Source: Candidatus Pacearchaeota archaeon (GTDB lineage Archaea; Nanobdellota; Nanobdellia; Pacearchaeales; GW2011-AR1). From it: a stretch of 64,000 bases of DNA. The DNA lies in the NCBI GenBank assembly GCA_016188895.1, contig JACPGZ010000017.1, positions 2,538-66,537 of the forward strand, given 5' to 3'. A model generated the notes under the pieces. The model was not told the origin of the DNA. It ran no database searches and worked only from the letters and a program-made list of their open reading frames with translations. Positions 1 through 64,000 of the stretch are shown in pieces. Both the position numbers and the translations under genes were made by a program. The stretch's first letter is position 1. The number at the start of each line of letters is the position of its first letter.

Positions 1-2
1 AA

Positions 3-350
3 ACAATGGCCGCGCATATCAGAAACATGTTTGCTGGACTGAATGAGCCATTTGTATATAAATTACAGATAGCTTCTGTTCATTTTCCAATGAATGTTAC
101 CTATGACAGCGCTAAAAAAGAAATCTTGATAAAGAATTTTCTTGGAGAGAAAAATGCGAGGAAGGCCAAAATAAAAGATGGTGTTGATGTAAAAATAGAG
201 AGAGATTTCATTATTTTAACATCATCTGACAAAGAAGCTGCAGGGCAGAGCGCGGCAAACATTGAACAAGCTACAAAAATAAAATCAAGAGACAGAAGAG
301 TGTTTCAGGACGGTTGTTATATTGTTGAAAAAGCAGGGAGGAAATTATAA
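3..350 (+). CDS. rpl6: 50S ribosomal protein L6P, C-terminal part (5' end lies outside the window)
   Basis: ORF track 6..350. Motifs FPMNV...NFLGEK...AKI...GQSAANIEQATKIK...RVFQDGCYIVEK match the archaeal L6 C-terminus. Frame is open to the window edge. Confidence 0.8.
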   Translation, partial: TMAAHIRNMFAGLNEPFVYKLQIASVHFPMNVTYDSAKKEILIKNFLGEKNARKAKIKDGVDVKIERDFIILTSSDKEAAGQSAANIEQATKIKSRDRRVFQDGCYIVEKAGRKL

Positions 351-691
351 TGGCAAAAATATTTCTAAGAAGAAACTGGAACAAATACAAAAGGCTTGGA
401 TTAAGAAACAAGAAGAAGCAGGTTTGGAGAAAACCAAAGGGGATACATAATAAGATGAGGGAAAATAGGAGAGGATATAGTGCAATTGTCAGGATTGGAT
501 ACAGAAAAGGCAGGAAGAACAGAGGCAGGATTGAAGGATTTATTCCTGTGGTTGTGAGAAATTTATCAGATTTAAGCAATGTTGGAAATGATAATATAGT
601 TATAATTGGAAAGGTTGGAAAAAAGAAACGCCAGATTATTCTAGATAAAATTAAAGAATTAAACGCCCATTCCATAGGGCATCGGAGTTGA
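350..691 (+). CDS. rpl32e: 50S ribosomal protein L32e
   Basis: KYKRLG...RKKKQVWRKPKGIHNKMR is an L32e signature. The C-terminus AHSIGHRS-stop is encoded by a dispersed repeat copy. Confidence 0.85.
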   Translation: MAKIFLRRNWNKYKRLGLRNKKKQVWRKPKGIHNKMRENRRGYSAIVRIGYRKGRKNRGRIEGFIPVVVRNLSDLSNVGNDNIVIIGKVGKKKRQIILDKIKELNAHSIGHRS

Positions 692-693
692 TA
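665..693 (+). repeat. dispersed repeat copy (gcccattccatagggcatcggagttga) at the rpl32e/rpl19e junction
   Basis: Same 22-bp core as the other copies, in sense orientation. It supplies the last 8 codons and the stop of rpl32e. Confidence 0.85.
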
Positions 694-1086
694 ATGAATC
701 TTCTAAACAAAAAAAGGCTTGCTGCAGAAACACTTAATGTTGGAGCTGGTAGAATAAAGTTTAATAATGAAAGATTAAGTGAAATAAAAGATGCTATAAC
801 CCGGCAAGATATCCTAGACCTTGTTAAAAGCAAGGCAATAGAGGTAAAAGAGATTAGAGGAAGGAAGCGGAAATATAAAAGAAAGAAAAAAGGGTTCGGC
901 AATATAAGGAAAAAAGTTAAAACGAGAAAGCAGGATTATGTTATACTGACAAGGAAGCTAAGAGCTTATGTTAAAGAACTTAAAAAACAAGGGAGGATAA
1001 CCAAGGACCAATATTATGATATAAGGAGAAGAATAAGAGCAAGGATTTATAAAAGTAAATCTCACTTGAAAAGCTTGTTAGAATGA
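688..1086 (+). CDS. rpl19e: 50S ribosomal protein L19e
   Basis: Basic protein with the L19e pattern (RLAAETLNVGAGRIKF, KRKKKGFGNIRKK). Start overlaps the rpl32e stop (ATGA). Confidence 0.85.
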   Translation: MIMNLLNKKRLAAETLNVGAGRIKFNNERLSEIKDAITRQDILDLVKSKAIEVKEIRGRKRKYKRKKKGFGNIRKKVKTRKQDYVILTRKLRAYVKELKKQGRITKDQYYDIRRRIRARIYKSKSHLKSLLE

Positions 1087-1146
1087 TAAGAGTAAGGTGG
1101 TATATCGCGAGGCATAGAGAACAGGTATCGGAGTAGATCAGACAAA

Positions 1147-1647
1147 ATGAAAACACAAAAACGAAGAAGGAAGGAAAGAAAAACAGATTATAAGAACAGA
1201 TTCAATATTCTGAAATCTGAGCTGCCAAGAGTTGTATTTAGAAAAACTAATCGTTATATTATCGGCCAGTTGGTTGAGAGCAGAGATGCCCAAGATAAGA
1301 TTATTGTTAGTGTAAATTCTAAGGACTTATTAAAATTTGGATGGGTCTGGGCAGGATCGCTAAAAAGCGTTCCAGTATCATATTTGGCTGGAATATTGCT
1401 TGCAAAGAAGATTAAAGACAAGAGTTTTAATACAGCAATTTTGGATATTGGCTTAATACGTGATGTTAAAAAATCAAGGATTTACGCATTCGTAAAAGGT
1501 GTGCAAGACGGTGGAATATCACTAAGGGTTAATGAAAAATATTATCCATCTGAAGAAAGGATAATAGGGATGCATATGAAAAAGGATGTTAAAGGCAAGA
1601 TGGAGGAAATAATTAAAAAAATAGAACATGGAAGACAAAGAGAGTAA
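1147..1647 (+). CDS. rpl18: 50S ribosomal protein L18P (L5e family)
   Basis: N-terminal RRRKERKTDYKNRF... and conserved L18 core. Position in the L6-L32e-L19e-L18-S5 cluster. Confidence 0.85.
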   Translation: MKTQKRRRKERKTDYKNRFNILKSELPRVVFRKTNRYIIGQLVESRDAQDKIIVSVNSKDLLKFGWVWAGSLKSVPVSYLAGILLAKKIKDKSFNTAILDIGLIRDVKKSRIYAFVKGVQDGGISLRVNEKYYPSEERIIGMHMKKDVKGKMEEIIKKIEHGRQRE

Positions 1648-2425
1648 AAAAGCGGAAAAGACAAAGGAAGATAAGAATGACGAAGCTGCAAAAAAAGCAG
1701 AAGAAAAAGAAGAATTAACAGATGAAATAATAAAAGACGTCATTGAAGTAGCAGACGCTCCTGAAAAATTAATAGAGCCTGAAAAAGCGGAGATTGAAAA
1801 ATGGACTCCAAAATCTAAGCTGGGAAGAATAGTGAAATCTGGCAAGATAAAAAATATTGATGAAATATTGGATAAAAATCTCAAAATATTGGAGCCTGAA
1901 ATTGTATCTTCTCTTTTGCAGTTAAAAGCAGATTTAATAAACATAGGGCAATCAAAAGGAAAGTTTGGCGGTGGAAAAAGAAGAGTATGGAAGCAAACCC
2001 AAAAAAAGACGCAGGAGGGAAATATCCCGAAATTTTCCTCTATGGCTGTTGTTGGTGATGAAAATGGCCATGTCGGCATAGGTTATGGTAGTTCAAAAGA
2101 GACTTTGCCGTCACGGGTAAAGGCAGAAAGAAAAGCCAAGTTAAATATAATGCGCATAAAAAGAGGTTGCGGGAGTTTTGATTGCTCTTGCAATAATCCA
2201 CATTCAATTATATCCAGAGTTGATGGAAAGAGTGGGAGTGTAAGAATTGTGTTATATCCTGCTCCCCAAGGAACAGGGCTTGTTGTCGGAGATGAATGCA
2301 AGAAAGTATTAAAGCTGGCTGGAATAAAGGATGTTTATAGCAAAAGATTTGGGCAGAGCAGAACAACTATTAATCTTATCAAAGCTTGTGTTGATGCTTT
2401 GAAAAAGACAATGGAGATAAAATGA
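1628..2425 (+). CDS. rps5: 30S ribosomal protein S5P with a Lys/Glu-rich N-terminal extension
   Basis: GGGKRRVWKQTQKK...AVVGDENGHVGIGYGSSKE...RGCGS core of S5. First ~60 aa are low-complexity KE-rich. Confidence 0.9.
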   Translation: MEDKESKKAEKTKEDKNDEAAKKAEEKEELTDEIIKDVIEVADAPEKLIEPEKAEIEKWTPKSKLGRIVKSGKIKNIDEILDKNLKILEPEIVSSLLQLKADLINIGQSKGKFGGGKRRVWKQTQKKTQEGNIPKFSSMAVVGDENGHVGIGYGSSKETLPSRVKAERKAKLNIMRIKRGCGSFDCSCNNPHSIISRVDGKSGSVRIVLYPAPQGTGLVVGDECKKVLKLAGIKDVYSKRFGQSRTTINLIKACVDALKKTMEIK

Positions 2426-2775
2426 TTGCTGTGATTAGAATCAAAGGCCTAGTTGGAATTCCTATAGATATTAAGGATACACTTGACAAGCTTAGACTTA
2501 GAAGAAAATATGCTTGTGTTGTGCTTGAAGAGAAAAGAGAGCTTATAGGTATGGTTGAAAAAGTTAGGGATTATGTAGCTTATGGTAAGATATCTGATGA
2601 AGATTACAAAGAATTAGTAAAGAAAAGAGGGAAGAAAATAAAAGGAAAAGAATACAAGCCATTTTTCAGATTGCATCCGCCACGCGGTGGAATAAAAAGC
2701 AAATTGCATTATCCAAAAGGTGTTTTAGGAAATCATGGTGATAAGCTCAATGCGCTGTTGAGGAGGATGTTATGA
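2422..2775 (+). CDS. rpl30: 50S ribosomal protein L30P
   Basis: MIAVIRIKGLVGIP...TLDKLRLRRKYACVV is a typical L30P. Follows S5 as in all archaea. Confidence 0.85.
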   Translation: MIAVIRIKGLVGIPIDIKDTLDKLRLRRKYACVVLEEKRELIGMVEKVRDYVAYGKISDEDYKELVKKRGKKIKGKEYKPFFRLHPPRGGIKSKLHYPKGVLGNHGDKLNALLRRML

Positions 2776-3179
2776 TTCATTACCCTAGATTAAGCAGATA
2801 CGCGTCTGAATTTGAGTTAGATTTGAGATTGCCTGATGAATATAATGAATGGGTTAAAAGAATAAATCCGGAAATCAGAGAAAGTGTAGAACAAGGGGCT
2901 AGAAAAATACAAAAAAGTTTTGAGCTAGACGATTATGATGGTAGTTATCCTATATTAAATTGGAGTGAAGATAGGGGATTGGTAGGAATTCTTGTAGGAG
3001 CAAGGTCTGGTGCTGGATTGGCACAAGAGTCTGTTGATAGATTTTACTTTCATCATGTTAATTCTCCATTACAAGCTCTTACTCTTATAGGTATTATATC
3101 ATTTTATTTAAATGGATTGCAGAACTTGTATGAAAAGCAAAAAAGTTCAGGAGCTGAAAATGAAACTCAAAAAACGTAG
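2772..3179 (+). CDS. hypothetical protein inserted between rpl30 and rpl15
   Basis: 135-aa ORF, ATGA-coupled to the L30 stop and overlapping the L15 start. No recognisable family motif. Contains a GxGxG-like stretch GARSGAGLAQE. Confidence 0.35.
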   Translation: MIHYPRLSRYASEFELDLRLPDEYNEWVKRINPEIRESVEQGARKIQKSFELDDYDGSYPILNWSEDRGLVGILVGARSGAGLAQESVDRFYFHHVNSPLQALTLIGIISFYLNGLQNLYEKQKSSGAENETQKT

Positions 3180-3588
3180 AAAATCTGCAAGAATGCGCGG
3201 CTCAAGAACGCATGGCTGGGCGATGAAGAAGCACAAAGGAAAAGGAAATGTAGGTGGAAAAGGAAGAGCTGGAAGCGGAAAAAGAGCTAGCCAGAAGAAA
3301 ACACAAATATTGAATCTTAAGGAAAAGTATTTTGGCAAAAAAGGAATGAAGGCAAAGAGAAAAATAATAAAGATTATTAATGTTGGTGATATTGAGAATA
3401 ATATAGATAAAATGATTGCAAAAGGGAAGGCAAAAAGAGCAGGAGATGGTATTGAGATTAATCTTCCTGATTATAAAATATTGGGAGATGGTGAATTAAG
3501 CTTAAAGCTCATTGTTCATGCTCATGCTGTATCTTCATCTGCTAAGGAAAAGATTGAAAGAAGAGGAGGGTCTGTGATTTTGGAATAA
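3160..3588 (+). CDS. rpl15: 50S ribosomal protein L15P
   Basis: MKLKKRRKSARMRGSRTHGWAMKKHKGKGNVGGKGRAGSGKRA matches L15. Internal start chosen over the ORF-track start at 3112. Confidence 0.85.
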   Translation: MKLKKRRKSARMRGSRTHGWAMKKHKGKGNVGGKGRAGSGKRASQKKTQILNLKEKYFGKKGMKAKRKIIKIINVGDIENNIDKMIAKGKAKRAGDGIEINLPDYKILGDGELSLKLIVHAHAVSSSAKEKIERRGGSVILE

Positions 3589-4973
3589 TGGAATTCCGCA
3601 ATATATTGCAAAATCTTCCTGAAGTAAGGGCTCCCATTGAGAAAAGACTAAGCTTTAATAAGAAATTTAAATGGACGCTTATTATACTTGCTTCATTTTT
3701 TGTTCTTTCTAATATTCCTTTATATGGATTGTCAAGGAATGCATTAGAAAGATTTGAATTTCTTTCTATTATTCTTGGAACTGATTTTGGCTCAATTATT
3801 TCATTGGGAATTGGGCCAATTGTCATGGCTTCTATAATTCTTCAATTGCTTGTTGGCTCGCAAATACTGAAGATTGATACAAAAACAGAGGAAGGCAGAA
3901 AGTATTTTCAGGGATTGCAAAAGCTATTGGTATTTTTCTTTATTATTTTTGAGGCATTGATATATGTTTTAATGGGCGGATTAGAAGCTCTTCCAGGATT
4001 CACACTAATATTGGTATTTCAGCTGATTCTTGGGGGACTGGCAATTATGTTTATGGATGAAGTTGTGAGTAAATGGGGATTTGGCTCTGGAATCAGCTTG
4101 TTCATTATTGCTGGTGTTGGATGGAGGCTTTTTGCAGGATTATTCCAGTTTATTGGGATTAACGGTGAAAACTGTCTTCTTAATTTTTACAGCACTCCTT
4201 GTGCAGGACAGATTTGGATTATTATCCAATCCATATTAAAAGGCGATCCTACTCAGTTGTTTAATGCATCTGCTGTAATTATTATCACAATTTCCATATT
4301 TCTTCTTGTTGTATGGGCCCAATCGCTAAAGGTAGAAGTGCCTCTTTCATATGAAAGGCTCCGTGGATATGGCATAAGATGGCCTTTGTCATTTTTTTAC
4401 TCAAGTGTTATCCCTGTTATTTTGGTTTCAGCTCTTGCTGCAAATATCCAGCTATTTGCCGGCTTGATTGAAAATTACCTCGGAAGGCCAACACTTTTAG
4501 GAGGTTTTTCAGCAGGACAGCCTATTTCAGGGTTTGCTTATTGGCTATCATCCACAAATATTGTCAATGCTCTAATAACAGGAAGCTTCCAATCTTCGTT
4601 TTTTTTGCAGGCAATTACACACACTATTTTTTATATGGCATTATCAGCTGTTTTTGCTGTATTTTGGGTTAAGACAAGCGGGATGGATGCGTCAAGCCAA
4701 GCGCGAAATATTATGTCATCTGGATTGCAGCTTCCTGGATTCAGAAAAGATGAAAGAGTTTTGGAAAGCATATTAAACAGATATATAATGCCTTTAACAA
4801 TCATGGGCGGGATTGCTGTAGGATTGCTTGCATCTGTTGCTAACATTCTTGGTGCATTGACAGGAGGCACTTCAATTCTGCTTGCTGTCATGATAACATA
4901 CCAGCTTTATCAGAACATTGCCCAGCAGCATGTTGCAGATATGCATCCAATATTGAAGAAGTTGACTGGATAA
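3588..4973 (+). CDS. secY: preprotein translocase subunit SecY
   Basis: 461 aa, ~10 TM segments, conserved SecY motifs, immediately downstream of L15. Confidence 0.95.
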   Translation: MEFRNILQNLPEVRAPIEKRLSFNKKFKWTLIILASFFVLSNIPLYGLSRNALERFEFLSIILGTDFGSIISLGIGPIVMASIILQLLVGSQILKIDTKTEEGRKYFQGLQKLLVFFFIIFEALIYVLMGGLEALPGFTLILVFQLILGGLAIMFMDEVVSKWGFGSGISLFIIAGVGWRLFAGLFQFIGINGENCLLNFYSTPCAGQIWIIIQSILKGDPTQLFNASAVIIITISIFLLVVWAQSLKVEVPLSYERLRGYGIRWPLSFFYSSVIPVILVSALAANIQLFAGLIENYLGRPTLLGGFSAGQPISGFAYWLSSTNIVNALITGSFQSSFFLQAITHTIFYMALSAVFAVFWVKTSGMDASSQARNIMSSGLQLPGFRKDERVLESILNRYIMPLTIMGGIAVGLLASVANILGALTGGTSILLAVMITYQLYQNIAQQHVADMHPILKKLTG

Positions 4974-4989
4974 GGATTAATTATAATAT

Positions 4990-5376
4990 TTACTTAATTT
5001 CTAAAATACCTTCCTTAAAATCCAAATGAACATTAAAGTTTCTAAGGAAACTCAAGCCAAGCAAACCATCGACATAACTCTTAGATGGAAGGTCATGTAC
5101 AATCGCTTTAACATTGTGAGCTTCAGATTTATTTACCTTTATACGAGATAATGTAGCAATAGGAACTTTCTCAACGCCCGAAGCAGTCACCATATCTATT
5201 TTTTCTTGTAACAACTGAGGTTGCAAGCTTAATATTTCTGCTACTTCCCACGGGATCATTACATAAGTGGCTCCTGTATCTAAAGCCATTCTTACCTTTT
5301 TTTGTATTCCATTATGTTCGATGAATACATCCACAACTATAACACTCAACTCTCTATCAAAGTTTATTTTTCCCAT
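4990..5376 (-). CDS. retropepsin-like aspartic protease (clan AA)
   Basis: ALDTGATYVMIP active-site motif in a ~125-aa single-domain protein. Confidence 0.6.
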   Translation of the reverse strand: MGKINFDRELSVIVVDVFIEHNGIQKKVRMALDTGATYVMIPWEVAEILSLQPQLLQEKIDMVTASGVEKVPIATLSRIKVNKSEAHNVKAIVHDLPSKSYVDGLLGLSFLRNFNVHLDFKEGILEIK

Positions 5377-5603
5377 ATGATAAAGGCAACAGCATATCCC
5401 TTTTTTGGAATTTCTCCTGTGTAAAAATGATAAGTATATTTATCTGCATACTTTTTCATGGCGACATATGTATCATCCCTGTTCCTGCTATGAGCAAGAA
5501 CCCTGATTTTTATAGGTCTTCCTAAGTCATCTTCTTCTAATACTTCTGCTAACACCCATTCATCTTTATATTTCTCTTTAACCTGCTCTATATTCATTTC
5601 CAT
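5364..5603 (-). CDS. small protein co-transcribed with the retropepsin-like protease (DUF5678-like)
   Basis: 79-aa ORF overlapping the start of the protease gene. Pairing with retropepsin-like proteases is recalled from other archaeal genomes. Confidence 0.4.
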   Translation of the reverse strand: MEMNIEQVKEKYKDEWVLAEVLEEDDLGRPIKIRVLAHSRNRDDTYVAMKKYADKYTYHFYTGEIPKKGYAVAFIIWEK

Positions 5604-5718
5604 AATAATCTAAATACTACCTTATTATTAAAGTTTTCTAAAAGTAACTTCTTAAGAAGATTTTTCTTAATTTAAATGTATTTGGTCACATTTAAAAATC
5701 CTCAAATCATCTAATCTT

Positions 5719-6132
5719 ATGGTGTTTGAGTTCATAGAAAATTTTATTGTTTCTAATCCAAAGATAGGAGTTATAGCTATTGCTGTGTTTATCAGCTTGA
5801 TTGTAACTCTTGCAAATTATTTTTTGATGGATAAGAAAAGGATGAAAGAGATAAAAGAGAGGCAGAAAGAGCTTCAGGCAGAGCTTAAAAAGCACAAAGG
5901 AAATACTGACAAGGAAAAAGAAATTGGGCAGGAATTGATGAGCCATGCTGCAGAGATGCTGAAGCATTCTTTCAAGCCAATGCTTATAACAATCCTTCCC
6001 ATAATATTAATATTTGGATGGATGCGTAAATTGCTTGTAGATACCAGCATTGCTGGGACATGGTTTTGGTGGTATTTGATAGGAGCAATAGTTTCAGGCA
6101 TGATATTCAGAAAGGTCTTTAAACTTCCATAG
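5719..6132 (+). CDS. DUF106 family membrane protein (Oxa1/EMC3-like insertase homolog)
   Basis: TM1, charged coiled-coil (KRMKEIKERQKELQAELKKHK), then TM2-TM3. This is the DUF106/Mj0480 architecture. Confidence 0.5.
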   Translation: MVFEFIENFIVSNPKIGVIAIAVFISLIVTLANYFLMDKKRMKEIKERQKELQAELKKHKGNTDKEKEIGQELMSHAAEMLKHSFKPMLITILPIILIFGWMRKLLVDTSIAGTWFWWYLIGAIVSGMIFRKVFKLP

Positions 6133-6155
6133 CCCGTTGCATAGGACGAGATAAA

Positions 6156-6614
6156 ATGCACCAAGAAGATTTGTACAAATTAAGCTTGCTTGAGCAGCAG
6201 GCAGGACAGATTCAAGAGCAAGTAGCTCTTGTAATCAAAAAGATGCAGGAATTAGATTTGCTTGCATTGTCTCTTAATAAAATTGATAAAAGCAAGGAGA
6301 AAAGAATACTTGCGTCAATTGGAGAGGGAATTTATATTGATACTGACCTGCGCGACAAAGACCTTCTGGTTAATGTTGGAAAAAATATTTTTGTCCACAA
6401 AAATATTGGCGAAACCAGGAAACTGATTGAAAAGCAAAACAAGCTTCTTGATGAACTGAAGAAAAAAATGGAAAGCGATATTGAGAAAATATCAAAAGAA
6501 CTTAATGTTTTAGTTGAAAAAATAAGAAACGAGAATGAGCAGGAATCTGGAGAGCAAGAAAAAGAAAGGAAAAAGCCGAATCAAAAGAAGAATAGTTCTA
6601 AAAACAATGTTTAA
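6156..6614 (+). CDS. pfdA: prefoldin alpha subunit
   Basis: 152 aa with coiled-coil, beta-hairpin region (GEGIYIDTDL...NVGKNIFVHKNIGE), coiled-coil. Acidic/KE-rich tail. Confidence 0.6.
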   Translation: MHQEDLYKLSLLEQQAGQIQEQVALVIKKMQELDLLALSLNKIDKSKEKRILASIGEGIYIDTDLRDKDLLVNVGKNIFVHKNIGETRKLIEKQNKLLDELKKKMESDIEKISKELNVLVEKIRNENEQESGEQEKERKKPNQKKNSSKNNV

Positions 6615-6638
6615 ATATAATATTTAATCTATTCCTGT

Positions 6639-8288
6639 ATGAACAAAAAAGAATTGGAAAAAAAGATATTAGCATATGCACTAGACAATGCTGTTTCTCA
6701 TAATGGCGAAGCTGTTGCAAGCAGTGTTGTTAACCATCTTTTCAGAGAGGGATTGAAGAAAGAGGAGCTGAAAGATGTTATGCTTGTTGTGCAGAGAATT
6801 GTAAATGAAGTCAATAATATGGAACTTGATGAGCAGAAAAAAAGATTTAATGAGTTAAATATTGAACTAAAGAAATTTGAGCAGAAGGAAAAGGAACTTA
6901 CAGAATTACCTAATGTTTCTGAAAATATGGTTTTCAGATTAGCACCATATCCTTCTGGTGATTTGCATATTGGCAATGCAAAAACATACATATTAAATGC
7001 TCTTTACGCTGAAAAATATAAAGGAAGGATAATTCTTGTAATAGATGATACGATAGGAAGCAAGGAGAAGCAGATTGCTCCTGATGCTTATAAATTAATT
7101 CCAGCCAGCTTAAAATGGCTTAATATAAAGTTTGATAAAAAAATCGTATATAAATCAGACAGGCTTGATCTGTATTATCAATATGCTGAAAAAATTATAG
7201 AGCTTGGGCATGCATATGTCTGCACATGTCCTGCAGATATTATGAGAAAGAACAAGATGGGTGGAAAAGAGTGTGAGCATCGCAATCTTCCAATTAAAGA
7301 GCAAAAACAAAGATGGAAGGAGATGTTCCATATGAAAGAAGGCTCTGCAACATTGAGAATTAAAACAGACATGAAGCATGAAAATCCTGCATTTAGAGAC
7401 AGGGTATTATTCAGGATTAGCGAAAGAGCTCATCCAAGGGCAAAGAAAAAATATCGTGTGTGGCCTCTTTTGGAATTTTCATGGGCTATTGATGATGTTT
7501 TGCTTGGTATAACTCATGTTATCAGGGGAAAGGACTTAATGATTGAAACAGAGATGGAAAAATATATATGGAAAATATTTGGATGGAAAGGTCCTGTGAT
7601 TGTGCATTCCGGGCTGGTTAATATAGAAGGGATTAAGCTTTCAAAATCAAAAGCACAGCACGAAGTTGAAACAGGCAAGTACTTTGGATGGGATGATCCT
7701 AGAACATGGGGCATACACTCTTTGAAAAGAAGAGGTTTTAAGCCAGAAGCGTTAAAGCAGTTTGTTTTTGGTATTGGTTTAAATCAAAATGATATTACAG
7801 TTCCTGTAGATGTTTTTTATTCGATTAACCGGAAATTAATAGATAAAGAGACAGATAGATATTCGTTTGTCGAATCTCCGCAAAGATTAGATATTTCAGG
7901 CATTCCAAAAGAAGCAAGCATTCCTGTTCATCCTGAAAAAAAAGAGAAAAGAAAAATTAAGCTTGGGAAGCATGTCTATATAGCAAAAAAGGATTATGAA
8001 ATGTTTAAAGGAAAAGAAATAAGGCTTATGCATTTGTGCAACATAATATTAGACGACAAGCCAAGAATTACATCAATTGAGAGAAAAGAATTGCCTGTTG
8101 TAAATTGGGTTTCAAATGGTGTTAAAACCAAGGTATTGATGGATGATAGCACAAGGAAAACAGGGATTGCTGAAAGTGACATCAAAAAACTTAAACTAGG
8201 AAGTGTTATACAATTTGAGCGAAATTTCTTCTGCAGGTTTGACCGCAGGAATAAGGATGCTTATGAGTTTTGGTTTACTCATTGGTAG
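6639..8288 (+). CDS. gltX: glutamyl-tRNA synthetase (archaeal type)
   Basis: Class I HIGH motif (PSGDLHIGNAKT) and KMSKS motif (IKLSKSK). 549 aa as for archaeal GluRS. Confidence 0.85.
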   Translation: MNKKELEKKILAYALDNAVSHNGEAVASSVVNHLFREGLKKEELKDVMLVVQRIVNEVNNMELDEQKKRFNELNIELKKFEQKEKELTELPNVSENMVFRLAPYPSGDLHIGNAKTYILNALYAEKYKGRIILVIDDTIGSKEKQIAPDAYKLIPASLKWLNIKFDKKIVYKSDRLDLYYQYAEKIIELGHAYVCTCPADIMRKNKMGGKECEHRNLPIKEQKQRWKEMFHMKEGSATLRIKTDMKHENPAFRDRVLFRISERAHPRAKKKYRVWPLLEFSWAIDDVLLGITHVIRGKDLMIETEMEKYIWKIFGWKGPVIVHSGLVNIEGIKLSKSKAQHEVETGKYFGWDDPRTWGIHSLKRRGFKPEALKQFVFGIGLNQNDITVPVDVFYSINRKLIDKETDRYSFVESPQRLDISGIPKEASIPVHPEKKEKRKIKLGKHVYIAKKDYEMFKGKEIRLMHLCNIILDDKPRITSIERKELPVVNWVSNGVKTKVLMDDSTRKTGIAESDIKKLKLGSVIQFERNFFCRFDRRNKDAYEFWFTHW

Positions 8289-8832
8289 ATTTTGACCCAG
8301 TCTTATCAAATAGCTTCTCCAACTTAAGTTCCCTTATCTCGCATAAAGAAAGTGGATAAAGCTTTTTCAGCTTAAGGCTTAATGGCTTTTGAATCTTGTT
8401 GTTTATTACACTTGAAAAAAATGTTTCATAATCTGAATTTTTTATCTCTTCTGTTAATAATTCTTTAACCTTATCCCTTAGCGCTTTTCTTACGCTTCTG
8501 TGGACTTTTTTCCTTGTTATTAAAAATGGTTTAATACGAAGTTGCGCATTTTTACACTGCGTGGAAAATGAATCTTCAATATAGCTCACAGAATCTTTCA
8601 TCATTCTCTGGATAAAATATGGCATTAGTTTCATCCTTACTGGCTTTCCAACTGCCTTTTTATCATCAAGAACAATTTTGAATATGGCTTCTGTGCTCTT
8701 GCCTTTTAACTGTCTTGACAGATCAATCTTCACAAATCTTCCTTCAAGCGATTCTAAAGATGTACTCAGCAATGAAGATTCTTTGTTTAAAATAGGAAAC
8801 GATACATCAAAAAATTTTTTCTTTACGACCAT
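8275..8832 (-). CDS. rps3ae: 30S ribosomal protein S3Ae (S1e)
   Basis: KKKFFDVSFP... N-terminus and ...KLYPLSLCEIRELK C-terminus resemble archaeal S3Ae. Confidence 0.7.
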   Translation of the reverse strand: MVVKKKFFDVSFPILNKESSLLSTSLESLEGRFVKIDLSRQLKGKSTEAIFKIVLDDKKAVGKPVRMKLMPYFIQRMMKDSVSYIEDSFSTQCKNAQLRIKPFLITRKKVHRSVRKALRDKVKELLTEEIKNSDYETFFSSVINNKIQKPLSLKLKKLYPLSLCEIRELKLEKLFDKTGSKSTNE

Positions 8833-8833
8833 T

Positions 8834-9142
8834 TTATTCTAATTGAATCTTGTTTGTTCTTTTTCCTTTTTTCTGATATTTAGATTTTTTGCATACACTG
8901 CATGTGTACATTATATTTGTCTTTTTTGATGATTTTGTTTTTCTCTTCCATTTTGAAATTGGCTTCTTACTCCATTTTCCCAAATTGCCGAGACCAATGC
9001 CTCTGCCCCTCATTGCAGCCCTTTCCTTTGAGCCTTTTTTCAAAGCCCCTCTTTTCGCGCCTGTGCTGACTAAAACAACCTTTTGCTCTGTCTGCTTCCT
9101 GCAATAAGGACAGTATCTGCTTGTTTTTTTTGGTATTTTCAT
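8834..9142 (-). CDS. rpl44e: 50S ribosomal protein L44e
   Basis: MKIPKKTSRYCPYCRK...CSVCKK: C4 zinc ribbon and basic composition of L44e. Confidence 0.8.
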   Translation of the reverse strand: MKIPKKTSRYCPYCRKQTEQKVVLVSTGAKRGALKKGSKERAAMRGRGIGLGNLGKWSKKPISKWKRKTKSSKKTNIMYTCSVCKKSKYQKKGKRTNKIQLE

Positions 9143-9232
9143 ATTAATGAAGAATTGTAATAAGGGGTGTTTTTAAAGTTAATGGATTGGTGCAATAATC
9201 TATTTAAAGTTGAATTTTTAGTCCTTATCATG

Positions 9233-9585
9233 CTAGATATTCAGGAAAAAATCAAAAAATTTAATGATGAAAGAGAATGGAGTTCGCCACACACGATAAA
9301 AGATTTATTGCTTAATATGAATGAGGAGATAGGTGAATTCTGGAACATAATTAAATGGGTTGATACAGAAATGCAGCAAAATTAATTAAACAAGAGAAGG
9401 AAGATGTTGATAATTTTATAGGAGATATGGTATATTTAATCCTTAAGATTTCTTATTTGTGCAATGTTGATTCAAAAAAGGCAGTTGAAGATGTTCTGGT
9501 AGAGTATGAAAAAAGATTTCCTGTAGACAAAGCTAAAGGCAGCCATGGAAATAAGCTGGCTGGAGGTATTGATTTGAAGCAATGA
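9233..9585 (+). pseudogene. MazG-like NTP pyrophosphohydrolase interrupted by a stop/frameshift near 9383
   Basis: Frame 2 gives ...NEEIGEFWNIIKWVDTEMQQN-stop. The +2 frame continues LIKQEKEDVDNFIGDMVYLILKISYLCNVDSKKAVEDVLVEYEKRF (MazG EExxE/D motifs) to the stop at 9585. Confidence 0.5.
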
Positions 9586-9628
9586 GCAAAAAGAAAGCCT
9601 TTTAAACCTTGCTTTTAATGATGTTAGC

Positions 9629-9826
9629 ATGATAATTCCAATTCGTTGTTTTTCATGCAACAAACCCATTGCTCATTTATGGGAGAAATACAAAGAAAGA
9701 ATAGCTAATGGAGAAGAGCCTGCGAAAGTGCTTACTGATCTAGGATTGACAAGATATTGCTGCAGATCAGTGTTCTTGGGGCATGTGGATCTTCTTCAAG
9801 AAATAGCAAAATTCAAGAAGTTTTAG
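9629..9826 (+). CDS. rpoN: DNA-directed RNA polymerase subunit N (Rpb10)
   Basis: MIIPIRCFSCNKPIAHLWEKY...RYCCR: Rpo10 zinc-bundle signature, 65 aa. Confidence 0.8.
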   Translation: MIIPIRCFSCNKPIAHLWEKYKERIANGEEPAKVLTDLGLTRYCCRSVFLGHVDLLQEIAKFKKF

Positions 9827-9858
9827 CCCGGAGTTTAATAACAACCGTTAAACTACAA

Positions 9859-9885
9859 GCCCACTCTGTATGGCATCGGAGTTGG
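9859..9885 (+). repeat. dispersed repeat copy (variant gcccactctgtatggcatcggagttgg) between rpoN and rpl1
   Basis: Core matches with 3 substitutions. Lies in the 5' UTR just before the rpl1 RBS. Confidence 0.7.
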
Positions 9886-9904
9886 ATAGAACGTAGGAGG
9901 TTAT

Positions 9905-10534
9905 ATGAAAGAAGAAATATTGAAAGTATTGAAAGAACTGAGAAAGTCTAAAGAAAGGAAATTTGACCAGAGCATAGATTTTATTCTAAACCTGAAAAAA
10001 TTTGACCCTAAGAAAGAATCTGTAAATCTTTTTGTATTCCTGCCCCATAAAATTTCTGACAGAAAGATTTGTGCGTTTTTGACAAAAAAATCAAAGATTG
10101 TGGATACAATCATTAAGGAAGAGTTTGACAGATTCAAGGATAAAAAAAGCATTAAGAAACTTATAGAGCAATATGACTTCTTTATGGCTTCTTCTTCTCT
10201 TATGCCAGTAATTGCTACAAAATTTGGCAGATACCTTGGACCTGCTGGAAAGATGCCAAATCCGCAGAATGGGGTAATAACAACTGAAACAGACGAGACT
10301 GTTAAAAATGTCCTGGAGAAATTTAATACTGCTATAAGGATAATAACAAAAGAGCCATCTATCAAGCTTAGAATAGGAAAGTTAAGCATGACAGATGAGC
10401 AAATAGCTGAGAATGTGGCTCATGTGTTCAATATACTTATCAATGCTCTTCCTAAAAAACAGGAAAATATAAAGTCTTTGATGATTAAACTAACAATGAG
10501 CAAACCTGTGAGGATAAAATGGGAGTCAAAGTAA
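9905..10534 (+). CDS. rpl1: 50S ribosomal protein L1P
   Basis: Conserved L1 motifs (FDQSIDF, GRYLGPAGKMPNP). Strong RBS AGGAGG at 9894. Confidence 0.9.
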   Translation: MKEEILKVLKELRKSKERKFDQSIDFILNLKKFDPKKESVNLFVFLPHKISDRKICAFLTKKSKIVDTIIKEEFDRFKDKKSIKKLIEQYDFFMASSSLMPVIATKFGRYLGPAGKMPNPQNGVITTETDETVKNVLEKFNTAIRIITKEPSIKLRIGKLSMTDEQIAENVAHVFNILINALPKKQENIKSLMIKLTMSKPVRIKWESK

Positions 10535-11304
10535 AAATCTCTGATAAAAAAAGAACATTGCTGAAAGATATTGTTTCTCTTATTAACAAATATAAAACAA
10601 TTATGGTTTGCTCTATCCAAAACCTTCCATCAAGCCAGTTTCAGTCAATAAGAAAAACATTAAGAGATATATGCATTATAAAAGCATTCAAAAAGAACAT
10701 TGTTGTCAGGGCAATTGATAGCATAAAAAATGATAAAATCTCCAAATTAAAGGACATAATTGAGGCAAATTGCGTTCTTTTATTCTCTGAAAAAGATCCT
10801 TTTGAATTGTCAGCAATACTTAATGACAGCAAAACATCATCTTTTGCCAGGGCTGGAAATACAGCACCCATGGACATAACAATTGAGCCAGGGCCAACAG
10901 AACTTGTGCCAGGGCCTGCAATTAGTGAATTTGGAGCATTAGGAATAAAGATTGCTGTTGAAGATGGAAAGATATCTATAAGAGAGCCTAAAACAATAGC
11001 AAAGAAGGGGGAAGAAATTAATGGTAAAGCTGCAAGCATAATGATGAAGCTTGGCATTAAGCCTATTTTTATTGGATTAGAGCCTCTTGCAGCATATTCT
11101 AGAAAAGATAATGTGTTATATAAAGATATAAAAGTTGATAGGGCTGAAACGCTATCTGAATTGAGAGAAATTTATTCTAAAGCTCTTGCATTTGCAGTAA
11201 GCATATCATATGCATGCAGAGAGACAATATCTTACCTTCTTTTCAAGGCATATAGAAATGAAATGGTTTTGCAAAGATTTTTAAATATTGAAAAATCAAC
11301 TTAA
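10519..11304 (+). CDS. rpl10: 50S ribosomal protein L10 (acidic P0)
   Basis: N-terminal L10/P0 domain. Order L1-L10-L12. Confidence 0.85.
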   Translation: MGVKVKISDKKRTLLKDIVSLINKYKTIMVCSIQNLPSSQFQSIRKTLRDICIIKAFKKNIVVRAIDSIKNDKISKLKDIIEANCVLLFSEKDPFELSAILNDSKTSSFARAGNTAPMDITIEPGPTELVPGPAISEFGALGIKIAVEDGKISIREPKTIAKKGEEINGKAASIMMKLGIKPIFIGLEPLAAYSRKDNVLYKDIKVDRAETLSELREIYSKALAFAVSISYACRETISYLLFKAYRNEMVLQRFLNIEKST

Positions 11305-11315
11305 ACGCAGGAAAA

Positions 11316-11597
11316 ATGGAATATTTATACGCTGTTTTACTTTTACATAAATTAGGAAAGCCTATAGATGAAGAGCATCTAAAGAAGGTTGTATCAGCAG
11401 CTGGAGTAAATGTTGATGAGGCAAAAATTAAGACAGTTGTTGCAAGCCTGCACGGAGTTGACATAGAGAAAGAGCTTGCAAGCGCGTCATTGGCAATGGC
11501 TGTCTCTCAAGAGAAACCGAGCGAGGCTAAGGAAGAGAAGAAAAAGGAAGAAAAGCCGAGTGAAGCGGCAGAGGGTTTGAGCTCATTATTTGGTTAG
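11316..11597 (+). CDS. rpl12: 50S ribosomal protein L12 (P1 stalk protein)
   Basis: MEYLYAVLLLH... N-terminal dimerisation helix, Ala/Glu/Lys hinge, conserved C-terminal GLSSLFG. Confidence 0.85.
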   Translation: MEYLYAVLLLHKLGKPIDEEHLKKVVSAAGVNVDEAKIKTVVASLHGVDIEKELASASLAMAVSQEKPSEAKEEKKKEEKPSEAAEGLSSLFG

Positions 11598-11661
11598 ATT
11601 AATTTGTTCTTATTATAGTTAATACTAAAACTTTAAAAGAAAGGTATCTTCTCATTTGTAT

Positions 11662-11757
11662 GCCGCTGTCGCATAATGGTAGTGCACCAGCCTTGAGTTA
11701 TAAAAATAAGTAAGCTGGGCCCTTCGGGGCTTCCAGGTTCGATTCCTGGCAGCGGCG
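11662..11757 (+). tRNA. tRNA-Ser (anticodon TGA/UGA) with a ~15-nt intron at the canonical 37/38 position and a long variable arm
   Basis: Acceptor GCCGCTG/CAGCGGC, discriminator G. D-stem GCAT/GTGC. Anticodon stem CCAGC/GCTGG with loop CTTGAG, then intron TTATAAAAATAAGTA. Variable hairpin GCCCTTCGGGGC. T-arm CCAGG-TTCGATT-CCTGG. Confidence 0.7.
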
Positions 11758-11758
11758 T

Positions 11759-12277
11759 TCAGTATTGTTCTTGGTAAATCCTGTTTTTCTTGATTGGAAG
11801 ATTAGAATCAAGTCTCTTATGCATGGATTCTAGCTTCTTAATCTCTTTTTCCAACCCATTTTCTGTTCCATTATTTATGCTTTTTAATAAACTTTCTAAA
11901 GCCTTTGTGTATACTATTATAAATGCTCTTTGCTCTTCTAATGCCTTATTCATTCTATTTTTATGCGAGTCTAATCTTGAGTCAATTAATAATTGAATTC
12001 CTGAATTTAGTTTTTCAGCTTCTCTTTTATTTACTTTTGTTTTAATATAATCTCTCGCCATTAATCCTCCTGCAAATAATAATCCTCCTAAAACAGCGAT
12101 TCCTGTATATGGTGCTTTTATTACATCAAGCATATCAATCTGCTGGGAAAGATGATTATAGTATTGATGAAAGATGTTTTTTGCCATTGCTGTAACTCCT
12201 GTAATAAGTCCTGTATATTGCGCCAGATATGCTATGCAATTAGCAGTTCTTTCCAGATTGCCTAAATTTTCAGTCAT
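11759..12277 (-). CDS. hypothetical membrane/coiled-coil protein
   Basis: 172-aa ORF with one hydrophobic segment (IAVLGGLLFAGGLMA) and a coiled-coil tail. No family recognised. Confidence 0.35.
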   Translation of the reverse strand: MTENLGNLERTANCIAYLAQYTGLITGVTAMAKNIFHQYYNHLSQQIDMLDVIKAPYTGIAVLGGLLFAGGLMARDYIKTKVNKREAEKLNSGIQLLIDSRLDSHKNRMNKALEEQRAFIIVYTKALESLLKSINNGTENGLEKEIKKLESMHKRLDSNLPIKKNRIYQEQY

Positions 12278-12345
12278 TTTTAAAAAAATTAAACTATACA
12301 GAAATAAATCTTTATAAAACTTATGGTGATATTACTATTGTCGTA

Positions 12346-12924
12346 TTATTTTTTCAATGCTTTTCTGTGTATAATTGTTCTTCCTTGCTTTGCAACGTGC
12401 TTTTGCTCATGGGCTGTTTTTTCAGCTGTTTTCAATCCTGCTTCAATTGTTGCTTCTTTCTTTTCTTTTTCCTCTATCTTTTGTTCTTCTGTTTTTTCAG
12501 GCTTTTCTTCTAATTTCTCCTCTTGTTTTTCTTTTGTTTCCTCTTTTACTTTCTCTGCCTTTTTCTTTTCCTCTTCAGTTTGTTTTTTCCTTTTTTCTTC
12601 ACGAATCACGCGCCATTTTACAGCTTCTGGAATTATGGCAAGCTCTACATTGACTATGTCTTCTTGTTTTTTTGCTTTGACCTTTATTTTTGTGGGTGGC
12701 TTTGAAATGCCTCTAAACCATATTTCTTCATTTAGATATTTGTTAATCTTAACTTTTCTTATGTCCCTGTCTTGAACTTTCATATGCTTTGCTATGAAAA
12801 TTTTAATTGCCTTGATAGCGCGATTTGTTCTTCTATATCTTGGAACTTTAAGCCACTGCTTTCTTAAAGGTATTACATATTCCCGTTCAAGAACAGCTTT
12901 AGGTTTATCTGCCATTTTATCCAA
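12346..12924 (-). CDS. rpl31e: 50S ribosomal protein L31e with a long Lys/Glu-rich C-terminal extension
   Basis: REYVIPLRKQWLKVPRYRRTNRAIKAIKIFIAKHMKV...EEIWFRGISKPPTKIKV is the L31e core. It is followed by ~90 aa of KE-rich low complexity. Confidence 0.8.
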   Translation of the reverse strand: MDKMADKPKAVLEREYVIPLRKQWLKVPRYRRTNRAIKAIKIFIAKHMKVQDRDIRKVKINKYLNEEIWFRGISKPPTKIKVKAKKQEDIVNVELAIIPEAVKWRVIREEKRKKQTEEEKKKAEKVKEETKEKQEEKLEEKPEKTEEQKIEEKEKKEATIEAGLKTAEKTAHEQKHVAKQGRTIIHRKALKK

Positions 12925-13117
12925 TAAACTCCTTTTTTACTCTTCGTGGCTTGAGCTTCAACTTTCTGGTTCTCCAGTTTCTTCTTACTCTTGTTATTGC
13001 AGAAGGATGCACTCTCTTGCCTTTGCCAAATTTTTTTAATATAATCCAAAATGGAGCCCATTTTGTCCTTCTTTCCAGTTTTGCAAGATGAACTTTTTTC
13101 TGATAATGTTTCGTCAT
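12917..13117 (-). CDS. rpl39e: 50S ribosomal protein L39e
   Basis: 66-aa highly basic protein, ...RVHPSAITRVRRNWRTRKLK. Confidence 0.8.
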   Translation of the reverse strand: MTKHYQKKVHLAKLERRTKWAPFWIILKKFGKGKRVHPSAITRVRRNWRTRKLKLKPRRVKKEFIG

Positions 13118-13398
13118 TTTTTATCAGGTTTAGCAAGAAAATCTAAAATATCTTTTGTAACAACCCCTCCTTGTCTTAATTGTTCTAATATTGATGGATA
13201 ATGTGTTCCTATTACTTCTTCTCTATATATCCTATCATCTGCTGAAGCATTAAATCCTAATCTTGCTCTTCCCTTTTTAATTTCTACCAAAGTTATAATT
13301 ATTGGATTAGCATTTTCTCTTAAGATATATATTTTTTCATCTTGCTCTCTTGCTATAACAAGTCCTATTTTGTCAGGATTATAGTTTTCAGATGTCAT
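13114..13398 (-). CDS. CsrA-like small RNA-binding protein (tentative)
   Basis: IGLVIAREQDEKIYI...IIITLVEIKKGRARLGFNASADDRIYREEV resembles bacterial CsrA (LVLSRK..E.I.I....I.V..V.G.QVKLGI.AP....I.R.EI). Start overlaps the stop of the upstream PDCD5-like gene. Confidence 0.4.
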   Translation of the reverse strand: MTSENYNPDKIGLVIAREQDEKIYILRENANPIIITLVEIKKGRARLGFNASADDRIYREEVIGTHYPSILEQLRQGGVVTKDILDFLAKPDKK

Positions 13399-13613
13399 CT
13401 TAAACTCCTTAATATCTCTTTTAATTTTGCATCATCAATTTCTTCAATTCCAGATTGAACTATTTGCGTTATTTGAACAATTGCCTTTAATGCTCTCTCT
13501 GGATGTGCAAGCTTTAAATTTCCGTATCTTGATATTGCTTCTTTTGTCATATGCTTTTTTGCAAATGACTCTATCATCTCAATGTTCTTTTCTATGTTTT
13601 CTTGTTCTGTCAT
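13395..13613 (-). CDS. PDCD5/TFAR19-like DNA-binding protein (COG2118)
   Basis: ...AISRYGNLKLAHPERALKAIVQITQIVQSG...LKEILRSL matches the PDCD5 C-terminal motif. This is the usual position next to S19e/L39e/L31e in archaea. Confidence 0.55.
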   Translation of the reverse strand: MTEQENIEKNIEMIESFAKKHMTKEAISRYGNLKLAHPERALKAIVQITQIVQSGIEEIDDAKLKEILRSLR

Positions 13614-13618
13614 TTTAA

Positions 13619-14032
13619 TTATTTTAATTTATTTGCAGTTTCTTCTAAAAACTTTGTTCCTTTGTCAGTCAGCTTTCTGCCTGTTCTTTTTCCTTTTACT
13701 TTTTCAAGAAAACCTGCTTTTTCAGCTTGCTGCAAGATAACTCGGATAATTTTTCCGCTTGCTTTTCTGAACATCTCTGGCTTCATTCCTCTAATCTGCC
13801 TTCCTCCGTATCTTGTTCTAAGCCTGTTAACCCCAACAACCCTGTTTTTATGTATCTGCCTTAAGATGCTTGCAGCTCTTTTATACCAGAAGTCATCATC
13901 AGCAGGCGGTCTTGATTTTGACGGGCCTGTTTTAACATAAGACGCCCACTCTGGCATGGTAAACTCTTTCAAATTTTTCAATTCGCTTGCTAGTGTTTCA
14001 TTGAATTTTTGCGCATCAACTTCATATATCAT
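13619..14032 (-). CDS. rps19e: 30S ribosomal protein S19e
   Basis: EWASYVKTG...DDDFWYKRAASILRQI...RLRTRYGG...ASGKIIRVILQQAEKAGFLEK. Confidence 0.85.
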   Translation of the reverse strand: MIYEVDAQKFNETLASELKNLKEFTMPEWASYVKTGPSKSRPPADDDFWYKRAASILRQIHKNRVVGVNRLRTRYGGRQIRGMKPEMFRKASGKIIRVILQQAEKAGFLEKVKGKRTGRKLTDKGTKFLEETANKLK

Positions 14033-14130
14033 GAGAAATCTGGAGAATCTTGGCTTATAAATGTTATGGCTTTGAAAAGGTAAATATTAAATACATATCA
14101 AAATAAGTAGATTAGAGGTAAATAAGGTAA

Positions 14131-14158
14131 GGGGAACTACGTTCCCCCTTAGACCCCC
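14131..14158 (+). promoter_or_regulatory. conserved hairpin motif GGGGAACTACGTTCCCC + CTTAGACCCC upstream of the antiporter gene (second copy at 19905..19935)
   Basis: Perfect 7-bp stem/3-nt loop followed by CTTAGACCCC. A near-identical motif lies ~40 nt upstream of another gene start at 19975. Confidence 0.35.
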
Positions 14159-14178
14159 AATAAACCCTGGACAAAAAG

Positions 14179-15132
14179 ATGGTATATATCAATTTCTTGG
14201 TGCTTGCATTATGGATTGTTTTATTAGTGGGGGGATCTGATTATTTTGTTAAATCTGCATCAAGAATTGCCAAAAGATTAGGGGTATCTGAGCTGGTCAT
14301 TGGTTTAATACTTGTGGCAAATGGCACATCTATTCCAGAGCTTACTGTATCTATATTTTCGGCAATTAAAGGACATACAGAAATTATAGCTGGAAATATT
14401 GTTGGGAGTAATATAGCTGATCTTGCATGGATTGCAGGATTAAGTGCATTGCTATATGGTGGAATGAAGACAAATAAATTAATTTTGAGGAGAGATGGCT
14501 ATATGATGCTCTTTACAACTATTATATTTTTTGTATTTGCACTAACAGGAAGCATAAAATGGTATATGGGTATATTATTTTTGATATTGTATGCAGGATA
14601 TACATATTTTTTATTAAAGAAGAAGCATAGAGGAGAAAAACACCATCTGAAAGAGCATCTCGAGATTAAAGATGGTCTATGGAAGGATATATTAATATTT
14701 ATTATTAGTTGTATAGCAATTTTTATTGGCGGAAAATATCTTGTTGGAGAGATAATATTTATTGCAGCTTTTTTTAGTATTCCTGAAACAGCAATTGGAA
14801 TATTAAATGCAATTGGCACAACACTGCCTGAATTAACAGTTTCTATAATAGCTGGAAGAAAAGGAATGTTAGATTTATTATGGGGCAATATAATTGGAAG
14901 TAATATTACAAACATACTATTTGTTGTTGGAGCATCTTCATTGATTTCTCCCGTTGAAATCATTAAGTTATCTTCTTACTTTACAATTCCGTTTTTGCTT
15001 GGATTGACAATTCTCTCGCTTATATTTATGAGAACCAAATGGAAGGTTTCGCGTTTTGAGGGCGGGATTCTTTTTGCTTTGTATCTGATATTCCTTGCTG
15101 GATTATTTTATTTAAGGACTGGATTGATTTGA
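14179..15132 (+). CDS. Ca2+/Na+ antiporter, CaCA family (YrbG-like)
   Basis: Two alpha-repeat signatures (GTSIPELTVSI...GNIVGSNI and GTTLPELTVSI...GNIIGSNI). ~10 TM segments. Confidence 0.8.
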   Translation: MVYINFLVLALWIVLLVGGSDYFVKSASRIAKRLGVSELVIGLILVANGTSIPELTVSIFSAIKGHTEIIAGNIVGSNIADLAWIAGLSALLYGGMKTNKLILRRDGYMMLFTTIIFFVFALTGSIKWYMGILFLILYAGYTYFLLKKKHRGEKHHLKEHLEIKDGLWKDILIFIISCIAIFIGGKYLVGEIIFIAAFFSIPETAIGILNAIGTTLPELTVSIIAGRKGMLDLLWGNIIGSNITNILFVVGASSLISPVEIIKLSSYFTIPFLLGLTILSLIFMRTKWKVSRFEGGILFALYLIFLAGLFYLRTGLI

Positions 15133-15159
15133 TTAACTCCGATGCCCTATGGAATGGGC
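15133..15159 (-). repeat. dispersed repeat copy (minus orientation) at the YhbY 3' end / antiporter 3' end
   Basis: Reverse complement ggagaaaagcccattccatagggcatcggagttaa. It encodes the YhbY C-terminus AHSIGHRS-stop. Confidence 0.85.
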
Positions 15160-15387
15160 TTTTCTCCATTTTTTTATGAAGATAGTGTAGCCAACAATCT
15201 TGCTTGTGTATTTGTTACCTAGCTCATTAATAATTGACGTATTAATTTCTTTTAACTTTTCCCTGTCCCTGCAGAAATTTTTGAGTACAGTAATCCTTAC
15301 ACTGTCTGAATTTTTAAAGGCATTTTTCACACTCGCCAGAAAACCTGATGTTATGCCTTTCTTTCCAAGCTGAATTGTTATTTGCAT
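15133..15387 (-). CDS. YhbY/CRM-domain RNA-binding protein
   Basis: IQLGKKGITSGFLASVKNAFKNSDSVRITVLKN pattern of the CRM/YhbY fold. C-terminus AHSIGHRS is contributed by a dispersed repeat copy. Confidence 0.6.
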   Translation of the reverse strand: MQITIQLGKKGITSGFLASVKNAFKNSDSVRITVLKNFCRDREKLKEINTSIINELGNKYTSKIVGYTIFIKKWRKAHSIGHRS

Positions 15388-15929
15388 ATTGCGAATCTTC
15401 CTGAAGGCAATGCCTCAATTATCTCTTGCTTGCTGCGTTTTAAAATCTTGCTAATCTGATATGCAAACAGCTCTTTTTCTATTCCGCCGATTGTGATGCA
15501 TAATTTGCTTGTTTTTGCCGGAATAAATCTGGCTTTTCCTTCTTGCTCTTTGTAATATAATTTGAGCTCTATTGTCTTTTTATCAGATATTTTTCTTACT
15601 CCAAATGTGCCTTCTTTCATGCTCTTTTTCTTGTAAATATCCTTTGAATAAAACCAGTGCACTTCTGTAAGTTTCTTGTTGTTTTTCCATGACTTGCTAA
15701 AGCATCCGCAAAAAATAAGGCATTCGTCCAAATCTTTTGCTGAATATTTATCAGAAAGAATAATGCAGAATGGGCTTCCTGGCTCTTTTGTGTGGGTAAT
15801 GACACATTCTGATTTATCTTTCATAACATACTGCATTATTTCCTCGTTCTGCTTGGCATTCTTGCCTCCGATAACTAACTTGCCAGATGAGGTGAAAAAC
15901 CAGCGGTATTTTTGGTAGTTTTGAAGCAT
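15378..15929 (-). CDS. NFACT-R (DUF814) domain protein
   Basis: RWFFTSSGKLVIGGKNAKQNEEI is the DUF814/NFACT-R signature. Confidence 0.5.
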   Translation of the reverse strand: MLQNYQKYRWFFTSSGKLVIGGKNAKQNEEIMQYVMKDKSECVITHTKEPGSPFCIILSDKYSAKDLDECLIFCGCFSKSWKNNKKLTEVHWFYSKDIYKKKSMKEGTFGVRKISDKKTIELKLYYKEQEGKARFIPAKTSKLCITIGGIEKELFAYQISKILKRSKQEIIEALPSGRFAICK

Positions 15930-16025
15930 GCTTGGGAAAGGAATTAAGGATTTTTATGTTTAATGGTTGAGTTCAACAATTTTTAAATATCATCAAATTT
16001 AAATATCATCAAAAAATGATAAGAT

Positions 16026-16544
16026 ATGGCTTTTGATTTTAATTTTCACGGGATTGAAGACAGAACTGATTTGAAAGAACTTATTGACTTTCTTGCATAT
16101 CAGGATTTAGGTTATCCTCGCTATCAAGAATGGGTTCAGAGAACAGAGCATGAATTGGATTCTGGATACAAAAAAGCTATTCTTGCTTTTAGCGAAAGGT
16201 ATTTAGTCGCTGATCTTATATATCAACAGCATAAGGAAGCTGCATGTTTCTTGGAACTAAAAAATCTTCGTATACATCCTGCCTTTCGTTTAAGAGGTTT
16301 TGGAAGATTTATGCTTCGTCAAGTTGAGGTTGAACATGCTGAACAATATGAAGCTATAATTTGTGATGCCAGAGCGAATCAATCTGATACTATCAAATTT
16401 CTTGAATCATGTGGATATTCGCCACTTATTACTTGCCCTCTTTATGATCAAAACACTCCAGAAATAGTCATGATAAAATCCTTAAATAAGGATAAAAAGC
16501 AATTTATTATAGCAACAGCACTTGATTTTATTAAACCCAATTGA
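16026..16544 (+). CDS. GNAT-family N-acetyltransferase (tentative)
   Basis: LELKNLRIHPAFRLRGFGRFML resembles GNAT motif A (Q/RxxGxG/A). Confidence 0.45.
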   Translation: MAFDFNFHGIEDRTDLKELIDFLAYQDLGYPRYQEWVQRTEHELDSGYKKAILAFSERYLVADLIYQQHKEAACFLELKNLRIHPAFRLRGFGRFMLRQVEVEHAEQYEAIICDARANQSDTIKFLESCGYSPLITCPLYDQNTPEIVMIKSLNKDKKQFIIATALDFIKPN

Positions 16545-16595
16545 TTAAATCTCATTTTTCAAAACCTCTTTAAACCCTTAATTCCTCTTATTGGA

Positions 16596-17492
16596 ATGAA
16601 GATAAATATTGTGTTTTTAGGAACAGGCTCGTCAATTCCAACTGCAAAGCGGAATCATCCTGGAATTTTGCTGCAGTATGGTGCAGAGCAGATTCTGATT
16701 GACTGCGGTGAAGGAATTCAAAGGCAGTTCAGGATAGAAGGGCTTAATCCGTGCAATATAACGAGAATATTGATTACTCATTGGCATGGCGACCATGTTC
16801 TAGGCATTCCAGGACTGCTGCAAACACTTGTTCATAATAACTACAACAAGAAACTATTTATCTATGGGCCAAGAGGAACAAAGAAATACATGGAAGTTAT
16901 GATGCAGATGTTTATTTTTCATGGACGGCTTGACATAAAGATTGAGGAAGTTGAAGGCAGATTTCTTGATGCCAGGGATTTTTATATTGATGCTGCTCCT
17001 ATGAAACATAATATTGAGGCGAATGCTTATGCATTTGTTGAGAAAGACAAATTAAGAATTAAAAAAGATGTTCTCAAGAAGAAAAAGATTTCAAACTCGC
17101 CTGAACTTAAAAGTTTGTTGCTGGGAAAGGATGCAAAGATTGGCAGTATTATCTTGAAGGCCAAAGAATCAACATATCTGCAAAAAGGCAAGAAAATCGC
17201 TATTGTTCTTGACACTTTGATGAATGAAAATGTGATAAAGATAGCTAAAGACTCCTCGTTGCTTATATGTGAGTCTAGCTTTTCAAAAGATGAGGAAGAT
17301 AAAGCGGAAGAATATTTTCATTTAACTGCAGAACAGGCTGCGGCAATTGCAGAAAAGGCAAATGCAGAGCAGTTAATTCTTGTGCACTTAAGCCAGAGAT
17401 ATGATAAAAGCGAAAGTAAGATTTTGGCTGAAGCTAAAAAGGTATTTCCTAAAACCAGGATTGCTCATGATTTTATGAAATTAGAAATATAA
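16596..17492 (+). CDS. rnz: ribonuclease Z (tRNA 3' endonuclease)
   Basis: Metallo-beta-lactamase HxHxDH motif (ITHWHGDHVLGIPGLL). N-terminal FLGTGSSIP...GILLQ. ~300 aa. Confidence 0.85.
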   Translation: MKINIVFLGTGSSIPTAKRNHPGILLQYGAEQILIDCGEGIQRQFRIEGLNPCNITRILITHWHGDHVLGIPGLLQTLVHNNYNKKLFIYGPRGTKKYMEVMMQMFIFHGRLDIKIEEVEGRFLDARDFYIDAAPMKHNIEANAYAFVEKDKLRIKKDVLKKKKISNSPELKSLLLGKDAKIGSIILKAKESTYLQKGKKIAIVLDTLMNENVIKIAKDSSLLICESSFSKDEEDKAEEYFHLTAEQAAAIAEKANAEQLILVHLSQRYDKSESKILAEAKKVFPKTRIAHDFMKLEI

Positions 17493-17510
17493 AAACAACC
17501 AGCAGGTCAT

Positions 17511-17529
17511 CAAAAACCTTTGGTTTTTG
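17511..17529. terminator. hairpin CAAAAACC-TT-TGGTTTTTG between convergent rnz and Sm genes
   Basis: Inverted repeat with 8-bp stem flanked by T/A runs, in a 110-bp convergent intergenic region. Confidence 0.3.
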
Positions 17530-17604
17530 ACTGCTGTCAAAAATGCAATTTTGCAACATTTTTGAAGTTTTATGAATCCTGCAACCAGAAATATAGGTGT
17601 GCTA

Positions 17605-17865
17605 TTATGTAGCTGAAGATGCTGTTGATGCTGGCGAGATGAATATAATTGTATCTCCGCGCAAAAATGTTAAGCCGACATTTCTCTTTACTTCTCCATT
17701 ATGCAGCTCTTTGGCATTATCCAATACAATATTGATGTGTATATCAAATGCTTTTAAAGTTCCTGTAACCTGCTTCTCATTCTTTAACTGCACTAAAATT
17801 TCCTTTCCCTTAGAGCTGTTCAATAAATCAAGCGGGCGCTCTATGTTATTTGCCATAAAGTGCAC
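17605..17865 (-). CDS. Sm-like archaeal protein (LSm)
   Basis: PLDLLNSSKGKEILVQLKNEKQVTGTLKAFDIHINIVLDNAKE is the Sm1/Sm2 pattern. Probable start at the second Met. Confidence 0.75.
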   Translation of the reverse strand: MHFMANNIERPLDLLNSSKGKEILVQLKNEKQVTGTLKAFDIHINIVLDNAKELHNGEVKRNVGLTFLRGDTIIFISPASTASSAT

Positions 17866-18053
17866 TCAACAAACTAGTTTTTAAAGCTTTCTACAATTTA
17901 GAGAATTTCAGGCAAAGCCTGCGCAGACAATAGGTTTATAAACCATGAAAATTTGTAATTATATCCGATTTCTAGATTGGTAGAATAAGGAGAAGTAATA
18001 AGGAAAACAATTTCAATTGTTGCTGGATGCTTGATTCCTTATACTACATTAAG

Positions 18054-19283
18054 ATGAAGTTTGAAGAACTAAACATAGACAAAGACGTATTGAAAGTAAT
18101 TAATGAGATGAAATTCTCAGAGATGACTGAAATTCAGGAGAAAGCGCTTCCTTTAATAAAAGCAGGAGAAGATGTTATTGGTGAGTCTGCTACAGGATCT
18201 GGAAAGACACTTGCATTTGCAATACATCTAATAGAGAAAAGCGTAAAAGCAGGGAGTGTTCAATCTTTAGTTCTTGTGCCAACAAGGGAATTGTGCGAGC
18301 AAGTATCAAAAGAGATAAGAAAATTTTCTAAGTACAAAGGCCTTAATATAGCTTCTATATACGGCGGCGTTTCTTATGCACCTCAGAAGGATATGCTTAA
18401 AAAATCTGAGATTGTTGTTGGTACGCCTGGAAGAATACTTGACCATATCAGGCAGGGGACATTTGAAACGCATAATATAAGGATATTTGTAATTGACGAG
18501 GTTGACAGAATGCTTGACATGGGATTTATTCATGATGTTGATCAGATAATAAAAAACATACCCTTAAAAAGACAGACATTGCTTTTTTCTGCAACTATAG
18601 ATTCTGATATTGAATATCTGGCAAGAAAATATATGAAAAACTCAAAATTAATAAGTGCTGAAAATCATGTTGATCCTTTATTATTAAGGCAATATTATTA
18701 CGATGTGCCTGGCAGAAATAAGTTCTCTCTTTTTGTTCATCTTTTAAAAAATGACAGGACTAATTTAGTAATTGTTTTTTGTAACACAAGGCATAATGTT
18801 GATTTTTTATCACGAAATCTGAGAAAACAGGGAATTAATGCCCGCTCACTGCATGGTGGACTGACGCAAAGCAGAAGAAATAACATTATGGATATGTTTC
18901 GGGCCAGCGATATCAATGTATTGGTTGCAAGCGATGTTGCTGCAAGAGGGCTTGATATTAAAAATGTTTCTCATGTCTATAATTATGACATGCCTAAAAC
19001 ACAGGATGAGTATATCCATAGAATAGGAAGAACAGCCAGGGCTGGAAAAGAGGGCAAAGCTATAAGTGTTGTTTCTGAAAGAGATTATGATAATTTTTCC
19101 AAGATAATAAGAGACATTCCAATTGAAAGATTAGAAACACCTAAATTTGACAGAGTTGTGTTCATAGCATATAAAAAAGAGGGATTTGGAGACAGAAATA
19201 GAGGTAGAAGATTTGACAGGCAAAATATTGGAAGAAGAAAAATATTCTTTAAAAGAAGAAGATTTGTTTTTCAGAGACAATAG
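18054..19283 (+). CDS. DEAD-box ATP-dependent RNA helicase with RG-rich C-terminal tail
   Basis: Q motif, Walker A (ATGSGKTLAF), PTRELC, DEVD (variant of DEAD), SAT, HRIGRTAR. C-terminal GDRNRGRRFDRQNIGRRK. Confidence 0.9.
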   Translation: MKFEELNIDKDVLKVINEMKFSEMTEIQEKALPLIKAGEDVIGESATGSGKTLAFAIHLIEKSVKAGSVQSLVLVPTRELCEQVSKEIRKFSKYKGLNIASIYGGVSYAPQKDMLKKSEIVVGTPGRILDHIRQGTFETHNIRIFVIDEVDRMLDMGFIHDVDQIIKNIPLKRQTLLFSATIDSDIEYLARKYMKNSKLISAENHVDPLLLRQYYYDVPGRNKFSLFVHLLKNDRTNLVIVFCNTRHNVDFLSRNLRKQGINARSLHGGLTQSRRNNIMDMFRASDINVLVASDVAARGLDIKNVSHVYNYDMPKTQDEYIHRIGRTARAGKEGKAISVVSERDYDNFSKIIRDIPIERLETPKFDRVVFIAYKKEGFGDRNRGRRFDRQNIGRRKIFFKRRRFVFQRQ

Positions 19284-19353
19284 CGCAAAAATAGAGTTAA
19301 ATTTAAAAACTAATATAACTTTTACTAGATAAATTTTTCAAAAAGAGGGTAAA

Positions 19354-19533
19354 ATGAAAAGATGCATATATTGTAAAACCGATATCTCTGATGATAGTGT
19401 TGTTGATTTTTGCCAGAGATGCGGGCATAATGTATGGGGTGAGAAAATGTTCAATGCAATTATAGACAGCATGACAAAAGCAAGGGATAAAGGCGATTTG
19501 CTTCAGGGTTCTGTTACTGACAATTTCAAATGA
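19354..19533 (+). CDS. small zinc-ribbon protein (59 aa)
   Basis: MKRCIYCKTD...DFCQRCGHNVWG: CxxC...CxxC. RBS-like AAAGAGGGT upstream. Shorter than the ORF-track threshold. Confidence 0.35.
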   Translation: MKRCIYCKTDISDDSVVDFCQRCGHNVWGEKMFNAIIDSMTKARDKGDLLQGSVTDNFK

Positions 19534-19904
19534 AGAAAACAGGATTGATTGTGAGTGTATAACTTTAATTTTTTATATTTTTTATGAATATATTCTGGTT
19601 TCTTATCTTAGCAAGATAAATTTTTCTGATTTTCTAAGTTTTTCTGATGGAATATTTATATTAATATTAAGAATTAATTTAATAATTTCAGGATTATTTA
19701 TAATCTTTCCGATAATTTCTCTTTTATTAGCAACAATAAAACCAAAGAAAGGAAGGGATATTACTTTATTAATTTTAAATATTATAATCATATTAATTGC
19801 GGTATATTTTGCTTTATTGATGGGATTTAGCTAAAAATCTTTCTACCGCAAGCCTTAAAAACAATAGAAAAGCTTTTTAATCTACCTTTAATAAGTAATA
19901 ACAT

Positions 19905-19935
19905 AAGGGAAATTACGTTTTTCCCCTTAGACCCC
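19905..19935 (+). promoter_or_regulatory. second copy of the hairpin + CTTAGACCCC motif
   Basis: AAGGGAAATTACGTTTTTCCCCTTAGACCCC, ~40 nt upstream of the 19975 ORF. Compare 14131..14158. Confidence 0.35.
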
Positions 19936-19974
19936 TTCCTTTAAAGAAGATACCATTCCTTTAAAGAAGGGCTT

Positions 19975-20328
19975 GTGAGTGAGAATAAGCAGGAGTATAA
20001 CATGGAGCTTGAAGGAGTTTTGCTTAGCGGATTTAATGAGCTAGAAGAGATAGACAAAAATGCTGTAAATAGGGTACTAGGCGAATATATGAAGAAGATG
20101 AAAAGGCATCATGACTTCAAGCAGCTGCATATACATATTAAGAAAAATATTAAGGGTAAGGTTGAGCTGTTTGAGATTAAGGCAAACCTCCAGGCAAGAA
20201 AAGTATTAAGCTCAAGTGTTGAGGGATACAATCCTTATAAGACGCTTGCTGAAGTGCTTGAAAATCTGATGAAGGAATTAGAACACGAGCACACAAGAAA
20301 CATAAGGGCAAGCCCAAGAGAATTATAA
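19975..20328 (+). CDS. hypothetical protein (117 aa)
   Basis: ORF immediately upstream of rpl21e. No family recognised. Confidence 0.35.
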   Translation: MSENKQEYNMELEGVLLSGFNELEEIDKNAVNRVLGEYMKKMKRHHDFKQLHIHIKKNIKGKVELFEIKANLQARKVLSSSVEGYNPYKTLAEVLENLMKELEHEHTRNIRASPREL

Positions 20329-20345
20329 TAAAACTAAGCAGAAAA

Positions 20346-20744
20346 ATGTTAAAGAAAAAACCTGTAAAGGAAAAGGGAAAGATCAGGCTTAGTGAATACT
20401 TTAAAGGCCTGAAAGCAGGAGACATGGTAAGCATTGTTAGAGAGCTAAGCCTTGCTACTGGATTTCCTAAAAGATTGCAGGGAAGAACAGGGCAGGTTAT
20501 CAGCAAGAAAGGAGAAGCTTATATAGTGAATATAAATGATAATAAAAAAACTAAACAATACATCATAAGAGCAATACATTTAAGAAAAGCCCATTCCAGC
20601 CCATTCCATAGGGCATCGGAAACACAGAGTACGAGCCCACTGCGTAGGGCATTGCAGACACAGAGAACTGGCCCACTGCGTAGGGCATTGCAGACACAGA
20701 GAACTGGCCCACTGCGTAGGGCATTGCAGACACATCGGAGTTGA
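20346..20744 (+). CDS. rpl21e: 50S ribosomal protein L21e with a repeat-encoded ~45-aa C-terminal tail
   Basis: KIRLSEYFKGLKAGDMVSIV...RLQGRTGQVISKKGEAYIVNINDNKKTKQYIIRAIHLRKA is L21e. The ORF then continues through the 36-bp tandem repeats (HSSPFHRASETQSTSPLRRALQTQRTGPLRRALQTQRTGPLRRALQTHRS). Confidence 0.8.
   Translation: MLKKKPVKEKGKIRLSEYFKGLKAGDMVSIVRELSLATGFPKRLQGRTGQVISKKGEAYIVNINDNKKTKQYIIRAIHLRKAHSSPFHRASETQSTSPLRRALQTQRTGPLRRALQTQRTGPLRRALQTHRS
20589..20744 (+). repeat. tandem array (4 units, 36-bp period, no spacers) of the dispersed CCCAYTSCRTAGGGCATYG repeat
   Basis: Units: cccattccagcccattccatagggcatcggaaacacagagtacgag, cccactgcgtagggcattgcagacacagagaactgg (x2), cccactgcgtagggcattgcagacacatcggagttga. 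Confidence 0.9.
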
Positions 20745-20745
20745 A

Positions 20746-21045
20746 ATGATAAAAGAAAACATGCCATTGAGCCTTTTGGAAGTTAAAGAACTGCTTGACG
20801 AACTGAAGATAGAGAACAAAGAGCTTGATGGATTTTTAAAGAAGTTTATTAAGATAAAATCAGTTGATGAGATTAAAAAGGAACTAAACGGACTTGGGTT
20901 TATCAAGATGAAAGCTGAGCATATTGCAAAGCTCATTGATATCATGCCTGAAAACATACAAGAATTAAACAAGATATTTACAGATGTTACGCTTGATGAA
21001 AATGAGGCAAATAAAATACTTGATATTATTAAAAAACATAAATAA
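20746..21045 (+). CDS. rpoF: DNA-directed RNA polymerase subunit F (Rpb4 homolog)
   Basis: 99 aa. LSLLEVKELLDEL...KIAKLIDIMPENIQELNKIF pattern. Conserved archaeal order rpl21e-rpoF-DUF655. Confidence 0.55.
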   Translation: MIKENMPLSLLEVKELLDELKIENKELDGFLKKFIKIKSVDEIKKELNGLGFIKMKAEHIAKLIDIMPENIQELNKIFTDVTLDENEANKILDIIKKHK

Positions 21046-21047
21046 AA

Positions 21048-21587
21048 ATGACAATCAAAGAAGAACACGCAATCATACTAGATTTCTTACCTTATGGATA
21101 CCCGCTAGAAGGTAAAAGGGTTCCAATAGCCCAGGCTATAGGAATTAATAATTTTATTCTATTGCAGCTTGTTCCAAGAAAGGAAACAGTTTTAGAGATT
21201 AAAGAAAGGGTTTATATTGGAGAAGGAAAAAGAGATAAAATATATTATATTCTTGGAAGACTTCCCAGAGAAAAACTGACGGAAACTGCAAAAAACCAGC
21301 TGAGAGAATTTATTGATAATACTGTTGATGAGAATGAACAAAAATTTGTTGAATTTTTTAATACTTGCCAGCCAATAAACACGCGCTTGCATCAATTAGA
21401 GCTTCTTCCTGGAATGGGAAAAAAGCATACAAGGGAGATTATTGAAGAAAAGAAGAATGGTGAATTTAAATCATTCGAGGATATGAAGAAAAGATTACCT
21501 CACTTGCCAGATCCAAAAACAGCTATAAAGAAAAGAATCTATGAAGAGCTTACGGAATTACAAAGACATAATCTTTTCATAAAATAA
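21048..21587 (+). CDS. DUF655 (COG1491) predicted RNA-binding protein
   Basis: EEHAIILDFLPYGYP...PIAQAIGINNFILLQLVP...ERVYIGEG...FVEFFNTCQPINTRLHQLELLPGMGKK...FKSFEDMKKR. Confidence 0.6.
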   Translation: MTIKEEHAIILDFLPYGYPLEGKRVPIAQAIGINNFILLQLVPRKETVLEIKERVYIGEGKRDKIYYILGRLPREKLTETAKNQLREFIDNTVDENEQKFVEFFNTCQPINTRLHQLELLPGMGKKHTREIIEEKKNGEFKSFEDMKKRLPHLPDPKTAIKKRIYEELTELQRHNLFIK

Positions 21588-21601
21588 CAAGATTTAAGAA
21601 T

Positions 21602-21660
21602 GCCCATTCCAGCCCATTCCATAGGGCATCGGAGTGATGCAGAGCAGAAGCGTCGCGAGG
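21602..21660 (+). repeat. dispersed repeat copy with extended 3' part (…catcggagtgatgcagagcagaagcgtcgcgagg) upstream of rps13
   Basis: cccattccagcccattccatagggcatcggagtgatgcagagcagaagcgtcgcgagg. The 3' extension is shared with the copy at 22696..22743. Confidence 0.85.
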
Positions 21661-21687
21661 CATAGAGGACGGGCGTCGGATTATAAG

Positions 21688-22155
21688 ATGAAGAAAGAAG
21701 ATAATGTAAAGGCAGAAAACGTTTCTCTAGTTAGAATTATGGCGGCAGATATTCCTGGGAACAAGAGCGTCTATGCTGGGCTAACAAGAATAAAAGGTAT
21801 ATCATGGGGCTTATCCAACGCTATTTGCAAAAAACTTGGGATAGATAGATATAGAAAAATATCTAGTTTATCGCACGATGATATCAAAAAGCTGGAGAAA
21901 TATGCTGAAAACCCTGACCTGCCTGTATTTTTAGTTAATAGAAGATATGATAGAGAGACTGGCAAGAATATGCATTTATTTGTGTCTGATTTAGAGCTTG
22001 TTAAAGAGTTTGATATTAAAAGATTAAAACAAATCAGGTCTTACAGAGGATTAAGGCACGCGAGCGGACAGCCTGTAAGAGGGCAGAGAACAAAAAGCCA
22101 TTTTAGAGAGAACAGGGTTGTTGGAGTAATGAAAAAGAAGGTAAAAAGAAAATGA
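21688..22155 (+). CDS. rps13: 30S ribosomal protein S13P (an alternative upstream ATG at 21634 lies inside the repeat)
   Basis: VRIMAADIPGNKSVYAGLTRIKGIS...: S13 N-terminus. The ORF-track start at 21634 would add MMQSRSVARHRGRASDYK, encoded by the repeat. Confidence 0.85.
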   Translation: MKKEDNVKAENVSLVRIMAADIPGNKSVYAGLTRIKGISWGLSNAICKKLGIDRYRKISSLSHDDIKKLEKYAENPDLPVFLVNRRYDRETGKNMHLFVSDLELVKEFDIKRLKQIRSYRGLRHASGQPVRGQRTKSHFRENRVVGVMKKKVKRK

Positions 22156-22607
22156 TGTTCGGAAAAAAACATAGCAAATACAAAAGACCGCGAAAGCTGT
22201 ATGATAAATATAGAATAGAAGCTGAGAAAGAAATTGTCAAGAAATATGGGCTAAAAAATAAGAAAGAGATTTGGAAGGCAGAAGCGGCTATAGAAAGCAT
22301 CAGAAGAAGAGGCAAGATGCTGATAGTTGCTGAGCCTGAAAAACAAAGAAAATTTGTCTCCAAATTGAAAAAAATGAATTTTGATATCAATGAAATTTCA
22401 GATGTCCTTGCATTAAACAAGGAAGATTGGTTAAAAAGAAGATTACAAACTATTGTTTATGAAAAAAAACTTTCTGAAAGCCCTAAGCAGGCAAGACAAC
22501 TTATTGTGCACAAGCATATCGCAGTTGGAGACCATATAATCAATAAACCTTCATACATGGTTGATATGGATGACGAAAAAAAGATAAGGAGGGTTAACAA
22601 TGGCTGA
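22152..22607 (+). CDS. rps4: 30S ribosomal protein S4P
   Basis: KYKRPRKLYDKYRIEAEKEIVKKYGLKNKKEIWKAEAAIESIRRR... and C-terminal S4 domain. Overlaps the S13 stop. Confidence 0.85.
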   Translation: MMFGKKHSKYKRPRKLYDKYRIEAEKEIVKKYGLKNKKEIWKAEAAIESIRRRGKMLIVAEPEKQRKFVSKLKKMNFDINEISDVLALNKEDWLKRRLQTIVYEKKLSESPKQARQLIVHKHIAVGDHIINKPSYMVDMDDEKKIRRVNNG

Positions 22608-23118
22608 AAGCCCACTGCATAGGGCATTGCAGTTGCATAGTACCAGCCCACTGCATAGGGCATCGGAAACACAGAGTACGAGCCCATTACGCTCCCATTC
22701 CATAGAGCATCGGAGTGATGCAGAGCAGAAGCGTCGTGAGGTGGGAGAACGAGAAGGAATTGTTTATATTTTCACATCATTTAACAATACAATTGTTCAT
22801 GCTACAGATTTATCAGGAAATACAATATCGCGCATATCTGGAGGAATTGTTACAAAACAAGATAGACTTAAAGCCAACCCGACTGTTGCTATGTTTGTTG
22901 CAAAAAGGGTGGCTGAAATGTTAAAAGATAACGGGGTAAATGCTCTGTATATTAGAATACGTGCAAAAACAGGAAGCTCTGGGCTAGGACCTGGAGCGCA
23001 TGCTGTTGTAAAGAGCCTATCAAAAGAAGGATTTAGAATTATAAGCATTGTTGATACAACAAGAATACCAAGAGGCGGGCCAAAGCCTGCAGGCGGTAGA
23101 AGGGGAAGACGTGTTTAA
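22600..23118 (+). CDS. rps11: 30S ribosomal protein S11P, either with a ~47-aa repeat-encoded N-terminal extension or starting at GTG 22741
   Basis: GIVYIFTSFNNTIVHATDLSGNTISRISGG is the S11 core. The only in-frame ATG is 22600, upstream of the three repeat units (MAESPLHRALQLHSTSPLHRASETQSTSPLRSHSIEHRSDAEQKRREV...). Confidence 0.8.
   Translation: MAESPLHRALQLHSTSPLHRASETQSTSPLRSHSIEHRSDAEQKRREVGEREGIVYIFTSFNNTIVHATDLSGNTISRISGGIVTKQDRLKANPTVAMFVAKRVAEMLKDNGVNALYIRIRAKTGSSGLGPGAHAVVKSLSKEGFRIISIVDTTRIPRGGPKPAGGRRGRRV
22610..22745 (+). repeat. three tandem units of the dispersed repeat at the rps4/rps11 junction
   Basis: cccactgcatagggcattgcagttgcatagtaccag / cccactgcatagggcatcggaaacacagagtacgag / cccattacgctcccattccatagagcatcggagtgatgcagagcagaagcgtcgtgagg. 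Confidence 0.9.
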
Positions 23119-23119
23119 G

Positions 23120-23815
23120 ATGAAAATAATTGAAAAAAATAAATCAAAAATTGTATTTACACTTGACATAGATGCTTCTTTAGCAAATGCTATCAGAAGA
23201 AGCATTAATGAGATCCCCATTCTTGCAGTTGATGAGGTTGAATTTTATAAGAATGATTCTGTACTTAATGATCAGATAATTGCTCACAGAATTGGGCTTC
23301 TGCCTCTTAAAAGAGTAAATGTCAAGGATAGCAATCCTCTTCAGCTAAAACTTTCTGTTAAAGGTCCGAAAACCGTGTATGCAAGCGAGCTTGGGTCTCA
23401 GATAGTATATCCTGATATGCCCATAATTGTGCTTGAGAAAGGACAAGAACTAGAGTTTGTTGCATATGCGCGAATGGGAAAAGGAATAGAGCATATAAAA
23501 TATTCTCCAGGGCATGCTTATTACAGGCATCTTTATGATATAGATATAAAAAAGAATGTAGATAAAATAAAGGTATTTCTTGAAGATAAAAGAGCGATGC
23601 TAATAGAAAAACAAGAAAAAGAAACCTATCGCTATGACCTTGCAGAATCAATGCTAGATGCTCTAAAAGAGGAATTTAAAGATTCTGTTGATATTAAAGA
23701 ATCTGGCGACATTATATTTTTTATAGAATCATTCGGGCAGATTGATGCTGACAAGATTCTTTTGGAAGCAATAGATGTCTTGCGAGAGAACTTGCAGGAC
23801 ATTGGGAAAGCTTAA
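23120..23815 (+). CDS. rpoD: DNA-directed RNA polymerase subunit D (Rpb3 homolog)
   Basis: MKIIEKNKSKIVFTLDIDASLANAIRRSINEIPILAVDEVEF...IIAHRIGLLPLK. Follows S11 as in the archaeal S13-S4-S11-RpoD operon. Confidence 0.85.
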   Translation: MKIIEKNKSKIVFTLDIDASLANAIRRSINEIPILAVDEVEFYKNDSVLNDQIIAHRIGLLPLKRVNVKDSNPLQLKLSVKGPKTVYASELGSQIVYPDMPIIVLEKGQELEFVAYARMGKGIEHIKYSPGHAYYRHLYDIDIKKNVDKIKVFLEDKRAMLIEKQEKETYRYDLAESMLDALKEEFKDSVDIKESGDIIFFIESFGQIDADKILLEAIDVLRENLQDIGKA

Positions 23816-23866
23816 ACTTTTTCTAAACAGATATACTTAAAAGTCAATTAAATCCTATGTTTTTAT

Positions 23867-23961
23867 GCAGGAGTGCCAGAGCGGTCAAATGGGCTTGGCT
23901 AAGGCCTATGTAGAAACCAAGTGGCTTAGTGCCTGCGAAGGTTCGAATCCTTCCTCCTGCA
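23867..23961 (+). tRNA. class II tRNA, probably tRNA-Leu (A73 discriminator, long variable arm), with an ~11-nt intron in the anticodon loop; anticodon not resolved
   Basis: Acceptor GCAGGAG/CTCCTGC+A. T-arm GAAGG-TTCGAAT-CCTTC. Anticodon stem CTTGG/CCAAG encloses CTAAGG+CCTATGTAGAA+A. Variable arm TGGCTTAGTGCCTGC. Canonical parsing gives anticodon AAG, which is unusual. Confidence 0.55.
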
Positions 23962-23966
23962 TTGAA

Positions 23967-24242
23967 ATGGAAATTAGAAGGCTTGAGGAAATATTTGATG
24001 ATAGGGAAGATGTGATAATGGCGAGAAGAATCTTAAATGCTGTAGAAAACTCTCCATTTAGTGAATATGAGGTAGGGGTTCCAATTTCCTCTATATTAGT
24101 AAAAATTAATGGGTATAATATTAAAAATAATAATTATGCAAAGGGACTAATAGCCGCCTTGGTTGAGTGGAGTTACTTGGAGTATCATGATAATAGCGAA
24201 AAGGGGGCTCCAAGGGTAGCTATTCCAGCAGATCTAAGATAA
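23967..24242 (+). CDS. hypothetical protein (91 aa) between the tRNA and rpl18e
   Basis: ORF MEIRRLEEIFDDREDVIMARRILNAVEN.... The ORF-track version (23865) includes the tRNA and is rejected. Confidence 0.3.
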   Translation: MEIRRLEEIFDDREDVIMARRILNAVENSPFSEYEVGVPISSILVKINGYNIKNNNYAKGLIAALVEWSYLEYHDNSEKGAPRVAIPADLR

Positions 24243-24289
24243 ATTTAAATAACCTCATTTTTCTATATCGCTATTAATTTATATTAATA

Positions 24290-24658
24290 ATGATAAGCAA
24301 AACAAAGATAGACAAGAAGATGAAGAGAAAGACAAATCCCGAATTAGTGAAGCTTGTAAGAAAATTAAGGAAAAGCAAAGGATGGATTGGTGTTGCTAAT
24401 ATTCTATCATATCCAAGAAGGAAAAAAATAGAAAAGAACATTGACGAGCTTAATAAGGAGGCAGAAGAGAATATTACTATTGTTGTGCCTGGAAAGGTAT
24501 TGGGCGGGGGGGATGTTAACAAGAAGATTAAAGTTGTTGCGTTTTCTTTTTCAAAAGAGGCTTTAAGGAAATTAAAAGGAAAACATTGCGAAGCTTTATC
24601 AATTGAAGAGGAATTAAACAAAAACCATGACGGAAAGGGATTGAAGATATTAAAATGA
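24290..24658 (+). CDS. rpl18e: 50S ribosomal protein L18e
   Basis: KRKTNPELVKLVRKLRK...ITIVVPGKVLGGGDVNKKIKVVAFSFSKEA. Confidence 0.8.
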   Translation: MISKTKIDKKMKRKTNPELVKLVRKLRKSKGWIGVANILSYPRRKKIEKNIDELNKEAEENITIVVPGKVLGGGDVNKKIKVVAFSFSKEALRKLKGKHCEALSIEEELNKNHDGKGLKILK

Positions 24659-25065
24659 TTGTCATTGATGCTACAAATGCTATTCTTGGAAGACTTGCAA
24701 GCTTTGCTGCTAAGCAAGCTCTATTAGGGAACGAAATAGCTATTGTCAATGCAGAAAAAGCAATAATAGTAGGCAATGAAAAAAATATTGTTGGGAATTA
24801 TATGGAAAGAAGGCAGAGGGGTGGGAGCTCGCAAAAAGGGCCTAATTTTCCTACATTGCCTGAGATGATAATGAAAAGAACTATAAGGGGAATGATTAAT
24901 TACAAAAGCGGAAGGGGGCAGGTTGCTTTCAAGCGAATTAAATGTTTCAGAGGGATGCCTGATGAATTTAAGGATTCAAACAAAATTGTTTCTAAAAAAA
25001 AGAAACTTAAAAAGTTTACAAGACTTGAGAATTTATCAATGCATTTAAGAGGAAAAGCTCAATGA
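24655..25065 (+). CDS. rpl13: 50S ribosomal protein L13P
   Basis: MIVIDATNAILGRLASFAAKQALLGNEIAIVNAEKAIIVGN.... Confidence 0.85.
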   Translation: MIVIDATNAILGRLASFAAKQALLGNEIAIVNAEKAIIVGNEKNIVGNYMERRQRGGSSQKGPNFPTLPEMIMKRTIRGMINYKSGRGQVAFKRIKCFRGMPDEFKDSNKIVSKKKKLKKFTRLENLSMHLRGKAQ

Positions 25066-25472
25066 AAATTCAAAAAGAAATTATTGTTTCAGGAAAGAGA
25101 AAGACTGCAGTAGCTAAAGCAATTATCAAACCTGGGGGCGGGAAGATCTTGATTAACAATATTCCGTATGAAAATCTAAATATGCTACATATATATGCAA
25201 TAAGAGAGCCTGTTGATATTGCAAAAAATATACTTGGTAATTTCAACTTTGATATTGTTGTAAATGTTAAAGGTGGGGGACACGAGGGGCAGATAGAAGC
25301 GGGCAGGCTTGCAATTGCAAAGGGATTGGTTGCAATTACAAAATCAAATAAACTAAAAGAGGCTTTTTTTAATTATGACAAGCATCTTTTAGTGGCAGAT
25401 ACTAGAAGAAAGGAAACGTATAAACCTGGCGATTCAAAAGCAAGGGCGAAACGGCAAAAAAGCTATCGCTGA
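25062..25472 (+). CDS. rps9: 30S ribosomal protein S9P
   Basis: ...VNVKGGGHEGQIEAGRLAIAKGLV...RRKETYKPGDSKARAKRQKSYR. Confidence 0.85.
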   Translation: MKIQKEIIVSGKRKTAVAKAIIKPGGGKILINNIPYENLNMLHIYAIREPVDIAKNILGNFNFDIVVNVKGGGHEGQIEAGRLAIAKGLVAITKSNKLKEAFFNYDKHLLVADTRRKETYKPGDSKARAKRQKSYR

Positions 25473-25558
25473 AGCAGTAACATATTTATAGAGTTTAATT
25501 TTATAGAATGCACTTTTCACTTTTCACACTTTTTAGGCACTAACAAATTGATGAATAG

Positions 25559-26422
25559 TTAATCTGAAGGTTTTTCTTGTAATTGATTAGCGTCCTTTGC
25601 AATAACATCCTTTAAAGCGTCAAAGGGATTCTTAACCTGTTTTATTTGTTCTTTGCTGATATGGGTGTATAATTGTGTGGTTTGAAGATTACTATGGCCT
25701 AAAATTTCTTGTATTATTCTTATGTCTGTGCCCTGCTCAAGCAAGTGGGTGGCGAACGAGTGGCGAAGTGTGTGCGGCGTAACTCGTTTCTTTATCCCAG
25801 CTTTTTTTGCCACGCTGCTTACTATTTTTTGGATGTTTCTTGTTGTCAATGGCTTGTATTTGGAAAATATATAGCTATTGACGCTGTTTTCTAAATAAAA
25901 AGAAAGTTGTTTTGATATCTCTTTAGACATTATGAACAGGCGATCTTTTTTGCCTTTGCCTCTCCGCACCCATCCTGTGCTTTCCTCGATATCAAGATCT
26001 TCTGGTTTTAGATTTACTAATTCAGAGACCCTTAATCCTGAAGAGTACAAAAGAGATATTATCAAATGAGATTTTTTTGTATCACATGAATTAAGGAGTT
26101 GTTTTACCTCTTCTTTTGTTAATACAGTAGGAAGCTTTTTTTCCTTTTTTGGGATTTTTATATTTGAAAGCTGTTTTTTTAATATCTCCTGGAACATAAA
26201 CCTGATTGCAGAGACTGCTAAAGAAACGGTTGACTTGCTTTTGTCCTTTAATAAATTAGAGAGATAATCTTTAACGTCATTTTCTGTAAGGTTTTCTATA
26301 TTTTTTTGAGAATAAGAAAAGAACTTGTCATTAAAAAAACAATAGTTTCTTATGGTTAATTCAGAGAATCCGCGCAGCCTTAATTCTGATGTCAGTTTTT
26401 CCAATGCCTCTTTATTATCCAT
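25559..26422 (-). CDS. xerA: tyrosine recombinase (XerA/XerCD-like integrase)
   Basis: R...HTLRHSFATHLLEQGTDIRIIQEILGHSNLQTTQLYTHIS: catalytic R-H-R-Y box. 287 aa. Confidence 0.8.
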   Translation of the reverse strand: MDNKEALEKLTSELRLRGFSELTIRNYCFFNDKFFSYSQKNIENLTENDVKDYLSNLLKDKSKSTVSLAVSAIRFMFQEILKKQLSNIKIPKKEKKLPTVLTKEEVKQLLNSCDTKKSHLIISLLYSSGLRVSELVNLKPEDLDIEESTGWVRRGKGKKDRLFIMSKEISKQLSFYLENSVNSYIFSKYKPLTTRNIQKIVSSVAKKAGIKKRVTPHTLRHSFATHLLEQGTDIRIIQEILGHSNLQTTQLYTHISKEQIKQVKNPFDALKDVIAKDANQLQEKPSD

Positions 26423-26504
26423 AAAATATCATAATAAACCGATATTTATAAATTAATTGCCCAATCGCAAGTATATTATAAAAAAGAGATAAATTTAATA
26501 ATGC

Positions 26505-26789
26505 TTGATGCATGGATTATTTAATATGGAAAAGGATATTGGAAGAATTCAGAAGAACGAAAACACTGATATAGTTGTCAGAGTTGATGATTTTGGCGGC
26601 AGGATTGGAGTGACTATAAGAGAGCATGTCAAGGGAGAAAGATATACAGGATTTACAAAAGCTGGAACAAGGGTGCCTGCTGACAAGTTTTTAGAGTTTA
26701 GAGAGCTAATAAATAAGGTTAATTTAGATGACCTGAATTCTTCGCCAAATTCAGAAGAAGTAGTTACAGAGAATATTGATGATTACTAA
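26505..26789 (+). CDS. PC4/YdbC-like ssDNA-binding protein (tentative)
   Basis: VRVDDFGGRIGVTIREHVKGERYTGFTKAGTRVPADKFLEFRELINKV resembles the PC4 C-terminal domain pattern. Confidence 0.45.
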   Translation: MMHGLFNMEKDIGRIQKNENTDIVVRVDDFGGRIGVTIREHVKGERYTGFTKAGTRVPADKFLEFRELINKVNLDDLNSSPNSEEVVTENIDDY

Positions 26790-26831
26790 GATTTTTAAAC
26801 ATCAGATTCTTAAATTTATCAACACTGAAAA

Positions 26832-27230
26832 ATGAAAAAGAGGCAGTTAAAGGCAAGTAAAATAAGTTCTGGCGAGAGTGCTGAAAGCATTGTAAAATTA
26901 ATAGCTATATTGCATTATATCAGCGCTGTGTTCTTGGGGATATTGGGTTTTCTAATGATTGTTTTATCCTCGTTTTTTTGGAGTGTTGTCTCAGGGCTTA
27001 TTAGGATTCCGTTGGCTTTTATGATAATGATTTCTTTATTTATATTTGCTTTTGGTGTGTTTCAGTTTTTTGTAGCAGGCGGATTGTTGAAAAAAGAGTC
27101 ATGGGCAAGAACATCTGCTATTGTGCTTGGAATCCTGATGCTGTTTAGCTTTCCAATAGGAACATTTATTGGGATTATTACAATTTATTTTTTGGTATTT
27201 AACAGAGAAGTGATAAGGATGTTTAGGTAG
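26832..27230 (+). CDS. hypothetical 4-TM membrane protein
   Basis: 132 aa, four hydrophobic segments. Confidence 0.4.
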   Translation: MKKRQLKASKISSGESAESIVKLIAILHYISAVFLGILGFLMIVLSSFFWSVVSGLIRIPLAFMIMISLFIFAFGVFQFFVAGGLLKKESWARTSAIVLGILMLFSFPIGTFIGIITIYFLVFNREVIRMFR

Positions 27231-27280
27231 TTATTCTAAAGTTAAGAAATGTTTATATACGGGCATTTAAAAGCTAAATA

Positions 27281-28204
27281 ATGGAAATTCGTGCTGATCT
27301 TCATATGCATGGACCAATTGGATTTCAGCCATATTGGTTAAGAAAACAGAGCTATGCGGGAAAAAACCTCCTTCAATTGATAGCTGATGAATGCTTTAGT
27401 AAAGGAATTACAATTTGTGCTATTACAAGCCAGGCTGATGAGATTCCTAAAGGAAGTGTGCATGATAGATTGGGTTGTTTGAGAGATTATGAGGCAGGAC
27501 TTCTGCCAAAAGAATATTGTACAGATACTATTGGAAATGATATCTTAGTTGTCGAAATGGGCAAAGAGAGGGTTTATTTAGTAAATGGACAGACTGCCAT
27601 GCCTAAAGAAAATGGAAAGAAATATGATTTACTTATTGTTGGATCTAATCGAGTACCAAATTTTAAATCATTTAGAGATACCCTTAATTACGGAAAAGAT
27701 CATGGTTTAATACAAATTGCAGAGCATCCTTATGTTGAAACTCATAGAGGAATGGGAAAGGAACTTTTAGAGAGATATATTGATGATTTTGATGCAATTG
27801 AAGGGCATAATTCACAGGCTATATTCTGGAATTGGATGACTAAACTGCCGAAGATTGGATCAATGTTCTCAAGAGCTGGAAGGAAGATGAATGAACTGGC
27901 ACAAGAAACAGCTAAAAGATATAATAAACCTTGGATTGCAACATCTGATGCGCACCAAATTGAAGATCTAGGAATTTCCTATATAAGTTGGGATGGGGAA
28001 ATTAATAATTCAAATGAAGATAAATTCTTTTCGGATCTTAAAAATATAATAAGAAGAAATGAGTTTGATATTGATTGTAATTATGAATCAGTATTTCAAT
28101 GGTTTAAATGGATTGGAATATTCCAAATTGGATGCAAGGCAATTAAAGTAGGCAAGTTTGATGTTATTACAGATGCTTATACCCCCTCTAATGAATTGAG
28201 ATGA
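27281..28204 (+). CDS. PHP-domain phosphoesterase (tentative)
   Basis: N-terminal ADLHMHG and later ...TSDAHQIEDLG resemble PHP metal-binding motifs. Confidence 0.45.
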   Translation: MEIRADLHMHGPIGFQPYWLRKQSYAGKNLLQLIADECFSKGITICAITSQADEIPKGSVHDRLGCLRDYEAGLLPKEYCTDTIGNDILVVEMGKERVYLVNGQTAMPKENGKKYDLLIVGSNRVPNFKSFRDTLNYGKDHGLIQIAEHPYVETHRGMGKELLERYIDDFDAIEGHNSQAIFWNWMTKLPKIGSMFSRAGRKMNELAQETAKRYNKPWIATSDAHQIEDLGISYISWDGEINNSNEDKFFSDLKNIIRRNEFDIDCNYESVFQWFKWIGIFQIGCKAIKVGKFDVITDAYTPSNELR

Positions 28205-28878
28205 AATTAGACAACAAGATATTAATAACTGGATCTAGTGGTATTATAGGCGGTATTATTACAGAATATCTTAAGAAGGATGGATATATTGTTACAGAAC
28301 TTGATATAAAAAATCAAGATAATAATGTTGATATTCTTTTATATGATATATTTCCATATTTTTATAATGTTAATACTGTTATACATTTAGCTGCAAATCC
28401 TAATCCCTTTATTGGTAAGATAGAGGCTGATAAGAATATAGAGATAACAAAAAGAGTAATAGATGCTTGTCAAGGTTCAAGGACAGTTAGAAGAATAATA
28501 AATGCAAGTTCAATTAATGTTTATCCTTATAGAACAATTGATAGAATAACAAAAGAAACTCCATTAACATCCAATATACATTTTAATCCAAAAGGATATT
28601 ATGGAAAAGCGAAGATTGAATGTGAAAGATTGTTTGAAGAATTTTGTAGGAATAATAATCTTTATTTATTAAATTTAAGGTTAGGTTGGGTGACAAAAAA
28701 TGATTTGCATCCTCCAAATAACGAGCCTGCTCATACAAGAGATATAGAGGTCGCATTAAAGCATGAAGATTTAAAGAAAATTATAAGCAGGGCAATCAAT
28801 TACAAAGGAATAGGGAATTATGTTTGTGTATCTAAACGAAATGGTTTTATAGATGATAGTATACTATTTCCACTATGA
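28201..28878 (+). CDS. NAD-dependent epimerase/dehydratase (SDR superfamily)
   Basis: ILITGSSGIIGG Rossmann motif and YGKAK catalytic YxxxK. Confidence 0.6.
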   Translation: MKLDNKILITGSSGIIGGIITEYLKKDGYIVTELDIKNQDNNVDILLYDIFPYFYNVNTVIHLAANPNPFIGKIEADKNIEITKRVIDACQGSRTVRRIINASSINVYPYRTIDRITKETPLTSNIHFNPKGYYGKAKIECERLFEEFCRNNNLYLLNLRLGWVTKNDLHPPNNEPAHTRDIEVALKHEDLKKIISRAINYKGIGNYVCVSKRNGFIDDSILFPL

Positions 28879-29327
28879 AAGTCTTATTTTTGTGCAGTTC
28901 AAATGTATTTAGAAGCCAAATAGCAGAGGCTTATTTTAATTTTTATTCTAAAAAGCACAAAGCTCAAAGTGCCGCTTTAATTAAACCTCAAGACAAGATG
29001 CATAAACTTGTTGTTAGAGCTATGCATGAAAATGGAATTAATATTAAAGAAAATAAATCAAAGAAGGTTACAAAAGAGATGCTGCAAAATGCAGATGTAA
29101 TAATATTAATGAATTCTGAACTTAACGAATATGTTGAGAATTTAAAGAAACATTTTAAGCCAAATGTGAAAATTGAAACTTGGAATATTCCAGATGTGAT
29201 TGCTAAAGAAACAGACGAGCATCTTTATCCAGAATTTGTAAAGGCAAGGGATATAATAAAGAAGAAGGTTAAAGAATTAGTAAAAAGATTAGACAAAGGT
29301 TTTAATATAGAAAAGTTGAATATATAA
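28875..29327 (+). CDS. low-molecular-weight protein tyrosine phosphatase / ArsC-like
   Basis: VLFLCSSNVFRSQIAEA: CX5R(S) P-loop of LMW-PTP. Confidence 0.7.
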   Translation: MKVLFLCSSNVFRSQIAEAYFNFYSKKHKAQSAALIKPQDKMHKLVVRAMHENGINIKENKSKKVTKEMLQNADVIILMNSELNEYVENLKKHFKPNVKIETWNIPDVIAKETDEHLYPEFVKARDIIKKKVKELVKRLDKGFNIEKLNI

Positions 29328-29343
29328 TAAAAAAGAGGGAAAA

Positions 29344-29865
29344 ATGCCATTTGCAGTTACTCATATTTTAGCGCCCTTAATATTAGTGGCAATAATAAGA
29401 GATTTCTTTTTAAAAAAGAAATTTTCTTTGCATTATGTTTTGATTGCTGGATTGGCTGGAATTTTGCCTGACATTGATGTTGCTCTCTTTTGGGTGCTTT
29501 ATTTTTTTGGATTTACATTTGAACAAATACATAAAACATTTTTGCACTCGATTCTTATACCGTTATTTTTCTTTTTGCTTTATCTTACATTTTTATCTAG
29601 AAAAGATAAAAACAAAAAATTAAGATTAAGTATTGTATTCTTGATGCTTGCAATCGGTAGTTTAATTCATTTAATCTTGGATGGAATCTTTGGACCGACA
29701 TTTCAATTATTTTATCCTATATCAAATCTTCAGGTTGGATTTTATCTGACTGACTATTTGCCATATGAATTACAAAGTTTATTCCTGCCATCGTTAGATG
29801 CTTTATTGTTGATTATATGGCTTATTTATCTTGAGGTTAAACACAAGATTAGTGATTTTATTTGA
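29344..29865 (+). CDS. DUF457-like membrane-bound metal-dependent hydrolase (tentative)
   Basis: Multi-TM protein with conserved His residues in/near TM helices (THILAPL..., HKTFLHS, LIHLILD). Confidence 0.4.
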   Translation: MPFAVTHILAPLILVAIIRDFFLKKKFSLHYVLIAGLAGILPDIDVALFWVLYFFGFTFEQIHKTFLHSILIPLFFFLLYLTFLSRKDKNKKLRLSIVFLMLAIGSLIHLILDGIFGPTFQLFYPISNLQVGFYLTDYLPYELQSLFLPSLDALLLIIWLIYLEVKHKISDFI

Positions 29866-30865
29866 TTATATTTATCGGCTTTCTTTTAATAAAGGAAGTT
29901 ATATTCTCAAGTGTTGTATCAAGTATTCTGTGCAATGTCTCATTTGAGTTAAATGCATTATGCGGAGTTATTATAACATTGTCCATCTTAATTAATATAT
30001 GATCTTCTAATAATGTTTGTATGTTGCAGGATTTTTTGTATATGTGACTAAGAACTGCTTTTTCTTCTTTAATCTCGCATTCGTCTTCAAGAACATCTAA
30101 ACCTGCTGCTGAAATCTTTTTGTTTTTAAGTCCTTTGACTAATGCATGCGTGTCTATAATTCCTCCTCTTGATGTATTTATTATTATTGCTCCTTTTTTC
30201 ATTTTGTTTATTGTATTTTCATTGAACAAATGATGTGTCTCTTTGTTGTAAGGAATATGCAATGTAATAATATCTGATTGTTTGAGTAATGTGTCAAAAT
30301 TTACATAGCCAAAACCAATGCTTTTTGCTAATTCTTTTTCAGAATGCCTGTCAAATACAATAACATTCATTTCAAATCCAACCCCGATTCTTGCAACATG
30401 TTTTCCTATGTTTCCGCATCCTATGATACCTAGTGTTTTTCCCTTCAGCTCAAATCCTTTTAAATCATGACTTGTTTCAAATGAGTGCTGCTCATGTGTT
30501 CTTTTTATTGAAGGATATAATCTTCTTGACAATGCTAAAATTAGCGCAAATGTATGCTCTGCAACTGTGTTCTCGCCATATCTTGGCACATTTGCTATCT
30601 TGATTCTTTTTTTATTGCAGTGTCTAACATCAATATGGTCATAGCCTGTTGACATTGTCACGATAAATTTAAGAGCTGGAAGATTGTCAATTATTTCTTT
30701 TGTAATAGAAGAATAAATAAATACAACTAAGACTTCTATGTCTTTGATTTGCTTTACATTTTTATTATTTAATGGCTCTTTAAATAAAAGAAGTTTGTAT
30801 TTTTTAAATGAGTTTGATATAATCTCTTTTTCCCAATCCTCTATTTCAAAAAATGCTATTTTCAT
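29858..30865 (-). CDS. D-isomer-specific 2-hydroxyacid dehydrogenase (NAD-binding)
   Basis: GKTLGIIGCGNIGKHVARI Rossmann motif and family catalytic residues. Confidence 0.8.
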   Translation of the reverse strand: MKIAFFEIEDWEKEIISNSFKKYKLLLFKEPLNNKNVKQIKDIEVLVVFIYSSITKEIIDNLPALKFIVTMSTGYDHIDVRHCNKKRIKIANVPRYGENTVAEHTFALILALSRRLYPSIKRTHEQHSFETSHDLKGFELKGKTLGIIGCGNIGKHVARIGVGFEMNVIVFDRHSEKELAKSIGFGYVNFDTLLKQSDIITLHIPYNKETHHLFNENTINKMKKGAIIINTSRGGIIDTHALVKGLKNKKISAAGLDVLEDECEIKEEKAVLSHIYKKSCNIQTLLEDHILIKMDNVIITPHNAFNSNETLHRILDTTLENITSFIKRKPINIIK

Positions 30866-30884
30866 TCTGCCTCTTTTACTTATA

Positions 30885-33305
30885 TTATATTTTTCTTCTT
30901 TTTAAAAGATTGGCATTTGTTACAACTGTTATTGATGAGGAGGCCATTGCAATCTCAGCTATGATTGGATGTAAAATACCGATAATTGCGAGGGGAATTG
31001 CTATTGTGTTATAAGCATATGCCCAGAATAAATTCTGCTTGATTTTTCTGAATGTTGCTTTTGAAAGATTTATTGCTTGAACAACTCCTATTAAAGAGCC
31101 TTTTGCTAAAACAATATCACCTGCTTCAATTGCAATATCTGTTCCAGTTCCAATTGCAATTCCGACATTTGCTTGCTTTAAAGCAGGAGCGTCATTGATT
31201 CCGTCTCCTATAAAAGCTACAAATCCTTGTTTTTGCAATTCTTCTACTTTTTTTGCCTTTTCTTCTGGCAAAACATTTGCAATAACTTCTTTGATTCCAA
31301 CTTCTTTTGCAATTGCCTTTGCTGTTCTTTCATTATCACCGGTTATCATAATTGTGATATATCCTTCTTTATTCAGCGAGGCAATTGCTTCAATTGAATC
31401 TTCTTTAACAGAGTCTGCAATTCCTATTATCCCGATTGCCTTGTTATTTTCTGCAACTGTAATAGTTGTATAGCCATTGTCCTCAAATTCATTGATTTTA
31501 GACTCAAATTCTTTTAATGGAATATTTCTTTCTCTCATTAATGTTGTGTTTCCAATAACAACTTTATTATTTCCTATATTTCCCTCAACACCCCTGCCTC
31601 TTAAAATCTTGAAATTGCTTACTTGATTATATTTCTTTAGAGCTGCTTTTGCTACAATTGCTTTTGATAATGGATGCTCGCTTAATTTTTCTAAACTCGA
31701 TGCTATTTCTAAAAGATAAGATTCATTTATCTTGGAATATATAGCTCTAACCTCTGGCTTTCCTTTTGTTATAGTTCCTGTTTTATCAAAGATAATTGTT
31801 TTGATTTCTTTCATTGTCTGGATTGCCTCTCCCTTTCTGATAAGAATGCCTTTTTGAGCGCCTATTCCAGAGCCAACCATTAATGCAGTTGGTGTTGCTA
31901 ATCCTAAAGCACATGGGCATGCAATTACAAGAACAGCAATTGCTGCAAATAATGCCAAGGTTAAGTTTCCTGCATTTAAGTTAATCCATGGAATAAATGA
32001 AAAAACTCCTACAATGCTTTTCATGGCATCTGGAAAAATAAGCCATGTCAAAAATGTAATTACAGAAACAATAAGAACTATTGGAACAAAATAACTTGTA
32101 ACTCTGTCTGCAAATTCCTGAATTGGAATTTTTGAGCCCTGCGCTTCTTCAACAAGCTTTATAATCTGGCTAAGAAATGTCTCTTTTCCTATTTTTGTGG
32201 CTTTGACATACAATATGCCATCTTGATTTATTGTTGCTCCTATTACAATATCTTTTTTCTTCTTTTCCACAGGCAGGCTTTCTCCTGAAACCATTGATTC
32301 GTCAACACTTGACTCTCCTTTAACAACTTCTCCATCTGTCGGGATTTTTTCTCCAGGCCTTACGAGCATAATATCGCCTATCTTAACCTCATCTATTCTA
32401 ACCTGTTTTTCCTTGCCATTAACTATGATATTTGCTGATTTTGCCTCAAGCTTAAGAAGTGCTTTAATAGCAAGGCTTGCCCTGCCTCTTGCCTTTGCTT
32501 CTACATATCTTCCTGTCAGGAAAAAAGCCATAATCATTCCTCCTATTCCTGAATAGTCTTCTATTGGAAGAAAAAATCTCAATATGCCTGTTAAAAAAGC
32601 AATTAGTGTTCCTAAAGAAATCAAGACATCCATATTAAATGACAAGTATTTTATTGATTTGAATGCGCTTCTTAATGTTGGAAAACCTACAAAAAATAAT
32701 ATGGGGATTGATAGAATTAATGGAAGAACCATAAAAAATGTATTATGTATTCCAAATACTCTCTCAATTATTAAGCTTATTATGGCAATTGGTATTGCAA
32801 AAAGCCATGCAATCCACATTCTTCTTTTTGCCTCGCTCATCTCTTTTATTTCTGTATCTTCCAATCCTGCTTCCTCCCCTATTACTTTATAGCCTGCGTC
32901 TTCAATTGCTTGAATTATCTTTTCTTTTGCAATTGATGAGGTTATTGTAGCTTTCTTCATATTAATATTAAGGGCGAGTTTTTTAACACCTATTTTTCTT
33001 AACGCATTTTCAATAGTCATGGCGCAATGAGGATTATCTAAGCCTTGAACAAGAAATATGTAAGTCGCTTCTCCTTGCGATGCCTTATGCGGGCTTTCGC
33101 TGTCTTTTGTGTCAGAATAAATTTTATAACCCAAATCCTCAACTATATTTTTAATCTTATTTTCATCACCCTCGTCAACATATAATTTTCCTGTTGCAAA
33201 ATTAACACTTGGATTTTCAGCTGTTTTTGCTCTTTTTAATGCAGACTCTATGTTTGCTGCGCAGCTTGCACAATGCATTCCTTCTACCTTAAATATTTTT
33301 TTCAT
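30885..33305 (-). CDS. copA: copper-translocating P1B-type ATPase
   Basis: Two N-terminal HMA domains ([12 protein letters not shown]; second HCAMT), CPC motif, [15 protein letters not shown]. Confidence 0.9.
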
Positions 33306-33314
33306 CTTTTAATT

Positions 33315-33461
33315 TTATGTTTTATTTATAAATTTTTCTGGATTTTCCTTAAATGTAGATTCACAGTTTGAACTGCAAAAATAATATACTCTATCTTTAT
33401 ATTTTGTCTTTAATGATTTTTTCTCATCTAATTTCATTCCGCATACAGGGTCTTTTGTCAT
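33315..33461 (-). CDS. TRASH/YHS-domain small metal-binding protein (48 aa) immediately upstream of copA
   Basis: MTKDPVCGMKLDEKKSLKTKYKDRVYYFCSSNCESTFKENPEKF. RBS GGAGGT upstream. Not in the ORF track (<60 aa). Confidence 0.55.
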   Translation of the reverse strand: MTKDPVCGMKLDEKKSLKTKYKDRVYYFCSSNCESTFKENPEKFINKT

Positions 33462-33473
33462 TTTTACCTCCTT

Positions 33474-33971
33474 TTATTTCTTGTTTTTGATAATAAGATA
33501 AATAAGAATAACAATTAACATAACAATCAATAATGCCATAACCCACGTAAGAGCCCACAAATTATTATATCTGTAATTCTGCATCATTCCTGAGCCCATC
33601 CCTCCATAACCCATCATGCCTCTTCCCATCATCATGCTCATCATTCCTGTGCTCATTGCATCATGCTCTCCGCAATAAAATGCCTTGCCCATGCTGACAT
33701 GAATTTGTTTCAAACTTGCAGAGCCCTCGCCCCCCATCATCTCGTCCATCTGCTCATGTAACTCGCCAGGATGCATCTGCTCCATGTAATATTCTCCAAG
33801 TATTTCAAGCTGCTCTTCGCTAAGATTGCTACATGATATTTTTTGTTTTATAATTTCTTCAGCTTGAGCAAAATCCTCTTCTCCATGAGCGCTGGCAAAA
33901 ATTGCTATGTTTACTGCTAAGATACCAATTATCAAAAAACTTATCAGATATATTTTGTATTTATTTATCAT
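33474..33971 (-). CDS. Met-rich secreted/membrane-anchored protein, paralog 1 (putative Cu-binding)
   Basis: Signal peptide, HGEEDF..., Met/Gly-rich stretch (MMGGEG...STGMMSMMMGRGMMGYGGMGSGMM), C-terminal TM. ~98% nucleotide identity to 48234..48397 over ~170 bp. Confidence 0.6.
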   Translation of the reverse strand: MINKYKIYLISFLIIGILAVNIAIFASAHGEEDFAQAEEIIKQKISCSNLSEEQLEILGEYYMEQMHPGELHEQMDEMMGGEGSASLKQIHVSMGKAFYCGEHDAMSTGMMSMMMGRGMMGYGGMGSGMMQNYRYNNLWALTWVMALLIVMLIVILIYLIIKNKK

Positions 33972-34213
33972 TGTCTTATGCTTTGAATTATTAAATATAA
34001 TCCTAAAATAAATATTGAAATTACTATCAAAAACCAAAATATGCTGAAAAATCCAAAACCATATCCAAAACTAGACATCATTCCAATTCCGCCAAAGCCC
34101 ATCATGCCTGCTCCAAGCATTCCAAGTGCTGGCAGTGAAATTAATACTAAAATAATTCCTATTATCAATCTGAGTGTTTTATCCTGCATCTCTTTTGAGT
34201 TTTCTTTTGCCAT
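33968..34213 (-). CDS. small Gly/Met-rich membrane protein
   Basis: 81 aa, GMLGAGMMGFGGIGMMSSFGYGFGFF between two TM helices. Confidence 0.4.
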   Translation of the reverse strand: MAKENSKEMQDKTLRLIIGIILVLISLPALGMLGAGMMGFGGIGMMSSFGYGFGFFSIFWFLIVISIFILGLYLIIQSIRQ

Positions 34214-34306
34214 TACTACTATAATTCATTGGAGTTTATAAATATATCGGATTCTGATATATCAAAATATGTAAAGTTTTATATAGTTGCATTATCTTTT
34301 AATATC

Positions 34307-34723
34307 ATGAAAATAAATAGTATAACTAAATTATGCATTCTAGCTCTGATTAATAATGAGAAACTGCATGGATATGAAATTCTTAAAGAAGTAGGGAAAA
34401 AAACAGGGATAAAATTGTCTGCGTCACATGTCTACCCATTTCTGAAAGAATTAGAAAAGAATAATTTTGTTGTTGCAGAGGCGTATGATAGAGGGGGGCA
34501 TGAAAAAAATGTTTATCAAATGACTAAAAAAGGGAAAAGATTTTATAGGAATTTTATGAATCGTTTTTCAATTATGCTAGAATCAGGAATTAAGAATAAT
34601 ATCAAAGAATGCCATCATTGTGGATGTGAGGTATATAAAAATCATTATCATGAAATAATAAAAGGCAAAAGATATATATTTTGCTGTATGCATTGTGCAA
34701 AAGCATACAAGCAGGAAAATTGA
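34307..34723 (+). CDS. PadR-family transcriptional regulator fused to a C-terminal TRASH-like metal-binding domain
   Basis: PadR wHTH (LCILALINNEKLHGYEILKEV...SHVYPFLKELEKNNFV). C-terminal CHHCGCEV...YIFCCMHC. Confidence 0.55.
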   Translation: MKINSITKLCILALINNEKLHGYEILKEVGKKTGIKLSASHVYPFLKELEKNNFVVAEAYDRGGHEKNVYQMTKKGKRFYRNFMNRFSIMLESGIKNNIKECHHCGCEVYKNHYHEIIKGKRYIFCCMHCAKAYKQEN

Positions 34724-34725
34724 AG

Positions 34726-35178
34726 ATGTTTCAGCTAAATAAAGATATAAAAAACTTGTTTGAGAAGTTCCCTTTTGGTTTTAGTATTTGGGAGAGGGAA
34801 GATAATAAAATGTATGCTGTTTATAGAAATGCCATGGCTGACAAGCTGATGGGAACAAAAAGAGAGAAAATGGTTGGAAAAGAATTTGAAAAATGTTGGC
34901 CTGATTCAAAAGAAAGTAAAAAAACAGCGTTCAGGGTTCTTGATGAGGGTACTACGCATAAAGTTGAGGAGTCAAGATTTATCAGTAAAAAAAAGGAAGG
35001 ATTGTTTCGTTTTACTTTAATGAAACTTGATGAAAACATGATTGGAGTTGTTATTGAGCCTTTGAATAGGTGCATAAAGATTAATAGGGACGGGACACAA
35101 TGCTCTAATACATCTGTTCTGGGTAATTTTTGCATGAGCCATGCACTTACTCAGCTGAAGAAAACATCGTTAATCTAA
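34726..35178 (+). CDS. PAS-like sensor domain protein with C-terminal Cys cluster (tentative)
   Basis: FGFSIWEREDNKMYAVYRNAMADKLMG...VGKEFEKCWPD: PAS-like. C-terminal C..C......C...H. Confidence 0.35.
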   Translation: MFQLNKDIKNLFEKFPFGFSIWEREDNKMYAVYRNAMADKLMGTKREKMVGKEFEKCWPDSKESKKTAFRVLDEGTTHKVEESRFISKKKEGLFRFTLMKLDENMIGVVIEPLNRCIKINRDGTQCSNTSVLGNFCMSHALTQLKKTSLI

Positions 35179-35333
35179 ATTTCAACGGCATGTTTTGTTA
35201 TCTCAATATTGCAGGAATGGTGCTTTGTGCACCATTCTTCACATCTTTTGGCTAACTCTTTTGTCTTGTAGAAGAAACTGCATGACTCGCATTGAAAATA
35301 TTTATCTCCGTGTTTGTTTATCTCTTTTACCAT

Positions 35334-36344
35334 TTAATTTACTCTTATTTTTACATCTTTATTTACTATATTCTCGGGAATTCTTCCATTTGCAATATCA
35401 ATTATACTCTTAGCAGCGACAACCGCCATTTTTATCCTTGTATCTATTGTTGCTGATGCAATATGAGGAGTAAGAATAGTATTATTAAGATCTTTTAATT
35501 TAATTGGTGAATTAAAATCGCAAGTAATTTCTGGCTCACATTCAAATACATCTAATGCGGCTGCGAATATCTTTTTATTTTTTAAGGCATAAATCAATGC
35601 CTTTTCGTCAACAATTGGGCCCCTCGCTGTATTTATCAAAATTGCTGTTTTTTTCATAATGTTAAATTCCTTTTTACTTATCATATGCTTTGTTTCTGGT
35701 GTCAAGGGCAGATGAATTGAAATAAAGTCGGATTCTTTTAGTAATATTGGTAAGTCAGCAAATCTAGCTCTGTATTCTCCTTCAAATTTCTTATCCCTAT
35801 GTCTCGTATTGTAAATAATCTTCATTTCCATTCCTTTAGCAGCTCTTTTTGCAACTTCATATCCTATTCTTCCTAATCCAAGAATCCCCAAAGTTTTTCC
35901 TTTTAAGTCTTGACCAAGAAATAAGAATGGACTCCATGCCTTGTATTTTCCTTGTCTAGTAAATTTATCAGCTTCTACAATTCTACGGGCTGCAGCCAGC
36001 ATTAATGCGATAGTATGCTCTGCAACTGTCTCTGTGAGAACATCTGGAGTATTTGTAACGATGATTCCTCTTTTTGTTGCTATTTTGACATCAATATTAT
36101 CAAAACCAACTGCATAATTTGAGATAATCTTTAATTTAGGATTTGGTTCAATAACTTCTTTGTCAATATTATCTGTTAATAAACTAAGAAGAGCGTCTTT
36201 ATCTTTAATTTTCTTAATCAATTGCTTTTTTGAAAGAACTCTGTCTTCGCTATCATTAATTTCTACATTAAATCCTGACTTTCTTAATAATTCTATTCCT
36301 GCCTCTGGAATTTTGCGGGCAATAAATACATTAAATTTCTTCAT
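35334..36344 (-). CDS. D-2-hydroxyacid dehydrogenase (glyoxylate/hydroxypyruvate reductase-like)
   Basis: GKTLGILGLGRIGYEVAKRA NAD-binding motif and catalytic R/E/H pattern. Confidence 0.8.
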   Translation of the reverse strand: MKKFNVFIARKIPEAGIELLRKSGFNVEINDSEDRVLSKKQLIKKIKDKDALLSLLTDNIDKEVIEPNPKLKIISNYAVGFDNIDVKIATKRGIIVTNTPDVLTETVAEHTIALMLAAARRIVEADKFTRQGKYKAWSPFLFLGQDLKGKTLGILGLGRIGYEVAKRAAKGMEMKIIYNTRHRDKKFEGEYRARFADLPILLKESDFISIHLPLTPETKHMISKKEFNIMKKTAILINTARGPIVDEKALIYALKNKKIFAAALDVFECEPEITCDFNSPIKLKDLNNTILTPHIASATIDTRIKMAVVAAKSIIDIANGRIPENIVNKDVKIRVN

Positions 36345-37330
36345 TTTTTTCTAATCATATCTTTAACAGCTTTAATAACATCTTGAGCAGTGCAACCAAA
36401 TTTTTTTAATAATTCTTGTGGTTCTCCTGACTCGCCAAATCTATCTTTTATGCCAACAAATCTTATAGGAGTAGGATAATTTTGGCTTAAAATTTCTGCA
36501 ACAGCTCCTCCTAATCCTCCTGTTATTTGATGTTCTTCTATTGTAACTACTGCTTTTGTTTTTTTAACTGCATTTATTATTGTATTTTTATCAAGAGGTT
36601 TTATTGTATGGCTGTTAATGACGATAGAACCGATACCTTGACTCTTAAGTTCGCGTGCTGCTAGAAGAGCTTCATAGACAAGTGATCCGCATCCTATAAT
36701 GGTAACTTTAGGATTTTTTGATTCCCAAAAGATTTCTGCTTTTCCTATCTTAAATGGGGTTTTATTTGTTGTAAAAACAGGTGTTTTTTCTCTTGTAAAT
36801 CTAATATAAATAGGTTTCGCTGTTTGAGCAGCAGATATTGTTGCTTTTGTTGTTTCTATTGAATCGCATGGAGCAATAACCATCATGTTAGGCATTGCCC
36901 TCATAATTGCTATATCCTCTAGTTGTTGATGAGTTGCTCCATCTGGCCCTACAGATATTCCTGAATGTGCGCCTGCTATTTTTACAGGTAGATCATTTAA
37001 TGCAATTGTTGTTCTTATTTGTTCCCAATTTCTTCCAGGAGAAAATGCAGAATAAGATGCAATAAATGGTATCTTTCCATAGTTTGCCATGCCAGCTGCA
37101 AGTGTTGCTAATAATTGTTCTGCAACCCCTACTTCTATAAATCTCTCTGGAAATACTTTTTTAAAATACTCTGTTCTTGTTGATTCTGTAAGATCTGCGC
37201 ATAATGCAACAACTCTTTTATCCTTTTTTCCTGCTTCAACTAATCCTTCTCCATATCCGTTTCTTGTTGGAACTTGTTCTATATCACTAGAAAAAATCTT
37301 TTTTGACAGATGTGCTGATTTTTTAATCAT
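36341..37330 (-). CDS. transketolase, C-terminal subunit
   Basis: PTRNGYGEGLVEAG...ADLTEST, Pyr-binding and C-terminal domains. Split-transketolase arrangement. Confidence 0.85.
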   Translation of the reverse strand: MIKKSAHLSKKIFSSDIEQVPTRNGYGEGLVEAGKKDKRVVALCADLTESTRTEYFKKVFPERFIEVGVAEQLLATLAAGMANYGKIPFIASYSAFSPGRNWEQIRTTIALNDLPVKIAGAHSGISVGPDGATHQQLEDIAIMRAMPNMMVIAPCDSIETTKATISAAQTAKPIYIRFTREKTPVFTTNKTPFKIGKAEIFWESKNPKVTIIGCGSLVYEALLAARELKSQGIGSIVINSHTIKPLDKNTIINAVKKTKAVVTIEEHQITGGLGGAVAEILSQNYPTPIRFVGIKDRFGESGEPQELLKKFGCTAQDVIKAVKDMIRKK

Positions 37331-38205
37331 TCATGCTCACCTCTTATTTTTCCTCCTAATGTTCTTAACTCGTGCAAAGCTTTTTTAGCTTCTTCTACGG
37401 TTGGAGGCTTGCCGTGCCATTCTGGAAGATTTTCCATGAAAGAAACACTTTTTCCTGGAATTGTATGAGCAATAATTACACTTGGTTTTTCGTAAACAGC
37501 TTTTGCATGATTAACAGCATCAATAATTTCTTGCATATTATGTCCGTCAATGTGCAAAACATGCCAGTTAAATGCCTTGTACTTGTCTTCAAGAGGTTCA
37601 AGGGGCATTACATCTTCTGTATATCCATCAATCTGAATGTTATTACGATCTATCACAACTGTTAGATTCGATAGCTTATACTTGCCTGCAAAAAGCACAG
37701 CCTCCCAATGATTTCCTGCATCATGCTCTCCATCTGAACAGAAACAATAAACCCTGAATTTTTTGTTATCCATTCTTGCTGCATATGCGTATCCTGCTGA
37801 TTGAGCTAATCCTGATCCTAATGGCCCAGAAGTTGTTTCAACTCCGGGCAATCTTGTTCTTTCTGGATGTCCTTGAAGACGTGAACCAAGTTTTCTTAAT
37901 GTCATTAATTCCTGCTTTGGAAAATAACCAGCGTGAGCCATTGCAACATATCTTACAGGAGTTATGTGCCCATTTGAAAGTATAAGCCTATCTCTGTCTT
38001 GCCAGCCCGGATTTTTTGGATTGTGATTTAGTATGTTAAAATAAAAAGCAGTAAAAACATCTGCCATTCCTAAGGGGCCGGCTGAATGCCCGGATCCTGC
38101 TTTAACAAGCATTTTTATTATATCTTCTCTAATTCCATTTGCGATCTTCTGTAATTTTTTGATATCTGTAATTTTTTTGAATATAATTTTATCCTCTTTT
38201 TTCAA
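37327..38205 (-). CDS. transketolase, N-terminal (TPP-binding) subunit
   Basis: GHSAGPLGMADV...GDGEHDAGNHWEA thiamine-diphosphate binding motifs. Confidence 0.85.
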   Translation of the reverse strand: MKKEDKIIFKKITDIKKLQKIANGIREDIIKMLVKAGSGHSAGPLGMADVFTAFYFNILNHNPKNPGWQDRDRLILSNGHITPVRYVAMAHAGYFPKQELMTLRKLGSRLQGHPERTRLPGVETTSGPLGSGLAQSAGYAYAARMDNKKFRVYCFCSDGEHDAGNHWEAVLFAGKYKLSNLTVVIDRNNIQIDGYTEDVMPLEPLEDKYKAFNWHVLHIDGHNMQEIIDAVNHAKAVYEKPSVIIAHTIPGKSVSFMENLPEWHGKPPTVEEAKKALHELRTLGGKIRGEHE

Positions 38206-38659
38206 TATATGTTTTAAATTTTTTAAGTGCCTTTATTTGACTGGGTGTTGGATGTGCTGATGGACGCTTGCTTTTTATCTTTTTAATTGCATCCGCAACA
38301 TCCATGCCTTCTGAAATAAAATATGCTGCAGCAAGTGTTGGAGCTCTTGTGTGGCCTTGCCTGCAATGTATATACACTTTAATGTCATTTTCAATTAACC
38401 ATTTGATGAAATATGTCCCAATAATCATCTGTTTCATTGTTGGGGCTTTGTGGTCTTTTGTTGGGAGCCATAGATAATAATCAACTCCAAATGGATGGTC
38501 TAGTCTTATCTCTTCCAAACTTATATCAGCTGTTATTCCTTTTGATAATAAGGTTTTTTTAAAATGGGTTATGCAGCATTTATTTGTTCCAATATAAATG
38601 TTTGGAGTAATTTTTGAGTATTCAAATTCTGATTTTTCTTTATGAAGTTTTTTTCTCAT
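38189..38659 (-). CDS. dual-specificity protein phosphatase
   Basis: VYIHCRQGHTRAP = HCxxGxxR(S/T) active-site loop. Confidence 0.55.
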   Translation of the reverse strand: MRKKLHKEKSEFEYSKITPNIYIGTNKCCITHFKKTLLSKGITADISLEEIRLDHPFGVDYYLWLPTKDHKAPTMKQMIIGTYFIKWLIENDIKVYIHCRQGHTRAPTLAAAYFISEGMDVADAIKKIKSKRPSAHPTPSQIKALKKFKTYIEKRG

Positions 38660-38663
38660 TTTC

Positions 38664-39044
38664 TCAATCCCTTTTTAATTTTTCTTCATTATTTTTTCCT
38701 TCATTACCTCGGTAAGTTACCCAATGACTCTCTGTTTCATAAACTTTTATCTCGTACAGTCCTTCTAATTTTCCTTCTAATTTGTTCCAAGTCCATACTG
38801 CGATGTTTTCGGCACTAGGAACATCGATATGATCATTAAGATAACTATGATCTAATATCTCTATGACTTCTTCTTGAACTATCTCTCTTAGTTTGTTAAG
38901 ATCTACAACCCGACCATTTTTAACTTGGCCCTCTATTGTTATTTCCAGTCCATAAGTATGTCCATGAAGTTGTGTTTCTTTTTTTCCAAAATCTTTCATT
39001 AAAGTGTGGGCTGCATCAAACTTAAATTTTCTTGTAAATTGCAT
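38664..39044 (-). CDS. 6-pyruvoyl-tetrahydropterin synthase family (PTPS/QueD)
   Basis: FKFDAAHTL...HGHTYGLEITIEG and C-terminal H..E motif. Confidence 0.8.
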   Translation of the reverse strand: MQFTRKFKFDAAHTLMKDFGKKETQLHGHTYGLEITIEGQVKNGRVVDLNKLREIVQEEVIEILDHSYLNDHIDVPSAENIAVWTWNKLEGKLEGLYEIKVYETESHWVTYRGNEGKNNEEKLKRD

Positions 39045-39060
39045 TTTTACTTTCTTAAAA

Positions 39061-39885
39061 TCATTTTAATAAATCTTTAGGAGTGAAGCTGGAATTTACA
39101 ACTTCTTCGGTTATGTTTTCCGAATGATAAAAATCTTTAGGTTCGGATGGAAGATATGTCCTTACAATTCCTCTGCCAGGATAGTATCCAATTCGCACGT
39201 CTCTCGTCGGTGTCTTGTCTAAGAGCAAGTCAATAGCAGCATCTACAACCGACTCCAACTTAACAGGGTCTTGGACTTGATTAGCTCTAATAGCATCCAT
39301 CATTTTATCTGTAGCAACGGTGTTTGGGTATAATCTATAAAGCCTAACATTTTCAACGCCTTCTCTTTGTAGTTCTTCCTCGAGATGAAATAGTCCTGCA
39401 ACAAGTCCCATCTTAGCAGGCCCATAGCCAAGACCGGAGTCCATAACTTTAAGTGCGGCTTGGGAAGCAACTGTCAAGATTCTTAGATTATTTTCTTTCT
39501 CGCCACTAAACCTGCTAGTTAAAAAATGCGTTAGTTCGTAAGGTGCCTTCATATCAAATTCAATCAGTTTCCAAATATCTGCAAAGGGTGTATCAAGAGA
39601 TTGTCCTTTCCATGCGCCCGCATTATTAATGAAAAAATCCAAACGACCATTTTCATGATAAACTCCTTCCACAATTTTTTTCATTGCTTCAATATCTGTA
39701 ATATCTGCAGGTTTAATATATGCTTTTCCGCCTTGTTGTATTATTTTTTCTTTTGCTTTTTCTAGTTTTTCTTGCGTTCTAGCAATCAAATAAACGAGAG
39801 CTCCTTTAGAAGCCAAAGCAGATGCTATTCCAAAACCGATGCCTTCGCTTCCGCCTGTTACAATAGCAACCTTATTCTCCAACAT
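39061..39885 (-). CDS. short-chain dehydrogenase/reductase (sepiapterin-reductase-like by context)
   Basis: VAIVTGGSEGIGFGIA (TGxxxGxG), NNAG, Y...K. Located between PTPS and FolE. Confidence 0.7.
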   Translation of the reverse strand: MLENKVAIVTGGSEGIGFGIASALASKGALVYLIARTQEKLEKAKEKIIQQGGKAYIKPADITDIEAMKKIVEGVYHENGRLDFFINNAGAWKGQSLDTPFADIWKLIEFDMKAPYELTHFLTSRFSGEKENNLRILTVASQAALKVMDSGLGYGPAKMGLVAGLFHLEEELQREGVENVRLYRLYPNTVATDKMMDAIRANQVQDPVKLESVVDAAIDLLLDKTPTRDVRIGYYPGRGIVRTYLPSEPKDFYHSENITEEVVNSSFTPKDLLK

Positions 39886-39886
39886 T

Positions 39887-40483
39887 TTAACTATTCCTCA
39901 TTGACTCATAGAATTTTAATTCCATTTCGGGCTGTGTGAGAAAAATACCATTAGCTGCGCTTGTCGTTGTAGCTACATCTTTTTGTTTAACTCCTCTCAT
40001 CTGCATACAATAATGCTCTCCACGAACCATACAGATTGCTCCTTTTGTATGCATATTTTTTTCCATAAGCTCAACAATTTCTTGTGTAAATGTTTCTTGT
40101 AGTGCCGGTTTTTTTGCTAGTAATTCAATTATTCTAACTAACTTACTTAGACCAACGCCACAGCCGTCTGGAATATACCCTACAGCAACTTCATACCTAA
40201 CTGGGAGAAAATGATGTGGACACATAGAAAATACAACTATATTCTTTTCAAACACCATTCCTTTGTAGTCAGTTGGAAAACATGTTTTGAATATTTTTTC
40301 TACATCCTCTTTTGTATGATCCAAACCAGCAAAAATTTCTTTGTATGCCCTAGCAAATCTCGAGGGCGTTTCTTTAAAATTTGGATCATTGATATCTAAT
40401 CCTAGCCCTCTCTCAAGTATTTCTCTAAAATGTTCCCCAATTACCTCTTCATTAATTCCGTTGTTTATATTTGCTTTTTCCAT
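39887..40483 (-). CDS. folE: GTP cyclohydrolase I (FolE type)
   Basis: ...VVFSMCPHHFLPV... (CxHH motif of GCH-I). ~200 aa. Confidence 0.75.
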   Translation of the reverse strand: MEKANINNGINEEVIGEHFREILERGLGLDINDPNFKETPSRFARAYKEIFAGLDHTKEDVEKIFKTCFPTDYKGMVFEKNIVVFSMCPHHFLPVRYEVAVGYIPDGCGVGLSKLVRIIELLAKKPALQETFTQEIVELMEKNMHTKGAICMVRGEHYCMQMRGVKQKDVATTTSAANGIFLTQPEMELKFYESMRNS

Positions 40484-40677
40484 TATCTATATTCCAATTT
40501 TTTGGCTTTATTTAAGTTTGATATCTGGGCATCGTATTTCTTACAAAAAGCTTCATGCTCTTCTGCTAATTTTCTTTTTTTATATATTAATCTACAAAAC
40601 ATACACCTGAAATATTTTCTGCCTCTTATATTAACTTCTTTCACCATTTTATCACTCCACACAGCACGCCATTTCAT
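40483..40677 (-). CDS. small Cys/His protein (possible zinc finger)
   Basis: 64 aa, FRCMFC...H...FC. Confidence 0.3.
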   Translation of the reverse strand: MKWRAVWSDKMVKEVNIRGRKYFRCMFCRLIYKKRKLAEEHEAFCKKYDAQISNLNKAKKLEYR

Positions 40678-42061
40678 CTAAATTTTGGTCAAAGCTTTGA
40701 GCAACTTTCTTTATCATCTCGCTTAATGTAGGAAAAACATGGACTGTATCTCTGATATCGTAGATTGTCATTTTGTTCTTAATTGCATAAGTGGCTGTTG
40801 TTATTATATCGGCAGCCATTGGTCCAACAATATGAACTCCAATAACGACCTTTGTTTTAGGATCAAGCACCATTCTAATTAAACCACGAGTATCTTTAAT
40901 TGCTGCTGCTTTTTCTACATGGTCTAGTGTTATTGTTCTGCACAAGCAAACGTTATATTTTTTCATAAATTCTTCTTCTGTTATTCCAACTGCTGCAACT
41001 TCTGGAGAAGTGAACACAGCATGGGGAACTTCATTATAATTTATTTTTTTCTCTGCGTTTTCAAACATGTTTAGAATAGCAATATTTCCTTCTTTTGCTG
41101 CTGTTGTTTCAAGAGGCAATAATCCTGTAACATCGCCAGCAGCGTAAATATGCTTCTGAGAAGTTTGCATATACTCATTTACTTTGACAAATCCTCGCTC
41201 ATCAAGCTCGATATTGGCTTTTTCTGTTTCAATAAGTTTTGTATGTGGTTGTAAGCCAGCAGCCAGCATTAACATTTCAGCAGATAAAATATTTTCTTTT
41301 CCATCAATTTTTACATTTAATTCTATTCCGTTTTTTGTTTTCTTTACTTCTTGTATATCTGTTTTAGTATAAATTGTAATTCCTTCTTCTTCCAAATATT
41401 TTTGTAACTCCTCGCCAAGCATTGAATCAAATTTTGGTATAATTCTTTCTGAGCGCTGTAAAACTGTAACTTTAATTCCAAAATGATGGAAAATTTGAGA
41501 AAATTCCATACCAAGTGGACCACCACCAATTATAATTACAGATTCTGGTTTTTTCTTTAGATTGAAAATATTAACATTTGTTATGTAATCAATTTTATCA
41601 ATGCCTTTTATTGCCGGGACAAAAGTAGACGCTCCTGTTGCTATAAGAAAGTATTTTCCTTTGAATGTTTCATTGCCTACTTTTACAGTGTGTGAATCTA
41701 AAAAAGAGGCTAACCCTTCTTTAAAGTCAACATATTCTTGTTTTTCAATAACTTTCTCGTAATTTTTACTTCTAAACTTTTCAACCATTTCATGAGTTTC
41801 TTTTAATGCTTCTATAAAATCAGCTTTGCCTTCTAATTTTATTGCCCTAAACTGACCCCTCAATGCGTAAAAATACTCCTCTCCTTGATGAAGCATTATT
41901 TTTGACGGCACACACCCAACGTTTACGCATGTTCCGCCAAGAGGCAGGATTTTCTCATAGTTTATTAGAAGTGTTTTCTTTTTCAGCTTGTTTGCTGTGT
42001 TTGCTGCTGCAAAAGCCCCAGCTCCTCCGCCAATTATAATTAAATCATATTCCTTATCCAT
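40652..42061 (-). CDS. merA: mercuric reductase-like FAD pyridine-nucleotide-disulfide oxidoreductase (no N-terminal HMA domain)
   Basis: LGGTCVNVGCVPSK redox-active disulfide. C-terminal vicinal Cys pair (MACCVE) typical of MerA rather than Lpd. Confidence 0.7.
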   Translation of the reverse strand: MDKEYDLIIIGGGAGAFAAANTANKLKKKTLLINYEKILPLGGTCVNVGCVPSKIMLHQGEEYFYALRGQFRAIKLEGKADFIEALKETHEMVEKFRSKNYEKVIEKQEYVDFKEGLASFLDSHTVKVGNETFKGKYFLIATGASTFVPAIKGIDKIDYITNVNIFNLKKKPESVIIIGGGPLGMEFSQIFHHFGIKVTVLQRSERIIPKFDSMLGEELQKYLEEEGITIYTKTDIQEVKKTKNGIELNVKIDGKENILSAEMLMLAAGLQPHTKLIETEKANIELDERGFVKVNEYMQTSQKHIYAAGDVTGLLPLETTAAKEGNIAILNMFENAEKKINYNEVPHAVFTSPEVAAVGITEEEFMKKYNVCLCRTITLDHVEKAAAIKDTRGLIRMVLDPKTKVVIGVHIVGPMAADIITTATYAIKNKMTIYDIRDTVHVFPTLSEMIKKVAQSFDQNLDEMACCVE

Positions 42062-42392
42062 CTTTAATCACTCCGCAATTTTCTAGTCTTTCTTTGTATT
42101 TCCGAATGTGTTTATCAAATAAATCAACTATTGGAATTATGGTTTCTTCATCAAGAGAATATTCTCTGAAATTGCCATTTTGGGTTACTTTTACAAATCC
42201 GCAATGCTCCAAACATCTAAGATTATGAGATACTCTGCTTTGTTCAAATCCCGTCTTTTCACATATTTCTGTAACTGTGAGAGGTTTCTTTCTTAATAGC
42301 TGAATAATTTCCAATCTCGTGTAATTGGAAAATGCTTTGAAGAATAACCTGTGAAGATTATCCATCTGATGAATTTGTTGTAGTTTAGGCAT
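42054..42392 (-). CDS. ArsR/SmtB-family metalloregulator
   Basis: HTH ...LTVTEICEKTGFEQSRVSHNLRCLEHCGFV. Translationally coupled to the merA-like gene. Confidence 0.7.
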   Translation of the reverse strand: MPKLQQIHQMDNLHRLFFKAFSNYTRLEIIQLLRKKPLTVTEICEKTGFEQSRVSHNLRCLEHCGFVKVTQNGNFREYSLDEETIIPIVDLFDKHIRKYKERLENCGVIKDG

Positions 42393-42442
42393 ATGATAAA
42401 GTTATCATATAGACTATTTAAATGTTTTGTTATGCTTTAAAA

Positions 42443-42892
42443 TTAAAATTCGCATCCACTTATAGCAGATAATCTCTCAAATGTCTGAACCTGTGGATAG
42501 AATTCGTTATTTATCTCCCATGTTGGTGTAACGCCTATTCCTTTTCTATCGCATAATTCTTTATTCTCTGAACACTTTACATAATTAAGATATTGCTTTG
42601 AATTGCCAAAAAAATTTAATTGCTTTGCTGTATATTGGCAGAAATCATTTCCATATACTACAGCGCCTTTTTCAGCCAGGCATTTTGCAAATGCGTCATA
42701 GTCGCCTGGTTTTTTCATGTATGAAAAAACAGAGGCTACAGAGAATATTCCGATTAATATTATTAATGATACTATCGCATATTTTCTGAAATTTGTTTTT
42801 TTAACTGGAGAAGAATGTTTTGCTTGAGCGTGCTGACTTAAAGCTTCTTCTGAATCAAAGCTACGATTACAAATTTGACATATGCTTGCCAT
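42443..42892 (-). CDS. membrane protein with N-terminal cytoplasmic C2H2 zinc finger, one TM, and an extracytoplasmic thioredoxin-like domain
   Basis: CQICNRSFDSEEALSQHAQAKH (C2H2). TM helix IVSLIILIGIFSVASVF. ...VVYGNDFCQYTAKQ...GIGVTPTW is thioredoxin-fold-like (VKOR-partner type). Confidence 0.5.
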   Translation of the reverse strand: MASICQICNRSFDSEEALSQHAQAKHSSPVKKTNFRKYAIVSLIILIGIFSVASVFSYMKKPGDYDAFAKCLAEKGAVVYGNDFCQYTAKQLNFFGNSKQYLNYVKCSENKELCDRKGIGVTPTWEINNEFYPQVQTFERLSAISGCEF

Positions 42893-42911
42893 TTTTCAAA
42901 AATTTTAATGA

Positions 42912-43073
42912 TTAACGACCGCATCCGCCGCCGCCATATTGGCTTGGCACTGATTGTGGTGCTACTGCAGCTCCTGATATCTTGTCTGAATTGTCATTGC
43001 GCAGACTATTTATACCAAAAACAACTACAGCAAGTATCAATATTACAAGCAAGATAACAACTGTTTTGTCCAT
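42912..43073 (-). CDS. small signal/TM peptide ending in GGGGCGR (53 aa)
   Basis: MDKTVVILLVILILAVVVFG... low-complexity tail ...QYGGGGCGR-stop. Below the ORF-track threshold. Confidence 0.3.
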   Translation of the reverse strand: MDKTVVILLVILILAVVVFGINSLRNDNSDKISGAAVAPQSVPSQYGGGGCGR

Positions 43074-43115
43074 ATTAACCTCCTTTCATGTTTCTCATTT
43101 TAATATATCACATAG

Positions 43116-43547
43116 TTATTTAAATATTTGTTTATTTTTTAATTTATCTTTGAGCAAAAATAACATGCTTAAGAAGACAATGCTACCCCCTATTATCCAG
43201 AAGAATATAGAATAATCTTGGAAAAATGGTGTGCCTGCTATAATTATGCCTGCATTAAGTATTATCATATTTTTTGAGATGCATCTGCTTCTGAAATAAA
43301 ATACTAATGCTGTTGCTAAAAGCAAAAGGGCTGCAATCCAAAAAGGAACAGCTACTTTTTGAAGGAATAACAAAGGCATGCCTACAATTGTTATCCCAAT
43401 AACAGATAGCAGGGCAATAATGCCTAAGCAGACATTATGGCAGACTTGATAGCCTCCTAAGAAGCTCAAAACTCCTGATAATCCACTTGATATTCCAATT
43501 GTTTTTTCTTTTAAATTTGATTTTTTCATCTTAATGATCCTTGGCAA
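43116..43547 (-). CDS. 4-TM membrane protein with CxxxC in TM1 (possible MerT-like metal transporter)
   Basis: GGYQVCHNVCLGIIALLS followed by three further TM helices. Confidence 0.4.
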   Translation of the reverse strand: MPRIIKMKKSNLKEKTIGISSGLSGVLSFLGGYQVCHNVCLGIIALLSVIGITIVGMPLLFLQKVAVPFWIAALLLLATALVFYFRSRCISKNMIILNAGIIIAGTPFFQDYSIFFWIIGGSIVFLSMLFLLKDKLKNKQIFK

Positions 43548-44295
43548 AATCAGTTATTGAATTTAATTGTTGTTCAAGAGAGCCATTTCCATCTGTTATT
43601 AAAATTTTATCTAAATCATTAAAGACATAATTTCTGTAATCTGAAATTTCCTTTCCATTGACATATGCTCTTATTCCTTGTGGAAATTCTAATTCAATGC
43701 TGTCAAAGAGTATCCATAAAGGAACTCCTGTTGCATGCATATGTAAGACACTTGAAGCGTCTTCTTTGTTTAGATTATCATCTAAATGAAGAAAACTACT
43801 TTTCATATAATATTTTTCATTTGCAAAATTTATTGTATTTCCATTAACATATACTTTAATATCAGCATGAATATGCTCTGAGCCTAAAATTCCTATAGTT
43901 GATTTTGAATCCATATTGCATTGCATTTGCCCTGAATCTATGCATTGTTCAACAGGCATGCCACAAGCATCACATTTTCCATCATTATCTTTGTCCATAA
44001 ACTGCTTTGCAAGCTCTATGTCAAAGGGTGTAAGAGACATGCGACTCATTCTTCCTGCCATAGGATTAGAAGCTGCTCCTGTAATCTTTTGCGCTAAGAA
44101 TAAAGATTTAGAGGCATAAAAAAGTGCTGATATGGCTACTATGAATACGAATATTATAAAGCCTGTAATTAATTTATCAGCCATGCTTTTATTATCTTTA
44201 ACTGTGCTGACTACTTCCTTATTTTCCATTACTTCATTTTTATCTTGGATTTTTTCTTCTGGAATTATCATTTTATCCTCTTGATTCATATTCAA
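43531..44295 (-). CDS. membrane-anchored protein with extracytoplasmic Cys-rich segment and HxH motifs
   Basis: N-terminal TM. DGKCDACGMPVEQCIDSGQMQC, then EHIHADIKVYVNG...VLHMHATG...WILFDSI. Paralogous pattern to the 44273 gene. Confidence 0.4.
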   Translation of the reverse strand: MNMNQEDKMIIPEEKIQDKNEVMENKEVVSTVKDNKSMADKLITGFIIFVFIVAISALFYASKSLFLAQKITGAASNPMAGRMSRMSLTPFDIELAKQFMDKDNDGKCDACGMPVEQCIDSGQMQCNMDSKSTIGILGSEHIHADIKVYVNGNTINFANEKYYMKSSFLHLDDNLNKEDASSVLHMHATGVPLWILFDSIELEFPQGIRAYVNGKEISDYRNYVFNDLDKILITDGNGSLEQQLNSITDFAKDH

Positions 44296-44941
44296 TAACT
44301 ATTTCGTCTTTGTCTTGCATAATATAATTCTCAAATTCTGTGTTTTCTTCTCCACCAACATACATCTTTAATTCACCTTTGTCTGTGCAATAATCAAAAA
44401 TACATGAAGAACTAAACTGCTTATCCCACACATAAAAGAAATATCCTAAAGTAAGTGTTTCTGGTTTTTTGCTTGGATTATTATTTTCTAAGTGTATAGT
44501 GCCATCGCTCTCATGTGTATGAGTTGGGGACATTCTCATTCCGCTAAGACCTGTATCTATAATTTTTCCAATAGTAATTCCTATTCCTACAGGAATTAGT
44601 TGTTCATCTCCGTCAATAATAATCTTTAATTTTGGATGCCAATGCACTGCCCCTTGAGGAATCTTCTGGAGACTTTCATTAGATAAGATTATATTAAGTC
44701 CGTCATTATTGTTATTTGAAGTTTTATCTTTTCGCACAAGATATACTCCAAAAATAATGAGTATTATAACAATGGCAATTATCCAATTTCTTATCTTCTT
44801 TTTGTTTTGCGGAAAAAGTGAAGTTGATGGTTTAATGGATTGTTTTGTATCTCCATAATGTTTTGCTTTATTATGCATTGCTAAAGCATCTGCTGTTGAA
44901 AATTCTCGATTATTGCATTTTTCACATTTATAATCTGCCAT
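44273..44941 (-). CDS. membrane protein: N-terminal C2H2 zinc finger, one TM, extracytoplasmic His-rich (HxH) domain
   Basis: YKCEKCNNREFSTADALAMHNKAKH (C2H2). TM NWIIAIVIILIIFGVYLV. AVHWHPKLKIIIDG...MSPTHTHESDGTIHLE...LGYFFYVWD. Confidence 0.45.
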   Translation of the reverse strand: MADYKCEKCNNREFSTADALAMHNKAKHYGDTKQSIKPSTSLFPQNKKKIRNWIIAIVIILIIFGVYLVRKDKTSNNNNDGLNIILSNESLQKIPQGAVHWHPKLKIIIDGDEQLIPVGIGITIGKIIDTGLSGMRMSPTHTHESDGTIHLENNNPSKKPETLTLGYFFYVWDKQFSSSCIFDYCTDKGELKMYVGGEENTEFENYIMQDKDEIVIEYESRG

Positions 44942-44943
44942 TT

Positions 44944-45417
44944 TTATGATGTATCTACATTAGTACCATATGGATGAATTAATTTCCATCCCTGAATGAT
45001 ATCTCCTTGCCTGAATTTAAGTGTAAATTTATCGCTAAATTGTCTTTTGCTTCCTTCGCTAAGAATAAATTCAACTGAATATTCAACTGATGCTGTTTCT
45101 CCATCATTTGAAATCTCTTTTATATTTATGACATTGATATTATCTATTCCTTGCAAGGCTGCAAAATTCCTAAATGTGGCTAAATCTTTAGCATTAGGGT
45201 CAAGCTTTTTGAAGCCATCTGAAAAAGTTGCGTACATATTTGCGTAATCCTTATTATTCCATGCTGTGAAATACTGCCTTACAACTTCTTCTGGTGATGG
45301 AAATGTATATGATTCTTGCTGGAGCTTCTTATTTCTTATTGTTACAAAAATGACGCCTAAAACAAAAATAATCATTATAATTATTAATCCAAAATACATT
45401 ATTTTTTTATTGAGCAT
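44944..45417 (-). CDS. NTF2/SnoaL-like domain protein with N-terminal TM anchor
   Basis: VRQYFTAWNNKDYANMYATFSD is an NTF2-like signature. Confidence 0.45.
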   Translation of the reverse strand: MLNKKIMYFGLIIIMIIFVLGVIFVTIRNKKLQQESYTFPSPEEVVRQYFTAWNNKDYANMYATFSDGFKKLDPNAKDLATFRNFAALQGIDNINVINIKEISNDGETASVEYSVEFILSEGSKRQFSDKFTLKFRQGDIIQGWKLIHPYGTNVDTS

Positions 45418-46531
45418 TATCTTCTACTACTTGGTTAGTAGCTAAATTTTTGTAAGTTCCTATAACCTCTGGACTCCGCATAACAAACCATCCATCACTC
45501 TCTACACTGCCAACATCATCCCATGCATTTACAAATGAGATATATACAGATGCGTCTGGCGAAACAATGATTATTGGAACTTTTGTTATTTTATATTTAG
45601 AAATTAACTCCTTGCCTTCTTTTGATGTTATATCATATGTATTTTCTTTATCTATATACATTCCAAATCTAAGAAGTATTTGTTTATTTATTGAGAGATC
45701 ATAACATTGTTGGCATGAACTATCTTTTAGCATTATTAATTCAACAAGCCCTGATATTTCGCCTGATGTTAGATTTCTATATGGAGGAACTGTAGAATGG
45801 ATTGCATAGAATCCATTTTTTTCTCTTGCATTTAGTTGAATTAGTAGTTGCTGTATGCTTGGATAGAAATTAATGTCTTGAGATATTAAAATAGCTGGGA
45901 CATGTTTTATATCAAATTTTTGGATAAGCTCTTGTCCTTCTTGCGAATTATATTCAACAAATCTCTCTTCTTTTACAAAAACACCTCCTTGTTTCAAACT
46001 CTCTGAAAATCCTGTTAGTGAAATACATTCTTTGCAAGAAGAATCAATAACATTAGTAATAGATACCTCGCCAACAATCTTATCAAGGGCATTATCATAA
46101 TAAGGTGGGCTTATTGATGTATATATTACGACATCTTCTTTTACATCGCCAATCTCATGCATATAGTTCATAACTTGCTCTTTATTAATCTCTCCGTTTA
46201 TAATTATTGTTGGCAATTTTTCAATAGAATATTTTTCTATCAGCTCTTGTCCTTCTAGAGAATTAATCTCAATTTCTTGCTCTTTTGTTATCTTAACATT
46301 TTGCTTTTTAAGGTCATTCAGTGCATTTTCAACATCATAGCAATTAGCGCAATCTGATAATAATTTTATTACTTCTAATTCAGCTGGTTTACTTTGTTCT
46401 TCTGCAATCTCTTTAGAATCTTTAACCTTGCTTATTCGTGATTGAAGTATAAAAACATTAATTACAGAGAATAAAACAACAAATATCATCACAACATGCA
46501 AGTATCTACTAATAAAGTTTTCTTTCTCCAT
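45407..46531 (-). CDS. membrane-anchored protein with three tandem thioredoxin/glutaredoxin-like domains (CxxC x3)
   Basis: Three ~110-aa repeats, each with CxxC (CANC, CKEC, CQQC) and a cis-Pro-like motif (KLPTII, HVPAIL, KVPIII). N-terminal TM. Confidence 0.55.
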   Translation of the reverse strand: MEKENFISRYLHVVMIFVVLFSVINVFILQSRISKVKDSKEIAEEQSKPAELEVIKLLSDCANCYDVENALNDLKKQNVKITKEQEIEINSLEGQELIEKYSIEKLPTIIINGEINKEQVMNYMHEIGDVKEDVVIYTSISPPYYDNALDKIVGEVSITNVIDSSCKECISLTGFSESLKQGGVFVKEERFVEYNSQEGQELIQKFDIKHVPAILISQDINFYPSIQQLLIQLNAREKNGFYAIHSTVPPYRNLTSGEISGLVELIMLKDSSCQQCYDLSINKQILLRFGMYIDKENTYDITSKEGKELISKYKITKVPIIIVSPDASVYISFVNAWDDVGSVESDGWFVMRSPEVIGTYKNLATNQVVEDNAQ

Positions 46532-46544
46532 CTTTTATATTAAA

Positions 46545-46751
46545 TCAGCACCCGCCAACCATTGATGGAAGACTCTGCAGGTTTGTTGGAACTGACTGGC
46601 TTGCGCCAGAGCTTGATGGTGCTGACGAGCTAGGACTGCTTGAAACTACAACCTTTGCGCTACTAAGACTCACTAACTGGATTGTTTGTATTGCTGTGGC
46701 TAAAAGCAATATACCAATCAAAGCAATCATCAATAGTTCTTTTCTTTCCAT
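46545..46751 (-). CDS. small signal/TM peptide with Ser/Pro-rich tail ending in GGC
   Basis: MERKELLMIALIGILLLATAIQ...SSPSSSAPSSSGAS...SMVGGC-stop. Confidence 0.35.
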   Translation of the reverse strand: MERKELLMIALIGILLLATAIQTIQLVSLSSAKVVVSSSPSSSAPSSSGASQSVPTNLQSLPSMVGGC

Positions 46752-46776
46752 TTTTGACCTCCTATAAATTTAGATA

Positions 46777-47547
46777 TCATACTAGAGCCTCCTGTATAAT
46801 TCTTTCAATTGTGCCTTTTGGATACCATAATGCATACCATCTCGCCATCTCGCCATAAATCTCTTCATCAGAATATTTATCTCCATAATTTTTAATAAAC
46901 CATTTCGCCATGCCTTGTGCTGCAATTGAGTGAGCACATCCGCAGTGTGTTATGATTGTTGGGTTTTTTGGAGAGCCGCAGCAATAATCACATGTAAATG
47001 AGTTTACTATCCTGTTCCATCTTTCTTGTTCTGAAGAGCTTAATTGCAATGAGCGATAAGTTCCCCAGTTCTTTTGAGAGGTAATTGGATCATCAAATGA
47101 TACTTGCGCTTCTTGTCCGTAAAATGGAGTGCCTGTTGGAACAACATTATTTAGCAAATCTTGGACAGAATCGCCTGTTGATGGTGTTGTTGATAACTCA
47201 CTTATTGTTGGGATTGGTTTTACCTTGCTTTTATATCCTGATATAGCTGGCTCTTCGCCCTGTGCAAGAGGCATTGGCTTTAATGTGATTTTTGAGCCAT
47301 ATTCAAACTTTCCTAGATTGACAGTTCCTCCAATAATTCCAGAGGCATATGCCCTTGGTATTAAAAGCTGATTTATAAAAAGCAAGATAGTCAAAATAAC
47401 CACTCCAGCTAAAATATAATTATTTCTAAATAAAAATGGTTCTGTATCTTGCGATACCCTATGGAATGGGCTCGTGCTCTGTGTTTCCGATGCCCTACGG
47501 AGTGGGCTTTCTTCCATTTTTTCTTCTTTTGTTATGTTGTTTTCCAT
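46777..47547 (-). CDS. membrane-anchored protein with C-terminal CxxCC...HCxCxH cluster; N-terminus encoded by the dispersed repeat
   Basis: FTCDYCCGSPKNPTIITHCGCAHS. N-terminal ...ESPLRRASETQSTSPFHRVSQ comes from the repeat. TM ILAGVVILTILLF. Confidence 0.45.
   Translation of the reverse strand: MENNITKEEKMEESPLRRASETQSTSPFHRVSQDTEPFLFRNNYILAGVVILTILLFINQLLIPRAYASGIIGGTVNLGKFEYGSKITLKPMPLAQGEEPAISGYKSKVKPIPTISELSTTPSTGDSVQDLLNNVVPTGTPFYGQEAQVSFDDPITSQKNWGTYRSLQLSSSEQERWNRIVNSFTCDYCCGSPKNPTIITHCGCAHSIAAQGMAKWFIKNYGDKYSDEEIYGEMARWYALWYPKGTIERIIQEALV
47457..47507 (-). repeat. dispersed repeat copy (two units, minus orientation) inside the 5' end of the 46777..47547 gene
   Basis: Reverse complement cccactccgtagggcatcggaaacacagagcacgagcccattccatagg. 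It is translated as ESPLRRASETQSTSPFHRVSQ. Confidence 0.85.
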
Positions 47548-47548
47548 T

Positions 47549-48103
47549 TTACTTGTTTAGTATATTGCAAGCCTCGCAGTGCCCTGTATAAATACTTTCT
47601 GCTTTAAGGAATAAGGCAAGCCCTAATAATCCTATTGATGATATCTTGAAAACAGATGAGTATTGGGTTAAGAAAGATGTTGGAATATTAAGAAGGGTAG
47701 AGCCAAGTGCAACAACCACAATTCCTTGGCAAACAGGGCATATTGCTCCAAAAAATCCAGCTAATCCTCCGCCAAATCCACCAATAGATGATATAGAAGA
47801 TGAGCGAGTAATATTTTTCTTTTCATATATGAAAAGAACTATGAGAATAGATGCAAATATTGTTATTGCTGCAATAAACACATAATCAAATATACTGACA
47901 GCTGACATCCTGCTAATTCCAAAATCTATGACAGGGATTCTCCATAAACCATATAAAAAGGAGTATGATACTAGAAAAATTAAGATAGTGATGAGCAGAT
48001 TTTTCCTGTGTTGCTTCTCATTCAAAATACTAATAGCATGTTTTATTGCTCCTTCTCCTTTAAATTTGTCTTTCATTTTCTTTTGTTTGTTTTCAATAGC
48101 CAT
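47549..48103 (-). CDS. CPxC-motif multi-TM protein, paralog A
   Basis: GGFGGGLAGFFGAICPVCQGIVVVALGSTLL in a TM helix, C-terminal HCEAC. Confidence 0.45.
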   Translation of the reverse strand: MAIENKQKKMKDKFKGEGAIKHAISILNEKQHRKNLLITILIFLVSYSFLYGLWRIPVIDFGISRMSAVSIFDYVFIAAITIFASILIVLFIYEKKNITRSSSISSIGGFGGGLAGFFGAICPVCQGIVVVALGSTLLNIPTSFLTQYSSVFKISSIGLLGLALFLKAESIYTGHCEACNILNK

Positions 48104-48576
48104 ATTATTATTGCTATAACAACGAGGATTATTAGTATTAATACAAGCAAGACTATAGGATTATTATAATTTGCTCCTTGTTGATTAAACATGCCTTCCA
48201 TCATGCCACTAGAACCTATCATCCCTCTGTTCATCATCATGCTCATCATTCCTGTGCTCATTGCATCATGCTCTCCGCAATAAAATGCCTTGCCCATGCT
48301 GACATGAATTTGTTTCAAACTTGCTGATCCCTCGCCCCCCATCATCTCGTCCATCTGCTCATGTAACTCGCCAGGATGCATCTGCTCCATGTAATACTCG
48401 CCAATTACTTCGAGCTGATCGTCTGTGAGCTGGTTGCATTGAATTTTGCTCTTAATTAACTCTTCTGCCTTTGCAAAATCTTCTTCGCCATGAGCGCTTA
48501 CAATTGCAATTCCTATTAAGAAGATTGCAATAAATACACCTATTTTTGCTTTCATTTTATTCTTATGTTTTATCAT
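48073..48576 (-). CDS. Met-rich secreted/membrane-anchored protein, paralog 2
   Basis: Same architecture as the 33474 gene. Central 56 codons nearly identical at the DNA level. Confidence 0.6.
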   Translation of the reverse strand: MIKHKNKMKAKIGVFIAIFLIGIAIVSAHGEEDFAKAEELIKSKIQCNQLTDDQLEVIGEYYMEQMHPGELHEQMDEMMGGEGSASLKQIHVSMGKAFYCGEHDAMSTGMMSMMMNRGMIGSSGMMEGMFNQQGANYNNPIVLLVLILIILVVIAIIIWLLKTNKRK

Positions 48577-48716
48577 ATTACTATTTTAAATATTAATAAA
48601 TATCTATATATAACTTTTAGGGTTGAAACCATCATAGCTAAAAGGCTTAAAAACCTTGTATATGCAGAAAGGAACGTTTATAAGCCAAATTAATTAATAA
48701 GTTAATTAGTATTTTG

Positions 48717-49223
48717 TTAAAAATTCTCTAAAAAATGCAATGTATAGGTTTTTCCTTTTTTTATTCTTTTAACAAGTTTTTTCTTTTCAAGTTGAGTTAC
48801 AATCTGGCTTGTTTTTGCTTTTGATAAATCAATGCGCAATTTTAATGTATTCTGGGTTATACCATCTTGCTCTCTAATTGATTTTAATGCTTTTTTTTCA
48901 TATTCATCAAGCCCTTTTGAAAGTATAGAGAATTTTTCCTCGCTAAGTTTTTTATTTTTATCATCTTCAAGTCTCTTCAAAATGCTTTCTTCTCCTTTAG
49001 AAAAGAACACAAGATAAATGCCAAGTGAAAGCAGGAATGCTAGTATGCCTATTACTGCATTTGATAATGTAAAGTAGTTTTGTATTCTTATACATTGAGA
49101 ATTTTGAGGAAAACATCCTGAATTGGTGCCGAGTACATTGAGTCTGCTTATAATGCCAATTATAATAATCCCGAGAAGAACACTAAGGATAATAAGTGCT
49201 ATACCTAACCTTTTATTTAGCAT
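48717..49223 (-). CDS. membrane-anchored winged-helix (MarR-like) transcription regulator
   Basis: Two N-terminal TM helices with a CxxxxxxC loop, then ...ALKSIREQDGITQNTLKLRIDLSKAKTSQIVTQLEKKKLVKRIKKGKTYTLHF (wHTH). Confidence 0.5.
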   Translation of the reverse strand: MLNKRLGIALIILSVLLGIIIIGIISRLNVLGTNSGCFPQNSQCIRIQNYFTLSNAVIGILAFLLSLGIYLVFFSKGEESILKRLEDDKNKKLSEEKFSILSKGLDEYEKKALKSIREQDGITQNTLKLRIDLSKAKTSQIVTQLEKKKLVKRIKKGKTYTLHFLENF

Positions 49224-49522
49224 TTACTTAGATTAATTATCAAAATATATAAACTTTATGCAATTATGTTTGTTGAACAGTAATGATACCATGTTGTTCA
49301 TTTCAATTGAGTTTGAGTTTTACTTGGGGGTCGCTGTCAGGTGGCTCCGCCACATATTGCCTCACTTCGTGAGAAATTATGTTTGAATAGCATGCTTTGT
49401 GATTTCAATATTGCAGCTATGATGCTCCTTGCACCACTTTTTTCATTTTTCTGCCCATCCTTTTTCTTTGTATGCAAAATTACATTCAGGATAGGTATAC
49501 AATTTGTTTTTTGTGACTTTGG

Positions 49523-50038
49523 TCATTTACACCACCTACATTTATTCTCTATAGATTTTGAAGTAGTGTATATAGATAGTATAATCAATGCAATTGCCAA
49601 CAAGAGAATCGGTGTTCTATATTCAACTATGAATGTTGTTGCAGTGCTTCCTATAACAGCCGCGATAATTACAAGGCAAGCAGGACAACCTGCAACCGCG
49701 CCTAATCCGCCAAAAAATCCGCTGGATATGCTGCCACCTGCCTCAACTATTGGTATTGGTTGAGCTTTATTTGTCTTAATTTCTTTTCGCAGATAAAGCT
49801 GCATGGCTATCCACATACCAAATAAAATTGTTAGTAGAATAATGAGGGTAACTTGTAAGGAACTGTTGGATAATACCGATTTAATCATCCCTATATCAGT
49901 AAGGATCTTCGGAGTGATAAAAGAAAATGAAATAATATACAGTGATAGCATTACCAATGCCGAGAATACAGCTATAAAGAAATATCTCCTTTTAGATAAG
50001 ACAATATACATGACTTTCAATATATTTATCTCTTTCAT
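49523..50038 (-). CDS. CPxC-motif multi-TM protein, paralog B
   Basis: SGFFGGLGAVAGCPACLVIIAAVIGST and C-terminal CRWCK. Paralog of the 47549 gene. Confidence 0.45.
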   Translation of the reverse strand: MKEINILKVMYIVLSKRRYFFIAVFSALVMLSLYIISFSFITPKILTDIGMIKSVLSNSSLQVTLIILLTILFGMWIAMQLYLRKEIKTNKAQPIPIVEAGGSISSGFFGGLGAVAGCPACLVIIAAVIGSTATTFIVEYRTPILLLAIALIILSIYTTSKSIENKCRWCK

Positions 50039-50060
50039 ATTCTCATATTCATCATTCTAC

Positions 50061-50204
50061 CTTAAGCAAGTTCTTTTAATAGTAATTTTCGTGCTTCTGG
50101 AGAAAGCAGCTTCTTCAACTCTTTTGTACAAATGCAAATACAACATTCGCAACAAGGGCATTTTCCAAAATTGCAGCATGGTTCTCTTTTCTCTTTCTTT
50201 TCAT
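50061..50204 (-). CDS. metallothionein-like Cys-rich small protein (47 aa)
   Basis: MKRKRKENHAAILEKCPCCECCICICTKELKKLLSPEARKLLLKELA. RBS GGAGGT upstream. An ATG 4 nt upstream in another frame gives MNEKKEKREPCCNFGK... which would join this frame if the A5 run were A4. Confidence 0.4.
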
Positions 50205-50277
50205 TCATTTTCTTTACCTCCCTTATAATAGTATATTTTATATACTTAATGAATTATATAAACTAGGCAGTTTCCAA

Positions 50278-50634
50278 ATGGTAAGCATAATAACAACAGA
50301 CGAAAATTGTAAAATGAAATCTGATAGTGGCCATTGCCCCAGACCGTTAGAATCTGTTTCTGATTTTCTCAGTAAGAAATGGGCAATCTCTATTATAATA
50401 ACTATAGGTAATTTTGGTAAATTAAGATTTAATAACATCATAGCAAGACTTGAAAATGCTACTCCAAAAATTCTTACCGAACGCTTGAAAGAATTAGGAA
50501 AAAATGGCATAATTCAACGGCGTTATTATAATGAGATACCTCCGAAAGTAGAATACTCTCTGACAAAGGTTGGAAAAGATTTAATGAATTCTCTTCGTCC
50601 TCTAATTAATTGGGCTGAGAAGAGAATTAAATAA
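50278..50634 (+). CDS. HxlR-family transcriptional regulator
   Basis: CP...SVSDFLSKKWAISIIITIGNFGKLRFNNIIARLENATPKILTERLKELGKNGIIQRRYYNEIPPKVEYSLTKVGKDL. Confidence 0.7.
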   Translation: MVSIITTDENCKMKSDSGHCPRPLESVSDFLSKKWAISIIITIGNFGKLRFNNIIARLENATPKILTERLKELGKNGIIQRRYYNEIPPKVEYSLTKVGKDLMNSLRPLINWAEKRIK

Positions 50635-50670
50635 TCAATAAATTTAAATTAGCAAAATATATACCTTTTT

Positions 50671-51336
50671 ATGCATAAAGAAGCCGGAGTTGAAGATTAC
50701 TTAAAAGACATTGCTGGTCACAGGATTCTTACCAGAGATGAGGAGATTGAACTAACAAATAAGATTAGAAATGGCGATAATTATGCAAGAGAAACAATGA
50801 TTAATTCTAATCTTAAATTAGTGTTTAGTATTGCAAAACATTATGCACACAGAAAGATTGGATTAAATGATGCAATTGAAGAAGGCAACAAAGGCTTGAT
50901 TAAAGCTGTTGAGAGATTTGATCCCAGCAGAGGATATAAATTTTCTACATATGCTACATATTGGATTAGACAAGCTATAGAAAGGGTGTTAGGGCAGGAA
51001 GAAAAAAGGCTTAAAAGATTAGAGTTTATTTTTTATAATATGGAAGATAAGAATAACTTTGTAGACAGCATAGCTGATAATTCTCAAAGCCATGAAGAAG
51101 AGTTATTGAAAAATGAAAGATATTCTATATTAGAAGATTTGATGAATATGCTTGATGACAGAGCCAGGACAATTATTGAAATGAGATACGGACTTAATGG
51201 CTACCATCCTATGTCGCTTGTTGAGATTGGAAAGAGAATATATTTATCTAGGGAGAGAGTAAGACTAATTCAATATGAAGCTGAGCAAAAATTGAGGGGA
51301 ATTGCTAAAAATAGGGGTTTATCTGATATTGTTTAG
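50671..51336 (+). CDS. bacterial-type sigma-70 family RNA polymerase sigma factor (regions 1.2/2 and 4 only)
   Basis: Region 2: [39 protein letters not shown] (compare E. coli RpoD [39 protein letters not shown]). Region 4.2: [28 protein letters not shown]. Confidence 0.75.
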   Translation: [221 protein letters not shown]

Positions 51337-51435
51337 CAAGCGATAAATTTAAATATCTGCATGAATTTTTCATGTCATGAAAAAAGGCAAACATCCTAAA
51401 GGTGGACATCATAAGAAAAAGGGGAAGAAGGAAAG

Positions 51436-52239
51436 CTATGAGAAAAAAGAAGAGACGGAATCTGGTGATGCAATGATGTCTTCTGGCGAAGATATGTAAC
51501 CGGGAATAAAGGTTAAATTATCTGGGCTGAATTTTGAAATATCCTTCAAGTCTAGTGGTGTAACTATTCTTGATGACAAAGAATTAAGTGTATATGGCAA
51601 TCGTATCAGATGGATTCTGCCATGACTAACCCATGGATCAATTGCAAATTTTTTATATTTCTTGTTCAAAGAATTGCGCTGTTTTAATGTCAGGTAATAA
51701 GCATTCTTGTCAAGAACATGAACGTGAGCGCCTCTTCCTGAAAATACAACTTTAACATCGCTGAATTGTTTTTTCAGTTCAAGATAAAAATTATATGTGT
51801 TCTGTATTGCAATTTTTGAGCATGCCTCACAAAAATCATGTGCAGATTTTTTTGCGCATTCCTTGCATTTAATGTTTTCAGGGTCAATGTCAAAAACCAA
51901 TTCCTGGCCAAGATAATTAGTTGACAGATGTGCTTTCTTGAAATCAAAATTTTTAATACATAGATTAGCATCTTTGTATATGTCTCTGTCATAATAGACA
52001 TCTTCTGGCAGATAAAAAATCAATTTTTTCCTAAGCTCTTTTAAAGATAGATTCGGCTTGAAATAAATTAATTTTCCTTTTTTTGATTTGTCTTTGATAA
52101 TTCCAGAGTCTGTTCCGCAGTCAATTGCAAAAAAGCATGGCTTAAATGGAAGCTGATTTAACCATGATTCAACTTTTTTAATATCAAACTCCTTTTCATA
52201 GAATTCTTTTCTCTCTTGAAGAGTTGCTGGGCGGAACAT
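51436..52239 (-). CDS. priS: DNA primase small subunit PriS (archaeo-eukaryotic primase)
   Basis: AEP motifs LVFDIDPE (DxD) and SGRGAHVHV. Zn knuckle CKECAKKSAHDFCEAC. Confidence 0.7.
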   Translation of the reverse strand: MFRPATLQERKEFYEKEFDIKKVESWLNQLPFKPCFFAIDCGTDSGIIKDKSKKGKLIYFKPNLSLKELRKKLIFYLPEDVYYDRDIYKDANLCIKNFDFKKAHLSTNYLGQELVFDIDPENIKCKECAKKSAHDFCEACSKIAIQNTYNFYLELKKQFSDVKVVFSGRGAHVHVLDKNAYYLTLKQRNSLNKKYKKFAIDPWVSHGRIHLIRLPYTLNSLSSRIVTPLDLKDISKFSPDNLTFIPGYISSPEDIIASPDSVSSFFS

Positions 52240-52277
52240 AAAATTAGATGTTGTAATGGTTTAAAATGATTTTGGAT

Positions 52278-52427
52278 TTAACCCAATTTATCAAGAAACA
52301 GCTGCAATATTCCAAATAAGATAAGATAAAAGCCAATTGCAAGCCTTATGAGCTTTGGCCAGATTAAAATCAAAATTCCTATAATTATTGCTAAAACAGC
52401 AGATATTGTTAAGACTATGGTTGGCAT
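52278..52427 (-). CDS. small 2-TM membrane protein (49 aa)
   Basis: MPTIVLTISAVLAIIIGILILIWPKLIRLAIGFYLILFGILQLFLDKLG. Confidence 0.3.
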   Translation of the reverse strand: MPTIVLTISAVLAIIIGILILIWPKLIRLAIGFYLILFGILQLFLDKLG

Positions 52428-52487
52428 GAATGCTAATGGGAGAAGGGATTTATAAAATTATGTAACAACTTTTGAATGCTTTTAATT

Positions 52488-52892
52488 CTAATTTATCAAA
52501 CCTTCTTTTATTAAATCTGGAATTAATCCTTTTTCATTCTCTTCGATCATAGGATACTTCTTTGTAAGAAAGTCATCTTTTCCATACCAAACAATAGATT
52601 CAATTTCCTTATCTGCTTTTGGTTCTCCTTTTGCTTCTACTAAAAAACATTTTGTTTCTGTCATCCAATTATTGCTATAAGGAGATTGCATAAAATACTC
52701 TCTGAAAAATACCATTGATTGTAGATCTAAATTTATTTCTTCTTTTAATTCCCTTTTAAGAGTCTCTTCTTCAGATTCCCCTTCTTCTCTCTTTCCACCT
52801 GGAGTCCAAAGTTCAGAATAACCTTTTCCTTTAACTAAAAGAAGTTTATTATTTTTTATTATAAGAGCTACAATCCTATGCCTAATGTTCAT
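52488..52892 (-). CDS. NUDIX hydrolase
   Basis: Nudix box GGKREEGESEEETLKRELKEEINL. Confidence 0.75.
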   Translation of the reverse strand: MNIRHRIVALIIKNNKLLLVKGKGYSELWTPGGKREEGESEEETLKRELKEEINLDLQSMVFFREYFMQSPYSNNWMTETKCFLVEAKGEPKADKEIESIVWYGKDDFLTKKYPMIEENEKGLIPDLIKEGLIN

Positions 52893-52982
52893 ATTATCTT
52901 AAGAAAGGACTAATTTTATATATTTATTCAATTTCTAAATAACATAGGGAATAAATTTTTATACAAGTATGTATTAATATAA

Positions 52983-53246
52983 ATGCAAAAAAGAGATAAA
53001 ATGCCAAGATTATGGATTCAAAAAACAGGTCTGAAAAAAGATGTATTTAGCAATCAGCTTGGCATTCCTCCTAAACAAAAGATTCCAATGTCCTTACTTA
53101 ACAGGATAATTGCTGCAAAACCTGGAGACATGGTTAAAAATCCTTCAAAGATTGGCAAAAAGTCAATTAAAGTTACTCCTTTACTTAAAAAGAGGGCAAT
53201 TCTTGTGAGGAATTTGAAAAGAATTTCTGAAGCTAGGAAGAGATGA
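52983..53246 (+). CDS. hypothetical basic protein (87 aa)
   Basis: Lys/Arg-rich ORF. No family recognised. Confidence 0.3.
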   Translation: MQKRDKMPRLWIQKTGLKKDVFSNQLGIPPKQKIPMSLLNRIIAAKPGDMVKNPSKIGKKSIKVTPLLKKRAILVRNLKRISEARKR

Positions 53247-53265
53247 TAATTATGAAGCAGAAAAA

Positions 53266-53784
53266 CTAGCCATTCAGTTGCCAGACATTACCATTATGTA
53301 CCATTGGAACATTTCCACAACTATCAAAAGCCTGTGCTTGAATTTCAATACAAACCATAACTTCTGAATAATCTACATCTGGAAGTGTTGCACGCGTATC
53401 AAGCAATTGAATTTCCCATTTATCTGGAAATATCTTCAATTCGAATCTTTCTAAACCTGTTTCAGACCTGCCTAAATCGTTCAATCTGTAAGTTGTTCCA
53501 TCTGTAGTTGAAAGCCCTTCAGCTGGTATAAATCTAGCATAATGTAAGCATGGAGGAAGAGGGCAATCAGCTAGAGTGAAAATTTCAAAAAAACTATCTG
53601 CTGGAGTCTGTGAAAGCGGCGTCACTGGTGTTATTGTAGCGTCTAAAGAAACCTTTTCAGTACCTTCGCTTGTACCACCAATAACTAGTCTTAGATTATT
53701 AACATTAACTGCCAAAGCAGCGAGTACAATAGATGATAGAACTGTTATAGTTAATACAAATGATAAAAGAATGATTTTTTTCAT
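53266..53784 (-). CDS. secreted hypothetical protein with N-terminal signal/TM
   Basis: MKKIILLSFVLTITVLSSIVLAALA signal-like N-terminus. Beta-rich remainder. Confidence 0.4.
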   Translation of the reverse strand: MKKIILLSFVLTITVLSSIVLAALAVNVNNLRLVIGGTSEGTEKVSLDATITPVTPLSQTPADSFFEIFTLADCPLPPCLHYARFIPAEGLSTTDGTTYRLNDLGRSETGLERFELKIFPDKWEIQLLDTRATLPDVDYSEVMVCIEIQAQAFDSCGNVPMVHNGNVWQLNG

Positions 53785-54104
53785 AAATAAAATAGATATC
53801 TGAAATTCTTAAATTTATCGGTGTTTTTTGGCAATGATTATTAAATCGATAGCTTTAAATATAGGATATTTATCAAAATTCCATGGCAAGAAAAGCAAAA
53901 GAAAAAAAACAACCAGAGCAACCACAAGCAGAACAAGAGAAGCCAGCTGAACAAGAAACTCAAGAAGAGATGTAGTTAATTCTGCAGAAACTGGGAATTA
54001 ATTTGAATTAAATGTTAATATGTTAATTGATTTAGTGATTTAAGCGAACTTATTCTTAGAGTGAAGAAAAAAATATTTATATAGTATAGCCTATTGTTTT
54101 ACAT

Positions 54105-54299
54105 ATGGAACAATGGGAAAAAGATAGTGGGAAGTTTAAAAGTGATTGTAGGAAAAGTTATCCAGTACCAAGAGAAGAACAAAGGACTGAATATTGTAAA
54201 ATATGTGAGAAATATTATACTCCTTCTGAAATGTTTAAAAGTGGAATATGCAGGGATTGTGATTTGGATGATTATTTAAATAATTATTCTGAAGATTAA
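54105..54299 (+). CDS. small Cys-rich (zinc-ribbon-like) protein flanked by 20-bp direct repeats
   Basis: C...CKICEKYYTP...CRDCD. Flanked by GAACTTATTCTTAGNGTGNA at 54047 and 54401. Confidence 0.3.
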   Translation: MEQWEKDSGKFKSDCRKSYPVPREEQRTEYCKICEKYYTPSEMFKSGICRDCDLDDYLNNYSED

Positions 54300-54424
54300 G
54301 AATTTGGGCTGGTAAAATAAAGTTTGCAACTAAAACGGCTTTTAATGGCTCAAGGGAACTACCATACACTGAAGTGTATGGCGTCCACAAGTCAATTCAG
54401 AACTTATTCTTAGTGTTAAAAGTT

Positions 54425-54931
54425 TTATTCTAGGATTATAAACCTTTTATCATCTTTGTAATTCTTAAAGAATTCGTCGTCTTTATACTTTTCAAGAATG
54501 ATGTATCCTTTGTCTTTAAGAAATGAGTTAATCTCTTTTCTGAATCTACGGTCATGAATCATTTTATGATGGTTTGGACATAAACCAACTAGATTGGAGT
54601 CAGCGTTATTTTCATGATTATGATCTAAATGATGAAGATCTATAATTTTATCAAAACCACAGATAATACAGCTTGAAGTAATCTTTCTATATTTTTCTCT
54701 CTCAATATTATGGGATTTTATTATATTTTGTTCTTTAACCTTTTCTATATGGAAAACAGAGTTGTAGCAACCATCACATAATCCTTTAGCATGCATTGGT
54801 TTTTCTCTTCCACACCTTTTACAAGTTATTAACTTTGGTTGCCAAATTAATTTTTTATAACAAGTAGTACACATCTGTTTAGCATGATGTTCAACCTCTT
54901 TTTTACAATTTTTACAAATAATAATATTCAT
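54425..54931 (-). CDS. HNH endonuclease with N-terminal zinc ribbons
   Basis: Four CxxC pairs, then DLHHLDHNHENNADSNLVGLCPNHHKMIH (HNH motif). Confidence 0.7.
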   Translation of the reverse strand: MNIIICKNCKKEVEHHAKQMCTTCYKKLIWQPKLITCKRCGREKPMHAKGLCDGCYNSVFHIEKVKEQNIIKSHNIEREKYRKITSSCIICGFDKIIDLHHLDHNHENNADSNLVGLCPNHHKMIHDRRFRKEINSFLKDKGYIILEKYKDDEFFKNYKDDKRFIILE

Positions 54932-55037
54932 AAATTAATTAATCCGTTCGCATATATAAATATTTATTCCAACTTTAGAATGATTACGTTCGCATACTTA
55001 ATTACAGAACTACTCTTAATGGAGCTTGTGCGAAGGT

Positions 55038-55496
55038 TTAGGGATTATAGGGAAAATCAATATAATAAAAACTTATTTTTTGCGATTTTGGGAATCGATA
55101 AGGGTGCTTGATATATTTAATCCATTCTGAATGAATCCTAAAATCAACTAATTCGCTTAATCTTTCAAGTATTTCCTTTTGGCCTACTAACAACTCTTTT
55201 ATTCTATTAACCTTAAAACGTGAAGTATATGCAGGATGTGTTCTACCAAAAATTTTATCTCCTATTGCGAAAGAAGGATAAATCATAATTGGAGAGGGTT
55301 CTTGAGATAATTGAATGGAAGACCAGCCAGATACATCAATGTATGATACTACCCCTAGTGTAAATGGTCTTTGTTCTTTTGTTGTTCTATTTTGTTGTGG
55401 GCAGGGTCTTATCAATACAAGATCTCCTTCATTGACATCTATTGGTTTGGTAATTCTTTCTGGTAAGCTTTGGATGATTAATTCTAGTTGTGTCAT
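55038..55496 (-). CDS. hypothetical protein (152 aa)
   Basis: No confident family. Possibly a PUA/ASCH-like beta-barrel. Confidence 0.3.
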   Translation of the reverse strand: MTQLELIIQSLPERITKPIDVNEGDLVLIRPCPQQNRTTKEQRPFTLGVVSYIDVSGWSSIQLSQEPSPIMIYPSFAIGDKIFGRTHPAYTSRFKVNRIKELLVGQKEILERLSELVDFRIHSEWIKYIKHPYRFPKSQKISFYYIDFPYNP

Positions 55497-55596
55497 GGAA
55501 GAAGTCAGATTAGTTATTTTTAAATTTATCTATTAACACGAACTTTTTGCTGATGCGAAAAGTTCTGCGAGAAGTGAGGAAGTTTTAGCTATAAGA

Positions 55597-55803
55597 TTAG
55601 GTTGTAAGATTTTCAACAGACACATTAGACAGAAGATTTTTTGGAATGTGCTTGCTTACGAAAAGAAGTTCTATGCCTATGACATTGCCCTTTTCATCTA
55701 GATTCAGAATGGTGTTTTGATCTATAATCTTAGTCTTACTAAATTTTTCATTCGTTAATTTGATGTATATTGCATCTGCTTCTTTATCATATGTTATTTT
55801 CAT
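55597..55803 (-). CDS. DUF2283-family small protein (antitoxin-like partner)
   Basis: YDKEADAIYIKL...D.....G..IGIELL pattern. Overlaps the start of the upstream DUF4258 gene. Confidence 0.5.
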   Translation of the reverse strand: MKITYDKEADAIYIKLTNEKFSKTKIIDQNTILNLDEKGNVIGIELLFVSKHIPKNLLSNVSVENLTT

Positions 55804-56009
55804 AGTGGATATACGGTAATGACTTTTATATATTTTTCTCTTATATAAACAACTTCTATAATTGCTCTGCCTATATTCTTCCTTGCATAATAAACATTAT
55901 TGATTTTATTAATCATTTCTGCATATTTAATTGTTGAAATTACCTCGTCTTCCAAGATATTTCTCTCCCTCATTTGCTCTTTTGCATGTTTGGTAAACTC
56001 TATATGCAT
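55800..56009 (-). CDS. DUF4258-family small protein (toxin-like partner)
   Basis: HAKEQMRERNI.E.EV..TI......I.......R.+...........VV.....IKVITVY. Confidence 0.5.
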   Translation of the reverse strand: MHIEFTKHAKEQMRERNILEDEVISTIKYAEMINKINNVYYARKNIGRAIIEVVYIREKYIKVITVYPL

Positions 56010-56047
56010 CGGTGAATAAAATGAAGCTTATATAAATAATTTCTCAT

Positions 56048-56063
56048 CCCGAGCGCGCTCGGG
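56048..56063. repeat. perfect 16-bp GC-rich palindrome CCCGAGCGCGCTCGGG in an AT-rich intergenic region
   Basis: Self-complementary. Embedded in a locally GC-rich ~50-bp stretch. Confidence 0.8.
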
Positions 56064-56152
56064 CTTCGCCCTCGCTTGTTATCACCAGAAATCTTAGGAT
56101 TTTGCTCGGAATTTGAGAATTAAACGAACATTAAAATTGAAAATAAAGAAAT

Positions 56153-56488
56153 TTAGGATTCGCCTGTTATTTCTCTTTTAAGTTTATTTGCCTCTGCTTT
56201 ACGTCTTAAAAACATATAACAATCTAAAAAACCTAGTTTATACCCCTGTGCATGATCGTGTGTTCTCATCCAATCATGAAGCTGTTTGTTGTCTTTTTTT
56301 AATCTCTCTTCTTCTTCATTTCTATATTTTTGTGCTAAAAAATAAGCCATTGATTCCAAATCAACAACTGATAAGCCTTCTGGTGTATATTTTTCATCTG
56401 TCATAAAGTATACAGGAAATCTTTGTTTTAAAAATCTATCGTTTAACCGAACTTTATTGTTATGCTGGAAGTTGTTGGAAAAACGCAA
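56153..56488 (-). CDS. hypothetical protein (111 aa)
   Basis: ORF only. Confidence 0.3.
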   Translation of the reverse strand: MRFSNNFQHNNKVRLNDRFLKQRFPVYFMTDEKYTPEGLSVVDLESMAYFLAQKYRNEEEERLKKDNKQLHDWMRTHDHAQGYKLGFLDCYMFLRRKAEANKLKREITGES

Positions 56489-56842
56489 AAGCTTTAGCTT
56501 AAAAGATATTAAAAAATAAAAATTAGAAGAAGTGGGAAAGAATAAGTTGTATTTATCTTTTCATTAGCTTGTAGTTTCTTAAAAGTTTGGTAATGCCAAT
56601 TACAAGAAATGATAATCCAATAAGCCAATTGCTGACATTAGCTGGGAGATTAACGTTAATTAAAGGCAGTACCCAAAGCACACCTATAAGAGTTATAAGC
56701 CAAGCTGTTGTCTTCGCCATTTTAGTTTATTCTACCTCCTTTTTTAATAATATAATGATGCAAAAGAGGTTTATAAAATCTTGCTTTGTCTAGTATAAAA
56801 TTAGGTTTGAAAAATACGAACTTTTATGATGCTTTATAAAGC

Positions 56843-57000
56843 TTGTGTTGGAAAATGTGTTGGGTTTTGTGTTGGAGTTTATTTGACGACGATAAAATTG
56901 GGTGTTGAAAGGTGTTTAAGGGTGTTTAGACAGCTGTCTAAAGGGTTTTTTCGGTGTTGAAAAGGGTGTTTAAAACAGATTTTTCTGTGATTTTGATGAT
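56843..57000. repeat. iteron-like cluster of GTGTTGG / GGTGTT(T/G)AAA direct repeats plus palindrome TAGACAGCTGTCTA
   Basis: tgtgttggaaaatgtgttgggttttgtgttggag ... ggtgttgaaaggtgtttaagggtgtttagacagctgtctaaagggttttttcggtgttgaaaagggtgtttaaaa. Related motifs recur at 57350-57470 and 58380-58660. Confidence 0.6.
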
Positions 57001-57110
57001 TGGACACTATAAAAACATGATCAAAAATGATTGCTTTAAAATAAACAATTTATCGACGATATTGGCATTGAGTGGAAAAGATTTATAAAGAAGAATTTGG
57101 TTAATTAATT

Positions 57111-57770
57111 ATGTTTAGGTGGCTGTTTAGTGGCAAAAAAGAGATAGATAAGATAAAAGAAGATACTCGAAGAGCTTTTGAATCTGTGAAAAATGATATG
57201 GATAAGGCTGGCAAATGGTTTAAACACCTGTCCAAAACTGATTCTGACCAGGAAGATAAGATTAGTGAGCTAAAATCAAAAATATCGACGCTGGAAAAAG
57301 ATATTGAAAAACTGCATAAAATTGTTTTGTTGAACAAAAGTGAAAATTTTAGACAGGTGTTTAGACAGCCTTCAACAGCTGTCTATAGACAAGCACCTGT
57401 CCAAGCTGTCCAAACAGGTGTTGAAAACGCTGTCCAAACAGGTGTTGAAGGCTATTTTTTGATTGATTTAAATAACTTGTCTGTGATGGAAAGAGCAATT
57501 GTTTATTTATTGTTGAATAGTGACATGAAATTAAGCTATGAGGATATTGCTGCAATGCTTGGAAAAAGCAGGTCAACAATAAGAAGCCAAATAAGTGTGA
57601 TAAAACAAAAAAGTGAGAATTTAATAAAAGAGTATATTGAAAAAAACGGTAAGAAAAGAGTATATATTCCTGATGAAATCAAAGAAAAGATACTTAAAAA
57701 TAAGAAAGTGAAGGAGATTAAACGAAAAAATAAGAAAAATAGTGAGAAAGAAGAGGTGAGTTATGCGTAA
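57111..57770 (+). CDS. coiled-coil / repeat / C-terminal HTH protein (paralog of the 58025 gene)
   Basis: N-terminal coiled-coil. Central repeat (VQAVQTGVENAVQTGVEG) encoded by iteron-like DNA. C-terminal HTH LSYEDIAAMLGKSRSTIRSQISVIKQK. Confidence 0.4.
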   Translation: MFRWLFSGKKEIDKIKEDTRRAFESVKNDMDKAGKWFKHLSKTDSDQEDKISELKSKISTLEKDIEKLHKIVLLNKSENFRQVFRQPSTAVYRQAPVQAVQTGVENAVQTGVEGYFLIDLNNLSVMERAIVYLLLNSDMKLSYEDIAAMLGKSRSTIRSQISVIKQKSENLIKEYIEKNGKKRVYIPDEIKEKILKNKKVKEIKRKNKKNSEKEEVSYA

Positions 57771-58024
57771 GATGGTGATTTGTGTATGTGAAAATGAAAA
57801 AGTGAGGGTAATTAAACGAAATTTAATTAGAAGATTAGATAAAATAAAGTAAAATAAGTTGAAAATAAGTAAGTGAGAGATAAAAATAACCGCTCAAACA
57901 AGTAAAAGTGAGGATTAAAGGGGAGAATAAATTTTAAAATAAAAAGTGAAAATGTAGATAAAAATATCTAATAAGGCTTAGGGAACATTAATAATGCTGT
58001 TGTAGAAGCTATTCGGTATAGCGT

Positions 58025-58816
58025 TTATAGTTCTCTAAGCCTTAATATTGTGTCTAAAGTAGCTATTTTCTTTAGATCAGGTGAAATGTGAAGGAGTATT
58101 TTTTTGTTGTTTATTTTTTCTTTTGATATTGGGATGCCTTTATTAATTAAGTGCTTTATATATTCTCGAATAGAGCTTTCAGATATATTCATTTCAGATG
58201 CAATTAGATGGTAATTCACTTCGCGACCTTCTTCCTCAAGTTGGTAGAGATGTGAAAAAACAAGTAACTCCTTTTTAGTTAATCTTTTAAATTTGAGGCG
58301 GATTTCTTTCTTTATTGTGTCTAAAGAGGCAAGGATTTCAGATGCTTTTTCCATGCTTTCCCTGGTTTTCCGGCTCGATACTTCATCATTAAAGCGAACT
58401 TTATCTGTTGGAAAATGTGTTGGATTATCTGTTGGTTTGTTTGTTGGTTTGTTTGTTGGATTATCTGTTGGAACCCCTCTGTTTCCTATGGAAACATCAT
58501 TATACTGGCTTTTTACAGCTTTTAAAGGCAAATCATCTGTTGGATTTTGTGTTGGATTTTGATTATCTGTTGGAATTTCTATGTTTTGTGTTGGATTTAT
58601 GTGTTGGATTGTTGGAAAATGTGTTGGGTTTTGGGTTTTGGTGTTTTCATCTGGTTTTTTCTGTTTTATCTCGTTAGATACTTCCTGAATCAGTGATATT
58701 AGTGCTGGGAATTCGTCTGTAATTTTATTGATTTTTAGCTTTAATGATTCTATCTCCTGCTCTATTCTATTGATGTCTTCTTTTACTTTTGAGAATGCTT
58801 GTTTTATCTGTTCCAT
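58025..58816 (-). CDS. coiled-coil / Pro-Thr-Asn repeat / C-terminal HTH protein
   Basis: N-terminal coiled-coil. NPTHFPT / PTDNPTNKPTNKPTDNPTHFPT repeats. C-terminal HTH NYHLIASEMNISESSIREYIKHLINKGIP. Confidence 0.4.
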   Translation of the reverse strand: MEQIKQAFSKVKEDINRIEQEIESLKLKINKITDEFPALISLIQEVSNEIKQKKPDENTKTQNPTHFPTIQHINPTQNIEIPTDNQNPTQNPTDDLPLKAVKSQYNDVSIGNRGVPTDNPTNKPTNKPTDNPTHFPTDKVRFNDEVSSRKTRESMEKASEILASLDTIKKEIRLKFKRLTKKELLVFSHLYQLEEEGREVNYHLIASEMNISESSIREYIKHLINKGIPISKEKINNKKILLHISPDLKKIATLDTILRLREL

Positions 58817-58846
58817 GATTATAGATGAGTTTGGGATTTAATAATA

Positions 58847-59113
58847 TTATTGGGTTTTTTTATAAGCATCATATGCTTGAGGAGAAAGCATCCAGCGTTT
58901 TCTTCTGAGATAGATATCACCTTCGCTATTCTTGTTGATTTCAGTTACTAGCTGTTTTTCTTTTAATTCTAAAAGAATTGATTTTATGAATTCCTCGTCT
59001 CGTGCAAGCTCTCTTGCGAGATTTACAGTATACTGCGGTCTTGGGAAATTGTGAAATAAGATTGATAGAATCTGCTCTGATATCTTGTCCTTTTTCTCTT
59101 TTGAGATTTTCAT
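58847..59113 (-). CDS. small winged-helix DNA-binding protein
   Basis: 88 aa, ...TVNLARELARDEEFIKSILLELKEKQLV... wHTH-like. Confidence 0.4.
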   Translation of the reverse strand: MKISKEKKDKISEQILSILFHNFPRPQYTVNLARELARDEEFIKSILLELKEKQLVTEINKNSEGDIYLRRKRWMLSPQAYDAYKKTQ

Positions 59114-59234
59114 TTTCCTGTGAAAGAAAGGTTTAATAAGCTTTTAAAATTTTCAGTTCTGCTATTTTTATGATCAGATGAAAACGAATAAATAATATTT
59201 AATAAATATCCGATTTAGTAAAGTATTTATAGGT

Positions 59235-60281
59235 GTGATATATTATTTTATGATGAAAGTATATAATGGTTTATCTAGAAATCAGGTAATTGAAATTCAT
59301 TCTTTTGTTATGAAAAAACGAAAAGATTTAGGATATGGACAAACAAGGATTTATAGATTAGTTAAGGAAAAATTTGGAGTTGAAATAAAAGAGAATACCC
59401 TATCTGGATGGATTTTTCGAGGAATAAAACCATTTGGAAATGAAAAAACTCAATTTAAACCTAAGCCAAGACCTCAAAAAGAAGAGCTTTACGAATTGTA
59501 TATCAATCAAAAACAAAGCTCTGAAAAAATAGCCAAGAAGTATGATGTTTCAACGATTATTGTAATTAATTGGCTTAAATCTTATAAAATTCCTACCAGA
59601 AATCATCTTGAGTCTATGCGTACTTTGGATGTAAGAAGACAACTTAGAGAAATAAAACTAAGAAGACCAACTAAAAAGTATAATGAATTAATTCCTGAGA
59701 AAGCGTATATTCTGGGGGTCTTATGTGGGGATGCTTGTTTATATAAAAAAACGATTAAATTAGAAATAAGGCGTGATGAAGATTTTATTGACGAATTTGT
59801 TAGATGTTTTGAGAAAGTTTATGGTTTAGAATATAATTATAAATATTATAAACCAAAAAATACATTTGTTGCACAGATTAATTCTGAAATCATATCTCAA
59901 GATATTATCAAATATGGTAATTTTAAAACCCGAAGTTGGGAAGTTCCAAAAGAAATAATAGAATCGAAAAATGAAAAGATTATTGGTTCTTATTTAAAAG
60001 GTTTTTATGATAGTGAGGGAAGTGTTTCACGTTGTGCAATAACTTCTTCTTCGATTAATAAAGATGGTCTAAGAAATATTGCTCTTTTATTGAAAAAATT
60101 GGGAATAGAAACAACTTTAAAAAGCTATGGAAATGGAAAATATTGTGTTTTGTATATATTTAGAAAGGGAAGATTTAAGATATTTAGGGAAAGAGTTGGG
60201 TTTACGATAAAAAGAAAATTGAATAAGATAGACGAAACTTTAAATACAGGTTTTTTTAGTAAAAGATCTATTGCTAATTAG
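59235..60281 (+). CDS. LAGLIDADG-family homing endonuclease (two-motif, free-standing) with N-terminal HTH region
   Basis: Two LAGLIDADG-like motifs: AYILGVLCGDACLY and YLKGFYDSEGSV. Confidence 0.65.
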   Translation: MIYYFMMKVYNGLSRNQVIEIHSFVMKKRKDLGYGQTRIYRLVKEKFGVEIKENTLSGWIFRGIKPFGNEKTQFKPKPRPQKEELYELYINQKQSSEKIAKKYDVSTIIVINWLKSYKIPTRNHLESMRTLDVRRQLREIKLRRPTKKYNELIPEKAYILGVLCGDACLYKKTIKLEIRRDEDFIDEFVRCFEKVYGLEYNYKYYKPKNTFVAQINSEIISQDIIKYGNFKTRSWEVPKEIIESKNEKIIGSYLKGFYDSEGSVSRCAITSSSINKDGLRNIALLLKKLGIETTLKSYGNGKYCVLYIFRKGRFKIFRERVGFTIKRKLNKIDETLNTGFFSKRSIAN

Positions 60282-60321
60282 TTTAATTCCAAATATTTTT
60301 AAATAGTTTAAGAAAAATAAA

Positions 60322-62907
60322 ATGACAATAAGTTATGTTGAAAAACCACATACAAGAGAAGAAGTTGAAAAAACTTTAAATCCTCTTGTAAGAGAATGGT
60401 TCTATAGTAAATTTAGAGAGTTCTCTCTTACACAACTCTATGGAGTAAAAAATATAAGAGATAGAAAAAATATTCTAATCACTGCGCCAACGGGGGGGAC
60501 AAAAACTCTAACAGCTTTTCTGAGTATTATCAATTACTTAGTTGAATTATCATTAAAGAATGAATTGGAGAATAAAGTTTATGCTGTTTACATAAGCCCA
60601 CTTAAAGCACTTTCTTCAGACATCTTCGTTAATCTTGTTCAACCTCTAAAAGAGATAGAAGAGTTGTCACGAAAAAAGGGATTAAAATTACAAAATATTA
60701 GAGTTGGTCTTAGAACTGGAGATACTGATGCAAAGGAAAGAGCACATATGCTTAGAAAACCTGCTCATATATTGATAACCACTCCAGAAACACTCGGAAT
60801 TGTTCTTAATGCGCCAAAGTTTTCCCAGGCTTTGAAAGCTGTTGAGTTTGTCATTATTGATGAGATACATGCTCTTGCTAATAAGAGAGGAGTGTTTTTA
60901 TCATTATGCATTGAGAGATTAGTTGATTTGAGCAGCATTACTCCTGTCAGGATTGGATTAAGTGCTACAATTGCTCCTTTAGAAGAGATTGCTAGATTTT
61001 TGTCGCTGAAAGAGAAATGCATTATAGCTGATGTTCAGTTTATCAAGAAAACAGATATTGATGTTTTTATTCCTGTAAGGCATCTTATTGAGACTGATTC
61101 TAAAGAGATGCATTCTGGATTATATGGGCTAATTGATGAGCTGATTCAGGAGCATAAAACAGTTATTGTATTTACAAATACGAGGTCTGCTACTGAAAGG
61201 GTTGTGCATCATTTGAAAGAGAAATTTCCTAAGAAATATATTGATGCTATTGGAGCGCATCACTCTTCTTTGAGTAAGCATCACAGACAAGGGATTGAGC
61301 AGGGATTGAGAGATGGGAAATTAAAGGTAGTTGTGACAAGCACTAGCTTAGAGCTTGGGATTGATATAGGATATGTTGATTTAGTTATTCTTTTGGGAAG
61401 CCCTAAGAGCAGTGCAAGAGCTTTGCAAAGAATTGGAAGATCAGGGCATAAGTTGCATGATGTTGCAAAAGGAAGATTTATTGTGCTTGACAGGGATGAT
61501 TTGGTTGAATGCGGGATTTTGATGAAGGAGTGTAAGGAAAAGAAAATAGATAAGGTGCAGATTCCTAAAAATTGTTTAGATGTTCTTGCCCAGCAAATTT
61601 ATGGAATGGCTATATATAAGGTTTGGAATGCTGATGAGATGTTTAATCTGATTAGAAAAAGCTATTGCTATGAAACATTATCAAGAAATGAGTTTTTTTC
61701 TGTTGTAAGTTATCTTTCAGGAGGATATAACTTAGAGAACAGGAGTGTTTATGCAAAAATATGGTATGACCCTGATAGTAATGAGATTGGAAAAAGAGGA
61801 AAGCTTGCTAGAATGATTTATATGACAAATCTTGGGACAATTCCTGAAGAGAGTTTTGTCAATGTGGTTATATCTGGCGGAGAAAAGAAAGGAGAAAAGA
61901 TTGGGGTAATTGATGAGGCTTTTTTGGAAAGGATGAAACCAGGAGATGTTTTTGTTTTAGGCGGTGAAAGATATGTGTTTAATTATACAAAAGGAATGAA
62001 TGTTTATGTTTCTCACAGTGTTCATCGCCAGCCAACAATTCCTTCATGGTTTTCAGAGATGCTGCCTTTGAGTTTTGACTCTGCGTTAGAGATTGGAAGA
62101 TTCAGAAGGCTTGTTAATGAGAGGTTTGATAAGAAGTCTGCGAAAAAAGAGATAATAGAGTTTATAAAAAAGCATCTTTATTGCAAGGATGATGTTGCAG
62201 GGTCTATTTACGAGTATTTTTTGCACCAGTATAAGTTTTCAAAGATTCCTCATGACCAAAGAATTATTGTTGAGGAGTATAAAGGTGAAAAGAGATATTT
62301 TGTATTTCATACGCTTTTTGGAAGAAGGGTTAATGATGCGCTTTCAAGGGCGTTTGCAATGACTGCAGCATATTCTGGTGGGAGAGATGTTGAAGTTGGA
62401 ATAAGTGATAATGGATTTTTCCTTTCAGGAGAAAAGATAAATATTCAGAAATGCATTGAGCTTGTTAAGACTAAGAATTTTGATGCCTTGCTGAAAGAAA
62501 GTATTGAGAAAAGCGAGATTTTGAAAAGAAGATTTAGGCATTGCGCAACTAGGGGATTGATGATATTAAGAACATATAAGGGGGTAAGCAAGAGTGTTGG
62601 AAAGCAGCAGATGAAATCTGGTTTTATTTTAGGTGCTGTGAAAAAGATATCTGATGAATTTCCTATATTAAAAGAAGCTCGGCGCGAGGTTTTAGAAGAT
62701 GTGATGGATATTAATAATGCGAGAAAGGTTTTGCAGTGGATTGAGCAAGGAAAGATAAAGATAGAATTGCAAAGGACAGAGCTTCCAAGCCCGTTTGCAA
62801 CTAATTTGATATTGCAGGGCTATAGTGACTTGATAAAGATTGAGGATAAAATTGCATTCCTGAAGAGGATGTATGATGAAGTAAAGAAGAGGATTGGGGA
62901 AGAGTGA
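60322..62907 (+). CDS. lhr: Lhr-family ATP-dependent DNA helicase (superfamily 2, DEIH box)
   Basis: Motif I APTGGTKTL, motif II DEIHAL, motif VI QRIGRSGH. 861 aa with Lhr-like C-terminal domains. Confidence 0.8.
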   Translation: MTISYVEKPHTREEVEKTLNPLVREWFYSKFREFSLTQLYGVKNIRDRKNILITAPTGGTKTLTAFLSIINYLVELSLKNELENKVYAVYISPLKALSSDIFVNLVQPLKEIEELSRKKGLKLQNIRVGLRTGDTDAKERAHMLRKPAHILITTPETLGIVLNAPKFSQALKAVEFVIIDEIHALANKRGVFLSLCIERLVDLSSITPVRIGLSATIAPLEEIARFLSLKEKCIIADVQFIKKTDIDVFIPVRHLIETDSKEMHSGLYGLIDELIQEHKTVIVFTNTRSATERVVHHLKEKFPKKYIDAIGAHHSSLSKHHRQGIEQGLRDGKLKVVVTSTSLELGIDIGYVDLVILLGSPKSSARALQRIGRSGHKLHDVAKGRFIVLDRDDLVECGILMKECKEKKIDKVQIPKNCLDVLAQQIYGMAIYKVWNADEMFNLIRKSYCYETLSRNEFFSVVSYLSGGYNLENRSVYAKIWYDPDSNEIGKRGKLARMIYMTNLGTIPEESFVNVVISGGEKKGEKIGVIDEAFLERMKPGDVFVLGGERYVFNYTKGMNVYVSHSVHRQPTIPSWFSEMLPLSFDSALEIGRFRRLVNERFDKKSAKKEIIEFIKKHLYCKDDVAGSIYEYFLHQYKFSKIPHDQRIIVEEYKGEKRYFVFHTLFGRRVNDALSRAFAMTAAYSGGRDVEVGISDNGFFLSGEKINIQKCIELVKTKNFDALLKESIEKSEILKRRFRHCATRGLMILRTYKGVSKSVGKQQMKSGFILGAVKKISDEFPILKEARREVLEDVMDINNARKVLQWIEQGKIKIELQRTELPSPFATNLILQGYSDLIKIEDKIAFLKRMYDEVKKRIGEE

Positions 62908-62988
62908 TGAATGAAAGACTTTCTTATGATATCGTATATAATCCTCATTTATTATACGATAGCATCGTAAAGTTTAAATAGTCTTCTT

Positions 62989-64000
62989 ATGTCTATATTT
63001 CATGGAAACAGAGCTCTATAAACAAAATCCTTGGTGGGAGGGTAAATCTGAAATTGAAAGCATTCCTAGAGAAGAGCATCTTACTAGACTTATGCAAAAT
63101 TTAGAAAGTAGGGAGATATTATTTTTGATGGGGTTGAGGAGAGTTGGCAAAACAACAATAATGAAACAGTTTGTAGCGAGATTGTTGAATAAAAAAATTG
63201 CTCCTGATGATATTTTGTATGTCAGTTTGGATTCTTTTAATTTATCTGAATTTTCTATCCATGAAATTGTAAAAAAGTATAGAGAAATTCATAAAAAAAG
63301 TGTTGAGAAAAGAGTATACTTATTTTTTGATGAAGTTGTGGAAAAAGAAAATTTTGAGCAGGAACTAAAAAGCTTATATGATTCTGAAAATGTTAAAATG
63401 ATTTGTTCGTCTTCCAAAGCCACATTAATGATGGATAAGAGGGCATATTTGACTGGTAGGACAAAAACAATAGAAGTTATGCCTTTAACATTTCAAGAAT
63501 TTTTGATTTTTAAAAAAGTAGAAATCAAAAAAGCAGATAGGGCTATTCTTGAATCTTATTTTAAGGATTATTTAAAAACCGGAGGAATACCTTATTATGT
63601 GCTGACAGAAGATAGAGAATATTTAAATGAGTTAGTGCAAAATGTTATATATAAGGATATAATTGCCAGATATAATATAACCAATGAGAAAGTGATTAAG
63701 GAGTTGTTTAATTTATTATGCGAAAGAGTTGGGAAGATAACCAGCTATAATAAACTTGCTAATATATTGGGAATCTCTGTTGATAGTGTAAAGAGATATG
63801 TTAGATATTTTGAGAAATCTTATCTCTTTTATGTTGTTGATAGATACTCCAAATCTTTGAACGAGAGGATAACTTCTCCGAAGAAAATTTATATAGGAGA
63901 TGTTGGTATTAAAAACCTAATTACTGGTTATAGAGATCTTGGCGCGAGTTATGAGAATCTTGTTTTTCTTAAGATCAAAAATAAAGATCCTTATTATTAT
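62989..64000 (+). CDS. AAA+ ATPase with DUF4143-like C-terminal region (3' end outside the window)
   Basis: Walker A GLRRVGKTT, Walker B LFFDEV. Frame is open to the window end. Confidence 0.6.

Follow-up and report, generated by a model that had tools for sequence, protein, structure and literature searches.

The locus

The window, which is the whole 64,000-nucleotide stretch of DNA that was analysed, carries on its minus strand a short and very Cys-rich open reading frame, referred to here as PEP. PEP is followed on the same strand by the gene of a small membrane protein (MEMB) and is preceded by a regulator gene that points in the opposite direction. The features at the locus are as follows:

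50062..50208, minus strand: PEP, gene of a Cys-rich small protein, an intact ORF from the first ATG
50216..50222, minus strand: Shine-Dalgarno sequence GGGAGGT, 7 nt 5' of the PEP ATG, read directly in the sequence
49523..50038, minus strand: MEMB, a membrane protein of 171 aa with a MerE-like C-terminal half (Pfam MerE PF05052)
50230..50246: palindrome AGTATAT-AAA-ATATACT, the form that a conserved 19-nt box takes here
50254..50262: second TATA-like element, TTTATATAA, recognized from sequence only
50278..50634, plus strand: HxlR-family (MarR/DUF24-type) regulator of 118 aa, divergent from PEP (Pfam HxlR)

Translation from the ATG at 50208 gives MNEKKEKREPCCNFGKCPCCECCICICTKELKKLLSPEARKLLLKELA, the stop codon being included in 50062-50208. 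The product has 48 aa, a mass of 5.52 kDa, a pI of 8.6 and 9 Cys (18.75%). Its core motif, CC-x4-C-x2-C-x-CC-I-C-I-C, is followed by TKELKKLLSPEARKLLLKELA, for which two helices are predicted. The original prediction had pointed to a very Cys-rich short ORF behind a ribosome-binding site and two ATGs 4 nt apart (50208 and 50204), and all of these are indeed present on the minus strand. The reading frames were assigned differently from what is found, however. The first ATG had been said to run out of frame and the second to open a clean 47-aa ORF, whereas the first opens the uninterrupted 48-aa ORF and the second yields 29 aa only (MKRKRKENHAAILENALVANVVFAFVQKS, then a stop); the 47-aa sequence quoted was a chimera of the two frames. 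An A5 run had been placed at 50156-50160, where the minus strand reads TGCCC; the real run is an A4 at 50161-50164 (GGAAAATGCCC) and lies inside the intact PEP ORF. The Cys counts were also too high, as CPCCECCICIC has 7 Cys rather than 8 in 11 residues, and PEP has 9 rather than the 11 expected of a fused product.

Conservation of PEP

PEP is a genuine, conserved and mostly unannotated gene. It belongs to a narrow family, carried by more than 50 DPANN contigs with the labels Woese-, Pace-, Aenigm-, Nano-, Iain- and Parvarchaeota; the relatives comprise 6 close homologues among proteins and 45 loci in genomes. The 47 family sequences are 38-52 aa long with 8-9 Cys, and all read through one frame with no shift. 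Comparison of the Cys-rich frame with relatives, which had been proposed at the outset, revealed that 8 Cys are invariant across 45 distinct sequences, far more than chance would give; these Cys make up the core motif, and two short helices come after it. Aromatic residues and His (F/W/Y/H) have a median of 0 per member, the peptide of the window containing one Phe, and an SD-like GGAGG or GAGGT lies within 18 nt 5' of the start in 42 of the 47 family loci. Selection on PEP is purifying: pN/pS in its frame is 0.20 (45 sequences, with synonymous sites saturated), the best of the six frames, the other five giving 0.37-2.2 with stops in 1-44 of the 45 sequences. Entropy by codon position is 0.57/0.35/1.38. 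A Logan contig (SRR12113430), assembled separately from a sample that may or may not be that of the source genome, agrees with this DNA at every position over 351 nt (100% identity), and the 48-aa product read from it is exactly that of the window.

PEP had already been called by gene callers in 10 public records. With a length of only 44-48 codons it otherwise escapes annotation, and neither the source genome nor most of the 45 genome loci carry a call for it. An exhaustive profile search against 1.84 billion representatives recovered only four true small relatives, along with two spurious eukaryotic repeat proteins (P0011 and P0012), and contained no fusion of PEP to a larger protein.

A 141-aa ORF antisense to PEP (49803-50228, plus strand) was considered as a gene and rejected as a shadow frame. 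Its pN/pS is 0.37 versus 0.20 and its amino acid identity 56% versus 74% for the PEP frame, its boundaries lack conservation, and it overlaps the well-supported MEMB gene.

Family searches and predicted structure

Sequence searches place PEP in no established family. The peptide matched no Pfam family at E<=0.1, seven family members gave nothing in Pfam at E<=10 except a spurious Rpb2_7, and NCBIfam returned no match. Neither a sequence-profile search of the PDB nor Foldseek with the AF2 model produced a significant match, the best PDB match being E. coli MarR (E=0.55), with CCICICTKELKKLLS aligned with CAACITPVELKKVLS. Derivation of PEP from the winged-helix HTH of a metal sensor was considered and dropped because hhalign, run against the alignments of HxlR and of ArsR, returned a probability under 1%. 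The known metallothionein families, both the Pfam families whose names begin with Metallothio and BmtA/SmtA (PF02069), likewise showed no significant profile match.

The AF2 model of PEP (pLDDT 72.8) has helices at residues 28-34 and 37-47 and leaves the Cys region without regular secondary structure, which is what one would expect if that region needs metal in order to fold. In size and Cys content PEP falls within the range of metallothioneins (below 10 kDa, about 15-30% Cys), and it has their Cys arrangement, with CC, CxC and CxxC and few or no aromatic residues or His. Its composition is thus metallothionein-like, while formation of a metal-thiolate cluster and induction by metal are putative. 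The idea of a metallothionein or metal chaperone put forward in the original prediction therefore stands insofar as the composition is compatible with it, the operon partner is MerE-like and mer genes lie near; what the searches do not bear out is membership, by sequence, of a known metallothionein family. Metallothioneins have been described for eukaryotes and a few bacteria only, as far as literature searches showed (PMC12193353, PMC7558416), and those searches found no description of an archaeal or DPANN metallothionein or of the PEP cassette.

The partner membrane protein

MEMB starts 23 nt 3' of PEP. It follows PEP immediately on the same strand in 27 of 45 loci, with gaps of -8 to 117 nt, and the gap is at most 32 nt in 24 of those 27. 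Four TM helices are predicted, with both termini predicted to be cytosolic. MEMB matches Pfam MerE PF05052 at 23.5 bits, a small margin over the cut-off of 22.8; the match spans profile positions 16-67 of 75 and covers both MerE helices. The same profile is matched by 15 of 16 MEMB homologues, with a best E of 1.3e-5. Against the NCBIfam MerE equivalog NF010310, MEMB scores 20 bits, the cut-off being 80. Because it fails this profile, is 171 aa long and has four TM helices, MEMB is MerE-like but is not MerE. Its AF2 model (pLDDT 55) is too low in confidence for a fold search.

MEMB carries an invariant TM3 motif, CPxC, and, at its cytosolic C-terminus, CRWCK; a C-terminal CxxC occurs in two thirds of members. 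MEMB thus resembles MerE, MerF and MerT in having one Cys pair within a TM helix and another in the cytosol, and its relatives occur directly after merA. It differs from MerE in having four TM helices and 147-182 aa among its members, as opposed to two and about 78 aa, and its motif is CPxC instead of CPC. These features suggest that MEMB may ferry metal through the membrane by exchanging it between thiol ligands.

The regulator and the promoter region

The divergent regulator matches Pfam HxlR PF01638 at 83.3 bits (cut-off 20.8) and carries an N-terminal Cys in a CP context, which makes it a member of the HxlR/DUF24 group. Its N-terminal Cys pair consists of C11 and C20, with the motif G[YH]CP; C11 is present in 29 of 29 sequences and C20-P21 in 28 of 29. 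The best NCBIfam matches, both far below cut-offs, are the redox regulators RrpA and RrpB. To our knowledge, the HxlR-family regulators characterized so far (YodB, HypR) sense electrophiles and oxidants and not metals. An HxlR homologue was detected by tblastn in 35 of 48 PEP loci; in 21 its gene directly adjoins PEP and points away from it.

A conserved 19-nt box, TAGTATAyAAAAGAAACTA, is centred about 30 nt 5' of the PEP ATG. It is found at -38 to -42 in 15 of the 21 loci with an adjacent divergent HxlR gene, and three more loci have a TACT-N-AGTA variant; matches arise in shuffled sequences at a rate of 1.8%, with a regular expression chosen post hoc. The box is probably a combined TATA box and HxlR operator. 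The second TATA-like element, also within the 69-bp intergenic region between PEP and HxlR, may serve the HxlR promoter.

Mercury genes near PEP

The original prediction had placed PEP in a metal island, divergent from the HxlR gene, and the genes downstream on the minus strand are compatible with this description and strengthen it:

47549..48103, minus strand: second membrane protein, 184 aa, with a G-rich transmembrane CPVC, in the same co-directional gene array
42054..42392, minus strand: ArsR/SmtB-type metalloregulator overlapping the merA start (Pfam HTH_5, NCBIfam HTH_metalloreg)
40652..42061, minus strand: mercuric reductase MerA, core enzyme only (NCBIfam TIGR02053)

MerA lies 8 kb downstream of PEP on the same strand. 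It scores 499.8 bits against the equivalog profile TIGR02053 (cut-off 454.45) over residues 5-469, has the active site CVNVGC and the C-terminal ACCVE, and lacks an N-terminal HMA domain (no NmerA). An identical protein is named mercury(II) reductase [Candidatus Pacearchaeota archaeon] by NCBI. The overlapping regulator scores 55.6 bits against HTH_5 and 74.3 bits against HTH_metalloreg, and the ArsR-MerA pair is kept in loci L050-L055, with an intervening gene in L056. The 184-aa CPVC membrane protein, which has no confident family match, recurs in 6 PEP loci.

Elsewhere, MerA is found within 10 kb of PEP in L022, L032, L049 and L054, the last having the order ArsR-MerA-DSPc-MerT-HMA / HxlR / PEP-MEMB variant, and in another locus (L009) MerT-like and HMA-lipoprotein genes adjoin the PEP cassette. 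In three of seven DPANN mer loci (L052, L053 and L055) the gene right after MerA encodes a relative of MEMB (28-30% identity). A further small protein, ZnR (CxxC...CxxxC), is encoded beside PEP in 16 loci and after MerA in L050 and L051; its motif is CxxC-x12-13-CxxxC-x5-7-C and its one family match, to DUF7128, is weak. Thiol-redox proteins (Trx, Grx, DsbD_TM, VKOR and DSBA) are also frequent neighbours of PEP. MerA is within reach in only 5 PEP loci. Of the seven close DPANN MerA loci used for the reverse test, only one carries PEP at a distance of up to 10 kb, in a copy with ACG where others have ATG. Therefore, PEP is not an obligate mer component, and its link to mer runs through MEMB, ZnR and co-location in the island.

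Proposed function and alternatives

The strong synteny, the Cys patterns and the nearby mer genes lead us to favour, with slightly better than even confidence, the view that PEP is a metallothionein-like peptide that binds and relays soft metal, most likely Hg(II), with Cd, Cu(I) and Zn as other possible metals. Metal binding, the identity of the metal, the direction of its transfer and the regulation of PEP are all inferred from these observations, and the following model is offered on that footing. PEP would be cytosolic, its eight invariant Cys forming a soft-metal thiolate site. It would be co-transcribed with MEMB, which would move metal by way of the TM3 CPxC and the cytosolic CxxC, and PEP would either take metal from the MEMB tail or hand metal to it, with the C-terminal two-helix hairpin as the docking surface. 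In genomes with a core-only MerA (no NmerA), PEP could deliver Hg(II) to the two C-terminal Cys of MerA; in genomes lacking such a MerA, it could act as a sink or buffer. The divergent HxlR-type repressor would govern expression; Hg(II) or another thiol-reactive agent may attack its Cys pair and so free it from the palindromic box over the TATA element.

The cysteines could instead serve thiol chemistry as such. PEP would then be a peptide of thiol-redox or electrophile stress, which would either act as a thiol buffer, sacrificial or redox-active, or give or take up electrons through its CPxC, with MEMB as a membrane thiol-disulfide protein following CcdA/DsbD logic and an oxidant- or electrophile-sensing repressor of the HxlR/YodB type; carriage of metal would not be primary. 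The HxlR family and its RrpA/RrpB matches fit this reading, as do the conserved sensing-type Cys in G[YH]CP, the frequency of glutaredoxin, thioredoxin-like, DsbD_TM, VKOR and DSBA neighbours, and the occurrence of CPxC in both PEP and MEMB. However, a density of eight clustered Cys with CC and CxC typifies metal-thiolate clusters rather than redox-active dithiols, relatives of MEMB occur within ArsR-MerA operons, and MerT, HMA and MerA genes adjoin the cassette. The type of regulator does not separate the metal and redox readings, because Hg(II) too is an inducer that reacts with thiols. We regard a primarily redox role as unlikely.

Still less probable is that PEP is a structural Zn or Fe-S mini-protein, acting as a partner or anti-repressor of HxlR or as a non-transport subunit of MEMB, with its Cys holding a structural metal or cluster. 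Strong conservation of the full length, including the C-terminal helical hairpin, suggests a protein-protein interface, PEP is constantly paired with HxlR, and its weak matches, all at chance level, were to Fe-S subunits such as NuoI. The Cys spacing, however, fits neither a ferredoxin (CxxCxxCxxxCP) nor a zinc ribbon, the profile comparison of PEP with HxlR and ArsR described above gave no support to a relationship, and PEP also occurs with no adjacent HxlR gene, within operons led by ArsR or ZnR.

That PEP is the precursor of a RiPP (for example a thioether or SCIFF-like peptide), or a cis-acting leader peptide of the downstream gene, is very improbable. It is small and Cys-rich, and in one locus (L001) a radical-SAM gene lies about 5 kb away, but no maturase (radical SAM, YcaO or LanM-type) recurs among the neighbours in 47 loci, and NCBIfam gave no RiPP or SCIFF match. 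The whole length of PEP is conserved, so there is no division into leader and core, and, since a third of loci have different or convergent genes 3' of it, it does not serve one gene as a leader. SCIFF, ranthipeptide and lanthipeptide precursors were accordingly rejected, there being neither an adjacent maturase nor a leader and core. Lastly, the mechanism of the original prediction, in which two overlapping frames would be joined by slippage at an A5 (phase variation or a programmed frameshift), has only the two closely spaced ATGs in its favour and next to no probability: the first ATG already opens an intact ORF, so no slippage is needed, the run is an A4, the DNA of the second assembly is identical, the +1 frame stops in 44 of 45 homologues with a pN/pS of 1.1, the second ATG and the A run are both missing from most homologues, and a slippery junction and conservation of both frames are lacking.

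Comparison with known systems and significance

A metallothionein-like PEP finds its nearest precedent in MymT of Mycobacterium tuberculosis, a Cys-rich protein of 4.9 kDa encoded by a small non-annotated ORF that binds up to six Cu(I) (PMC7558416). PEP too has a mass of roughly 5 kDa, comes from a formerly non-annotated ORF, and is rich in Cys arranged as CC, CxC and CxxC. With MymT and the prokaryotic metallothioneins SmtA and BmtA it shares the near absence of aromatic residues and His, a predicted cytosolic location and a neighbouring metal- or thiol-responsive repressor. It differs from them in being archaeal (DPANN), in sharing an operon with a membrane protein, and in its HxlR-type regulator where metallothioneins have SmtB/ArsR or CsoR; in addition, neither sequence nor profile comparison detects a similarity to any metallothionein family, and PEP possesses a conserved C-terminal two-helix hairpin that metallothioneins lack.

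Within mercury resistance, the proposed role of PEP is like that of NmerA and MerP, as a soluble thiol module carrying Hg(II) from the Cys pairs of a transporter to the C-terminal CC of MerA. For NmerA, the reference list of PMC8261052 credits this role to Ledwidge et al. 2005. PEP differs from NmerA and MerP in fold, in the absence of a GMTCxxC HMA domain and in having 8-9 Cys rather than 2; unlike NmerA, it is not fused to MerA and is usually not adjacent to it (one of seven MerA loci). The TRASH motif is CxxC-x19-22-CxxxC; the motif of PEP differs from it, and ZnR resembles it more than PEP does. In archaeal mer operons, stand-alone TRASH-domain proteins and MerH are small Cys proteins with a proposed role in Hg trafficking, under ArsR-type regulation (PMC3466566), and PEP resembles them in being small and Cys-containing.

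These comparisons allow a bolder and distinctly tentative proposal, which we consider rather doubtful as a whole: that PEP founds a DPANN-specific metallothionein-like family acting as a dedicated Hg(II) relay, which would use its helical hairpin to dock on MEMB as a new four-TM Cys-pair transporter, strip Hg(II) from the cytosolic CxxC tail of MEMB and give it to the C-terminal Cys pair of core MerA, replacing NmerA/MerP in function, under the first metal-responsive HxlR repressor.

PEP is a strongly selected, conserved gene that has been systematically overlooked by annotation. If it binds metal, it would represent a gene-encoded metallothionein-like protein family in Archaea, and archaeal mercury resistance would gain two pieces that have been missing, a transporter and, for MerA enzymes without NmerA, a carrier of Hg in the cytosol. 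In practical terms, PEP is also a candidate chelator of soft metals that is genetically encoded and very small.

A cysteine-rich gene read in a single frame

The minus strand of 49800-50500 was read and retranslated. The original prediction of a ribosome-binding site, two closely spaced ATGs and a hidden cysteine-rich ORF is borne out on this strand:

50216-50222, minus strand: Shine-Dalgarno sequence GGGAGGT, read from the sequence
50062-50208, minus strand: cysteine-rich peptide gene, 48 codons, stop included in the coordinates

The first ATG, at 50208, lies 7 nt past GGGAGGT and opens a single ORF without interruption (MNEKKEKREPCCNFGKCPCCECCICICTKELKKLLSPEARKLLLKELA), while the second, 4 nt on at 50204, yields 29 residues and no cysteine. 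The prediction had assigned to the second ATG a clean 47-aa ORF, the quoted sequence of which is a chimera of both frames, and had placed an A5 run at 50156-50160, where the minus strand reads TGCCC; the true run is A4, at 50161-50164 (GGAAAATGCCC). The fusion product expected from shortening A5 to A4 equals the DNA as it already stands, intact from 50208, with 9 rather than 11 cysteines. One base had been miscounted, and with the ORF intact and stops in the alternative frame in 44 of 45 sequences, homopolymer slippage is refuted. The peptide has a mass of 5.5 kDa and a pI of 8.6. A separately assembled Logan contig (SRR12113430), possibly from the same sample, encodes an identical product, with 100% identity over 351 nt. 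By exact-sequence look-up, the gene is called on the short Logan contig only and is uncalled on the NCBI contig of the source genome.

Homologues and selection

The peptide is encoded by a real gene under strong purifying selection. Six homologues of 43-48 aa with 74-86% identity, one of them annotated 'hypothetical protein [Nanoarchaeota archaeon]', came out of a word-indexed search across 5.8 billion proteins. Scanning one genome per species by pattern and tblastn located 45 loci, labelled Woesearchaeota, Aenigmatarchaeota, Nanoarchaeota, Iainarchaeum, Parvarchaeum and, in some cases, 'uncultured archaeon' or 'Methanosarcinales' MAGs. When 1.84 billion cluster representatives were searched exhaustively with an HMM, just four further small relatives came to light, and none was fused to a larger protein, which makes this a narrow family that is uncalled in most cases.

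The alignment of 47 sequences is nearly gapless (38-52 aa, median 44; 8-9 cysteines; aromatic/His median of zero). Eight cysteines are invariant, arranged as CC-x4-C-x2-C-x-CC-I-C-I-C and followed by T-K-[DE]-L-K-K-x-L-[ST]-P-E-A-R-K-L-L. Across the 35-codon core of 45 distinct sequences, pS is 0.85 (saturated) and pN 0.17; the median dN/dS of the less diverged pairs is 0.14, and codon-position entropy is 0.57/0.35/1.38. In 42 of 47 loci an SD-like motif is found ahead of the start. The peptide frame is the best of six (pN/pS 0.20, 74% amino acid identity, zero stops), compared with 0.37 and 56% for the best antisense shadow frame over the gene. One such frame is long:

49803-50228, plus strand: antisense ORF of 141 aa, spanning the entire peptide gene and the start of the adjacent membrane protein gene

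This shadow frame, which has its wobble positions in common with the sense frame, is open over the peptide gene in 45 of 47 homologues. Its conservation is weaker than that of the sense frame, so gene callers could be misled by it.

A conserved cassette with a membrane partner and an HxlR regulator

ORFs were called in all peptide loci and the neighbours clustered. The features flanking the peptide gene in the window are:

49523-50038, minus strand: MEMB, a membrane protein starting 23 nt past the peptide stop
50230-50246: palindrome AGTATAT-AAA-ATATACT, read from the sequence within the 69-bp divergent intergenic region

MEMB family members (147-182 aa) are the next same-strand gene after the peptide in 27 of 45 loci, with gaps of -8 to 117 nt (32 nt or less in 24 loci). 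MEMB matches Pfam MerE at 23.5 bits, just over the gathering score of 22.8, with both MerE helices covered, as do 15 of 16 homologues, and it falls below the NCBIfam MerE equivalog cut-off; it is MerE-like, not MerE. Four TM helices and cytosolic termini are predicted. The CPxC of TM3 is invariant (33-34 of 34) and a C-terminal CxxC is found in two thirds of members. The peptide is in close translational coupling with a protein carrying a transmembrane and a cytosolic cysteine pair, following the logic of MerT, MerF and MerE. ZnR, a small protein of 38-56 aa with the pattern CxxC...CxxxC...C, accompanies the pair in 16 loci, and genes for glutaredoxin, thioredoxin-like proteins, ArsR, cupredoxin, DsbD_TM and VKOR are other frequent neighbours. 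A Y1 (IS200-type) transposase sits between the peptide gene and its membrane partner in one comparison locus (L003, 1734-2138). This insertion, together with peptide identities of 80-90% across different DPANN phyla, hints at horizontal mobility of the cassette.

In 21 loci the gene directly upstream of the peptide gene, and divergent from it, encodes an HxlR-family regulator; tblastn detects such a regulator in 35 of 48. The adjacent regulators share an invariant cysteine pair, C11 and C20, in a G[YH]CP motif context. A 19-nt box related to the palindrome, TAGTATAyAAAAGAAACTA, lies 38-42 nt upstream of the peptide ATG in 15 of the 21 HxlR-adjacent loci, as scored with a regular expression that was picked post hoc and matches shuffled sequences at 1.8%. 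Three further loci carry a TACT-N-AGTA variant, and the box is missing where the peptide gene is operon-internal. Given the TATA-like core within it, the box may serve as both promoter and operator.

Mercury genes in the window and at other loci

The peptide gene is the first of 15 genes in an uninterrupted minus-strand array, which closes with an ArsR-type regulator and a flavoprotein:

42054-42392, minus strand: ArsR-type regulator, overlapping the merA start
40652-42061, minus strand: MerA, 469-aa flavoprotein (NCBIfam equivalog TIGR02053, 499.8 against a cut-off of 454.45 bits)
40652-50208: one co-directional 15-gene 'thiophilic metal' array

The MerA, which NCBI names mercury(II) reductase, has a CVNVGC redox centre and the diagnostic C-terminal vicinal cysteine pair (ACCVE), and is core-only, the N-terminal NmerA domain being absent. 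The array also holds thioredoxin-fusion, DUF4829, C2H2-plus-TM and transmembrane-CxxC proteins that recur in 5-11 peptide loci.

MerA proteins with the same hallmarks lie 0.7-4.5 kb from the peptide gene in three other loci (L022, L032 and L049), and ahead of the cassette in an Iainarchaeum locus (L009) lie a MerT-like protein, whose TM1 contains CC, and an HMA lipoprotein. For a reverse test, the 10-kb flanks of seven close DPANN ArsR-MerA loci were searched. The peptide was present in one of the seven (L054), in the order ArsR-MerA-DSPc-MerT-HMA / HxlR / peptide - MEMB variant (TCPFC ... SCCQ). The gene there (12916-13175) is uncalled between HxlR and the MEMB variant, 1.6 kb from the MerA-DSPc-MerT-HMA operon. 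At the position of the ATG shared by all other members it reads ACG, suggesting that the start is non-canonical, that the gene has recently become a pseudogene, or that a base was misread in sequencing. Three of the seven loci have a MEMB-family protein directly 3' of merA (L052, L053 and L055; 28-30% identical to the window MEMB, with SCxxC in TM3 and CDSCKK or CEKCK at the C-terminus), and a ZnR-type protein follows merA in two (L050 and L051). In these archaea, then, MEMB and ZnR belong to mer operons. The peptide, which is linked to both, is an island companion, not an obligate mer gene.

A dual-specificity-phosphatase-fold gene (DSPc/PTP) recurs within DPANN mer clusters (L050 11831-12957; L054 11415-12550; L001 3879-4382, directly after the peptide gene; L009, upstream of the cassette). 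To our knowledge, this gene has no established part in resistance to mercury.

MerA is recorded for several DPANN phyla in published surveys, which present archaeal mer operons as being under ArsR control and as frequently including stand-alone TRASH proteins with a proposed function in Hg trafficking (PMC8261052, PMC3466566); neither paper reports mer transporters in archaeal operons.

Other features of the window

A second small metal cluster occupies 33474-35333, and a bacterial-type sigma-70 protein, odd for an archaeon, is encoded in this otherwise archaeal (Pacearchaeota) contig:

33474-34037: Met-rich secreted protein, near-duplicate and paralogue of 48073-48576
34229-34723, plus strand: 164-aa ORF with a Cys/His-rich C-terminus, HHCGCE...CCMHC
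35175-35333: 52-aa ZnR protein, of the family that accompanies the peptide and MerA elsewhere
46777-47547, minus strand: 256-aa protein with C-terminal CDYCCG...HCGCAHS, recurring in 5 peptide loci
50671-51336, plus strand: sigma-70 family protein, Pfam matches to regions 1.2, 2 and 4
51436-52239, minus strand: archaeal primase small subunit (PriS), adjoining the sigma-70 gene
23866-23962: tRNA-Leu (anticodon aag), 97 nt

The 256-aa protein has zero Pfam or NCBIfam matches and resembles the 'PCYCGC' metal-associated proteins. The tRNA, the single one found by ARAGORN in 1-64000, may contain an intron because of its length.

Proposed function and family

The peptide and MEMB are embedded in or adjacent to mer or other metal genes and are paired with a cysteine-bearing HxlR and a conserved promoter box. 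We favour, at somewhat better than even odds, a cytosolic metallothionein-like protein that binds and relays soft metals. The metal-chaperone part of the original prediction survives, unproven, with considerable contextual support. The peptide's cysteines would form a thiolate cluster with Hg(II), or with Cd, Cu(I) or Zn, and its helical hairpin could dock on the C-terminal tail of MEMB or on MerA. Metal would then pass from the transporter through the peptide to the C-terminal cysteine pair of MerA, the peptide standing in for the missing NmerA; where MerA is absent, it might instead act as a sink. Hg(II) or thiol-reactive stress would derepress the operon through the HxlR cysteine pair.

The main alternative, a thiol-redox or electrophile buffer, fits what is known of the HxlR family and the abundance of Trx, Grx and DsbD genes nearby, but leaves unexplained both the metallothionein-like cysteine density and the MEMB relatives inside mer operons, and we consider it unlikely. 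Less probable still is a structural Zn or Fe-S mini-protein with a regulatory role. A RiPP precursor or leader peptide is very improbable, since no maturase recurs among the neighbours, conservation extends over the whole length and the downstream genes vary.

An AlphaFold2 model from a 7-sequence alignment (pLDDT 72.8, moderate) has a cysteine-rich half without regular secondary structure and C-terminal helices at 28-34 and 37-47, consistent with what would be expected of a segment folding only around metal joined to a small helical hairpin. No hydrophobic segment of the peptide is long enough to span a membrane, and Pfam, NCBIfam, PDB and Foldseek returned no match. An attractive similarity to the HTH of MarR/ArsR sensors is unsupported (hhalign probability below 1%).

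The closest functional analogues are MymT, a 4.9-kDa cysteine-rich Cu(I) metallothionein that was originally unannotated (PMC7558416), and the Hg-relay modules NmerA and MerP, although the peptide has no sequence kinship to MymT and is not one of the relay modules by sequence. It is therefore classified as a new family of metallothionein-like or metallochaperone peptides, restricted in lineage and having an operon architecture of its own. No description of this family, or of any DPANN metallothionein, was found in the literature searched, most subscription journals being outside its coverage. The peptide is not a categorically new mechanism; it represents a solid candidate gene family that annotation has missed.

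What the first reader, a model, noticed from the sequence alone, without database searches (positions are those of the whole stretch)
50671..51336. Bacterial-type sigma-70 factor encoded in an archaeal chromosome
The 221-aa protein has a region 2 nearly identical to bacterial RpoD ([16 protein letters not shown], the -10 recognition/core-binding helix) and a canonical region 4.2 HTH, but no region 3. The contig is unambiguously archaeal (L32e, L19e, L44e, RpoN/F/D, and PriS directly downstream at 51436), so this is not a chimeric bacterial contig. Archaea use TBP/TFB and have no bacterial core RNAP for a sigma to bind. The gene sits beside an HxlR regulator and a metal/redox island that is rich in bacterial-like genes. 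It could be an HGT relic, a virus- or plasmid-derived factor, or something repurposed, for example as a decoy or regulator.
Basis: partly seen in the sequence, partly recalled or inferred. Interest (0 to 1): 0.8.

Follow-up and report, generated by a model that had tools for sequence, protein, structure and literature searches.

The report
Shortened bacterial sigma factor in DPANN archaeon
A real, native and selectively maintained bacterial-type sigma-70 gene that has lost its middle domain sits in the chromosome of a tiny Pacearchaeota-like archaeon; such genes in these archaea were reported in 2021, and what they do without a bacterial RNA polymerase is still unknown.

Summary
Window 50671..51336 (+) encodes a 221-aa sigma-70 family protein. 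Pfam scores are r1.2 33.6, r2 61.4 and r4 46.2 bits, with no r3. The contig is plainly archaeal (L32e, L21e, DUF655, Sec61-type SecY, Rpb3-like RpoD, PriS).

It is not a chimera. Two independent assemblies carry an orthologue in the same gene order (DUF7343/MarR, sigma, PriS). GC and GC3 match the host. A host-type TATA box lies 28 nt before the ATG.

The gene is under purifying but relaxed selection (dN/dS 0.21-0.31, neighbours 0.05-0.17). It evolves faster than its neighbours and is patchily distributed.

Only five such proteins turned up in 1.84 billion representatives. They form one clade (NJ bootstrap 87/100) next to short Planctomycetota RpoD/SigA. All lack the globular sigma-3 domain and appear to keep a 3.2-like linker.

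Residues that in bacteria bind core RNAP, melt the -10 element and read the -35 element are largely retained.

Novelty is limited. NCBI already annotates this protein, and Castelle et al. 2021 reported sigma-70 genes in DPANN, ruled out misbinning and left the mechanism open. The sigma-3-deleted Pacearchaeota-type clade appears undescribed.

My best guess is an accessory DNA-binding transcription regulator. A true interaction with archaeal RNAP is not excluded.

The parts
50671..51336 (+). Sigma-70 family gene, 221 aa: regions 1.2, 2, a 3.2-like linker and 4. It lacks region 1.1 and the globular sigma-3 domain.
   Evidence: ORF; Pfam and NCBIfam; identical to the NCBI protein P0001, 'sigma-70 family RNA polymerase sigma factor [Candidatus Pacearchaeota archaeon]'; AF2 model with pLDDT 85 whose best PDB matches are RpoS and SigA chains.
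50689..50778 (+). Region 1.2 (residues 7-36).
   Evidence: Pfam Sigma70_r1_2, 33.6 bits. Of the bacterially conserved columns, 97% are retained across the five-member archaeal clade.
50797..50991 (+). Sigma-2 domain (residues 43-107): regions 2.1-2.4, including the core-binding helix 2.2 and the -10 melting and recognition helix 2.3/2.4.
   Evidence: Pfam Sigma70_r2, 61.4 bits. The equivalents of sigma70 D403, G408, N409, G411, L412, A415, V416, F419, Y430, W434 and R441 are kept in 5/5 clade members; W433 is Y in 3/5; Q437 varies.
50992..51141 (+). Linker (residues 108-157) in place of sigma-3. It contains a region-3.2-like segment (RLEF..Y...FVDSIADN).
   Evidence: A gap of about 51-55 residues relative to bacterial relatives is shared by all five clade members. 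HMMER aligns residues 103-150 to RpoS 218-265. AF2 confidence is low over residues ~115-145.
51142..51297 (+). Sigma-4 domain (residues 158-209) with the region 4.2 helix-turn-helix (LSRERVRLI).
   Evidence: Pfam Sigma70_r4, 46.2 bits. The equivalents of sigma70 R584, E585, R586 and R588 are kept 5/5. Q589 is L in the window protein only.
50643..50650 (+). Archaeal-type TATA box (TTTAAATT) starting 28 nt upstream of the ATG. This implies a leaderless transcript made by TBP/TFB and archaeal RNAP.
   Evidence: Sequence. The same TTTAAA element at -27 to -30 occurs upstream of all five clade members despite different upstream genes. TATA-like hexamers peak at -30..-25 for the other genes in the window. 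No Shine-Dalgarno sequence is visible.
50278..50634 (+). HxlR-family regulator gene immediately upstream. It belongs to a two-gene insertion specific to this genome.
   Evidence: Pfam HxlR, 83.3 bits. It is absent between DUF7343 and sigma in L001 and L003.
49523..50038 (-). MerE-like CxxC membrane protein gene, the second gene of the window-specific insertion.
   Evidence: Pfam MerE, 23.5 bits. Absent at this position in L001 and L003.
48717..49223 (-). Membrane-anchored winged-helix (DUF7343/MarR-like) regulator gene, the conserved left-hand syntenic neighbour.
   Evidence: Pfam DUF7343, 35 bits, and MarR. It is 80-81% identical to the genes that flank sigma in L001 and L003.
51436..52239 (-). 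DNA primase small subunit (PriS) gene, the conserved right-hand syntenic neighbour, convergent with sigma.
   Evidence: Pfam DNA_primase_S, 36 bits. It is 72% identical to the gene that flanks sigma in L002.

Best explanation
SHOWN. The gene encodes a sigma-70 family protein of the RpoD/RpoS (group 1/2) sequence type. It has lost region 1.1 and the globular sigma-3 domain and keeps regions 1.2, 2, a 3.2-like linker and 4. It is a resident gene of a Pacearchaeota-like DPANN chromosome. It sits at the same chromosomal position in at least three related genomes and has host base composition. It is preceded by the organism's standard TATA box at -28, implying a leaderless mRNA. It is under purifying but relaxed selection, and it is patchily distributed, so it is accessory.

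INFERRED ORIGIN. There was one transfer from a bacterium carrying a short RpoD/SigA; Planctomycetota-type proteins are the nearest relatives. The sigma-3 deletion then occurred in, or just before, the archaeal clade.

INFERRED MECHANISM (my commitment, moderate to low certainty). The protein is made by the archaeal transcription machinery and acts as an accessory sequence-specific transcription regulator. Because it lacks the autoinhibitory region 1.1, it can bind DNA on its own. It would do so through the region 4.2 helix-turn-helix, and probably also through region 2.3/2.4, recognising a bipartite site. It would then modulate TBP/TFB/RNAP assembly, as other bacterial-type regulators do in archaea. 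The strong retention of the region 2.2 core-binding surface suggests it also still docks on a coiled-coil partner. The homologous clamp coiled-coil of archaeal RNAP is the obvious candidate, but that step is untested.
For: Identity.

Native and not chimeric: archaeal markers. The order [CxxC membrane][Met-rich][DUF7343]-sigma-PriS is reproduced in independent ENA and Logan assemblies. GC 0.326 and GC3 0.261 fall within the host range.

Expressed the archaeal way: TTTAAA at -28, conserved upstream of all five clade members, matching the genome-wide TATA peak at -30..-25.

Selection: NG86 dN/dS is 0.21-0.31. In the unsaturated pair (dS 0.48) it is 0.31, against 0.11 for DUF7343.

Clade: only P0001, P0002, P0003, P0124 and P0126 share the architecture among 1.84e9 representatives. 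NJ bootstrap is 87/100, and the sister group contains the Planctomycetota 275-aa RpoD/SigA proteins.

Functional surfaces: 82-97% of bacterially conserved columns are retained in regions 1.2, 2.1-2.3 and 4.1-4.2, against 70% in 2.4 and 40% in the linker. RERxR of region 4.2 is invariant.

Accessory status: archaeal loci with a 56-72% identical HerA-like gene lack sigma at that position.

Background: archaea routinely use bacterial-type regulators on a eukaryote-like basal machinery (abstract of PMC2995911). That sigma70 without region 1.1 binds promoter DNA on its own is my own knowledge (Dombroski et al. 1992).
Against: There is no direct evidence of DNA binding or of any target. Sigma70-consensus promoters are not enriched around the locus (86 found, 78.9 +/- 8.9 expected), and no conserved bipartite motif was identified.

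A pure DNA-binding-regulator model does not by itself explain two things: why exposed core-binding residues of region 2.2 (D403, E407, N409 equivalents) and the -10 melting aromatics (Y430, W433 as W or Y, W434) stay conserved over about one substitution per site, or why regions 1.2 and 3.2 are kept.

Only five sequences exist, four of them on contigs of 2.3 kb or less, so the rate and conservation statistics are thin. The donor inference rests on an NJ tree with long branches. Sigma is the fastest-evolving gene in its neighbourhood (46-49% identity, against 68-80% for neighbours), which is also compatible with waning function.
Confidence: 0.45

Rival explanations
1. It is a genuine RNAP-bound initiation or melting factor for the archaeal RNA polymerase. 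Sigma-2 would dock on the Rpo1 clamp coiled-coil, which is homologous to the bacterial beta-prime clamp helices and is the TFE/Spt5 site. The protein would capture or melt an AT-rich element, and the 3.2-like linker and sigma-4 would take ECF-like positions. It would act either as an alternative, TBP/TFB-independent initiation route or as a TFE-like helper or competitor.
For: Exposed residues that serve core binding (region 2.2) and non-template-strand capture (regions 1.2, 2.3) are retained in 5/5 or 4/5 clade members despite 41-49% overall identity. The specificity-determining positions vary (Q437 and T440 equivalents; Q589 in the window protein), which is the pattern seen among functional alternative sigmas. 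A 3.2-like linker is retained, about 40-50 residues long between sigma-2 and sigma-4 (residues 108-157 by the Pfam domain ends). From my own knowledge of ECF holoenzyme structures, that is comparable with ECF sigmas, which work without sigma-3. TFE-beta is absent from DPANN (PMC7289017). Selection is purifying.
Against: No sigma has ever been shown to bind an archaeal or eukaryotic-type RNAP. The beta flap tip helix that anchors sigma-4 has no clear archaeal counterpart (my own knowledge). The gene is dispensable, since it is patchy. Sigma70-type promoters are not enriched. Many of the conserved residues may be kept for folding. Nothing here tests binding.
Confidence: 0.15
2. It targets a bacterial RNA polymerase, that of a bacterial host or partner cell of this presumed episymbiont. 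This would be analogous to phage-encoded sigma factors that redirect host RNAP.
For: The full set of bacterial core-binding and promoter-recognition residues is retained. Castelle et al. 2021 explicitly leave open whether some DPANN have bacterial hosts. Reduced sigmas occur on phage-like contigs, for example P0179 on L040.
Against: No export route is known for the protein, and signal sequences were not analysed here. All experimentally known DPANN hosts are archaea (introduction of PMC8204110). Nothing in the window suggests a delivery system. The idea is entirely speculative.
Confidence: 0.07
3. It is a slowly decaying horizontally transferred relic with no current function.
For: It is the fastest-evolving gene of its block (46-49% identity, against 68-80% for neighbours). 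Its dN/dS is two to three times that of its neighbours. It has lost sigma-3, is patchily distributed and is very rare.
Against: dN/dS of 0.21-0.31 is well below 1. The ORFs are intact at similar lengths in all five lineages. The TATA box is conserved at the right distance. The functionally critical sigma residues are selectively retained, while the linker is free to vary. GC is fully ameliorated, so the gene has been resident for a long time without being lost.
Confidence: 0.12
4. Assembly or binning artefact: a bacterial fragment joined to an archaeal contig.
For: None beyond the bacterial affinity of the protein sequence.
Against: Both junctions are reproduced in independent assemblies from other samples. 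GC and GC3 are flat across the region. The gene has an archaeal promoter and is leaderless. Castelle et al. ruled out misbinning for DPANN sigma genes in general.
Confidence: 0.01

Closest known systems
Sigma-70 genes of DPANN archaea (protein family fam00359 of Castelle et al. 2021, Front Microbiol 12:660052, PMC8204110)
   Same: Both are bacterial-type sigma-70 genes on bona fide DPANN contigs with no recognisable anti-sigma factor and an unknown mechanism. The window protein is itself labelled Candidatus Pacearchaeota in NCBI.
   Different: The paper says these genes are 'particularly prevalent in Woesearchaeota' and gives no architecture. I could not check whether the five-member sigma-3-deleted clade belongs to fam00359, because the family is not in the held supplements. 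No named Woesearchaeota sigma appeared among the closest 120 hits, so the DPANN sigmas may have more than one origin.
Short RpoD/SigA-type sigma factors of Planctomycetota (about 275 aa; e.g. P0004, P0017, P0098)
   Same: They are the closest sequence relatives (35-40% identity full-length, up to about 60% over region 2). Like the window protein they have region 1.2 and lack region 1.1. They form the sister group in the NJ tree.
   Different: They keep the sigma-3 domain (Pfam PF04539), which is absent from the archaeal clade as a shared gap of about 51-55 residues. They sit in bacteria with a cognate core RNAP.
RpoS (sigma-S) of Proteobacteria (PDB 5ipl_F, 7vf9_F)
   Same: It is the best NCBIfam model (TIGR02394, 197.9 bits), the best PDB sequence match (E 3e-43) and the best Foldseek match. 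Region 2 is about 70% identical.
   Different: The score is about half the equivalog cut-off (378.7). Sigma-3 is missing. There is no Crl or RssB context, and the host is archaeal. It is not an RpoS orthologue.
Group 4 (ECF) sigma factors
   Same: They have the same minimal architecture, sigma-2 plus linker plus sigma-4 without a sigma-3 domain. This shows that such an architecture can form a working holoenzyme (own knowledge). TIGR02937 is matched end to end.
   Different: By sequence the protein is group 1/2-like, not ECF-like. Region 1.2 is present, and no adjacent anti-sigma gene exists. The resemblance comes from convergent reduction.
Phage-encoded sigma-70 family factors
   Same: They are sigma factors encoded outside a bacterial chromosome, and some have a reduced sigma-3. 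P0179 (235 aa) is an example, on a 177-kb contig I read as phage-like from its gene content.
   Different: Viral relatives are only 27-36% identical over most of the protein, and nearly all keep sigma-3. No close viral relative was found, and the window locus has no viral genes.

Membership tests
Sigma-70 family (Pfam Sigma70_r2 + Sigma70_r4; NCBIfam TIGR02937) | Sigma-2 domain scoring above the curated cut-off | tested here: met
   PF04542, 61.4 bits against 24.
Sigma-70 family (Pfam Sigma70_r2 + Sigma70_r4; NCBIfam TIGR02937) | Sigma-4 domain (region 4.2 HTH) scoring above the curated cut-off | tested here: met
   PF04545, 46.2 bits against 24.1. TIGR02937, 108.5 bits against 42.9, covering residues 39-209.
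Sigma-70 family (Pfam Sigma70_r2 + Sigma70_r4; NCBIfam TIGR02937) | Fold of sigma-2 and sigma-4 as in solved holoenzyme structures | tested here: met
   AF2 model with pLDDT 85. The top Foldseek PDB hits are all sigma chains (probability 1.00, E down to 2e-13). The TM-score is only about 0.47, because the relative domain placement and the missing sigma-3 differ.
Sigma-70 family (Pfam Sigma70_r2 + Sigma70_r4; NCBIfam TIGR02937) | Binds bacterial core RNAP and directs promoter-specific initiation | not testable with these tools
   This is a biochemical property. Only residue conservation could be examined.
Sigma-70 family (Pfam Sigma70_r2 + Sigma70_r4; NCBIfam TIGR02937) | Cognate bacterial-type core RNAP (beta, beta-prime) encoded by the same genome | not testable with these tools
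   Only 64 kb of the genome is available. The window encodes an archaeal Rpb3-like RpoD subunit and no bacterial RNAP subunit was seen among the ORFs scanned.
Group 1/2 sigma factors (RpoD / RpoS equivalogs) | Region 1.2 present | tested here: met
   PF00140, 33.6 bits against 22.
Group 1/2 sigma factors (RpoD / RpoS equivalogs) | Sigma-3 domain (regions 3.0/3.1) present | tested here: not met
   There is no PF04539 hit. A gap of about 51-55 residues is shared by the five clade members.
Group 1/2 sigma factors (RpoD / RpoS equivalogs) | Score above the NCBIfam equivalog cut-off | tested here: not met
   RpoS TIGR02394 scores 197.9 against 378.7. The RpoD models score 144-156 against 555-572.
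Group 4 (ECF) sigma factors | Two-domain sigma-2/sigma-4 architecture without sigma-3 | tested here: met
Group 4 (ECF) sigma factors | ECF-type sequence affiliation (no region 1.2; closest to ECF models) | tested here: not met
   Region 1.2 is present. The top models and hits are RpoS, RpoD and SigA, not ECF.
Group 4 (ECF) sigma factors | Adjacent cognate anti-sigma factor gene (typical, not universal) | tested here: not met
   The neighbours are HxlR, a MerE-like protein, DUF7343/MarR, PriS and NUDIX. None has an anti-sigma domain hit. Castelle et al. also found none in DPANN.
MzaA (sigma component of the MZA anti-phage system) | Full-length match to the roughly 700-aa MzaA model, with partner genes | tested here: not met
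   NF041931 scores 150 bits against a cut-off of 800. The PADLOC hit covers only profile positions 411-513 of 683. No Mza partner genes are nearby.
DPANN sigma-70 family fam00359 (Castelle et al. 2021) | Encoded on a contig whose other genes are phylogenetically DPANN or archaeal | tested here: met
   The neighbours of the second subclade are Nanoarchaeota/Pacearchaeota-like.
DPANN sigma-70 family fam00359 (Castelle et al. 2021) | Clusters in that protein family | not testable with these tools
   The family's members are not in the held supplementary files.

The most novel reading that the evidence does not exclude
A bacterial sigma factor, stripped of regions 1.1 and 3, has been domesticated as a working partner of an archaeal (Pol II-like) RNA polymerase. 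Sigma-2 would dock on the Rpo1 clamp coiled-coil, the TFE/Spt5 site. The protein would use its retained -10-type melting pocket and region 4.2 HTH to open or select promoters in a DPANN lineage that lacks TFE-beta. That would be the first natural hybrid of the bacterial and archaeo-eukaryotic initiation systems.
Probability: 0.12. Interest if true: 0.92.

Novelty: new variant of a known kind. Interest (0 to 1): 0.45.

Why it matters
Sigma factors and TBP/TFB are the textbook dividing line between bacterial and archaeal/eukaryotic transcription initiation. A sigma gene kept under selection in an organism that has only an archaeal RNAP therefore poses a real question. Either sigma domains can be re-used as ordinary DNA-binding regulators, or the sigma-2/clamp-coiled-coil interface is more universal than thought.

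The existence of such genes in DPANN is already published, so this locus is not a discovery in itself. What it offers is a compact, well-defined test case. The protein is 221 aa and sigma-3-deleted, with a known promoter and known orthologues for comparison. The set of retained and relaxed residues is clear enough to turn the open question of Castelle et al. into direct binding and transcription experiments.

Tried and rejected
1. Chimera or misbinning: rejected on synteny in independent assemblies, base composition and promoter type.

2. Viral or plasmid origin: the single-protein viral scan found nothing. The profile viral scan found only 27-36% identical, mostly sigma-3-containing phage sigmas. 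No integrase, transposase or viral genes lie near the gene.

3. Anti-phage MZA system: there is only generic partial homology to MzaA.

4. Anti-sigma partner: no neighbour has an anti-sigma domain. DUF7343 is a membrane-anchored winged-helix protein that is syntenic only in the PriS-linked subclade. It is not found next to P0124 or P0126.

5. Bacterial-type promoters as targets: the sigma70 consensus is not enriched (86 found, 78.9 +/- 8.9 expected). The orthologous intergenic sequence available was too short for motif discovery.

6. Taxonomic spread in reference genomes: the GTDB species-representative scan found no close relative. The metagenome scan only re-found L001.

7. P0121-P0123, the top 'relatives' in the exhaustive search, are artefacts with duplicated sigma segments. 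P0122 is E. coli-type RpoS with an internal duplication. I excluded them.

8. Castelle supplementary tables: fam00359 is not present in the held files.

9. The first tree script timed out. I repeated it with fewer taxa.

10. The dS values between the window and its relatives are saturated (1.2-3.2), so only the L001/L002-L003 pair (dS 0.39-0.48) gives a trustworthy dN/dS.
Full report
OBSERVATION. Pfam gives Sigma70_r2 at 61.4 bits (cut-off 24), Sigma70_r4 at 46.2 bits (24.1) and Sigma70_r1_2 at 33.6 bits (22). There is no Sigma70_r3 match. NCBIfam's sigma-70 superfamily model TIGR02937 is passed (108.5 against 42.9). The best-scoring specific models are RpoS and RpoD types, but each reaches only about half or less of its equivalog cut-off (RpoS 197.9 against 378.7). 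An AlphaFold2 model built on a 54-sequence alignment is confident for residues 5-110 and 150-214 (mean pLDDT 85) and poor in the linker at about 115-145. Its best matches among solved structures are sigma-S and SigA chains in holoenzyme complexes.

IS THE CONTIG ARCHAEAL, AND IS THE GENE NATIVE? The window carries ribosomal proteins L32e, L21e and an L5e-type L18. It also carries DUF655, a SecY with a Sec61-type plug, an Rpb3-like RpoD and PriS. Its two tRNA genes are about 95 nt long and so probably contain introns. The identical protein is in NCBI as 'sigma-70 family RNA polymerase sigma factor [Candidatus Pacearchaeota archaeon]' on a 110,457-bp contig.

GC is flat at 0.31-0.35 across 48-53 kb. 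The gene's GC (0.326) and GC3 (0.261) lie inside the range of its neighbours and of the ribosomal genes.

The decisive evidence is synteny. The two closest relatives are P0002 (49% identity) and P0003 (46%), from other samples (ENA ERZ1292623; Logan SRR12113383 and SRR12113384). They lie in the same gene order: CxxC membrane protein, Met-rich protein, DUF7343/MarR membrane regulator, sigma, then a convergent PriS. Both borders of the sigma gene are thus reproduced independently, and a chimera is excluded for practical purposes. Relative to those genomes, the window has a two-gene insertion (a MerE-like membrane protein and HxlR) between DUF7343 and sigma.

HOW IT IS EXPRESSED. A TTTAAATT element begins 28 nt upstream of the ATG (50643-50650). 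The same TTTAAA element lies at -27 to -30 upstream of all five members of the clade, although their upstream genes differ. No Shine-Dalgarno sequence is visible. Across the window, TATA-like hexamers pile up at -30..-25 from start codons, for example at PriS, NUDIX and DUF7343. The gene therefore has this organism's ordinary promoter geometry. The inference is transcription by TBP/TFB and archaeal RNAP into a leaderless mRNA.

SELECTION AND DISTRIBUTION. Between the window and its syntenic relatives the neighbours are 80% (DUF7343), 72% (PriS) and 68% (Met-rich) identical, but sigma only 46-49%. Nei-Gojobori dN/dS is 0.21-0.31 for sigma, 0.05-0.11 for DUF7343, 0.17 for PriS and 0.15 for the Met-rich protein. 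In the only unsaturated comparison (L001 against L002/L003, dS 0.39-0.48) it is 0.31 against 0.11. The gene is thus maintained by selection, but two to three times less tightly than its neighbours.

It is also rare. A scan of one genome per GTDB species found no close relative, and a metagenome scan only re-found L001. An exhaustive HMM search of 1.84 billion representatives, followed by a profile search, found just five proteins of this architecture: P0001, P0002, P0003, P0124 and P0126. They score 349-377 bits, and the next proteins score 238 or less.

P0124 and P0126 sit upstream of a HerA-like ATPase gene. The named homologues of that gene are almost all Nanoarchaeota or Pacearchaeota. Related archaeal loci with a 56-72% identical HerA-like gene have no sigma at that position; these are L036, L038 and L039, which carry RFC, FEN1, deoxyhypusine synthase and TYW2. 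The gene is therefore an accessory, patchily distributed component of Pacearchaeota-like DPANN genomes.

ORIGIN. The nearest non-clade relatives are short (about 275 aa) RpoD/SigA-type sigmas of Planctomycetota, which have regions 1.2, 2, 3 and 4. In a neighbour-joining tree (219 columns, 51 taxa) the five archaeal proteins are monophyletic in 87 of 100 bootstraps and sit beside a group containing those Planctomycetota proteins. The branches are long. Distances within the clade (0.76-1.04; 0.33 between the closest pair, P0002 and P0003) are as large as distances to bacteria (0.91-1.0), so the donor assignment is tentative.

All five share the same gap of about 51-55 residues, which removes the end of region 2.4 and regions 3.0/3.1. 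HMMER aligns window residues 103-150 to RpoS region 3.2 with moderate confidence. The best description is 'sigma-3 domain deleted, 3.2-like linker kept', not simply 'no region 3'. Viral sigmas are more distant (27-36% identity) and mostly keep sigma-3. A different short sigma, P0179, lies on a 177-kb contig that I read as phage-like from its gene content.

WHICH SURFACES ARE KEPT. I took the columns that are at least 85% conserved among 312 bacterial relatives and asked how often the five archaeal proteins keep the bacterial residue:
- Region 1.2: 97%.
- Region 2.1: 82%.
- Region 2.2: 87%.
- Region 2.3: 93%.
- Region 2.4: 70%.
- Linker: 40%.
- Region 4.1: 85%.
- Region 4.2: 86%.

In E. coli sigma70 numbering (the numbering is from my own knowledge, anchored on Y430 and R584), these residues are kept in 5 of 5: D403, G408, N409, G411, L412, A415, V416, F419, Y430, W434, R441, R584, E585, R586 and R588. 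W433 is Y in three members. The -12-reading Q437 is R or Y in two members. Q589 is L only in the window protein.

So the residues that in bacteria bind the beta-prime clamp helices, capture the flipped -10 bases and read the -35 element remain constrained. The positions that set promoter specificity drift. This pattern is what one sees among functional alternative sigmas. It is the most intriguing result here, although some of these residues may be kept for folding alone.

MECHANISM. Nothing computational can show what the protein does. My best-supported reading (confidence about 0.45) is an accessory transcription regulator. It is expressed by the archaeal machinery. Lacking the autoinhibitory region 1.1, it would bind DNA directly through region 4.2 and probably region 2, and so influence TBP/TFB/RNAP assembly like the many bacterial-type regulators of archaea (abstract of PMC2995911).

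The rivals are these:
- A true partner of archaeal RNAP through the conserved clamp coiled-coil (0.15). This would explain the retention of regions 2.2, 2.3, 1.2 and 3.2. It is made more thinkable by the ECF precedent for sigma-3-less holoenzymes and by the absence of TFE-beta in DPANN (PMC7289017).
- A factor aimed at a bacterial partner's RNAP (0.07). Castelle et al. leave bacterial hosts open.
- A decaying relic (0.12). This is disfavoured by dN/dS, the intact ORFs and the conserved promoter.
- An artefact (0.01).

Sigma70-type promoter consensus is not enriched near the locus (86 found, 78.9 +/- 8.9 expected). No anti-sigma domain is present in the neighbours. The MzaA defence-system hit is only generic sigma homology.

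COMPARISON WITH WHAT IS KNOWN, AND NOVELTY. Castelle et al. 2021 (PMC8204110) already reported sigma-70 genes in DPANN archaea, 'particularly prevalent in Woesearchaeota'. They ruled out misbinning, found no anti-sigma factors and stated that the mechanism is unclear. NCBI already names this very protein a sigma-70 family factor. The headline 'bacterial sigma in an archaeon' is therefore known.

What appears to be new, within the limits of my literature searches, is the definition of a small Pacearchaeota-type clade with these properties:
- It is group 1/2-like in sequence but has lost sigma-3, an ECF-like architecture reached by reduction.
- It has a host-type leaderless promoter.
- It evolves under relaxed but real constraint.
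- It is patchily distributed.
- Its core-binding and melting residues are selectively retained.

I rate it a new variant of a known kind, with an interest of 0.45. It is a good, compact test case for an open question rather than a new discovery.

Noticed in passing
window 57111..57770 (+): A 219-aa ORF has a marginal Pfam Sigma70_r4 hit (24.6 bits against a 24.1 cut-off), overlapping HTH_ParB and HTH_11 hits at residues ~120-176, and a coiled-coil-like N-terminus. It may be a stand-alone sigma-4-like HTH protein 6 kb from the sigma gene, or simply a generic HTH.
   Followed up: no
window 49224..50670: Compared with the syntenic relatives L001 and L003, this genome has a two-gene insertion between DUF7343 and sigma: a MerE-like CxxC membrane protein (49523..50038, -) and HxlR (50278..50634, +).
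   Followed up: yes
window 47549..49223 (-), with 30885..33305 and 40652..46531: There is a metal/redox-flavoured neighbourhood. It includes a CxxC membrane protein, a Met-rich secreted or membrane protein (MxxM-type runs, reminiscent of Cu-binding proteins), a membrane-anchored DUF7343/MarR regulator with a CxxxxxxC pair, a thioredoxin-fold protein, a Pyr_redox_2 flavoprotein and an HMA-domain P-type ATPase. The first three are conserved next to sigma in L001 and L003.
   Followed up: partly
window 11662..11757 and 23866..23962 (+): Two tRNA genes of about 95 nt (Rfam tRNA 49 and 47 bits; ARAGORN calls only the second, tRNA-Leu AAG). Their length implies introns or long variable arms, consistent with an archaeal genome.
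   Followed up: no
window 59235..60281 (+): A free-standing 348-aa ORF with a LAGLIDADG_3 domain lies directly upstream of an Lhr-type helicase gene (60322..62907). It may be a homing endonuclease or an intein remnant.
   Followed up: no
window 52488..52892 (-): The NUDIX hydrolase gene downstream of PriS also matches the PADLOC candidate defence model PDC-S07 (48.7 bits). This is probably generic NUDIX similarity.
   Followed up: no
proteins P0121, P0122, P0123 (protein database): The top non-clade hits of the exhaustive search are artefactual proteins with duplicated sigma segments. P0122 is E. coli-type RpoS with residues of regions 1.2-2.4 repeated. These look like assembly or gene-call chimeras in the public collection.
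   Followed up: partly
L040 6001..6708 (P0179): A 235-aa sigma with regions 1.2, 2 and 4 and a truncated region 3 lies on a 177-kb contig. The contig is full of small unannotated ORFs, plus peptide deformylase, Cpn10, NYN and NUDIX genes, which looks like a huge phage. Sigma-3 reduction has therefore happened independently elsewhere.
   Followed up: partly
L038 1078..3718: In one Nanoarchaeota-like relative, the HerA-like ATPase gene is followed in the same orientation by a 670-aa ORF with an intein-splicing domain. This suggests an intein-interrupted HerA.
   Followed up: no
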